From Halomicronema hongdechloris C2206 (GTDB lineage: Bacteria; Cyanobacteriota; Cyanobacteriia; Phormidesmidales; Phormidesmidaceae): a stretch of DNA of 32,000 nucleotides. Shown here in pieces: positions 1 through 32,000 of this stretch. The notes below the pieces were generated by a model. That model saw only the letters and a list, made by a program, of their open reading frames with translations. It was not told where the DNA came from and made no database searches. The DNA lies in assembly GCF_002075285.3 (NCBI RefSeq), contig NZ_CP021983.2:810001-842000 (forward strand). Reading direction: 5' to 3'. A program made the translations under genes and the position numbers. Numbering within the stretch: position 1 is the stretch's first letter; each line of letters begins with the position of its first letter.

Positions 1-16
1 CTCCATAGAACAGGGT

Positions 17-589
17 ATGCGCAACGATATCCCAGCCATCCAAAGCATTCGCCATCGCCTCCATTTCGTACCGCGAGTGAGTCATCCAGCGATCGGGTTG
101 AATAACCGACCGGCTAAGGGCTTCGGGTTTATCTACTTTGCTCAAATTAATGTGCCCGGTGCCAATTTCCAGGTGTATATACCCATTAATTTCTTGTTTA
201 TTGCCAATGTCAATCAGTACATCCTTGTGGTGGACCCGCTCGAATTGGACACCCAGGATCAAAAGACCATTGCCCAAATTTATGTCAAAGAGAATATCGC
301 TGGGGGCATTGATCTCAACCTTACCGAGCAGATTATCCGCGACCAACTCATCGACCAACTCCAAGCTGCTCCCTTACCGGTTCTGATTCCAGGTATTGAT
401 TTTTCCGAGGCCCTGTTAACGGCCATGAATGGTGCTGCTGGTAATCCCTCGCAACTCTCCGATGATTTTGATATTTTATTGAGCCCATCTGGGGAAAATC
501 GGGATCTGGCAACCACCATTCTATGGGAACAACTGGTTCCCGGTAATATCCTGCCCCGCAATCAAGTCGACCTTTTCTTCCTGGAGTAA
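17..589 (+). CDS. hypothetical protein; the frame stays open to the left window edge, so it may be 5'-partial
   Basis: 190-aa ORF with balanced, protein-like composition (VVDPLELDTQDQKTIAQIYVKENIAGG...). No family recognised. The overlapping minus-strand ORFs 280..614 are R/S/W-rich and look spurious. Confidence 0.4.
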   Translation: MRNDIPAIQSIRHRLHFVPRVSHPAIGLNNRPAKGFGFIYFAQINVPGANFQVYIPINFLFIANVNQYILVVDPLELDTQDQKTIAQIYVKENIAGGIDLNLTEQIIRDQLIDQLQAAPLPVLIPGIDFSEALLTAMNGAAGNPSQLSDDFDILLSPSGENRDLATTILWEQLVPGNILPRNQVDLFFLE

Positions 590-598
590 CCCGAGCTT

Positions 599-669
599 GG
601 GTTAAGTCATTCAATCAGAATTCGCTCCCATGGAGCGGCCGTCGTGTGGGTTGAGGCACGAAACCCACG
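599..669. repeat. left copy of a ~70-bp imperfect inverted repeat bracketing the type III effector module
   Basis: GGGTTAAGTCATTCAATCAGAATTCGCTCCCATGGAGCGGCCGTCGTGTGGGTTGAGGCACGAAACCCACG matches the reverse complement of 11301..11371 with 5 mismatches in ~71 nt. Weaker similarity continues ~15 nt inward. It contains two hairpins: CGCTCC-CAT-GGAGCG and GTGGGTT-N9-AACCCAC. Confidence 0.85.
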
Positions 670-739
670 ACCCTTTGAATCAGCTTTTGCACCGTGACTG
701 AGTTCAGCTCAAGTTCAGCAGGGAAACTGGCGGCGGGGA

Positions 740-1069
740 CGGGGCTGCAGCCAGTGCTTTCAGTCCGGGTACCTAGGCCGCGAAGCCATCGTGGAGCTGC
801 TGGAAGTCGATGATCGCATTCGCGAGATCATGTACGACGGCACCATTACCCAATTGCAACATCACCTCAGCAAAGTCGGCTTCCTATCCTTTCGCGGTGC
901 GGCCATTGAGAAGTTATTGACCGGCGCCACCACCTCTGAAGAAGTGCTCAGGGTGCTTCCCCGCAGTTCTTTGACCCGAAAAACAGCGGCCGATACGGAG
1001 GTTTTACAGCTGGTGCCCTCTGGGTCAGACGCATTTGCCGTGGCGTCTGAAAAGCTTACCTATAGCTAA
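740..1069 (+). pseudogene. 3' remnant of a GspE/PilB-family secretion/pilus ATPase gene
   Basis: Reading upstream of the listed ORF in the same frame gives RGCSQCFQSGYLGREAIVELLEVDDRIREIMYDG...GATTSEEVLRVL. This is the C-terminal CxxC...GYxGR...ELL signature of GspE/PilB ATPases. The N-terminal ~400 aa, including the Walker motifs, are absent. Confidence 0.7.
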
Positions 1070-1216
1070 GTTCCTCAGAAAAATGGGCAAGCCAGAATTG
1101 TCGCATTTTCCTGAGATAACTGACATTTCGCAGGTTGACAGTATTTTTTTGATGTGCCCGGCTTCTCTACGCTGAGTTTAGGAGAACATCTATAGAGTCA
1201 TTTCGAAGAATTGGTA

Positions 1217-1939
1217 TTATTTCCTAATTAGAGAGGTTGACAATGTTTTTAGGGCTTCATCTATTCTTTGAAGACCACATTCAGAACTACTTTCACTCCA
1301 CTCTAGTAATGCATAAGTACGGATACCCTGTGCTGCAGAACTTTTGGGTATGACATTAGAGGGTGGCTTTACTATGAATAGGAGTTGTTCAAACTGAACT
1401 TGTGGAAGATTTTGGATTAAATCAAAAAGTTCGTTCCGCTGCTTTATTTCATCGTAAGTTTTAACTTGATCTTCTTCTAAATATTCATCTGATTCTAATT
1501 CATTTTGAAAGAAATCCCTAAGGCAGGTCAATAGTGAGCAAACATCATCACTAATTAAAAATCCCCATCTCTCAATGATTTCATTAATAATGTTGATCAA
1601 TTCGGAAAAATCTTTCTCTTCATATAAACCTATGCAAGTCAATAGCTGACTACCGCAATTATAGATTTCTTCCTCATCGCTGTCTTCACCAGCCTGTAAG
1701 ATGGAACTAGCAATATCTGCAGCATATTTAGTTGATTCAATGAAATTCATCCAGAATTCATTAATTGCATCTAAAAGGCGATCAGTTCCAGTAGCACAAA
1801 TTTCATGGTAATAAAATTCTATTTGGTGCTTTTTTAGATAATTCTCATAGCGAGAATATTTTGAATCGTTTTTTTCTAAACAATCTAGATCCTGTCTTAT
1901 TTCGGACAGCAAATCTTGATAGTGTCTGCTCAGCCTTCG
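1217..1939 (-). pseudogene. C-terminal part of an IS-split STAND NTPase: helical repeat region plus death-like effector-associated domain (EAD-like)
   Basis: AT-rich ORF. It joins in frame to 3113..4372 once the IS and one target duplication are removed. The tail LPQVQFEQLLFIVKPPSNVIPKSSAAQGIRTYALLEWSESSSECGLQRIDEALKTL resembles bacterial EAD/death-like adaptor modules (motif recall only). Confidence 0.6.
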
Positions 1940-3103
1940 GGAGCATCTCAAAGTTGCAAAAACATCAACAATCGTAGGCTCTATTCAGATAGGCACATCG
2001 CACCTGCAAGGCTTGCTGAACATTGTCGGGCACCCATTGAGCGCCTGGGAGTTTCATGCGATGGTCAATCTGCTTGATGGCTGACTCAACTGCACCTGAG
2101 CCAATCGAACAGATTTGTTCAGCTTGAAAATAGCCGTAATTCACAATTCGGTGACGATGTCGCTCCAAGTAATCACAGAATCGCCGGGCTTGCTCCAGAG
2201 CGCAGTCGGTAAATAACGCCTGGGTTTCATCAACCCGCCCTTCCCATAACAGAGCTTTGGCTTGTTTCAGCCGTTTTAATGAGCCCCCAACTCCATAGAG
2301 GTTTTCGACCAAGTGGTACCAATCGAGAATTTCTAAACGGGTTTCCACGGTGGCGATGGGACGAAACACCGCCCAGACGCCCCGATGCCCATCGCCAAGG
2401 CAGATGATGGGGTTCGCTAACGGTTGGCTATTTAGCCAGTCTTGCAGCCAGTCATTTGCCTGAAACGCCGCCCCATAGTACAGATTCTCGACCCGAGCAC
2501 TCTTGTATTCTTTCCAGTAACTGGGTTCGCCTTTTTCCGGATGCCGCAGGCGCACTTTACCGCCATCGACACTGATCTCGGTGACCGTCTGCTTCGCCTC
2601 CGGTGGGGTCTCACGTTGGCGTTGCACGAGGCGTTGCAGCGTTGAATGACTCAACGACATCCCCGTTAAAACGGACACGTCGGTTTCGCCTTTCCCATAG
2701 CTTTGGCAGGCCGCAACCCGCAACGCACATTTCTCAAAGAGCGGGCTGAGACGACCGTGGGGTTCGAGGCCCAACCGCTGGGCTTGCTGTTCCCGAATCG
2801 GGAGGGTCCCCAGAACACTTTTTAGCTGCCGGGGGCGTCCCCGTTGGGTTTGGGTGCACGCTTCGACAAAAAAATTCCCACTTCGGGACTGACGTGCTCC
2901 AGCATCTGCTGCCGCACCGTCGTTTCAATGCCTTCAAGTGTGTCAACGGCTTCAGGAGGGCTATTGCGATGCAGAATCTTGGCAATCTCGCGGCTATGCT
3001 GGGCTAAGGCGGCTTGGTCTTCGGGGGACAAGAGCTTTTGGGGTAGAGACTACCCTTTCATCTCAGCACAGATGCTGGGTTCTCGCAAAAATGAGATGCT
3101 CCC
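1939..3103 (-). mobile_element. ISKra4-like insertion sequence (~1165 bp)
   Basis: G+C-rich block inside an AT-rich gene. It has 12-bp perfect terminal inverted repeats GGGAGCATCTCA (1939..1950 and the reverse complement of 3092..3103). An 8-9 bp direct target duplication CAGCCTTC(G) lies at 1931..1939 and 3104..3112. Confidence 0.85.
1965..3031 (-). pseudogene. ISKra4-family transposase, reading frame broken once at an A7 run
   Basis: ORFs 2822..3031 (69 aa) and 1965..2774 (269 aa; LGDGHRGVW, LDWYHLVENL, IGSGAVES motifs) are in different frames. Adding one nucleotide to the A7 run at 2868..2874 gives a continuous ~355-aa ORF (...EVGIFFVEACTQTQRGRPRQLKSVLGTLPIREQQAQRLGLEPHGRL...). Confidence 0.75.
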
Positions 3104-3112
3104 CAGCCTTCG

Positions 3113-4372
3113 ATGAGTCTCTTGCAGTTCAGGGTTGAGCGTCGACCTTCTATAACTAATTGTTTTTTCCCTTATTAGGGAATCATAAAGCCATCCATCA
3201 GAACGATGAATTAAAAAAGGAATTGTCGTGAATAATTCAAAGCTAGTTTGTTTAAGTCTTGTACCCACGAGGAGATTATAAATACTTTCATTTATAATTC
3301 TAGGGACCGCTAGATCCAAGAATATTTTTCTATTTATCAAGGTTTTACGATTATTGAGATAGCATTCCAATACGATAGTTTCATCTAAATGAATATTATT
3401 TTTTGTGATATTCCGCAAATCTTTTACCAAGTCTTTCAGATGAAGAGGAACGCCACCCGTTAACTTTGATATAAATCTCTTGATAATCTCATCTTTAATT
3501 CCTTGGTGATCAAGAATTACAGAGATATCATTGGCCCTAAACCGATTTAACTTGACGTCAGATATAAATGAGTCAAATAAGAGCCATGTTTCCCTATCTA
3601 GCTTTTCACGACCTGAGATAACCACAATTGAATTTCCTGGTAGCCCTCTACTAGAGCCAACTGTTTCTACTAATCCTATTAGCCATGGATCCAGTATGTT
3701 TTTGTTGATATGATAGTCATCAAAAAAAAGTACTATAGGTTGATCAATAGCAGCACTTCTAAGTGCTCTTAGGAGTTCAAATGTTAGAACATCTATAGGG
3801 TTTTCAAGTAATTTCCTATCGTCTGAATTTACAATTTCTGACTTAATAAACTTCTTTAGGTCCAAAATCGCTTTCTGAAAGCCTTCTTGAATTTCTCTAT
3901 CTTGTCCAATTCTATTAATATCAAGACGATTTTTTATCTTTTCCTTCTCAGGAGATATCCTAAAATCATTGATGTTGGTAAGGTTGCTACCGATTAGATC
4001 AATATACGCTTCGGGTATGTCCGTGGTATTCTTTAACTTTGACTTTAATCTGATATAGGTTGAATAATGTTCTTCAAAAATTGGATTTGATACCTCAGAC
4101 TCTTTCAGATCTTCATATATCTTTTGCATTATTGATGGAATATCATTCAGATCTTTTTGGATTAGGGATGTAAATGAATTATTTTCAAGGGCAATATTCC
4201 TGAACTCTTTTAATAAGAATGTTTTCCCAACCTTGCTATCTCCATAAATGTTAAAGACATAGAAGCGCTTTCTGGTAGACATTCGAAGATTATTACGAAA
4301 CCTTTGTCGATATCTATTTCGCCCTGGAAACTCTTCTAGGCGTCTTATATTAAGTAAATCTCTAAGTTCCAT
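3113..4372 (-). pseudogene. N-terminal part of the IS-split STAND/NB-ARC-like P-loop NTPase
   Basis: FPGRNRY...FNIYGDSKVGKTFLL (Walker A), PIVLFFDDYH (Walker B) and LTGGVPLHL (GxP/GLPL-type STAND motif). Sampled lines are ~35% G+C against ~60% in the neighbouring cmr gene. The ATG lies 28 nt downstream of the cmr6/1 stop on the same strand. The listed tail after ...ETHRRL is read-through into the IS. Confidence 0.7.
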
Positions 4373-4400
4373 TTTCGTGGAAGGATAATGAGGCTAAAAA

Positions 4401-6113
4401 TCAGTGTCTTGGCATCGGCCATAGCTTTTTGAATAATGTTTGCTGGCCATTGAGAAACCCTAGCAGCTGCTCCGATTCCACTGAGTCATCGGGAAACACG
4501 GTGACTAGCTCAAAATATTGCCGGGTGACCAAGGGCATGGGCTTCTTAGGGTTCTCAGGATCCTTCACCAGTCGTACTTTGGGATACATGCGGTGCCACA
4601 GCCGCCCGACATTGCCCATCTGCCCGGTAATAGACGAGCGGTAAATCGATCCTTCCGGAATGCCGACCGACGGAATCGCCTCTCGATAGGGGCCATGCAG
4701 CCATCGCACCGCTTCACAATCTTCCAGTCCGTCGGTTTCGCGTCCCCACACCTGCACCTTGTCTGGATGCCAGGCCTCTCGCCAGTTGGCATGGGTGTCG
4801 AGTTGGGGCGTCCTGGTCTGCAGCTGCATCCATTCCTTGGCCGCCTGGCGCACTTCGGCAATGAAGTCGCCTACTTTTTCTAGCTTGCGCACCCGCACAT
4901 CTCGCACTTGGGACCGCTTGCCCAGCCATTCCCAGTGGCAACCGATTAGCGGTTTGTAGCCCTGATCATAATAGTCAGGGTAAACCAGACGATGGTCAGC
5001 CCGGCGCCAGGATTTGCCAAAGCCACCGAAGACCATGGCGAAGCGGGTCAGGGCCTCGATCAGTTTAGTCAGGGCTTGCCGCTGGGGCTGAGGTAGGTCT
5101 CGGGTGAGTCGCCAGAGCAATTCTCCCTCCACGGTGTAAGTGGGCTGACTATAGGAACCTTGGCCAAAATCATCCAGCTCCAACTGGGTGTCGAGAAAGG
5201 CCATACTCAGCAAGCCCACAGTGGCTCCACCCCTAATGCCACCAAAGAGATCCTGGACCAGACCTTCAGCCTGGTCGGCATTGGTTAAGCCGCCAAAGAT
5301 ACGCAAGGCATGGCCCCGGATGGCGGCGCGAAAGACATTGGGGCGAAACTCTCCAGTGCCATCTACTAACTTGGCCGCCTGACCCTGACCTTTGAGGCGC
5401 GTGCGGTAGAGAATATCGCCGCTGCGTTGTTGAGGTTGGCCATAGCCAGCACTGACTCGGCAGCCCAGCCCCAGGGACAGCGCCGTTTCCCAGATGTGCC
5501 AGATTTGTTCCCATTCAAGGTCATCCAGGGGAGTAGTGCTGGAGATGCCGACTATCAGCTCGGGTTTATAGAGGGAGATCTGTATGAATGCCCCGCCTTC
5601 CTTATCGTTCGATTTGACCTGCCACTGCTGCTGGGGATGGACAATATCCACCAGGTTCTGAGTCCAGCGGGTGTCGGTGGGGTAGCCGCCGTGAAATCGT
5701 AAAATACCAGGGCGAAAGTCATTATTTTCTAGTTTTTCGCCGCAGTAGCGATCGCATGTCCCCAGTTTTAATTCCCCGGCCCGTTCCAATTGGTGAGCCG
5801 CCTGGCGAAATACGCCCTTCATGCTGCTGCCGGGGTAAAAGGGCCAACCCCTGGCCCCAATTACCGGACGAATCACCCCGTCGTCTTGACCGCTATTGGT
5901 AATGAAGCGCCAGCTCAGAGCATAGGGGCGGGTTTGCACGTCTTTGCCAAAATTAGGCGCATCGGGATAGGCTTTGTCGACCCATTCATCGGCCCAGCGC
6001 TCGGCATCTTGTTCCAAGGCCTTGGGAATCAGTCGCTGTACCTGGCAGCGCCCCTCCACCTGAGCCCGAAACATCAGGGGAACTTTGTTGGCGGCATCGG
6101 TGAGAGTAGACAT
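4401..6113 (-). CDS. cmr6: type III RAMP protein, apparent Cmr6-Cmr1 fusion (two RAMP domains)
   Basis: The N-terminal half has VIRPVIGARGWPFYPGSSMKGVFRQ and GLGCRVSAGYGQ (Cmr6-like). The C-terminal half has EFRPNVFRAAIRGHALRIFGGL, LFGGIRGG and FGGFGKSWRR (Cmr1-like G-rich loops). It is the last cas gene of the operon. Confidence 0.75.
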   Translation of the reverse strand: MSTLTDAANKVPLMFRAQVEGRCQVQRLIPKALEQDAERWADEWVDKAYPDAPNFGKDVQTRPYALSWRFITNSGQDDGVIRPVIGARGWPFYPGSSMKGVFRQAAHQLERAGELKLGTCDRYCGEKLENNDFRPGILRFHGGYPTDTRWTQNLVDIVHPQQQWQVKSNDKEGGAFIQISLYKPELIVGISSTTPLDDLEWEQIWHIWETALSLGLGCRVSAGYGQPQQRSGDILYRTRLKGQGQAAKLVDGTGEFRPNVFRAAIRGHALRIFGGLTNADQAEGLVQDLFGGIRGGATVGLLSMAFLDTQLELDDFGQGSYSQPTYTVEGELLWRLTRDLPQPQRQALTKLIEALTRFAMVFGGFGKSWRRADHRLVYPDYYDQGYKPLIGCHWEWLGKRSQVRDVRVRKLEKVGDFIAEVRQAAKEWMQLQTRTPQLDTHANWREAWHPDKVQVWGRETDGLEDCEAVRWLHGPYREAIPSVGIPEGSIYRSSITGQMGNVGRLWHRMYPKVRLVKDPENPKKPMPLVTRQYFELVTVFPDDSVESEQLLGFLNGQQTLFKKLWPMPRH

Positions 6114-6116
6114 GGG

Positions 6117-6344
6117 TCAATAGCGAGAGTTAAGGGATGGACTGGGGATAGAGGCCAAACTCGGCATGAAGAAAGTGGTAGGGCGGGCATTGTCTCGTTT
6201 AGAGTTTGGGCTGATGGTGATTGAGCCAAGCAATGCCAGCCGTTGCGAATAAATGATGGGCAAACCAAGCCTGTCGCATGTTGCTGAGGTGACCTGTGAT
6301 GGGGTTGTCCATCCTACTTCTCTAAAGGACATGGAGTTGCGCAT
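6117..6344 (-). CDS. possible small ORF (75 aa) exactly filling the cmr5-cmr6/1 gap
   Basis: The ATG at 6344 abuts the cmr5-like stop (6345..6347), and the stop at 6117 lies 3 nt before the cmr6/1 ATG. The sequence is S/T/P-rich and low in complexity, so coding status is doubtful. Confidence 0.2.
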   Translation of the reverse strand: MRNSMSFREVGWTTPSQVTSATCDRLGLPIIYSQRLALLGSITISPNSKRDNARPTTFFMPSLASIPSPSLNSRY

Positions 6345-6767
6345 CTACTTATATCGCTGGGTCCACCAGACCAGACAATCGCAGAGTTGGGTCAGCACTG
6401 CCAGGGCCAATCGTTGGTCTTCTAGAGTTAACATTTTGCCGCTGGAATCTACTGGAATTTCTCCCCAAAGCTTTTGTGCCATTGCTTTAGGGTCAGAGTC
6501 GTTGGGAAGAGTGACATCTGCTGGACCCAGTATGTTAGCCAGTATGTCCCAGGTGGCTTTCCAATACCGGGACTTTTTCTCTTGTTTCCCTTGATGACGC
6601 ATGTGTTCGCCCCAAAACCGTTCCAACCCATAGGCGACTGATTCCCGCATCTTATAAGATTCACGCAGACAGGCGTCACCTTTTATATCTTTATCGTTAT
6701 CAATATCTAGCGCCTGAAGCACCAGCCACTGGGCTTCTCTATCGAGTCCGTATGCTTGCCATCCCAT
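6345..6767 (-). CDS. cmr5: probable type III small subunit (Cmr5/Cas11-like)
   Basis: 140-aa protein that looks helical, in the canonical position between cmr4 and cmr6. The call rests on position and size; no strong motif was recognised. Confidence 0.5.
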   Translation of the reverse strand: MGWQAYGLDREAQWLVLQALDIDNDKDIKGDACLRESYKMRESVAYGLERFWGEHMRHQGKQEKKSRYWKATWDILANILGPADVTLPNDSDPKAMAQKLWGEIPVDSSGKMLTLEDQRLALAVLTQLCDCLVWWTQRYK

Positions 6768-6785
6768 AGATATTTCCTCCTCGCA

Positions 6786-7835
6786 TTATGCGTCTGCATC
6801 GTCTGGCGTATCGCCAAAATAGTCGCCAGCCAGCGTCACTTCACAGTGACCACAACCGATAGATTCCAAGCCCCCGAAGTACAGCTCTCGCAGGGTGCGA
6901 TTTTTAAAGGGTTTCCAGCGGGCACTGCCATCTGCGGAAGCGTCCGAGGCTCTGTCATAGTGCGGAACGCTGTCTTTTACAGCAATCGGAAAGATCAAGA
7001 TACTGTCTTCGGGCAGTGCTTCAAACCCGAAGAAGTTTTCTACTTTTTTGACATCGTCTTCTAGCTTGGTGCGGGTTTGACGATAGAGCGCCATGTCATG
7101 AATGATGCTGATGTCTTGATCATCCACAACCACTAAGTTGTCAGGCTGGATCTGCGAGTCTTTGGGAACCCAGTTAGACAGGTCAGGCGTTTCCGCCAAA
7201 TTATCCAGAAATCCTAAGTTGAAGAAGAGGCGATCGCGGTGTTCCCGCAGCTTTACCGGATATTGCTTTGGTTGGCCATCAGCCGCTGCCTTGGGACGAA
7301 GCACTGGCTCAGGCTTGCCAGTAATCTGTTTGTAGCGACGCAATAGTCGGGGACAGCTCACCCAGACCACCGGCTGTCCTGGACAAAAGACTGGAATCCA
7401 TACCAGGGACGCATACTCAAACTTAACCAGTGCCTCTGTGGTGCCGCCATCTTCCTGACCGGTGACGGCATGATGACCATACCAGTGATTTTCGTTCACC
7501 AGCTCAGGCACTGAAATCGATTGCTTCTCGGCTTCCTGCTCTAGCCATTCCAGCCGGGGCAACCGTTTCTTTGGGTCCTCCGGACTGCTGACTTTACGGG
7601 CTGTCGCTGCTGGAAGGTCAACGCCTGCTGCCTTCAACGATGCTTCTAAGTGCTGTTGCCGTCTCAGGCGCATATCGGCGCGAAAGCGACCGCGAATGGA
7701 GCTGCCGGGGATAATTCCCGTCTGGGTGAACTGGTCGCGAAAGATCAGATTCAGGTTACCGGTTTCTTCGCCGGCGCTGGCCCCCACATGGAGCGGGGCC
7801 AGGGTTTCGATGATGCCGTAGGCTCTGTGATACAT
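6786..7835 (-). CDS. cmr4: Cmr4 (Cas7-family backbone RAMP)
   Basis: TLAPLHVGASAGEETGNLNLIFRDQFTQTGIIPGSSIRGRFR is the classic Cmr4/Csm3 N-terminal motif and includes the Asp of the RNA-cleaving loop. The C-terminal glycine-rich LYFGGLESIGCGHC is also present. Confidence 0.85.
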   Translation of the reverse strand: MYHRAYGIIETLAPLHVGASAGEETGNLNLIFRDQFTQTGIIPGSSIRGRFRADMRLRRQQHLEASLKAAGVDLPAATARKVSSPEDPKKRLPRLEWLEQEAEKQSISVPELVNENHWYGHHAVTGQEDGGTTEALVKFEYASLVWIPVFCPGQPVVWVSCPRLLRRYKQITGKPEPVLRPKAAADGQPKQYPVKLREHRDRLFFNLGFLDNLAETPDLSNWVPKDSQIQPDNLVVVDDQDISIIHDMALYRQTRTKLEDDVKKVENFFGFEALPEDSILIFPIAVKDSVPHYDRASDASADGSARWKPFKNRTLRELYFGGLESIGCGHCEVTLAGDYFGDTPDDADA

Positions 7836-7875
7836 AGGAAAACGAGAAACAAAGAACGACGCAGAAACACGTAGC

Positions 7876-7938
7876 GTGGGTTAGGCGCGATCGGGAGGGA
7901 AACCGGCGCTGGGGGCCGACATCAGAGCCGTAACCCAC
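7876..7938. repeat. GTGGGTTA...TAACCCAC hairpin element in the 129-nt cmr3-cmr4 gap
   Basis: 8-bp arms at 7876..7883 and 7931..7938. The preceding GTAGCGTGGGT is shared with 11236..11246. It belongs to the same GTGGGT/ACCCAC family as the hairpins at 646..668, 11242..11262 and 11302..11324. Confidence 0.6.
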
Positions 7939-7964
7939 GGGGCGCACACGGGAACACAGGAGAA

Positions 7965-9155
7965 TTACGGTAGCGCCCCCGATACGGGCAACGCCAAGCC
8001 ACAGCCCCAGCGTTTGAGAGAGGGTCCCTCGCGGGGGAACCAGTCCAGGGGCCAGTCTTGCCAGGTGGCATGGTGATCGGGGAACGTGTCTTGCAAGACA
8101 TAAACGCTGCCAGCCGGGACGGCGTAGCGACCTCGCGACAGGACCTTAGGCTGGTTAGGTTGATGGACATCTTCTCCCTGCTGGTTCTTGCGGTTGCCCA
8201 GGCGGTAGCGAAACGTCGTGGGACGTTCCGTGATTAACGTGGCGACATCCCAGAGTTTGGCTAGGTCTCTGTTGATCTCTGCAAGCTGGTGGCGGCTCTT
8301 GTCGCCTTTCTTCAGCAGCCTGGGACTACGGTAAGACAGACGGTTTGAGCCCCAAACAGCCGGGGTAATCAAGGCAAAGCTTTTGCCCAACGGATGGGAT
8401 AGCAGCTTATGGAGTTCAGAACCTGCTGAGATCGGGTGACAGGTGAGCTCTACCATGTGTCCTTCACCGCCGAAGCGGTACCAGCCGTTTTCCACCGAGA
8501 GGTTGGAGAGATAGACCAAACACGTCTCAGGATGCATTTGCACCCCATTTTCTAAGAACAGACTGCCACGTTCGCGATCGGCATCGACCCGGCGTTCGTT
8601 TTCCATCAGGTAGGGATGGAGATGGGGGGTGTAACGCCAAGGATCACCGTAGACAGTCGGCTCCTGATAGTCGGGTTGCCATTCGTTCAGTTTTTTCCAA
8701 TCGTTGATGGCGACCCAGGTGCCTCCTTCAGGTTTACCGAGAGCTTTATCTGAGATAGGTTGCCAGCTCTGGCCATCCCACTCCAGGCGATTGACTAACG
8801 ATCCTTCAGACACGTCGGTTGCATCGTGCTGAGGCTCTAGCTTGGCCAGACAGTTCATGGGAGTAGGAACGTAGATATTTTCTCTATCGGCGGTGTGGGT
8901 CCACTGCCAGAAAGGACCCGCCAAACAGAGGGGCTTGAGGATGTCGTCTAGGGCTTGCTTACTCTCGGCGTGCTGAGCGTAGTGGGCCGCGATTAAGCCA
9001 GATAAGACGGCGGTACTAGGAGGGAATTGGCTGCCCGATCGCCCCACCAAGTTTTCCGGAGATAGAAATCGCCCGGTACTGCCATAGAGCAGACCCAACG
9101 GCTGGATGGTGATCAGGTATTGAAAGGGCGGTAAGGAGGGGCTATCGGTGGTCAT
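7965..9155 (-). CDS. cmr3: Cmr3 (Cas5-family)
   Basis: ITIQPLGLLYGSTGRFLSPENLVGRSGSQFPPSTAVLSGLI matches the Cmr3 N-terminal pattern. The gene lies directly downstream of cas10. Confidence 0.8.
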   Translation of the reverse strand: MTTDSPSLPPFQYLITIQPLGLLYGSTGRFLSPENLVGRSGSQFPPSTAVLSGLIAAHYAQHAESKQALDDILKPLCLAGPFWQWTHTADRENIYVPTPMNCLAKLEPQHDATDVSEGSLVNRLEWDGQSWQPISDKALGKPEGGTWVAINDWKKLNEWQPDYQEPTVYGDPWRYTPHLHPYLMENERRVDADRERGSLFLENGVQMHPETCLVYLSNLSVENGWYRFGGEGHMVELTCHPISAGSELHKLLSHPLGKSFALITPAVWGSNRLSYRSPRLLKKGDKSRHQLAEINRDLAKLWDVATLITERPTTFRYRLGNRKNQQGEDVHQPNQPKVLSRGRYAVPAGSVYVLQDTFPDHHATWQDWPLDWFPREGPSLKRWGCGLALPVSGALP

Positions 9156-9175
9156 AGCATTTTACGGGTGGCTGC

Positions 9176-11074
9176 TTAGGCGGCGAGTTGGGCCATGTCT
9201 GAGCGATTCAGGTGAAAGCCGACTTTGGCCAGGTTGATGACCCAGGTGTTGAAATCTCGCAGTACAAACCTATGGGTGTTAAGGCGCTGCCAGGCATCAT
9301 TAGAGCTATCGAACTCCGGCATGTATCGCTGAGGGTCACCCAAGATGCCGCTAAAGAGGCGCTTGCCGGTGTTGGGATCATCCCGGTTCCACCAGTTGGA
9401 TGGATGTCCTAATAGCTGACGATACGGACGACCAAAGTAAACCTCGATCAACCCGAGCGCTACATCAATCTGGGCGCCATGAAAGGCGTGGCGAGCTTCG
9501 AGGACAGCAATATCGTTATAGATATGGGTCCAGCCTGGATCGTTGCAGGTTGGCATTAACCCGCTTAAGTCATGGGTATCCAGAGAATCTAGATCCTGCG
9601 ATCCCGAAAAATCACCTTCCAACAGCCACCAGGGACAGACCCACTCCAAGTGATTACCGCCGTTGAACAAAATGCGAAAGGCGATGCGGTCTTTGCCGTG
9701 CCTCTTTGCCGACTTCTCTGCTTCGCGGCAATGCTGCAACACATCTCGCTGGGGCACCTTGGGAGCCGCCCACACAAACCCAACGCTCACCGTGATGGGT
9801 TTTGAGTCGTTATCAGAAGTCGGAGGAGCATTGCTCACCGCTGCCGAGGGGCGAGTCAGATCAGGATTCTCCCAAACGTGAGACTTAAAAGTACTGAACC
9901 AGTGCAGACACTCATGGGGCTGTATTTCTGCCCGTTCCCGGTAGAGCACCCCGAGAAAGTCATCGCCCCCCGCGTAAATCATGCGGCCATTGCCAGGCAG
10001 AATAGGCTCGGTTTGACCATTTCCATCCGCTTGGGGCCATTCGTTCTGGTACAGTCGTTGGCCCCACTGTCGCATTTGGCAACTAAAGTCGGTGTAATCC
10101 TCGTCGCTGTGGCAGTGATGGGCCAGATAGTTACCGGCGTTGTCGCCGTCGCCCATGAACCAGCCCGTCCAGTATTCCGGCTCTAGGGCTTGATTCGCTT
10201 TTTTATACTTGCGCTTGAGGCGATTTAAATCAGTAAACCTTTGTGGATCTAGTTCATGAGCAATGGCGGTGATGGATTGTAGCTGATCGCGATCGAGGTC
10301 ATAGTCTCTGACTTGGCTCTGGTAGTTCGTCTGGATTCTTTCAGAAAGGGCTTTGTGGGTGACTAAGCGCTTGACCAGCTCTGGAATGCTCAGTTCCTCG
10401 TCTGGATCGACGAAGGCAGCACCGTACTCAATGGCTTTCGTCTCAGGATCAGCAGGCGTGAGTCCGACGGCTTCTATGAATGCCTGACCCAGGGTTCGGC
10501 TCAGGGTGGCATAGAAGGCCTCAATTTCAGTCTTTTGCTGCTGGTAGTTGATGTCGCGGGGGCTGAGATACCCTAGCTTGGGCCAGGCGATGCCATCGGC
10601 CCCTGACAGAGTTGAGCTTTCACCCGTCCAGTTGACGCCCGTCCAGTTGCGGGAGCGTTTTTTCTCCAGCACTGCCGTTCTCGCGGCTGGGATGGAGCAT
10701 CCAGTTGCGATAAAGAACTCCCAGGCATACTTTGCCCACAGTCCCCAGGACCGTTCCCAGTAGTAGGCGTCGGATATCTTGCATTCGATCCACTGGCGGC
10801 AGGTATCTACCACACACTGCCAGGCAGAGAAGAAAGCCGTTTCAGTCTCTTCCGGCGGCACGTTACCACGAACGAGAATCAGATTCGGCATGCCCTGACG
10901 CACATTGGGCAGGGCTGGAGAGATCACAGAGCACTCTGGTTGGGCACTGCAAATCGCCCAGGATAAGAACGAGAGCAGGTAGGAGCTGCCATAGAGGTCT
11001 CGCAATTTGCGGGAGTTTTCAATAAAGCCTTGGATAGGAGCGAAGGTAATAGCCGTGTAGACGGGCTTAGACAT
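9176..11074 (-). CDS. cas10: Cas10/Cmr2 large subunit without an HD domain; cyclase palm motif intact
   Basis: The protein starts directly at the post-HD motif TFAPIQGFIENSRKLRDLYGSSYLLSFLS. It has WFMGDGDNAGNYL and MIYAGGDDFLGVLY (GGDD). At 632 aa it is too short to carry an N-terminal HD nuclease. Confidence 0.85.
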   Translation of the reverse strand: MSKPVYTAITFAPIQGFIENSRKLRDLYGSSYLLSFLSWAICSAQPECSVISPALPNVRQGMPNLILVRGNVPPEETETAFFSAWQCVVDTCRQWIECKISDAYYWERSWGLWAKYAWEFFIATGCSIPAARTAVLEKKRSRNWTGVNWTGESSTLSGADGIAWPKLGYLSPRDINYQQQKTEIEAFYATLSRTLGQAFIEAVGLTPADPETKAIEYGAAFVDPDEELSIPELVKRLVTHKALSERIQTNYQSQVRDYDLDRDQLQSITAIAHELDPQRFTDLNRLKRKYKKANQALEPEYWTGWFMGDGDNAGNYLAHHCHSDEDYTDFSCQMRQWGQRLYQNEWPQADGNGQTEPILPGNGRMIYAGGDDFLGVLYRERAEIQPHECLHWFSTFKSHVWENPDLTRPSAAVSNAPPTSDNDSKPITVSVGFVWAAPKVPQRDVLQHCREAEKSAKRHGKDRIAFRILFNGGNHLEWVCPWWLLEGDFSGSQDLDSLDTHDLSGLMPTCNDPGWTHIYNDIAVLEARHAFHGAQIDVALGLIEVYFGRPYRQLLGHPSNWWNRDDPNTGKRLFSGILGDPQRYMPEFDSSNDAWQRLNTHRFVLRDFNTWVINLAKVGFHLNRSDMAQLAA

Positions 11075-11241
11075 ACCAATAGGGGAAATAGGCAGTTAAC
11101 ACATAATTGCCCACCAACCTAGCCGCGAATGCTGGCAATTTAGGCAGATTTAATGTTTCTTTTGAAATCAGGAAGCCTGGCGCTACGAAGTTGCTCTAAT
11201 AAGCTTCAGCCCTAGCAATCTCTGAAAAGCTAGGGCGTAGC

Positions 11242-11262
11242 GTGGGTCGCAGTGCGACCCAC
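11242..11262. repeat. perfect 9-bp-stem hairpin GTGGGTCGC-AGT-GCGACCCAC upstream of cas10
   Basis: The palindrome is read directly from the sequence. It lies between the right inverted-repeat copy and the cas10 start. Confidence 0.7.
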
Positions 11263-11300
11263 CGACCCACGATCATGGTGCGAAGGTTGATGCAAAGTGC

Positions 11301-11371
11301 CGTGGGTTTCGTGCCTCAACCCACACTACGGTCGCTCTATAGGAGCGAATGCTGATTGAATGACTTAACCC
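11301..11371. repeat. right copy of the inverted repeat bracketing the effector module
   Basis: The reverse complement reads GGGTTAAGTCATTCAATCAGCATTCGCTCCTATAGAGCGACCGTAGTGTGGGTTGAGGCACGAAACCCACG, matching 599..669. Confidence 0.85.
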
Positions 11372-11386
11372 GAATTCAGGTTATTG

Positions 11387-12100
11387 TTACTGGCTTCTCA
11401 AAGCTTGGGTAATCTGAGCCGCATCAACCACTGCGCTAATCAGAGTGCCGCGCATATTGGACATGATGTAGTTGAAATCTTCAGGAAACGTGTTGACCGC
11501 TTCGATTATGCCCTTGACGTAAATCACCAGCACCGTTGGTCGGCGCCGTTGGGTGAGTTTCGCCGCCGCTTCCTTGACTAAAGCTTCCTTGCGCTCGGGC
11601 GATAGCGACGGCGTCATCAGATCCAGCACAAAGACATGGCTCTCAGGCCAGGCTCGTTCGGGGTCATAGAGAAACGGGGCCATCTGGAATCCGCGTGCGT
11701 CTAACAGGTCATACTCCGTGGGGTATCGTTCCGGCTCACCCGCCACAAATACATAATCCACCTGAGTACGGCCAATGGCGGCTTCTCGACCCACCATCTT
11801 TTTGATGTAGCCGATCTCCTCATCTACCTTAGTGGCAATCTGGCGATCTACTTCTGAACGCACCTGTTCCGCCACTGACAGCTTCACCTCTTGAATCGTC
11901 TGCTGCACTTCCTGGCGAGTGCGGACGCCAACGAAGGCCAGTAGAATGCCCACGACCACAAAGATCGTGCTGATGGCACCAACGAATAGGTTAAAGCTGG
12001 TGGTGAGCTGAGCGTGGGACTCTCGAAAGAGCTTAATCAGGTCAGTGGGGGTGGCGGGGTCAGACGTTGCCTGGGCGATGACAGCATGAAGCAAGACCAT
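11387..12100 (-). CDS. single-pass membrane protein with coiled-coil linker and a C-terminal alpha/beta (Rossmann-like) domain; family unknown
   Basis: TM helix FNLFVGAISTIFVVVGILLAFVGV, then a charged helical stretch, then alternating hydrophobic strands YVFVAG / HVFVLDL / TVLVIYVKG. The gene is on the same strand as cas10 and immediately upstream of it. Confidence 0.55.
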   Translation of the reverse strand: MVLLHAVIAQATSDPATPTDLIKLFRESHAQLTTSFNLFVGAISTIFVVVGILLAFVGVRTRQEVQQTIQEVKLSVAEQVRSEVDRQIATKVDEEIGYIKKMVGREAAIGRTQVDYVFVAGEPERYPTEYDLLDARGFQMAPFLYDPERAWPESHVFVLDLMTPSLSPERKEALVKEAAAKLTQRRRPTVLVIYVKGIIEAVNTFPEDFNYIMSNMRGTLISAVVDAAQITQALRSQ

Positions 12101-12338
12101 AGAAGCCAGTGGAGTTTAATGCACCTCAGTATAAATCTCGGGTCCGCCCTTCTTACATAGCCCCTCTCATTTTGGGAAATTTGCTTTCGCCCTGAGGAGA
12201 GCCTGGAGCATGGGTCATTTCCCAGGCCGCAAACAGCTATTCTCTGGCCCCGCGAGGACCCATGCTCCTCCAGGAAATAGCTGCCCGCATGCCTGCCGCA
12301 AAGGGCATCCAGAGAACCATGGCATCCTCAGAACGGAT

Positions 12339-12370
12339 CGGCTCCCCTGCTCCCCTTGTGAGAGTAGCGG
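12339..12370. repeat. 32-nt direct repeat flanking the Uma2 gene (left copy)
   Basis: CGGCTCCCCTGCTCCCCTTGTGAGAGTAGCGG compared with 13051..13082 CGGCTCCCCTGCTCCCCTCGTAGAAGTAGGGG: 28 of 32 identical. Confidence 0.6.
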
Positions 12371-12428
12371 CATCCTAACCCCTGGGCTATGCTGGCCCCA
12401 TAGCGATCTCCCTCCCCCGACACGCCCC

Positions 12429-13046
12429 ATGGTGACCATCCCGCTTCCCGATGCCCAGCTGATGAGCTTCGACGAGTTCATCGCCTGGAAACCCGACAAC
12501 CAACCCTATGAACTCCACCATGGCACCCCCATCGAGATGCAGCCCACCGGCGACCACGAAGAAATCATCGCCTTCTTAAATTCAGTGCTGGTACTGGAAG
12601 TGCATCGGCTGCAGCAGCCCTTGATGCTGCCCAAGCAAGCTCTGGTCAAACTCCCAGATGAAGACACCGCCTACCTGCCCGATGTGTTGCTGCTGAACCG
12701 CGAGGCCTTGCCCCAAGAACCCTTGTGGAAGCGAGCCTCAACCGTCACCCAAGGAATATCAGTGCCCTTGGTGATCGAGGTGGTCAGCACTAACTGGCGC
12801 GATGACTATGGCAAGAAACTGGTGGATTACGAGAGCCTGGGGATTGCCGAATATTGGATCGTTGACCACTTAGGATTGGGCGGACGTCGCTACATTGGCT
12901 ATCCCAAGCAGCCGACCCTCTCGGTCTATCGTCTGGTGGATGACGAGTATCAGGTCCGTCAGTTTCGAGGTCAGGAGCCGATCCAATCCGGGCTATTTCC
13001 CGATCTAGCATTAACGGCAACAGCGATTTTTCGAGCTGGGCCATGA
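12429..13046 (+). CDS. Uma2-family (DUF820) putative restriction-endonuclease-like protein
   Basis: MSFDEFIAW...YELHHGTPIEMQPTGDHEEI...YLPDVLLL...PLVIEVVSTNWRDDYGKKLVDYESLGIAEYWIVD is the typical Uma2 pattern. I start the gene at the ATG at 12429, because the 73 upstream codons of the listed ORF are P/C/G-rich junk. Confidence 0.8.
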   Translation: MVTIPLPDAQLMSFDEFIAWKPDNQPYELHHGTPIEMQPTGDHEEIIAFLNSVLVLEVHRLQQPLMLPKQALVKLPDEDTAYLPDVLLLNREALPQEPLWKRASTVTQGISVPLVIEVVSTNWRDDYGKKLVDYESLGIAEYWIVDHLGLGGRRYIGYPKQPTLSVYRLVDDEYQVRQFRGQEPIQSGLFPDLALTATAIFRAGP

Positions 13047-13050
13047 GGCT

Positions 13051-13082
13051 CGGCTCCCCTGCTCCCCTCGTAGAAGTAGGGG
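13051..13082. repeat. 32-nt direct repeat flanking the Uma2 gene (right copy)
   Basis: See 12339..12370. Confidence 0.6.
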
Positions 13083-13307
13083 CTGGGGGAAGAGGGAAAT
13101 TGCGAGGTGTCGTGCCTCGAGAATCTGCGGAATAGCGTAGACCTCTACCTGGATTCCGGGTCGCGCTGACGCTTGCCCGGAATGACGGTCATGCTTTCCA
13201 ATATTGGTTTAGCCGTCACAGGTATCACACTCCCGTCATTCCCGCGGCGGCGGGACTCCAAAGCACCAATCTCGGCAACGACTCAGAGCCCCCTGCATTG
13301 CAACGTC

Positions 13308-13601
13308 CCTTAATGTTGTTACAACGCGACTTGCTTTCGTTACATCAAAAGCTGCTCACGTTCGACCGCGACTTGCTTTTGTTACAACGATAGTTGCTTT
13401 CGTTACACCAAAAGCTGCTTTGCATCGAACAATAGTTGCTCACGTTATAACAATAGCTACTCACGTTGTAACAATAGTTGCTCACGTTGTAACAATAGCT
13501 GCTCACGTTACAACGAGACTTACTTTCGTTACACCAATAGCTGCTCTCGTTACAGCAAAAGCTGCTTTGCATCGAACGAAAGTAGCTCACGCTCGAACAA
13601 A
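13308..13601. repeat. tandem repeat, 14 copies of a 21-nt unit (consensus about GTTACAACAATAGCTGCTCAC)
   Basis: The units partition exactly every 21 nt from 13308. There are two alternating subtypes (..AAAAGCTGCT.. and ..GAGACTTGCTTTC). Both strands stay open because the period is a multiple of 3. Confidence 0.85.
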
Positions 13602-13943
13602 TCTACTTCTGAGTCTAAGCCCATCAAGTCACCAAACTCCCTACCCAGCCCGGCGTCTGGCCCGACTAGCCACCATCAGCGCCCAAGCAGATGCTGATCC
13701 CCCCTGAGGCTTACTCCAAACGCCAGCGCCTGACCTCAGTAAACTCCCCCAGGTCCACCCTGAAGCCCGCTTAAAAGTTCCCGAGAACTACTCAAGGCTC
13801 TTTAGGTTTAAATGCCTAGAGTATAGGAATAGTTCTAACGGGATGACCTACATCAAGGGCCAGGCTGCATCGGCAACACCGACATCAGGGTGTATATCAT
13901 TCCAGCAGAGCTGTCATATGTTCTTTAGCAAAAGGAGTGCATT

Positions 13944-14363
13944 ATGGCACGCCGTAAACGAAATTCAGCCACCCTTGAACAGGTAGAACGCCGTCTGGAA
14001 AGCATCCGCTCCATCGCCACCGATCTAGACCTGGGCGGCGGCCTCAGCGTCCAGAACTTCGCCATCATCGTCGGCGATCTGGCGGCCAAACTGGCAGCCT
14101 ACAACACCGCCCTCTCCAACATCGACAAAATGGCCGACGATGTTCGCGTCGCCGAACAAGCCGCCAAAACCATGGCCGAGAATATGCTGTTGGGCATCGG
14201 CAGCCACTATGGCAAAACCAGCCAAGAATATGGAATGGCAGGCGGGAGCCGCCGTCGAGGTTATCGCCATCCGCAGGTGGCAGATCCGGTCCCTGACCCC
14301 GTTACCATACCGGTGGTTGAGCCGTCCCAGAATGGGGCCAGCGCCGAGCCGGTTTTGGTTTAG
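13944..14363 (+). CDS. hypothetical protein, 139 aa, helical N-terminal part and P-rich tail
   Basis: A strong AAGGAG lies 8 nt upstream of the ATG. Composition is protein-like (LEQVERRLESIRSIATDLDLGGG...), and the gene has its own downstream terminator hairpin. No family recognised. Confidence 0.6.
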   Translation: MARRKRNSATLEQVERRLESIRSIATDLDLGGGLSVQNFAIIVGDLAAKLAAYNTALSNIDKMADDVRVAEQAAKTMAENMLLGIGSHYGKTSQEYGMAGGSRRRGYRHPQVADPVPDPVTIPVVEPSQNGASAEPVLV

Positions 14364-14420
14364 GGCCTTGGCGTGATGGTTTGTTGAAGCTGTCACTAGA
14401 TCACACCTTACTTACCCATT

Positions 14421-14454
14421 AAACCCCAGAGTTCTGAATGAACCCTGGGGTTTT
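14421..14454 (+). terminator. likely intrinsic terminator of the 139-aa gene
   Basis: AAACCCCAG-N15-CTGGGGTTT stem running into TTTT, 58 nt after the stop codon. Confidence 0.6.
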
Positions 14455-14591
14455 AATCATGACGCCATATCGAAGCAATGCTGAGATCATCGTCAGCGGC
14501 AATCGTCGCCCGCCCCAATTCACTTCCTACTATTTTCGACCAGACCTAAGTCTGGATCAATACAAATGTTTTGGTTTGGGAGTTATTTATT

Positions 14592-15596
14592 ATGTGTGAC
14601 CTTTATGTAGTAAAGCAAGGCACCTGCCTGCGTAAAGAGCATGGACGCTTTATTCTCAATCCGCCTGAAGATGACGGCTTAGAGATTCCTATTCGAGAGA
14701 TCGAGCGCATCCTGCTCTTTGGTAATATCCAGCTCAGCACTGCCGTGATCGGCACCTGTCTGCAGCAACAGATTCCGGTGGTCTTCCTCAGCCGAACCGG
14801 CATCTATAAAGGACATCTCTGGAGTGCTGAGCTTAGAGATTTAGAGGCTGAACGTAACCAGTTCCTGAACTATACCGATAGGACCTTTCACTTAGAAACT
14901 GCCCGAGCCATCATTCGCGGCAAGCTCGTGAACTCCAGGCAACTCTTACTGCGCCTCAACCGCAAGCGTCACCTGGAGACCGTCGCCAATGCTATTAGTG
15001 GAATTCAGCGAGACATTAATGCTTCAGAGACAGCGGGCTCCGTTGACCAACTGCGAGGCTACGAAGGCATTACGGCTGCTCGCTATTTTCCAGCCCTGGG
15101 TCAGTTATTGATCACCCCTGACTTTACCTTTGAAGAGCGCAACCGCCGCCCACCTAGGGATCCTGTCAACTCCCTACTGAGCTTTGGCTACACGCTGCTT
15201 TCGAACAATGTCATGAGTCTCATCCTGGCAGAGGGCTTAAATCCCTACCTGGGCAATCTCCACCGCTCCGATAAAAAACTACCGGAGCTGGTGCTCGACC
15301 TCATGGAAGAGTTTCGCTCCCCAGTCGTGGACACCCTGGTGGTGACGCTGATTAATCGCCGCACCCTGCACCCCGATGACTTTACCTGGCCCACCGAAAC
15401 CGGTGGCGTCTATATCGCCGATGCCGCCCGGCGACGGTTTATTCATGCCTTCGAAGCCAATATGAACCAAAGCGTTAAACATCCAGATGTGCAAGAACCG
15501 GTGACCTATCGCCGCGCTATTCACTACCAGGTGAAGCGCTATAAACGAGCCCTGCTGGAGGTTATACCTTACCAACCTTTCGTGAGGGCGGCCTAA
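14592..15596 (+). CDS. cas1: Cas1 integrase
   Basis: CDLYVVKQGTCLRKE..., LRGYEGITAARYF, RNRRPPRDPVNSLLSFGYTLL and LNPYLGNLH...LVLDLMEEFR are canonical Cas1 motifs. I take the ATG at 14592 rather than the listed TTG at 14571. Confidence 0.9.
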   Translation: MCDLYVVKQGTCLRKEHGRFILNPPEDDGLEIPIREIERILLFGNIQLSTAVIGTCLQQQIPVVFLSRTGIYKGHLWSAELRDLEAERNQFLNYTDRTFHLETARAIIRGKLVNSRQLLLRLNRKRHLETVANAISGIQRDINASETAGSVDQLRGYEGITAARYFPALGQLLITPDFTFEERNRRPPRDPVNSLLSFGYTLLSNNVMSLILAEGLNPYLGNLHRSDKKLPELVLDLMEEFRSPVVDTLVVTLINRRTLHPDDFTWPTETGGVYIADAARRRFIHAFEANMNQSVKHPDVQEPVTYRRAIHYQVKRYKRALLEVIPYQPFVRAA

Positions 15597-15871
15597 TGCT
15601 GGTGCTGATCACTTACGATATTCCCGATAATAAACGCCGCACCAAGTTGGCAACCTTTCTAGAAGGCTACGGACGACGGGTACAAAAAAGTGTGTTTGAA
15701 TGTTTTCTAACCCAAGCAGAAATGCAGGAGTTACATCGACGCATTCAACGCCGTGTTAATCCTGATGAAGATAATGTGCGCTTTTATTGGCTTACCCCTC
15801 AGTCCGTTGCCAAGAGTCTGGCCATTGGCAGCGACCCGCCTACCCCACCTCCCAATGTTTACATCATTTAA
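15596..15871 (+). CDS. cas2: Cas2
   Basis: MLVLITYDIPDNKRRTKLATFLEGYGRRVQKSVFEC. The start overlaps the cas1 stop (TAATG). Confidence 0.9.
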   Translation: MLVLITYDIPDNKRRTKLATFLEGYGRRVQKSVFECFLTQAEMQELHRRIQRRVNPDEDNVRFYWLTPQSVAKSLAIGSDPPTPPPNVYII

Positions 15872-16073
15872 ATGCCTCCCATCGACGCACCCCTACCAAT
15901 GGCTGTAGCTCCCATTCTCTCGTGGAGGTGCGTCGATGCCTTGCACCATCAGGGGTTTGAGCATTGGTTGGAGGCTGAAATGCTCGATTTTGAGCATGAT
16001 GGAGTATCCTGTTTAGCAGGTGCGTCGATTCAACGGCTGAAACCCGCTCCGGGCAAGGCCCCCCAGACGAACT
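15872..16073 (+). promoter_or_regulatory. CRISPR leader
   Basis: 202 nt between cas2 and the first repeat. The 11-mer GGTGCGTCGAT occurs at 15927..15937 and 16019..16029, and inverted at 15881..15891. Hairpins GAGCATT...AATGCTC and GCTC-GATTTT-GAGC lie in 15959..15995. Confidence 0.7.
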
Positions 16074-19000
16074 CCCACCGATTGGGTTAATTCGGAATAG
16101 TTGGAAACCGCTTGAACACCCGGATCAGTATCCGCAGCGATCGCCCACCGATTGGGTTAATTCGGAATAGTTGGAAACTCACAGTCCTCGCTGAATTCGC
16201 TTCATTTTGAGCCACTCACCAACCCACCGATTGGGTTAATTCGGAATAGTTGGAAACTCAGGGAACAAATTGATTTTGCCGTTCACCCAAATTGCGGCAT
16301 AGATTACCCACCGATTGGGTTAATTCGGAATAGTTGGAAACTCTTTATGCTCTGGTCTGTAGAGCTCTGGATTCAGCATCCCCCACCGATTGGGTTAATT
16401 CGGAATAGTTGGAAACTGATTAAGTTCGGGAACACAACCATCTGCAGTGTTATGCCCCACCGATTGGGTTAATTCGGAATAGTTGGAAACCCTCGATGTC
16501 CTTGAAGTTTTATAGGCTCTTTAGTATCCGCCCCCACCGATTGGGTTAATTCGGAATAGTTGGAAACCTTCTGCTAAGAAAGGATCCATCGTCAAACACG
16601 ATAAACCCCCACCGATTGGGTTAATTCGGAATAGTTGGAAACGCTGACGTAGCGCAAACCATTCTTCAGCCAGGAAGCTTGGCCCCACCGATTGGGTTAA
16701 TTCGGAATAGTTGGAAACCCGTAGGCCCCATTTGCAACTGCGCGAATACAGGATTCCGTGCCCCCCACCGATTGGGTTAATTCGGAATAGTTGGAAACAG
16801 CAAGGGTTTCAGCCATTCCTCTCCCTTTGCTATACTCTTCCCCCCACCGATTGGGTTAATTCGGAATAGTTGGAAACTCGGGTATCAGTGCTGCTCCTAG
16901 TGCCTTAACCCCAACTCAACCCCCACCGATTGGGTTAATTCGGAATAGTTGGAAACTTTGGAAAGTAGTTTATATAAATTTAGATGACTCCGAAAGCCCC
17001 CACCGATTGGGTTAATTCGGAATAGTTGGAAACTAAATACGGGTGGACCTTCAAAGATTTTGATTCTGTTGACCCCCCACCGATTGGGTTAATTCGGAAT
17101 AGTTGGAAACTTATTCGAACCACTTGGATAAAGTCAACGAACAATTGACCCCCCACCGATTGGGGTTAATTCGGAATAGTTGGAAACGCGGGGAGCAGTC
17201 AACAGGTTGGTGAGTTTCTCATGTATGTTGCCCCCACCGATTGGGTTAATTCGGAATAGTTGGAAACCGTAACAGAGGTGGTCTAAGCTCTAAAACCCTT
17301 GCTGTGTAGGAGTTCCCCCACCGATTGGGTTTAATTCGGAATAGTTGGAAACAGTTCCTCCAAAAGATGTTTCTCAGAGTGTGGCGACCCCCCCACCGAT
17401 TGGGTTAATTCGGAATAGTTGGAAACAATAATCAGTATAAAACTGCCCATTCGTAATACAAACACCCCACCGATTGGGGTTAATTCGGAATAGTTTGGAA
17501 ACCTAGTAATCCCCTGTTTGTTTTTGTAAGGGTAAGGCCGGTTGCCCCACCGATTGGGTTAATTCGGAATAGTTGGAAACGAAGGACGCATTATTGATCT
17601 TACTGGCGCAACCAACCCCCACACCGATTGGGTTAATTCGGAATAGTTGGAAACCTTCGAAAGAAAAGACCTTTTCGGTTTCTATATCTGAATCTCCCCC
17701 CACCGAATTGGGTTAATTCGGAATAGTTTGGAAACAAAGTATCTACAAACCCAGCGGCGACCGCCCCCGGGCCCCCACCGATTGGGTTAATTCGGAATAG
17801 TTGGGAAACAAAGCTTGGGCCAGCTCTAAAGCACTGGCATCAACTTCCCCCCACCCGATTGGGTTAATTCGGAATAGTTGGAAACTGTTCAGGGTGTTCA
17901 ATGGTAGTTGTTTTAGTTAGCCCCCACCGATTGGGGTTAATTCGGAATAGTTGGAAACGTTAAGTAAAAATTTTATTGAAAGAGTTCTTACCTTAACCCC
18001 CACCGATTGGGTTAATTCGGAATAGTTGGAAACCAAATACATCCAGTCATAGAGGCGATTGTAAGGCAGCCCCCACCGATTGGTTAATTCGGAATAGTTG
18101 GAAACTGGCTGCATCGTCGCCTGGTGAAGCTAACGGAGCAAACCCCCACCGATTGGGTTAATTCGGAAATAGTTGGAAACGGGGTGGTGACTAGCTCGTA
18201 GCAAGCAGTCAGCTCCCCGCCCCCCCACCGATTGGGTTAATTCGGAATAGTTGGAAACGGACTTAGGTACAGGGTTGTTTAGATGGACCTATTGGATCGC
18301 CCCCCACCGATTGGGTTAATTCGGAATAGTTGGAAACTTTTCCAAGATTTGGCAAATCAGCGGCGTGTCGTTGCCCCACCGATTGGGTTAATTCGGAATA
18401 GTTGGAAACAGATGTCACAACAAACCCTGAGGCCGCAGCATACAAGACCCCCACCGATTGGGTTAATTCGGAATAGTTGGAAACACTTGTCGGATCAGTA
18501 ATTTACTGAGATCTCATCGCAGCCCCCACCGATTGGGTTAATTCGGAATAGTTGGAAACTGGGCCGGCGACTTGGTAGAGGTAACGGGGGTCCCTCTTCC
18601 TGTTTCCCCCACCGATTGGGGTTAATTCGGAATAGTTGGAAACCCACTGAAAAAGTTAGAGCTGTTATTGTTATAAACGATGGCCCCCACCGATTGGGTT
18701 TAATTCGGAATAGTTGGAAACTGTGGATTTAATGCTGCCGGGTCTCGTTATTGTTGTGAATACCCCCACCGATTGGGTTAATTCGGAATAGTTGGAAACC
18801 CGTAATGGCAATTTTGTTATTATCTAGGTAATGAGAAAATTCTTTCATAGCCCCACCGATTGGGTTAATTCGGAATAGTTGGAAAACAACTCTTGGGGAT
18901 CGAGGAGTACGGAAAATGCTTCATCCCCCCCACCGATTGGGTTAATTCGGAATAGTTGGAAACTCGTTGCCGATATGCAATCGCAGCGGGCAGCTCTTCT

Positions 19001-22000
19001 CCGTCCCCCACCGATTGGGTTAATTCGGAATAGTTGGAAACGGTGTAGCCAGGATTAGAAGGGTGGTCATTGGTCAAGCCCCCACCGATTGGGTAATTCG
19101 GAATAGTTGGAAACTCACGTCAACCCATAAGATCGTGTCCACAGATCCATTCGCCCCCCACCGATTGGGTTAATTCGGAAATAGTTGGAAACCCAGACAG
19201 TTGTGCTTTTTGACGCTAACCGTGCCAGCCCTGGCCCCCACCGATTGGGTTAATTCGGAATAGGTTGGAAACGACTTCCCCCAGCGGGACGCCACAGCCT
19301 CTTGAGCTGTGCCCCCACGATTGGGTTAATTCGGAATAGTTGGAAACCTATGCCTTCTTCAGTTATGGCGACGCCATGTTCCTGACCCCCCCACCGATTG
19401 GGTTAATTCGGAATAGTTGGAAACTACTTCCTCTAGTTCAACATATCCCGATGTAACCAACCCCCACCGATTGGGTTAATTCGGAATAGTTGGAAACCCT
19501 CGCGCATCCACAGTAGGCTTTAGCAAATTTACCTCGATTGCCCCCACCGATTGGGTTAATTCGAATAGTTGGAAACAACATAAAAATTTGTTTTAGTTCT
19601 TACACGCCTCAGTTTCATGCACCCCCACCGATTGGGTTAATTCGGAATAGTTGGAAACACTGAAGCCTGTCGGGTGGCCCAGCGCATCCACATGCCCCCA
19701 CCGATTGGGTTAATTCGGAATAGTTGGAAACCGAGAGGCAGGACCAGCGATTGCAGCAGCAGGAAGAGGAACCCCACCGATTGGGTTAATTCGGAATAGT
19801 TGGAAACACGTATGGCCGGCCAGCAGGTTCTATGTCTATACCCCACCGATTGGGTTAATTCGGAATAGTTGAACAAGATCTCAAGTCGAGAGATCTTCAA
19901 CAAATACCAAACTAGCCCCACCGATTGGGTTAATTCGGAATAGTTGGAAACCCACAGTCCCTAGGGGTTGAGGACGGAGCAGGTTTTCCCCCCACCGATT
20001 GGGTTAATTCGGAATAGTTGGAAACATGACTGACGCCCGGGACTCACCCGAATCCCGCAAACGAGCCCCACCGATTGGGTTAATTCGGAATAGTTGGAAA
20101 CCCGAACAATAACTGTCAGGTCACCAAAGTCAATGTTGTAGCCCCACCGATTGGGTTAATTCGGAATAGTTGGAACTCAAGGCTATCGATTAAAATGCGC
20201 TCGATTTTACCCGCAGCCCCACCGATTGGGTAATTCGGAATAGTTGGAAACAACTTTGAGTCCACCAGGATACCATAACAGGAGCACTAGGCCCACCGAT
20301 TGGGTTAATTCGGAAATAGTTGGAAACCAGTTCTTTTTATAAAAAAGTTCTCACACCATAAGAGAAAGTTCCCCACCGATTGGGTTAATTCGGAATAGTT
20401 GGAAACGTGGTAGGAAAAGTCGCAGCAAATGGCGCGGCACCCCCACCGATTGGGTTTAATTCGGAATAGTTGAAACGTCTCCGGGTTTGTAGGGTTTTTC
20501 CTTCCTGTTATCTATATCCCCCCCACCGATTGGGTTAATTCGGAATAGTTGGAACGTACAAGCAGCGGCTTCATTTGCAAGTTTACTGACTTCACCCCAC
20601 CGATTGGGTTAATTCGGATAGTTGGAAACGCATCATTCCATAGTCGATCTGGTCAACTGCCCATTAGGTTAGGCACCCACCGATTGGGTTAATTCGGAAT
20701 AGTTGGAAACATGAATTCCTGCTAAGTCAAGATTTGGTAGTTCCGACAGGCCCCACCGATTGGGTTAATCGGAATATTTGGAAACCAAACGATCGAAGTT
20801 GCTGATATTTCAGCGTTGAAAGCGCTCCCCCACCGATTGGGTTAATTCCGGAATAGTTGGAAACGGTCGTGATTGGTCGCTACGCGGCTGAGGGTGCTCT
20901 TTACCCTACCCCACCGATTGGGTTAATTCGGAATAGTTGGAAACATAGGCAAAGGAGAGATCAACCCAAAGAGGACGTCGACCCCACCGATTGGGGTTAA
21001 TTCGGAAATAGTTGGAAACTCAGCCCGCGACGAGCGAGCGAGGAGCACTATGCGCAGTACCCCACCGATTGGGTTAATTCGGAATAGTTGGAAACCGGTT
21101 GATGCCGCCATGGAAGGCGGTACCATAGTTTCGTTCCCCACCCGATTGGGTTTAATCGGAATAGTTGGAAACTCACCTGAATAGTACCCAGAGATTGTGC
21201 CTGATTCAGTCCCCCCCACCGATTGGGTTAATTCGGAATAGTTGGAAACACCTGGCATCGACACCTGGCCTGTCACTACAACAACTGGCCCCACCGATTG
21301 GGTTTAATTCGGAATAGTTGGAAACTCTAAAAACTGACCCTTCCGTCATCGCCAGCGTTTCACCTCCCCCACCGATTGGGTTAATTCGGAATAGTTGGAA
21401 ACTGAAAATCCAGAATCATGAGGACACTAAGCAACTTGTCCCCACCCGATTGGGTTAATTCGGAATAGTTGGAAACGACTGGCGTTTCCCAATGGGCCGA
21501 GCATTTTCATGCCGGTTCCCCCCACCGATTGGGTTAATTCGGAATAGTTGGAAACGGGAAGTTCCTCAAAAGTACTATATGGATTTGACTCAAGCCCCCA
21601 CCGATTGGGTTAATTCGGAATAGTTGGAAACCAAAATCCCCGGTATTCTTCTTCTTGGATGTGAACTTCTCCCCACCGATTGGGTTAATTCGGAATAGTT
21701 GGAAACGCCCTCTCCCGTTGGGGTTGGCGCATGATATATCTTGGCACCCCACCGATTGGGTTAATTCGGAATAGTTGGAAACATGGGGGAGCTAGGCCAG
21801 GAGCCGGTCGAAAACCTAAATATCCCCACCGATTGGGTTAATTCGGAATAGTTGGAAACGTCAGTAACTGAAGCTTTGATTGAATCCCCCTTGTTAGCCC
21901 CACCGATTGGGTTAATTCGGAATAGTTGGAAACGATTGTTAATTGGAGTAGAGAGTCCACTTTCTGCGGTTTGCAACCCCACCGATTGGGTTAATTCGGA

Positions 22001-22012
22001 ATAGTTGGAAAC
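16074..22012 (+). CRISPR. CRISPR array, 78 repeats and 77 spacers
   Basis: The 35-nt core is CCCACCGATTGGGTTAATTCGGAATAGTTGGAAAC, preceded by 0-4 extra C. I located 78 copies by hand, with repeat starts 64-83 nt apart. With the 35-nt core, the spacers whose length I computed run from 35 to 49 nt. The ...GTTGGAAAC 3' end and the cas2-proximal leader set the transcription direction to plus. Confidence 0.95.
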
Positions 22013-22035
22013 CGAAGAAAAGAACGAGGGCGGAG

Positions 22036-22238
22036 GGCGGAAGAACGAGGAGATTAGAGTGAAGGTGCTCACAAATGATGAGCCTCTCACCATTGGACTC
22101 TTCCGTCCTCTCTCTTCCCTCTTCCGTCCTTCGGACCATGGGCGGAAGAACGAGGAGATTAGAAGAAAGATGCTCACAAATGATGAGCCTCTCACCATCG
22201 GACTCTTCCGTCCTCTCTCTTCCCTCTTTCGTCCTTCG
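22036..22238. repeat. tandem duplication (period 105 bp) of a ~98-bp element with purine-rich and pyrimidine-rich arms, abutting the last CRISPR repeat
   Basis: Units 22036..22133 and 22141..22238 (GGCGGAAGAACGAGGAGATTAGA...GCTCACAAATGATGAGC...CTCTTCCGTCCTCTCTCTTCCCTCTTCCGTCCTTCG) differ at only a few positions. The 5' arm pairs imperfectly with the 3' arm. Confidence 0.8.
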
Positions 22239-22250
22239 AAGTTTGAGAGA

Positions 22251-22487
22251 GTAGGTAGGGTGGGCAAAATCAGGATATAGCAAGCCTAACTGAATTTAGA
22301 ATGAGAATCGCTTACAAAGCCTATAGTCTATGGAATGCTGTTCGAAATTCAACTGTGATTGCTATAGATAACCCTCGCTGGTGCCTGTAAGCTTTGTTTG
22401 CCCACCAATTTTTTCAGCGGTGGGCATTGTAGTTTGAGTGTGGGTTAGCCAAGATTTCGGACAAGATAATGCCCACCCTACGAGCTC
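22251..22487. mobile_element. copy A of a 148-bp MITE (TIR GTAGGGTGGGCA..AT), carrying a nested 87-bp mini-MITE
   Basis: Same sequence as 26957..27104 and 28445..28592, except for an insertion at 22278..22364. Confidence 0.8.
22278..22364. mobile_element. 87-bp mini-MITE inserted in MITE copy A
   Basis: Absent from copies B and C, which read CAGGATAGATAACC. It is flanked by a TA duplication (22276..22277 and 22365..22366). Its ends TAGCAA...TGAATTT.GAA and the reverse complement of the other end match at 18 of 26 positions. Confidence 0.7.
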
Positions 22488-22541
22488 ACTTTTTAACCAA
22501 ATTCCTCCCTCTTCCGTCTTCTCTCTTCCGTCCTTTCAACT

Positions 22542-22564
22542 CCGATTGGGTTAATTCGGAATAG
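22542..22564 (+). repeat. orphan partial CRISPR repeat (positions 5-27 of the 35-nt core)
   Basis: CCGATTGGGTTAATTCGGAATAG is identical to the repeat interior, then continues ATGACGGCTCAAAG instead of TTGGAAAC. It lies 530 nt beyond the array end. Confidence 0.75.
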
Positions 22565-22579
22565 ATGACGGCTCAAAGT

Positions 22580-22740
22580 CCCTCTCCCGCTCTGGGAGAG
22601 GGATTTAGGGAGAGGGAAAACTCAGCTATCAAAGAGCCTTCCTCCACGGAATTCGCCCCTTCGCATACCAGGTGGGCAAGCCAAAGATTGACCCTACCTA
22701 GCTAAGCTACCGATGCTGGGCTTACCCACCCTACAATTCC
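22580..22740. repeat. 161-bp composite repeat, copy 1 (GGGAGAGGG hairpin unit plus ~90-bp GGTGGGCAAGCC/GGCTTACCCACC element)
   Basis: Near-identical to 23511..23672. Its second half recurs at 28765..28852. Confidence 0.8.
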
Positions 22741-22964
22741 TGGGAGAGGGATTTAGGGAGAGGGAAAACCCAGCCATCAATGCGCTTTCTCACGCTAAGT
22801 TCGCCCTCTATCCCCTAACCCCCCTACGACTGCGCTCAGGGCATCGCTTTCTGCCAAAATGGGCGAAAGGGGAACCAGACCCATCAAAGACTACTCCCAA
22901 CATGAGATAACCCCTTATAGAAAGGGCATTCTTACCCAAAGAACACCACTCGAAAACCCGCCCA

Positions 22965-23363
22965 ATGACCTCCCATCCCACAGAAAAATGGGACATCCCC
23001 GAATCCCTACGTCGTCGCATGGTCGAAGTAGCCCGCGACCTACGACAACAGCAGACCCCATCAGAAGAAAAACTTTGGCAACAGTTACGACGCAAGCAAC
23101 GCGGTTATAGAGTGCGGCGACAACAGCCTATCGGTCCCTTTATCGTAGACTTCTACATATCCCAAGCTCGACTCGTGATCGAAGTTGATGGTGCCGTTCA
23201 CACTCAACACATTGAAAAAGACAAACAACGGCAAGACCTTTTAGAAGAACTCGGATTAACCGTTCTCCGCTTCTCTACAACCGCAGTAGAGCAAACCTTA
23301 TCAGAAGTCTTAGAGCAGATCGATACTTACGTTCAAATCCTGACAACTCAGACAAATATTTAG
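22965..23363 (+). CDS. DUF559 / Vsr-like endonuclease-domain protein
   Basis: RDLRQQQTPSEEKLWQQLRRKQ..GYRVRRQQPIGPFIVDFYISQARLVIEVDGAVH......D..R...L...G..VLRF is the typical DUF559 pattern. Confidence 0.8.
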   Translation: MTSHPTEKWDIPESLRRRMVEVARDLRQQQTPSEEKLWQQLRRKQRGYRVRRQQPIGPFIVDFYISQARLVIEVDGAVHTQHIEKDKQRQDLLEELGLTVLRFSTTAVEQTLSEVLEQIDTYVQILTTQTNI

Positions 23364-23389
23364 TAACCTTCAAAGCCCCTCTCCCCTGG

Positions 23390-23506
23390 TTGACTGACAA
23401 AAGATTCTGCATTGGGCGCGGAAACCGCGCCCTTACCAGATTGCTGTAGGGGGCAGGTTCCCTGACCCTTTGGATAGTCTGGGTTCTAGCAGGTTTTGTC
23501 AGTCAA
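23390..23506. repeat. 117-bp palindromic (MITE-like) element
   Basis: 13-bp perfect inverted termini TTGACTGACAAAA and TTTTGTCAGTCAA, with an internal hairpin GGGCGCGG-AAA-CCGCGCCC. Confidence 0.65.
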
Positions 23507-23510
23507 TGAG

Positions 23511-23672
23511 CCCTCTCCCGCTCTGGGAGAGGGATTTAGGGAGAGGGAAAACTCAGCTATCAAAGAGCCTTCCTCCACCGAATTCGCCCCTTCACATACC
23601 AGGTGGGCAAGCCAAAGATTGACCCTACCTGGCTAAAGCTATCGATGCTGGGCTTAGCCACCCTACGATTCC
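23511..23672. repeat. 161-bp composite repeat, copy 2
   Basis: Direct repeat of 22580..22740. Together the two copies bracket the DUF559 gene. Confidence 0.8.
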
Positions 23673-23720
23673 TGACTGGTCCCGTATTAGGATCAATACA
23701 ACCCTTCAGACCCTTGAGCC

Positions 23721-23849
23721 ATGCCTCAAACTGCAACCGACTACAAACATATTGTCCTCGATGAAAACCAAGTGCCCTTAATCGAAGGCAGCACACTAAA
23801 AGTGATTGAAATTGTCATGGCCCAAAGAGCTTATGGCTGGACTCCTGAA
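23721..23849 (+). pseudogene. DUF433 gene, 5' part (split by the IS5-family element)
   Basis: MPQTATDYKHIVLDENQVPLIEGSTLKVIEIVMAQRAYGWTPE continues in frame at 25140 as EIYVNHRNLTMSQIYGALSYYWDH once the IS and one TGAA copy are removed. Confidence 0.8.
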
Positions 23850-25135
23850 GGGGACCTCGATTAATCAGTTTTCTTTAGCTAATGGCGTCTCATTTGAGAC
23901 CGTCAAGGTGACTCAAAGAGAGTCCGAGACATTCCACCGAAAAAAGCTTCCCATTTTGACAAAAAAATAGGGTTGGAAGACCACGTTTAAGTCGATTTCC
24001 CGGCTTTAGGTCCGATTATCTTGCCAGTTCAGCCGATGCAGCACGTTGGGTTTCGAGACACACAAACCGCTTCAGGTTATACACCAGATTTTTCAGACCT
24101 AGCTGGGTCTGGGCACGGGCTAACCCGATGCTGCGCACCACCTTGCCACCCATGCTGGTGACGACATCTCCGAAGATGTGCTCCACTCTGGCACGGGTTT
24201 TGGAGCGCTCTCGATTCGCGGTTTTCTGGGCCTCGCTTAAGGGGCGATTGCGATAGGCCCGTTCATTTATATGCGGCTCAAACCCTATCAATTTCAGCAC
24301 CTCGACAATCAGCACGGAGAGATACGCACTATCGGCCCAAAGTCCATCGCCGCTATTATCCGCATCGAGCAACTCGCCCAAGACCTGCGAGTCATGGACC
24401 GACGCATCGGTGACGCTGTAACGGCGAATGAGCTTAAAGCCGGCATCACTATTGATGTGGTTTTTGTAGCCGTAGTGGGACGTTCCATTTTTCTTCGTCC
24501 ATCGGGCGTCAACATCTTTTTGCGCGAGCTGATGAGGGGTCTCTTGCCACTCAACGGGAACCTCACCCTGCTTGAGGGTTTGGTTCTCCTCACGGGTGTT
24601 GCGTTGTTTGGGAACTGGAATCAAGGTCGCATCCACAATTTGCCCATCCTTGGCGGCATAGCCTGCCCCTTGCAGATAGGCTCCAAACTGCTCGAACAAC
24701 GCCTCCACCAAGCCGTGCTGCTGCAACTGTTCTCGGAAGAGCCACACCGTCGTTGCATCCGGGACTCTATCCTCAAGCCCCAAACCGAGAAATTGCATGA
24801 AGGACAGTCGGTCGTTGACCTGATATTCCAGTTCGTCATCGCTGATGTTGTATAGCTTTTGCAGCACCAGCATCTTGAAGAGTAACAGGACATCGGTGGG
24901 GTTACGACCGGCCTGGCTTTTGCGCGGTTTCTCTCGAATCTGCATCAGAATCGGACGAAAGGTCTCCCACGGCACCAGTTGATTCAACCGATTCAGTACC
25001 GCCTTCTTTTGCTCCAGTTTTTGCTGGCGCTCTTCGATATCCCAGAATCCCTGCTGTCCCATGGCCTGCGTGCTTCAACAAAACCGACCTTATGATCTCA
25101 TACTGAGATCGCTCTGGCTATTTTTCGAGGTGCCC
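23850..25135 (-). mobile_element. IS5-family insertion sequence (1286 bp)
   Basis: Termini GGGGACCTCGATTAATCAG and the reverse complement GGGCACCTCGAAAAATAGC. A 4-bp target duplication TGAA lies at 23846..23849 and 25136..25139. Confidence 0.85.
24016..25062 (-). CDS. IS5-family DDE transposase
   Basis: 348 aa. GRNPTDVLLLFKMLVLQKLYNISDDELEYQVNDRLSFMQFLGL is the characteristic IS5-group N-terminal region. Confidence 0.85.
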   Translation of the reverse strand: MGQQGFWDIEERQQKLEQKKAVLNRLNQLVPWETFRPILMQIREKPRKSQAGRNPTDVLLLFKMLVLQKLYNISDDELEYQVNDRLSFMQFLGLGLEDRVPDATTVWLFREQLQQHGLVEALFEQFGAYLQGAGYAAKDGQIVDATLIPVPKQRNTREENQTLKQGEVPVEWQETPHQLAQKDVDARWTKKNGTSHYGYKNHINSDAGFKLIRRYSVTDASVHDSQVLGELLDADNSGDGLWADSAYLSVLIVEVLKLIGFEPHINERAYRNRPLSEAQKTANRERSKTRARVEHIFGDVVTSMGGKVVRSIGLARAQTQLGLKNLVYNLKRFVCLETQRAASAELAR

Positions 25136-25139
25136 TGAA

Positions 25140-25328
25140 GAGATTTACGTTAACCACCGCAATCTAACCATGAGTCAGATTTATGGAGCACTCTCCTACT
25201 ACTGGGATCACAAAGCAGACCTAGATGCTGCCATTGAAGCCGACCTTCAGGAGGCGGAAGCAATGCGCTTAGAAGCTGGCGAGTCCCCCTTCGTTGCACG
25301 ACTGAAAGCTCAGGGCTTGTTGCAATGA
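25140..25328 (+). pseudogene. DUF433 gene, 3' part
   Basis: See 23721..23849. The stop overlaps the ATG of the next gene (ATGA). Confidence 0.8.
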
Positions 25329-25422
25329 GCCTCAGCTTGTATATGGACGAGAATGTTCATGGTGCCATCACCACAGGATTACGGATAAGAGAAGTTGATG
25401 TTCTAACCGTGCAGGAAGACGG
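25325..25422 (+). pseudogene. DUF5615 (PIN-like partner of DUF433), 5' part, split by the ISAs1-family element
   Basis: MSLSLYMDENVHGAITTGLRIREVDVLTVQEDG continues as RSGMADDLVIQRATELERIVFSQDRDFL at 26661. Confidence 0.8.
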
Positions 25423-26651
25423 CAGGGCTATTTCATTCTAAAAATGGCCTTGAGGGTATCTAGACCAAACTTGCAGAGTCGTTCAGCCTGAGCCATATTG
25501 GCGAACTCGTTGGAGCGATAGAGGTTGAGCGCGAAGTTTCGAGCGACGGCGAAGATTTGCGGCAACTGGTGCATACGAATGCGCGAAGCATCTTCTCCCT
25601 GGGTCACATCCCGGATATGATGTACCTTATTTTCAACGCCCCAATAGCCCCGAATGCGCCGAGCCAAGGATTCCGCTGATTCTAAAAACGAGGCGACATA
25701 GTAGCGGGTCTCAGTTTCTAAGTGAGGCTGCCCGCCCTTCTTGAAGTGTCGCTCACTCTCCACTCGAATGAGCGTCTTCAGCCCTGGCCAGGGCTTGATG
25801 TTATCGAGGGTGGTGCATAGGCTAACGACCCGCTTCTCCAGTCGCCCATGCCCTTTACTGACCTCGGTGTAGCTGTCCTCAGCGATAAAGTTGGCCTGAA
25901 CGCTTTTGTGCAAGTTACCCTGATTGCCTTTGAGGGCACCCAAGTAATGATTGTCGGTGTCAAGGATGAGCTGACAGTTTTTTTGGGTGCTAATCGCATC
26001 AAAGGCTATCACCACCCCCTTCAGCGCCAGTTGCTTAATGAACTCGGGCAGGGCTTTGATTTCGTTGGTCTTGTGCTCTACCTGATAGGGCTCCAGAATC
26101 AACCCCCGCTCCACCAGATAAGCACTGACCAATAGAATGGCGGGATGAGGGGGAGAGTCAGGATTGTCAGTCTCCAGTTGATACGACCCGCGTAAGACTT
26201 TGCCATCCACCGCTAAGGTTTCACCGGCTAACGGTTCAATGCCAAAGAACCGAGCCAAGGCCGCCGAATACTGTCCATAGTCTAGCTTTAGCAGCACCCG
26301 GCGAATCGTGCTGTAGGAGGGAAGACGGCCCTTGGGCGGGTTGAAGAGGTCAATCAACTCGCTGCGGTAGCTTTTGAGCCAGTCGCCAATGGCCAGAAAT
26401 CCACGATTACCGGCCGTCACCGCCAGGGTGAAGAGCGCCAGGCATAAGGCCATCTGATGTCGTTTGCCAGAGGCCTGACGGACATCTGGCAGGGCAACGA
26501 AGGCTTCGAGGATCTCGATGCGCTCTACAGCAGGCTCATGCCTCGAGTCGAGGGTAGTAGGGGTAGGGGGCAGACGCATAGACGCTAGGACCATTGGGAT
26601 TAGCCTGAAACTCTAGCATCTTTAGGTCCCCTTGAGAATGAAATGGCCCTG
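25423..26651 (-). mobile_element. ISAs1-family insertion sequence (1229 bp)
   Basis: Termini CAGGGCTATTTCATTCT and the reverse complement CAGGGCCATTTCATTCT. A 9-bp target duplication GGAAGACGG lies at 25414..25422 and 26652..26660. Confidence 0.85.
25428..26594 (-). CDS. ISAs1-family transposase
   Basis: LPDVRQASGKRH, AVDGKVLRGS, HKTNEIKALPEF, AFDAISTQKN, GALKGNQGNL, GHGRLEKR, YWGVENKVHHIRDVTQGEDASR. Confidence 0.85.
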   Translation of the reverse strand: MVLASMRLPPTPTTLDSRHEPAVERIEILEAFVALPDVRQASGKRHQMALCLALFTLAVTAGNRGFLAIGDWLKSYRSELIDLFNPPKGRLPSYSTIRRVLLKLDYGQYSAALARFFGIEPLAGETLAVDGKVLRGSYQLETDNPDSPPHPAILLVSAYLVERGLILEPYQVEHKTNEIKALPEFIKQLALKGVVIAFDAISTQKNCQLILDTDNHYLGALKGNQGNLHKSVQANFIAEDSYTEVSKGHGRLEKRVVSLCTTLDNIKPWPGLKTLIRVESERHFKKGGQPHLETETRYYVASFLESAESLARRIRGYWGVENKVHHIRDVTQGEDASRIRMHQLPQIFAVARNFALNLYRSNEFANMAQAERLCKFGLDTLKAIFRMK

Positions 26652-26660
26652 GGAAGACGG

Positions 26661-26910
26661 ACGTTCTGGCATGGCGGATGATCTCGTTATACAGCGAGCA
26701 ACTGAGCTAGAGCGTATTGTCTTCTCTCAGGACCGAGATTTTTTAGTCGAAGCAAAACGGTGTCAAGAAGATGGCATCCGTTTCTCTGGAGTTGTCTATG
26801 GTCATCAACTTATGGTTCAGATCGGAGAATGTATCCGAGATTTAGAGTTAATCGCAACGTTAGGAGAACCGCAGGAATTTGAAAATAGAGTTCAATTTCT
26901 GCCGTTTTAG
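26661..26910 (+). pseudogene. DUF5615 gene, 3' part
   Basis: See 25325..25422. Confidence 0.8.
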
Positions 26911-26929
26911 TGTTAACTAGCTGAAGGAA

Positions 26930-26957
26930 TTAATTCGGCATAGATGACGGCTCAAAG
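26930..26957 (+). repeat. second copy of the junction between a CRISPR-repeat fragment and ATGACGGCTCAAAG
   Basis: TTAATTCGGCATAGATGACGGCTCAAAG compared with 22551..22578 TTAATTCGGAATAGATGACGGCTCAAAG. Confidence 0.65.
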
Positions 26958-27104
26958 TAGGTAGGGTGGGCAAAATCAGGATAGATAACCCTCGCTGGTG
27001 CCTGTAAGCTTTGTTTGCCCACCAATTTTTTCAGCGGTGGGCATTGTAGTTTGAGTGTGGGTTAGCAAAGATTTCGGACAAGATAATGCCCACCCTACGA
27101 GCTC
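26957..27104. mobile_element. 148-bp MITE, copy B
   Basis: GTAGGTAGGGTGGGCAAAATCAGG...GATAATGCCCACCCTACGAGCTC, with an internal hairpin GCCCACC-N12-GGTGGGC. Confidence 0.8.
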
Positions 27105-27108
27105 TTCC

Positions 27109-28410
27109 CCTGACTGCCTGACACATCTTTTACTCTAGTCGGCAGGATAGAGAGCGGATGCGAGAGAACCAGATTTGGTCGTAATAGTCGTGCTCCGCTT
27201 TTTTGGAGGCAAAACAAGGCTCTGGGTCACGGACTAACAGCGCTATCGGCTCTAGAAGCTGTCGTCCTTTGTGAACGACTCCCTTAAGCCAGCGCAATCC
27301 AATCTTGAGGTAGCTGAGTCCGCGCCGCCAATGAGGGTCTACCTGCTGCCTAAGGCCTTCAATCTGAACCGCCATGCCAGTGGTTGTTCCATAAAGCAGT
27401 GCAATAGCGGCCACTAGATAAAGTCGCTCAAGGGCTACCGCTGAGCGGATTCGGGAGTCTTCAATCTCGAAAGCTCCTGATTTGCTATCCAAAAACAGCT
27501 CCTCTACTCTGAAACGCAACGCGTAGCGCCAGAGCGTCTGCAAGGTAGGCGGTTCATCGGTGATGACGGCCCAAGGCTCTTTGACGCCTTTAAGCGTCGC
27601 CAGCACGATGTTGCACTGGTGGGAGCCATCCTGCCACAGCCTGACATTTCGATAGAAAATCGCCTCGCCTTTTGGCGGCCACAGATATCTCACTTCAGTC
27701 GGATAACGCCTTGGCCCGTGCAGCAGGACATCGCAGGGCACTCGCAAGCAGTAGTGCCAACTGCTCGCTTGCAACCAACTCATCAAGTCGTGGTTGGCAA
27801 AGCCTCGGTCGGCCAGCAGCATTAGGTTCGGGTACTGCCTCAAAAGCCACCGGGCACGGCGCAGCAAAGGGCGGTATTCTTCAAAAGCCACCGTTGCACT
27901 GCCATGCTCAAGCACTCGCCACAGTAGCGGGACTGCTCGTCCGCAGCACACCACTGACAGGTGAATCATGCAGTATTGGTTCCACAGCACCGTTGTATCG
28001 AGTGCCAGATACAGCCGCTTGCCCTCCCACTGCCTCAGCGTCAGCAGCACCAGCGGTAGGTAGAGCTGATTTATCTCAACGAGCCGGTTGCCGAAAAATC
28101 GATGCCACCGCCGCTCGAAGCTTTGCGCTTTGTTGGCACGGCTTATCACGTAGGACTCCCAAGCAGGTGGGCTCAGCTCACCACTACAAATCAGGGCGGT
28201 GACCATCCAAGATAGGGCTTTGATATGGCGCAAGTCCCGGTAGTGGCTGTATTGACGCAGATAGTGCAGCAGTTGATCATAGAGCTGGGTAGAGCTTGGC
28301 ATGTCGCTTTGGCCGTCAGTGTGGTAACTACAGCCTCGCACACGAGCTCTGCCTATTTCCTCTTTGTCCTGATATGACTACCTTTCAGCTACTTCTGTCA
28401 GGCACTCAGG
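27109..28410 (-). mobile_element. IS4-family (IS701-like) insertion sequence (1302 bp)
   Basis: Termini CCTGACTGCCTGACA and the reverse complement CCTGAGTGCCTGACA. A 7-bp target duplication CTCTTCC lies at 27102..27108 and 28411..28417. Confidence 0.8.
27130..28302 (-). CDS. IS4-family DDE transposase
   Basis: LYLALDTT, LLADRGF and RFRVEELFLDSKSG give the D, D and E/K signature spacing. I use the ATG at 28302; the listed ORF starts at a GTG at 28341. Confidence 0.8.
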   Translation of the reverse strand: MPSSTQLYDQLLHYLRQYSHYRDLRHIKALSWMVTALICSGELSPPAWESYVISRANKAQSFERRWHRFFGNRLVEINQLYLPLVLLTLRQWEGKRLYLALDTTVLWNQYCMIHLSVVCCGRAVPLLWRVLEHGSATVAFEEYRPLLRRARWLLRQYPNLMLLADRGFANHDLMSWLQASSWHYCLRVPCDVLLHGPRRYPTEVRYLWPPKGEAIFYRNVRLWQDGSHQCNIVLATLKGVKEPWAVITDEPPTLQTLWRYALRFRVEELFLDSKSGAFEIEDSRIRSAVALERLYLVAAIALLYGTTTGMAVQIEGLRQQVDPHWRRGLSYLKIGLRWLKGVVHKGRQLLEPIALLVRDPEPCFASKKAEHDYYDQIWFSRIRSLSCRLE

Positions 28411-28444
28411 CTCTTCCCTCTTCCGTCCTTCGAAGTTTGAGAGA

Positions 28445-28592
28445 GTAGGTAGGGTGGGCAAAATCAGGATAGATAACCCTCGCTGGTGCCTGTAAGCTTT
28501 GTTTGCCCACCAATTTTTTCAGCGGTGGGCATTGTAGTTTGAGTGTGGGTTAGCAAAGATTTCGGACAAGATAATGCCCACCCTACGAGCTC
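28445..28592. mobile_element. 148-bp MITE, copy C
   Basis: Nearly identical to copy B. Confidence 0.8.
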
Positions 28593-28680
28593 ACTTCTCA
28601 ACCAACCCTTCGACTGCGTTGCCCCTGCGGGGCCGCTACGCGAACAGGACAAGATTCCTCCCTCTTCCGTCTTCCCTCTT

Positions 28681-28714
28681 CCGAGGGTTGGGTTAATGCG
28701 TAACGACTGGAAAT
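28681..28714 (+). repeat. degenerate CRISPR-repeat-like sequence
   Basis: CCGAGGGTTGGGTTAATGCGTAACGACTGGAAAT compared with the core CCGATTGGGTTAATTCGGAATAGTTGGAAAC. TTGGGTTAAT is identical and 10 of the next 17 nt match. It is followed by the perfect palindrome GTAGGGGCGCACG-AC-CGTGCGCCCCTAC (28722..28749) and an inverted AATTCGGAATAGATGACG fragment (about 28752..28769). Confidence 0.45.
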
Positions 28715-28764
28715 GTGCATGGTAGGGGCGCACGACCGTGCGCCCCTACATCGTCATCTATTCC

Positions 28765-28852
28765 GAATTCGCCCCTTCGCATACCAGGTGGGCAAGCCAA
28801 AGATTGACCTACCTAGCTAAGGCTACCGATGACGGCCTTACCCACCCTACAA
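28765..28852. repeat. third (partial) copy of the ~90-bp GGTGGGCAAGCC/GGCTTACCCACC element
   Basis: GAATTCGCCCCTTCGCATACCAGGTGGGCAAGCCAAAGATTGACC... matches the second halves of 22580..22740 and 23511..23672. Confidence 0.75.
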
Positions 28853-28896
28853 GTCCCTTACTGTCGTCACCGGTACAGAGCTGCCCAGTGGCCACC

Positions 28897-29559
28897 TCAC
28901 AACAATCCTCGATATCGGATGAACATGAGAACGGCCGCCCATGCCCCCAACGCCACCTTAATGGCCACTAGGATATTGAGCACGGGAATCCAGCCACCGC
29001 TAACCAGGGCACCCAGATCCCCTTGGGGCAGCTCTATCCCCACCAGCGTCAAGGCTGCCACCACAATGAAAATCAGCACCGACACCTTTTCCCAGGTAGC
29101 GGCTCGCCACCGCTGGTAAATCGCTTCCATCCACTTGGTCGACGAGGTAATGGCAATCAAGCCAATGGCCGTTCCGCCCGCGACTCCGGCAGCAAAACCA
29201 CCCCCAGGGCTGAGATGCCCACGAATGGCCAGTTCAATACCGATGAGGGCGGCGATGGTAGCGCCCAATCGGGCCAGTACGATGGAGGGCGTGTCGGTGA
29301 ATTGATAAATGGCACAGGACGGGGTCTCATCGGCTAGCAAAAACCGAACGCCCATGATCGCCAGCGTGAACACCACCACCTCAAAGATGGTGTCGTAGAG
29401 TCGATTCCTGAAGATGATGCCTGAAACGGTATTGGGCACCCCACTCTCTTGCACGATCGACTCGACGATGGAGAGTTCCGTAGCATCCATAGCCGGACTG
29501 GGGAAGGCCAACATTTTGATGTACAGCGCGATTCCTGCAGCCATGTAAACCCATATCAT
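28897..29559 (-). CDS. mrpB: Mrp/Mnh antiporter subunit B-like
   Basis: VPNTVSGIIFRNRLYDTIFEVVVFTLAIMG matches the MnhB N.V..I....R.yDT..E motif. The protein is polytopic and hydrophobic. Confidence 0.75.
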   Translation of the reverse strand: MIWVYMAAGIALYIKMLAFPSPAMDATELSIVESIVQESGVPNTVSGIIFRNRLYDTIFEVVVFTLAIMGVRFLLADETPSCAIYQFTDTPSIVLARLGATIAALIGIELAIRGHLSPGGGFAAGVAGGTAIGLIAITSSTKWMEAIYQRWRAATWEKVSVLIFIVVAALTLVGIELPQGDLGALVSGGWIPVLNILVAIKVALGAWAAVLMFIRYRGLL

Positions 29560-30191
29560 GGCTGTACCTCTGGGGAGTTGACCTCTCCGACACCAGTGGT
29601 GCGGCTATGGCTGTGGCCAACACTGGCAGGAGCGACATGGCTCAGACGAGCCAAGCTGGGGGATAGCTCTGCCTGCAGCAGTTCGTACAGCCGATGGACT
29701 CGGGTTTCTAGATCATAGGGGGCAGCAGTGCTGTCCCAGGGGCTCTCTAGAACTGGCACCCGGCAAATGGTGTGGACCTCTTTTGTCTTCAGAGCCGATT
29801 GCAAGGCTTGGAGATTGGGATAAGGGACGAGTTCCAGTCGCATATGGTGTCTACCTAGACAGGTGCGCAGGGTAGCCAGCAATGGCTCCCAAGCCTCACT
29901 CTCCACCGTTGGCCCTGAGTGGGAAGAGGCATCAGGGGCTAGCACTCCCAACCGCATGCTCAAAGACGAGCGCACCGCCACGGCATAGAGCGTAATGGAG
30001 AGCATAGTGCCGACGAGGGCTTCGGTTAAGGCCACATCGGCGGCACCGAAGAGGGCATACACTAGGGCCGCCACCGCCCCTAAAATGCCGCGGATGACTA
30101 ACCCGTGGTAAGGATTGGTCTGGGTGACTAACATGCCAGCGGTTAGGGGCAGCAGTAGGACAATGGCCACCATGTACATGTCTTCAGCCAT
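29556..30191 (-). CDS. DUF4040 (MrpA C-terminal / MbhD-like) membrane protein with a soluble C-terminal extension
   Basis: ILGAVAALVYALFGAADVALTEALVGTMLSITLY is the DUF4040 pattern. The ATG at 30191 overlaps the mrpG stop (ATGGCTGA). Confidence 0.65.
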   Translation of the reverse strand: MAEDMYMVAIVLLLPLTAGMLVTQTNPYHGLVIRGILGAVAALVYALFGAADVALTEALVGTMLSITLYAVAVRSSLSMRLGVLAPDASSHSGPTVESEAWEPLLATLRTCLGRHHMRLELVPYPNLQALQSALKTKEVHTICRVPVLESPWDSTAAPYDLETRVHRLYELLQAELSPSLARLSHVAPASVGHSHSRTTGVGEVNSPEVQP

Positions 30192-30462
30192 GATCACCTC
30201 CAGCGCTAGAGCAATAGGCCAACACATACCCCAGGACCGTATTCCAGATGGCCAGGGAAATCAGCGCTAACAATAACAGCGGCCATTCCCGCGGAATTTT
30301 AAGCAGTAGCCCCACCATAATTGCCATAGACCCTAACGTATCTGACACCGAGAGCGTATGGAGTTTAAATAATACGGAACGATTGCCTAATAGTGGCACA
30401 GTTCCCCAAAACCAAAAGGCGATGCCAATTCCAATCAACGCATAGCTGCAGGCATTTATCAT
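30184..30462 (-). CDS. mrpG: Mrp antiporter subunit G
   Basis: LLGNRSVLFKLHTLSVSDTLGSMAIMVGLLL matches the MnhG R.H......dTlG motif. Confidence 0.75.
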   Translation of the reverse strand: MINACSYALIGIGIAFWFWGTVPLLGNRSVLFKLHTLSVSDTLGSMAIMVGLLLKIPREWPLLLLALISLAIWNTVLGYVLAYCSSAGGDHG

Positions 30463-30728
30463 ACTTCATTCATCCGCCTAATAATATGAGCCAGTAGCAT
30501 TAAGGCCGCGTTACCAACGCTTAAAATCAAGACACCGACCACCCCAATCATCCAATCGTCGCGCAGCACAGAGACCACCAAAATCATGATGGACGTTTTG
30601 GTGGCAATACTGGCGAAGGCCAATATTTTTTGCCAGGCGTTATTATCTTGCCAGGCCTCATAAATCGGAATCATTAAGGCAATCACCATTACCGAGAGGA
30701 GCCAGTTCATCAAGTCTATTATCTCCAT
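30459..30728 (-). CDS. mrpF: Mrp antiporter subunit F
   Basis: Small three-TM protein in the conserved E-F-G order. I use the ATG at 30728; the listed start at 30764 overlaps mrpE. Confidence 0.6.
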   Translation of the reverse strand: MEIIDLMNWLLSVMVIALMIPIYEAWQDNNAWQKILAFASIATKTSIMILVVSVLRDDWMIGVVGVLILSVGNAALMLLAHIIRRMNEV

Positions 30729-30735
30729 TTTGGGA

Positions 30736-31116
30736 TTACCGTCGGCGTAGTCGATGCACCTCATACCACCCTTCCTGGTGATAATTCACGGCGATGGTTT
30801 TCGGAGTAAAGGTAATCAATAAAATATCCAGAAAAACGAGACCAGGACTGCGATTTGGCCGTACTCGCTCTTGAGTAAACTCTTCGCGAGTATGAGGGAA
30901 AATCACCATCTCAATGGCTTCTATATAGGCCTTAGGAATGGCCACTAAGATGCGGCCAATAATGTGGAGCCAATCCCTAAGCACAGGGGTTGGCACGGGG
31001 TGCCTAGGCAATAATAAGGCGACACCAGTGCCAATGCCAATATTGGCTAAGCTGATATCGGATGTTAACAGCAGCCAAATGGTCAACCGTAATATCAGAT
31101 CTAGACATCTAATCAT
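30736..31116 (-). CDS. mrpE: Mrp antiporter subunit E
   Basis: LITFTPKTIAVNYHQEGWYEVHRL matches the MnhE LTPGT...d.....l.vH motif. Confidence 0.75.
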   Translation of the reverse strand: MIRCLDLILRLTIWLLLTSDISLANIGIGTGVALLLPRHPVPTPVLRDWLHIIGRILVAIPKAYIEAIEMVIFPHTREEFTQERVRPNRSPGLVFLDILLITFTPKTIAVNYHQEGWYEVHRLRRR

Positions 31117-32000
31117 GCCAGCACCATCCAGAATAGGGCTATTATCACTAAGCTCATGGCTCCGATCAAATGCTCAAACTCTTCTAGCACACGCGGCAAC
31201 TTCAGCGTCGTTCTTTGCAAGACAGCACCATAGGCCAACCAACCGATAAGAATCGTGAGCAGAGGCTTGACAAGATTGGTCAGGGTGTAGACTTCGGAAT
31301 GCACAGAATTAGCAATTATCAAGCCCCCTAGCAACACAATTATTGCCATCCAGAAACCAGATTTCACTGGGGCTTTAGTCTCGTCACCATGGGGTAGAAA
31401 GATAAATTTTGCAAATAAAATCGCCGTGCCTAAGGCGGCCAAATTCATGGCAATGACCTGCCAAGATACTAAACTCTTCATGGTCAGCACCTTGGCGCCG
31501 AAGCCGGATAATAGGGGAAACCCTGAGATCGAGAGACTAGCGATGACAAGCGCTATCCAGATTGAGGTCGGGATCCTCTGTTGCTGTAGTTGCTTCAGGT
31601 TGCGATTGGGTAAATTGCCGACAGTCAGAAACAAGGCCGCCTTAACTAGGCCATGGGTCAGGGCATAAAATCCTGCCGCCGCTGGTGCCGCTAAAACAAA
31701 CCCCATTTGAGAGATGGTACTAAGGGCCAGCATGCGCTTGGTATCGCTCTCAAAGATGGCATAGCCGATTCCTAATAGTGCCGTGGCTACACCAAATAGA
31801 CGCACGATGGGGGCGATGCTGTCAACCATCAGAGCACACCGGACTAGGGGGAAGACACCGGCCTTAATCACGACGCCCGATAGTAATGCTGACACTGGCG
31901 TTGCTGATTCGGAGTGGGTCAACGGCAACCACAGCCCTGAGATAAAAATCCCGCCTTTAGTCAGCAGCCCCAGCATGATGAGGGCAGTGGCTTCGGTGGG
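31113..32000 (-). CDS. mrpD: Mrp subunit D / NuoN-like proton-conducting membrane subunit (5' end outside the window)
   Basis: GLWLPLTHSESATPVSALLSGVVIKAGVFPLVR and STISQMGFVL are ND2/ND4/MnhD family motifs. The frame remains open to position 32000. Confidence 0.8.
   Translation of the reverse strand, partial: PTEATALIMLGLLTKGGIFISGLWLPLTHSESATPVSALLSGVVIKAGVFPLVRCALMVDSIAPIVRLFGVATALLGIGYAIFESDTKRMLALSTISQMGFVLAAPAAAGFYALTHGLVKAALFLTVGNLPNRNLKQLQQQRIPTSIWIALVIASLSISGFPLLSGFGAKVLTMKSLVSWQVIAMNLAALGTAILFAKFIFLPHGDETKAPVKSGFWMAIIVLLGGLIIANSVHSEVYTLTNLVKPLLTILIGWLAYGAVLQRTTLKLPRVLEEFEHLIGAMSLVIIALFWMVLA

Follow-up and report, generated by a model that had tools for sequence, protein, structure and literature searches.

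Results

A type III-Bv operon and its last gene

The sequence examined is a 32-kb stretch of the Halomicronema hongdechloris C2206 genome (hereafter the window), in which a type III CRISPR effector operon is followed on the same strand by a gene for a predicted STAND-type NTPase, cut in two by an insertion sequence (IS). The features discussed below, from the start of the operon, are as follows:

6345..11074, minus strand: III-Bv effector operon upstream of cmr6/1 (cas10/cmr2, cmr3, cmr4, small subunit)
9176-11074, minus strand: cas10/cmr2 (Cmr2_N and Cas10 palm2 matches; GGDD intact, without HD)
7965-9155, minus strand: cmr3 (Cas_Cmr3 match)
6786-7835, minus strand: cmr4 (RAMP/Cmr4 match)
6345-6767, minus strand: small subunit (cmr5-like) of the III-Bv effector operon
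4401..6113, minus strand: cmr6/1 fusion gene (570 aa), conserved upstream of the STAND gene throughout its family
4373..4400, minus strand: spacer from the cmr6/1 stop to the STAND ATG (28 nt)
3113..4372, minus strand: STAND gene, 5' part (codons 1-420; predicted NTPase core, then helical and winged-helix domains)
4220-4243, minus strand: Walker A, in the 5' part
3713-3733, minus strand: Walker B, in the 5' part
3437-3457, minus strand: GxP motif, in the 5' part
3104..3111, no strand: target-site duplication, right copy CAGCCTTC (9 bp counting the G at 3112)
1939..3103, minus strand: ISKra4-family IS, 1165 bp (NF033572 transposase match, inverted repeats, target duplication)
1931..1938, no strand: target-site duplication, left copy CAGCCTTC (9 bp counting the G at 1939)
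1217..1938, minus strand: STAND gene, 3' part (codons 421-660 plus stop; predicted variable helical arm/sensor, linker and adaptor domain)
1232..1438, minus strand: C-terminal four-helix adaptor domain, residues 588-656 of the rebuilt protein (predicted effector-associated-domain class)

By its predicted gene content the operon is a type III-B variant (III-Bv), a class consisting of cas10/cmr2, cmr3, cmr4, a small subunit and a fused Cmr1-Cmr6 protein, with no Cas6 and a dependence on host RNases (PMC6546367). The 570-aa Cmr6/1 protein, whose RAMP match is below threshold, is shared by 50 cyanobacterial loci. The system in the window is complete, with cas1 and an array of ~78 repeats. A non-exhaustive scan of window ORFs revealed neither Cas6 nor a CARF domain, and no Rfam family was found in the window.

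The first-pass annotation placed the start of the STAND gene 28 nt beyond cmr6/1 on the same strand, and the coordinates agree: the cmr6/1 stop lies at 4401-4403 and the ATG at 4372-4370, which leaves a spacer of that length. A promoter or terminator between the two genes had been proposed as something to look for, and no site resembling either was found on the minus strand of the spacer.

A gene split by an ISKra4-family element

Joining 3113..4372 to 1217..1939 on the minus strand yields an in-frame gene of 1983 nt (660 codons plus stop), which bears out the proposal that removal of the IS with one duplication copy restores a 660-aa reading frame. The junction (...THRRL/SRHYQDLL...) aligns without indel to P0001, an uninterrupted homologue of 667 aa, and full-length homologues are matched at E = 0 by both half-ORFs together, so that the split gene is not a product of chance. 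Both halves retain open reading frames. The 5' ORF in its present state extends to 3050, gaining 17 IS-derived codons, and is annotated as XM38_007940 with a start at an internal Met. In the proteomic data that accompany the genome paper, XM38_007900-007960 have spectral counts of zero; these data were set aside, because the GO terms given do not suit the gene and the locus-tag mapping is therefore unreliable.

The terminal inverted repeats of the IS (1939-1963 and 3079-3103) are 25 nt long and 80% complementary, extending beyond the perfect outer 12 nt (GGGAGCATCTCA) that had been recognised earlier, and the element is flanked by the direct repeat CAGCCTTC(G) at 1931-1939 and 3104-3112, 8 or 9 bp in length depending on the assignment of the shared G. 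Its 269-aa ORF matches the ISKra4-family transposase model NF033572 (E 5e-72, 243 bits against a cut-off of 205), and the transposase, encoded on the minus strand, is broken by a frameshift in a run of seven A (2868-2874), which leaves ORFs of 69 and 269 aa. No near match to the IS was present in the plasmid collection. The insertion point lies between the winged-helix domain and the sensor, parting the NTPase core from both sensor and adaptor. Cut at this place, the STAND module is predicted to be inactive in H. hongdechloris C2206, as had been suggested, while the upstream cmr genes are untouched.

The rebuilt gene is the sole AT-rich stretch within the 32 kb, at 33.9% G+C (GC3 28%) against 57.0% in cmr6/1 (GC3 64%), 54.5% in the IS and 51% in the window, in line with the contrast to cmr6/1 described earlier. 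It lies ~20 points below the 54.6% G+C of the H. hongdechloris genome (PMC6416890). The codons AGA, AGG and ATA are used 4-7 times as often as in neighbouring genes, and the CAI is 0.56 compared with 0.60-0.74 in those genes.

A predicted NLR-like NTPase

The 660-aa protein contains Walker A (GDSKVGKT), Walker B (VLFFDD) and GxP-type (GGVPLHL) motifs, with a helical insert of ~110 residues between the first two. Residues G49, K50, T51, L215 and D218 are invariant in a 7-sequence family alignment, as are T305, G306, G307 and P309 around the GG.P motif. An AF2 model (pLDDT 77) orders the domains as NBD, helical and winged-helix, with helices at 280-354 followed by a helix and beta-hairpin at 362-411. 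The best Foldseek folds were MalT (8bob, E 1.6e-4), Avs3 (9.5e-4), Cdc6 (1e-3) and Dark/Apaf-1 (1.5e-2), with RdrA also among them, at low TM scores of 0.15-0.25.

Profile libraries have less to say about this protein. Pfam AAA_16 matched at E 4.9e-6 (27.6 bits, under the 32.6-bit cut-off), with no NACHT or NB-ARC match in Pfam, no CARF or SAVED match in Pfam, NCBIfam or PADLOC, and nothing in Pfam or NCBIfam for the sensor, linker or C-terminal pieces. A PDB sequence search returned no match, and no PADLOC defence model was matched, the lone hit being a weak, partial one to PDC-S27 (E 0.0055, ~70 residues). From its invariant motifs, modelled domain order and structural neighbours, the protein is a predicted STAND-type, NLR-like NTPase; of the 'NB-ARC/STAND' reading first given to it, the STAND-type assignment is borne out.

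The C-terminal adaptor domain

A profile of the C-terminal domain found 793 representative clusters, 485 of them with E<=1e-10; word-indexed protein searches with adaptor alignments gave 2 and 5 matches. Among the matches listed, the domain is N-terminal in 73, C-terminal in 45, internal in 11, multi-copy in 8 and short or solo in 17. Its partners, among 120 matches, include Pentapeptide (21), TIR_2 (19), TRADD-like_N (17), NB-ARC (7), NACHT (7) and CHAT (6), and kinase proteins also bear it at their ends. This breadth of clusters, terminal placement and range of fusions support the first-pass assignment of the C-terminus to the effector-associated domains. At a vWA-MoxR locus (L065), an 810-aa protein contains seven tandem copies, the next gene encodes a 175-aa protein with EAD1 and one adaptor copy in different halves, and the gene after that encodes EAD1 with trypsin.

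Identity with Pfam EAD1 was considered and rejected, there being no HMM match. Since both domains stand side by side in that 175-aa protein, the adaptor is a family separate from EAD1, and hhalign of the adaptor against three EAD1 sequences gave E 0.015. No Pfam or NCBIfam match at E<=1 was obtained on the adaptor in the window protein or in the ten short representatives scanned, and no HTH family was matched. We therefore class it, from these relationships, as a putative effector-associated, adaptor-type domain distinct from Pfam EAD1 (PF19955).

The further description of this domain as 'death-like' did not find support. It is modelled as four helices (pLDDT 81), Foldseek against the PDB gave nothing significant (best E 4), and although about a dozen of the 24 weak PDB matches are to PYD, DED or DD folds, their TM scores are only 0.34-0.46 and none is significant. 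Foldseek against viral structures likewise gave nothing significant, and a PDB sequence search returned nothing. The earlier suggestion of a partner protein carrying the same adaptor also came to nothing locally: a second copy is absent from the window and from within 10 kb at every related locus.

Linkage, composition and divergence of the family

The suggestion that homologues would lie near type III genes is borne out closely. The family is a rare one, and the STAND gene directly follows cmr6/1 in all nine of its lineages (the window, L001/2, L003-6, L007, L058, L059, L060/61, L062 and L063), with spacers of 19-46 nt in the six lineages measured and ~190 nt in L059, and its original placement as the last gene of a type III effector operon with an HD-less Cas10 thus holds in every lineage with readable context. 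Flanks differ between STAND-bearing loci, and other genes have been inserted within the operon interior. Conserved in nine lineages, the linkage is not to be put down to an insertion that happened by chance within a defence island. All family members seen lie in cmr operons, the gene is absent from all 50 other III-Bv loci, and a GTDB genome scan with STAND-family peptide patterns found no relative. The STAND-bearing loci form one Cmr6/1 clade with >=69% identity, and the nine linkages may go back to a single acquisition that was then retained, and need not be independent of one another.

In the other III-Bv loci different genes occupy the position directly behind cmr6/1. The product is a CARF protein (Cas_APE2256) in L041 and, in L034, one of the SLOG/LOG type; the gene in L057 has a Csm6-HEPN match below threshold (E 0.0096), and several more are without a match.

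In all nine lineages the STAND gene has a G+C content of 34-38% beside cmr genes of 47-61%, and even orthologues with as little as 31-37% identity share the position and the ~35% G+C. The low G+C is thus a long-standing feature that the family has maintained, and the first-pass view of the gene as compositionally foreign and recently captured has to be given up. Between lineages, STAND proteins are 31-53% identical compared with 69-79% for Cmr6/1, and the sensor and winged-helix regions are 32-34% identical compared with 51-53% in the NTPase core. Between the window and L002, dN/dS of the STAND gene is 0.24, with dS of 0.31 in STAND and 0.34 in cas10. The family diverges fast and is still under purifying selection. 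Pairwise identities of STAND and Cmr6/1 are weakly correlated (rho 0.34, p 0.21), a co-divergence test that is uninformative because the tree is star-like.

Discussion

How the module might act

The best reading of the locus is that type III-Bv would have here a new NLR-like ancillary module, which in H. hongdechloris C2206 is inactivated. More fully, and with what we regard as an even chance of being right, an NLR-like (STAND) signalling ATPase would be a dedicated, adaptor-recruiting component of one small cyanobacterial III-Bv branch, lost to an IS in this strain. The gene always lies where it could be co-transcribed, as the last one after cmr6/1. STAND proteins oligomerise on activation; the ATPase would do the same, its adaptor tails would cluster, and the tails could then recruit, like with like, same-adaptor proteins encoded elsewhere in the genome, so turning on suicide or dormancy effectors. 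Candidate inputs are the activated Cmr complex, the product of its Cas10 or a phage factor that evolves fast, although a sensor that is ~32% identical where Cmr6/1 is 69-79% identical would be hard to square with recognition of a Cmr surface that is itself conserved, or of one small-molecule ligand. Persistent AT-rich, rare-codon coding may keep the amount of a dangerous protein below that of the Cmr subunits translated from the same mRNA. A stricter version, in which III-Bv target-RNA recognition or the Cas10 product switches on the ATPase, an adaptor signalosome draws in effectors of TIR, caspase-like or TRADD-N type from other parts of the genome, and the rare-codon bias has been selected for low dose, is put forward only tentatively. 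It would amount to a bacterial relay that links RNA-guided, adaptive sensing to innate effectors in an apoptosis-like network.

Some observations run against a dedicated III-Bv component: the lack of a same-adaptor partner near the loci, the restriction to a single Cmr6/1 clade, the variable sensor, the weak correlation of STAND with Cmr6/1 identities (rho 0.34) and the absence of a detectable CARF/SAVED-like nucleotide sensor.

The fast evolution of the sensor and winged-helix regions (32-34% identity against 51-53% in the NTPase core) is typical of NLR and Avs arms races, and would suit an independent, Avs-like antiviral STAND that senses a phage protein with its variable helical domain and has an adaptor output. 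Linkage to cmr would then reflect co-regulation or co-transfer, and the protein would not be coupled biochemically to Cmr or Cas10. Avs3 ranks high among the structural neighbours, defence genes commonly cluster, and, with all bearers in one Cmr6/1 clade, the synteny could descend from one event. We consider this possible and somewhat improbable, given that the gene directly follows cmr6/1 in nine of nine lineages despite reshuffled flanks and operon interior, that every family member seen belongs to a cmr operon, and that the only PADLOC hit was the one to PDC-S27 (E 0.0055, ~70 residues).

MalT being the top structural match (8bob, E 1.6e-4), and MalT-type STANDs carrying a small helical DNA-binding domain at their end, the protein could also be a regulator or assembly ATPase of III-Bv, active in locus transcription or in crRNP loading and turnover, whose C-terminal four-helix domain binds nucleic acid or a Cmr subunit. 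The use of host RNases by III-Bv, which lacks Cas6 (PMC6546367), leaves room for extra maturation factors. That domain, however, is fused to TIR, CHAT, TRADD-N, NACHT and kinases and occurs in tandem in up to seven copies, promiscuity and arrays that indicate adaptor behaviour rather than DNA binding; it matches no HTH family, and 50 other III-Bv loci function without the STAND gene, all of which makes this role improbable. A recent foreign gene or decaying junk, landed by chance beside the cmr operon of this strain, would account for a G+C content 20 points under the genome's 54.6% (PMC6416890) and for the IS insertion, and is nevertheless highly implausible, since the position and the ~35% G+C recur in orthologues as distant as 31-37% identity, dN/dS is 0.24 and the two halves are still open reading frames.

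Relation to known systems

Type III CRISPR systems signal via cyclic nucleotides to CARF/SAVED effectors or, in type III-E, through a bound protease. Like type III-E Cas7-11 with TPR-CHAT (Csx29) and the CARF/SAVED ancillaries, the module described here would be a signalling or effector protein that is not itself a Cas protein and whose gene accompanies type III effector genes, and it shares its slot with a CARF ancillary, found directly after cmr6/1 in a sister III-Bv locus. Unlike them it has no CARF, SAVED or protease domain, and its output would be adaptor recruitment instead of a built-in enzyme. STAND-TPR NTPases of Streptomyces, associated with degenerate type I-E systems (Shmakov et al. 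2018, bioRxiv 10.1101/270033; PMC8730458), also form a monophyletic STAND clade with long-term linkage to a class 1 effector module. Those systems, however, are type I-E derivatives without Cas3, Cas1, Cas2 or an array, in contrast to the complete III-Bv with cas1 and ~78 repeats seen here, and their STANDs belong to a different family with TPR repeats and no adaptor domain.

The coupling was initially thought to be undescribed, and no account of a STAND-adaptor link to type III was found in the literature consulted, apart from an ambiguous 'STAND' entry beside the type III panel in the legend to Fig. 2 of the classification published in 2025 (PMC12669027), a paper whose text names STAND linkage only for type I-E derivatives. 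Cluster 124 of Shah et al. (III-B, function unknown, average 430 aa) was rejected as a prior description on account of its size.

With Avs, bNACHT and the archetype MalT, the protein shares a P-loop core with Walker A/B and GxP motifs, helical and winged-helix domains, a variable helical sensor and an extra terminal output domain. It differs in lacking a Pfam NACHT or NB-ARC match (AAA_16 alone being present, below threshold), in the ~110-residue helical insert between Walker A and B, in an output domain that is C-terminal and an adaptor rather than an enzyme, and in occurring only within cmr operons. The adaptor resembles EAD1-12 and bDLD1-3 (Kaur, Burroughs, Iyer, Aravind; PMC7159879, PMC8195603) as a small all-helical domain at protein termini, with the same partners (TIR, caspase/CHAT, TRADD-N, pentapeptide, STAND) and several copies per locus, as in the vWA-MoxR ternary system of L065; it is also fused to EAD1 and EAD9. 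It differs in having no Pfam or NCBIfam model, even though EAD9 is among the library models and neighbouring genes have recorded EAD1 and EAD7 annotations; from EAD1 itself it is set apart by adjoining that domain in one 175-aa protein, with a profile-profile E of only 0.015. The EAD papers draw no link between EADs and CRISPR-Cas effector operons (PMC7159879, PMC8195603).

Implications

Two oddities can be put to the test: an adaptor family, with at least 793 clusters, that is not modelled by current domain libraries, and a STAND gene kept ~20 G+C points under its operon through deep divergence. The intact orthologues P0001, P0005 and P0044 offer ready experimental constructs. STAND/EAD/TIR/caspase conflict systems are typical of multicellular bacteria and are proposed ancestors of animal apoptosis adaptors. 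If an NLR-like ATPase dedicated to III-Bv does signal through a homotypic adaptor, type III systems would have an output of a third kind, one that joins CRISPR immunity to those conflict systems.

A STAND gene split by an insertion sequence

Directly after the cmr6/1 fusion gene of a type III-B variant (III-Bv) CRISPR-Cas operon, two AT-rich open reading frames on the minus strand are the halves of a single STAND NTPase gene, separated by an insertion sequence (IS):

3050-4372, minus strand, first STAND open reading frame
1939-3103, ISKra4-family IS of 1165 bp between the two STAND frames, recognized by transposase match, inverted repeats and flanking direct repeat
1217-1951, minus strand, second STAND open reading frame

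In 500-bp windows both STAND frames have 35-39% G+C, against 55-60% in the adjoining cmr genes; the Halomicronema hongdechloris C2206 genome has 54.6% (PMC6416890). The IS ends in terminal inverted repeats of 25 nt whose outermost 12 nt (GGGAGCATCTCA) match perfectly, has the direct repeat CAGCCTTC(G) on both sides, and contains a 269-aa frame identified as an ISKra4-family transposase (E 5e-72, exceeding the curated cut-off). The transposase is divided into frames of 69 and 269 aa by a shift of frame within an A7/T7 run (2868-2874); the copy may be defective, the frameshift may be programmed, or the homopolymer may have been misread in sequencing.

Joining 3113..4372 to 1217..1939 yields an open frame of 1983 nt (660 codons) with 33.9% G+C and 28% GC3 (57% and 64% in cmr6/1), and the rebuilt junction is collinear, with zero indels, with that of an uninterrupted 667-aa homologue. 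Its ATG lies 28 nt downstream of the cmr6/1 stop on the same strand, and neither a promoter-like nor a terminator-like site was found on that strand of the spacer. Since the frames, the IS with its target duplication, the junction and the spacer all checked out, every directly observed point of the first-pass annotation is confirmed, and its interpretation was largely right on the nature of the protein and on its operon linkage.

The IS entered at codon 420/421, so that the NTPase, helical and winged-helix core is cut off from the sensor and C-terminal domain; the insertion is recent, because both halves are still open. As had been proposed, the module is inactivated in C2206. The database protein XM38_007940 corresponds to residues 31-440 of the 3050..4372 frame at 100% identity, 17 IS-derived residues included.

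The host operon and its CRISPR locus

The operon has the III-Bv arrangement of Synechocystis CRISPR3, in which Cmr1 and Cmr6 are fused and Cas6 is absent (PMC6546367). Its genes and surroundings are:

upstream of the STAND gene, same strand, cas10/cmr2, 632 aa, Cmr2_N and palm2 domains, GGDD motif intact, HD domain absent as first claimed
upstream, same strand, cmr3
upstream, same strand, cmr4
upstream, same strand, small subunit
upstream, same strand, cmr6/1 fusion, 570 aa
11387-12100, minus strand, 237-aa protein with an N-terminal membrane helix, directly upstream of cas10
12210-13046, Uma2 gene, divergent from the operon
13318-13566, 21-bp tandem repeat, about 11 copies, 70% matching, between the Uma2 gene and cas1
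14571-15596, cas1
about 16070-22030, CRISPR array, about 78 repeats of 36-37 nt (…CCCACCGATTGGGTTAATTCGGAATAGTTGGAAAC), unit about 75 nt
22035-22238, 105-bp tandem duplication
24016-25062, 25428-26594 and 27130-28341, three DDE transposase genes downstream of the array

The array had zero matches to Rfam CRISPR-DR families. Many of its repeats differ by one base in the length of a homopolymer (GGG/GGGG, TT/TTT); these differences may be assembly errors. Mobile elements abound downstream of the array (22035-28860), where repeats of 47-149 nt also recur at about 22340-22700, 23510-23670, 26956 and 28411-28860.

The 237-aa membrane-helix protein has zero Pfam matches; L003, which bears the STAND gene, keeps it (E 4e-117), L002, the closest relative of the window, keeps it in part, and its match in L024 is weak. 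It is possibly a further accessory or signal receiver of the STAND-bearing III-Bv branch. The operon is a mosaic. Between the window (6345-7835) and L002 (4207-5474), cmr4 and the small subunit are 71% and 60% identical (cmr4 dS 1.76), and cas10, cmr3 and cmr6/1 on either side are 89% identical (dS 0.34-0.61), a pattern that suggests that the middle of the operon was exchanged by recombination.

Conserved linkage to III-Bv operons

The STAND family is rare, with nine protein clusters found (P0001-P0007, P0016 and P0044, P0001 being the 667-aa homologue above). In all nine lineages with readable context the STAND gene lies directly 3' of cmr6/1, bearing out the proposed linkage. The complete operon (cas10, cmr3, cmr4, small subunit, cmr6/1) is visible in L001/2, L003-6, L007 and L060/61, and L058, L059, L062 and L063 have the cmr6/1 C-terminus just 5' of the STAND gene. 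The spacer is 19-46 nt in six measured cases (about 34 nt in L007, taking a conserved Met as start) and about 190 nt in L059. The junction is kept despite flanking genes that differ at every locus and despite insertions between the small subunit and cmr6/1, namely two Uma2 genes in L003 (7110-8248) and, in the same place in L007 (7576-8223), a nucleotidyltransferase/HepT (MNT-HEPN) pair. Small nuclease or toxin-type genes recur inside or beside III-Bv operons (L003, L007 and the window).

The STAND-bearing loci form one small clade with Cmr6/1 proteins at least 69% identical. Another 50 III-Bv loci, taken from GTDB species representatives, all lack both the STAND gene and its C-terminal adaptor; at least 26 of these loci carry 2.9 kb or more of downstream sequence. 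The gene directly after cmr6/1 differs among them: L041 has a CARF protein there (Cas_APE2256), L034 a SLOG/LOG protein and L015 a second RAMP protein, and in L038 and L039 the product has DUF3134 matches alone, below threshold. The STAND gene therefore occupies a variable slot, which at least one sister locus fills with a sensor of nucleotide signals. The slot genes of L020 (11686-13341), L021 (11674-13095) and L032 (11790-13277) have zero Pfam matches, and that of L057 (11665-13203) a below-threshold Csm6-HEPN match (E 0.0096); these four encode 470-550 aa at a G+C below that of cmr6/1 (e.g. 0.41 vs 0.50; 0.33 vs 0.40), and may be further uncharacterized ancillary families.

Composition and evolution

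The first-pass annotation took the AT-richness for a sign of foreign capture. This reading is wrong, as the AT-richness is no sign of recent import: the STAND gene has 34-38% G+C and 28-34% GC3 in every lineage, beside cmr neighbours of 47-61% G+C. AGA, AGG and ATA are 4-7 times commoner in it than in neighbouring genes, and its CAI is 0.56 against 0.60-0.74. One idea for the lasting composition of about 35% G+C is rare-codon selection limiting the dose of a dangerous protein from a shared mRNA, and another is that the gene was replaced again and again from an AT-rich pool; with identity matrices this star-like, the two cannot be told apart.

Between lineages the STAND proteins are 31-53% identical, against 69-79% for Cmr6/1. 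Conservation is lowest in the winged-helix and sensor regions (32-34%), and reaches 51-53% in the NTPase core and 46% in the adaptor. From the window and L002, dN/dS is 0.24 for the STAND gene (dS 0.31), 0.18 for cas10 (dS 0.34) and 0.10 for cmr6/1 (dS 0.61), substitution ratios that indicate purifying selection on the STAND gene.

The STAND protein and its C-terminal adaptor

Pfam returned AAA_16 alone for the 660-aa protein (E 4.9e-6, below threshold), and PADLOC and NCBIfam gave nothing useful. The family alignment has invariant Walker A (G49, K50, T51), Walker B (L215, D218) and GxP (T305, G306, G307, P309) residues. In an AlphaFold2 model of the intact homologue (mean pLDDT 77), an NTPase fold whose Walker A and Walker B are separated by a helical insert of some 110 residues is followed by a helical domain, then a winged helix at 362-411, an arm or sensor of helices at 413-567, a linker without order and finally a C-terminal domain of four helices (582-663). 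The best PDB matches of the model are MalT (E 1.6e-4), Avs3, Cdc6, RdrA and Dark/Apaf-1, with modest E-values and TM-scores; because the invariant motifs add to these predicted structural matches, the assignment as a STAND NTPase appears sound, in agreement with the first reading.

A profile built from roughly the final 87 residues matched 793 of 1.84 billion representative proteins at E<=1e-3, 485 of them at E<=1e-10. Pfam and NCBIfam models had zero matches to the domain. Among the matches listed, the adaptor is N-terminal in 73, C-terminal in 45, internal in 11, in tandem copies (up to seven) in 8, and in short or solo proteins in 17. Partner domains, counted over 120 matching proteins, are Pentapeptide repeats (21), TIR_2 (19), TRADD-like_N (17), TIR (11), NB-ARC (7), NACHT (7), CHAT (6) and nSTAND1 (4); calcineurin-like phosphoesterase, AAA_35 and protein kinase also occur. 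Such terminal, multi-partner behavior is that by which Kaur et al. defined effector-associated domains (EADs; PMC7159879, PMC8195603), and the adaptor resembles these in placement and fusions.

A clear natural example of adaptor bridging is L065 (GCA_050565655.1, 6620-14746), a MoxR-vWA ternary conflict locus whose third gene (P0010, 810 aa) is made up mostly of seven adaptor copies in tandem; it is followed by a 175-aa protein with EAD1 plus adaptor and then by an EAD1-trypsin gene. As that 175-aa protein carries both domains, the adaptor differs from EAD1, to which it has a weak likeness (hhalign E 0.015 over 70 columns); in another protein it is fused to EAD9.

Of the first description of the C-terminus as effector-associated and death-like, assignment to the EAD class is thus supported by domain placement and fusions. 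The death-like fold is not supported: the four-helix adaptor model (pLDDT 81) has zero significant structural neighbors in the PDB, and the PYD, DED or DD domains that make up about 12 of its 24 weak matches (TM 0.34-0.46) are all non-significant (best E 4).

Implications for type III CRISPR-Cas

The STAND gene has a conserved placement fit for co-transcription with the cmr genes; lineage comparisons indicate an intact ATPase under purifying selection with a variable sensor; and elsewhere the adaptor joins STAND, vWA-MoxR and TRADD-N cores to TIR, caspase-like and peptidase effectors. We put at about even the chances that the protein serves III-Bv as a dedicated ancillary module. Two features speak for Cas10 or Cmr as the input: at least one sister locus encodes a CARF protein in the slot after cmr6/1, and this Cas10 has an intact GGDD but no HD domain, with no CARF protein found near it. 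An independent Avs-like phage sensor, carried in the operon as a passenger, is the less likely reading; the quick divergence of the sensor next to a slowly evolving Cmr6/1 speaks for it, and against an input from one small ligand or from a Cmr surface that is conserved.

On activation the protein would oligomerize and so cluster its adaptors, which would recruit same-adaptor proteins encoded elsewhere and lead to growth arrest or death. The partner with the same EAD sought after the first reading was not found, there being no second adaptor-bearing protein inside the window or within 10 kb at any related locus.

CRISPR-linked STAND NTPases have been described in degenerate type I-E systems of Streptomyces (bioRxiv 10.1101/270033; PMC8730458), and vWA-MoxR-VMAP modules with CARF domains, as well as NACHT or CHAT proteins, near CRISPR loci (PMC10910872). 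A STAND-adaptor gene in a type III-B operon is not described in the accessory-gene survey of Shah et al. (PMC6546367), in a 2024 survey of type III effectors (PMC11229360) or in the text of the 2025 classification (PMC12669027); 'STAND' is among the abbreviations of one of its figure legends, and an earlier depiction there of a type III variant with STAND is possible. The module combines a new STAND family with an EAD-class adaptor family that is as yet unmodelled; on the leading reading it is a new ancillary family of type III CRISPR-Cas, and its output logic would be new as well.
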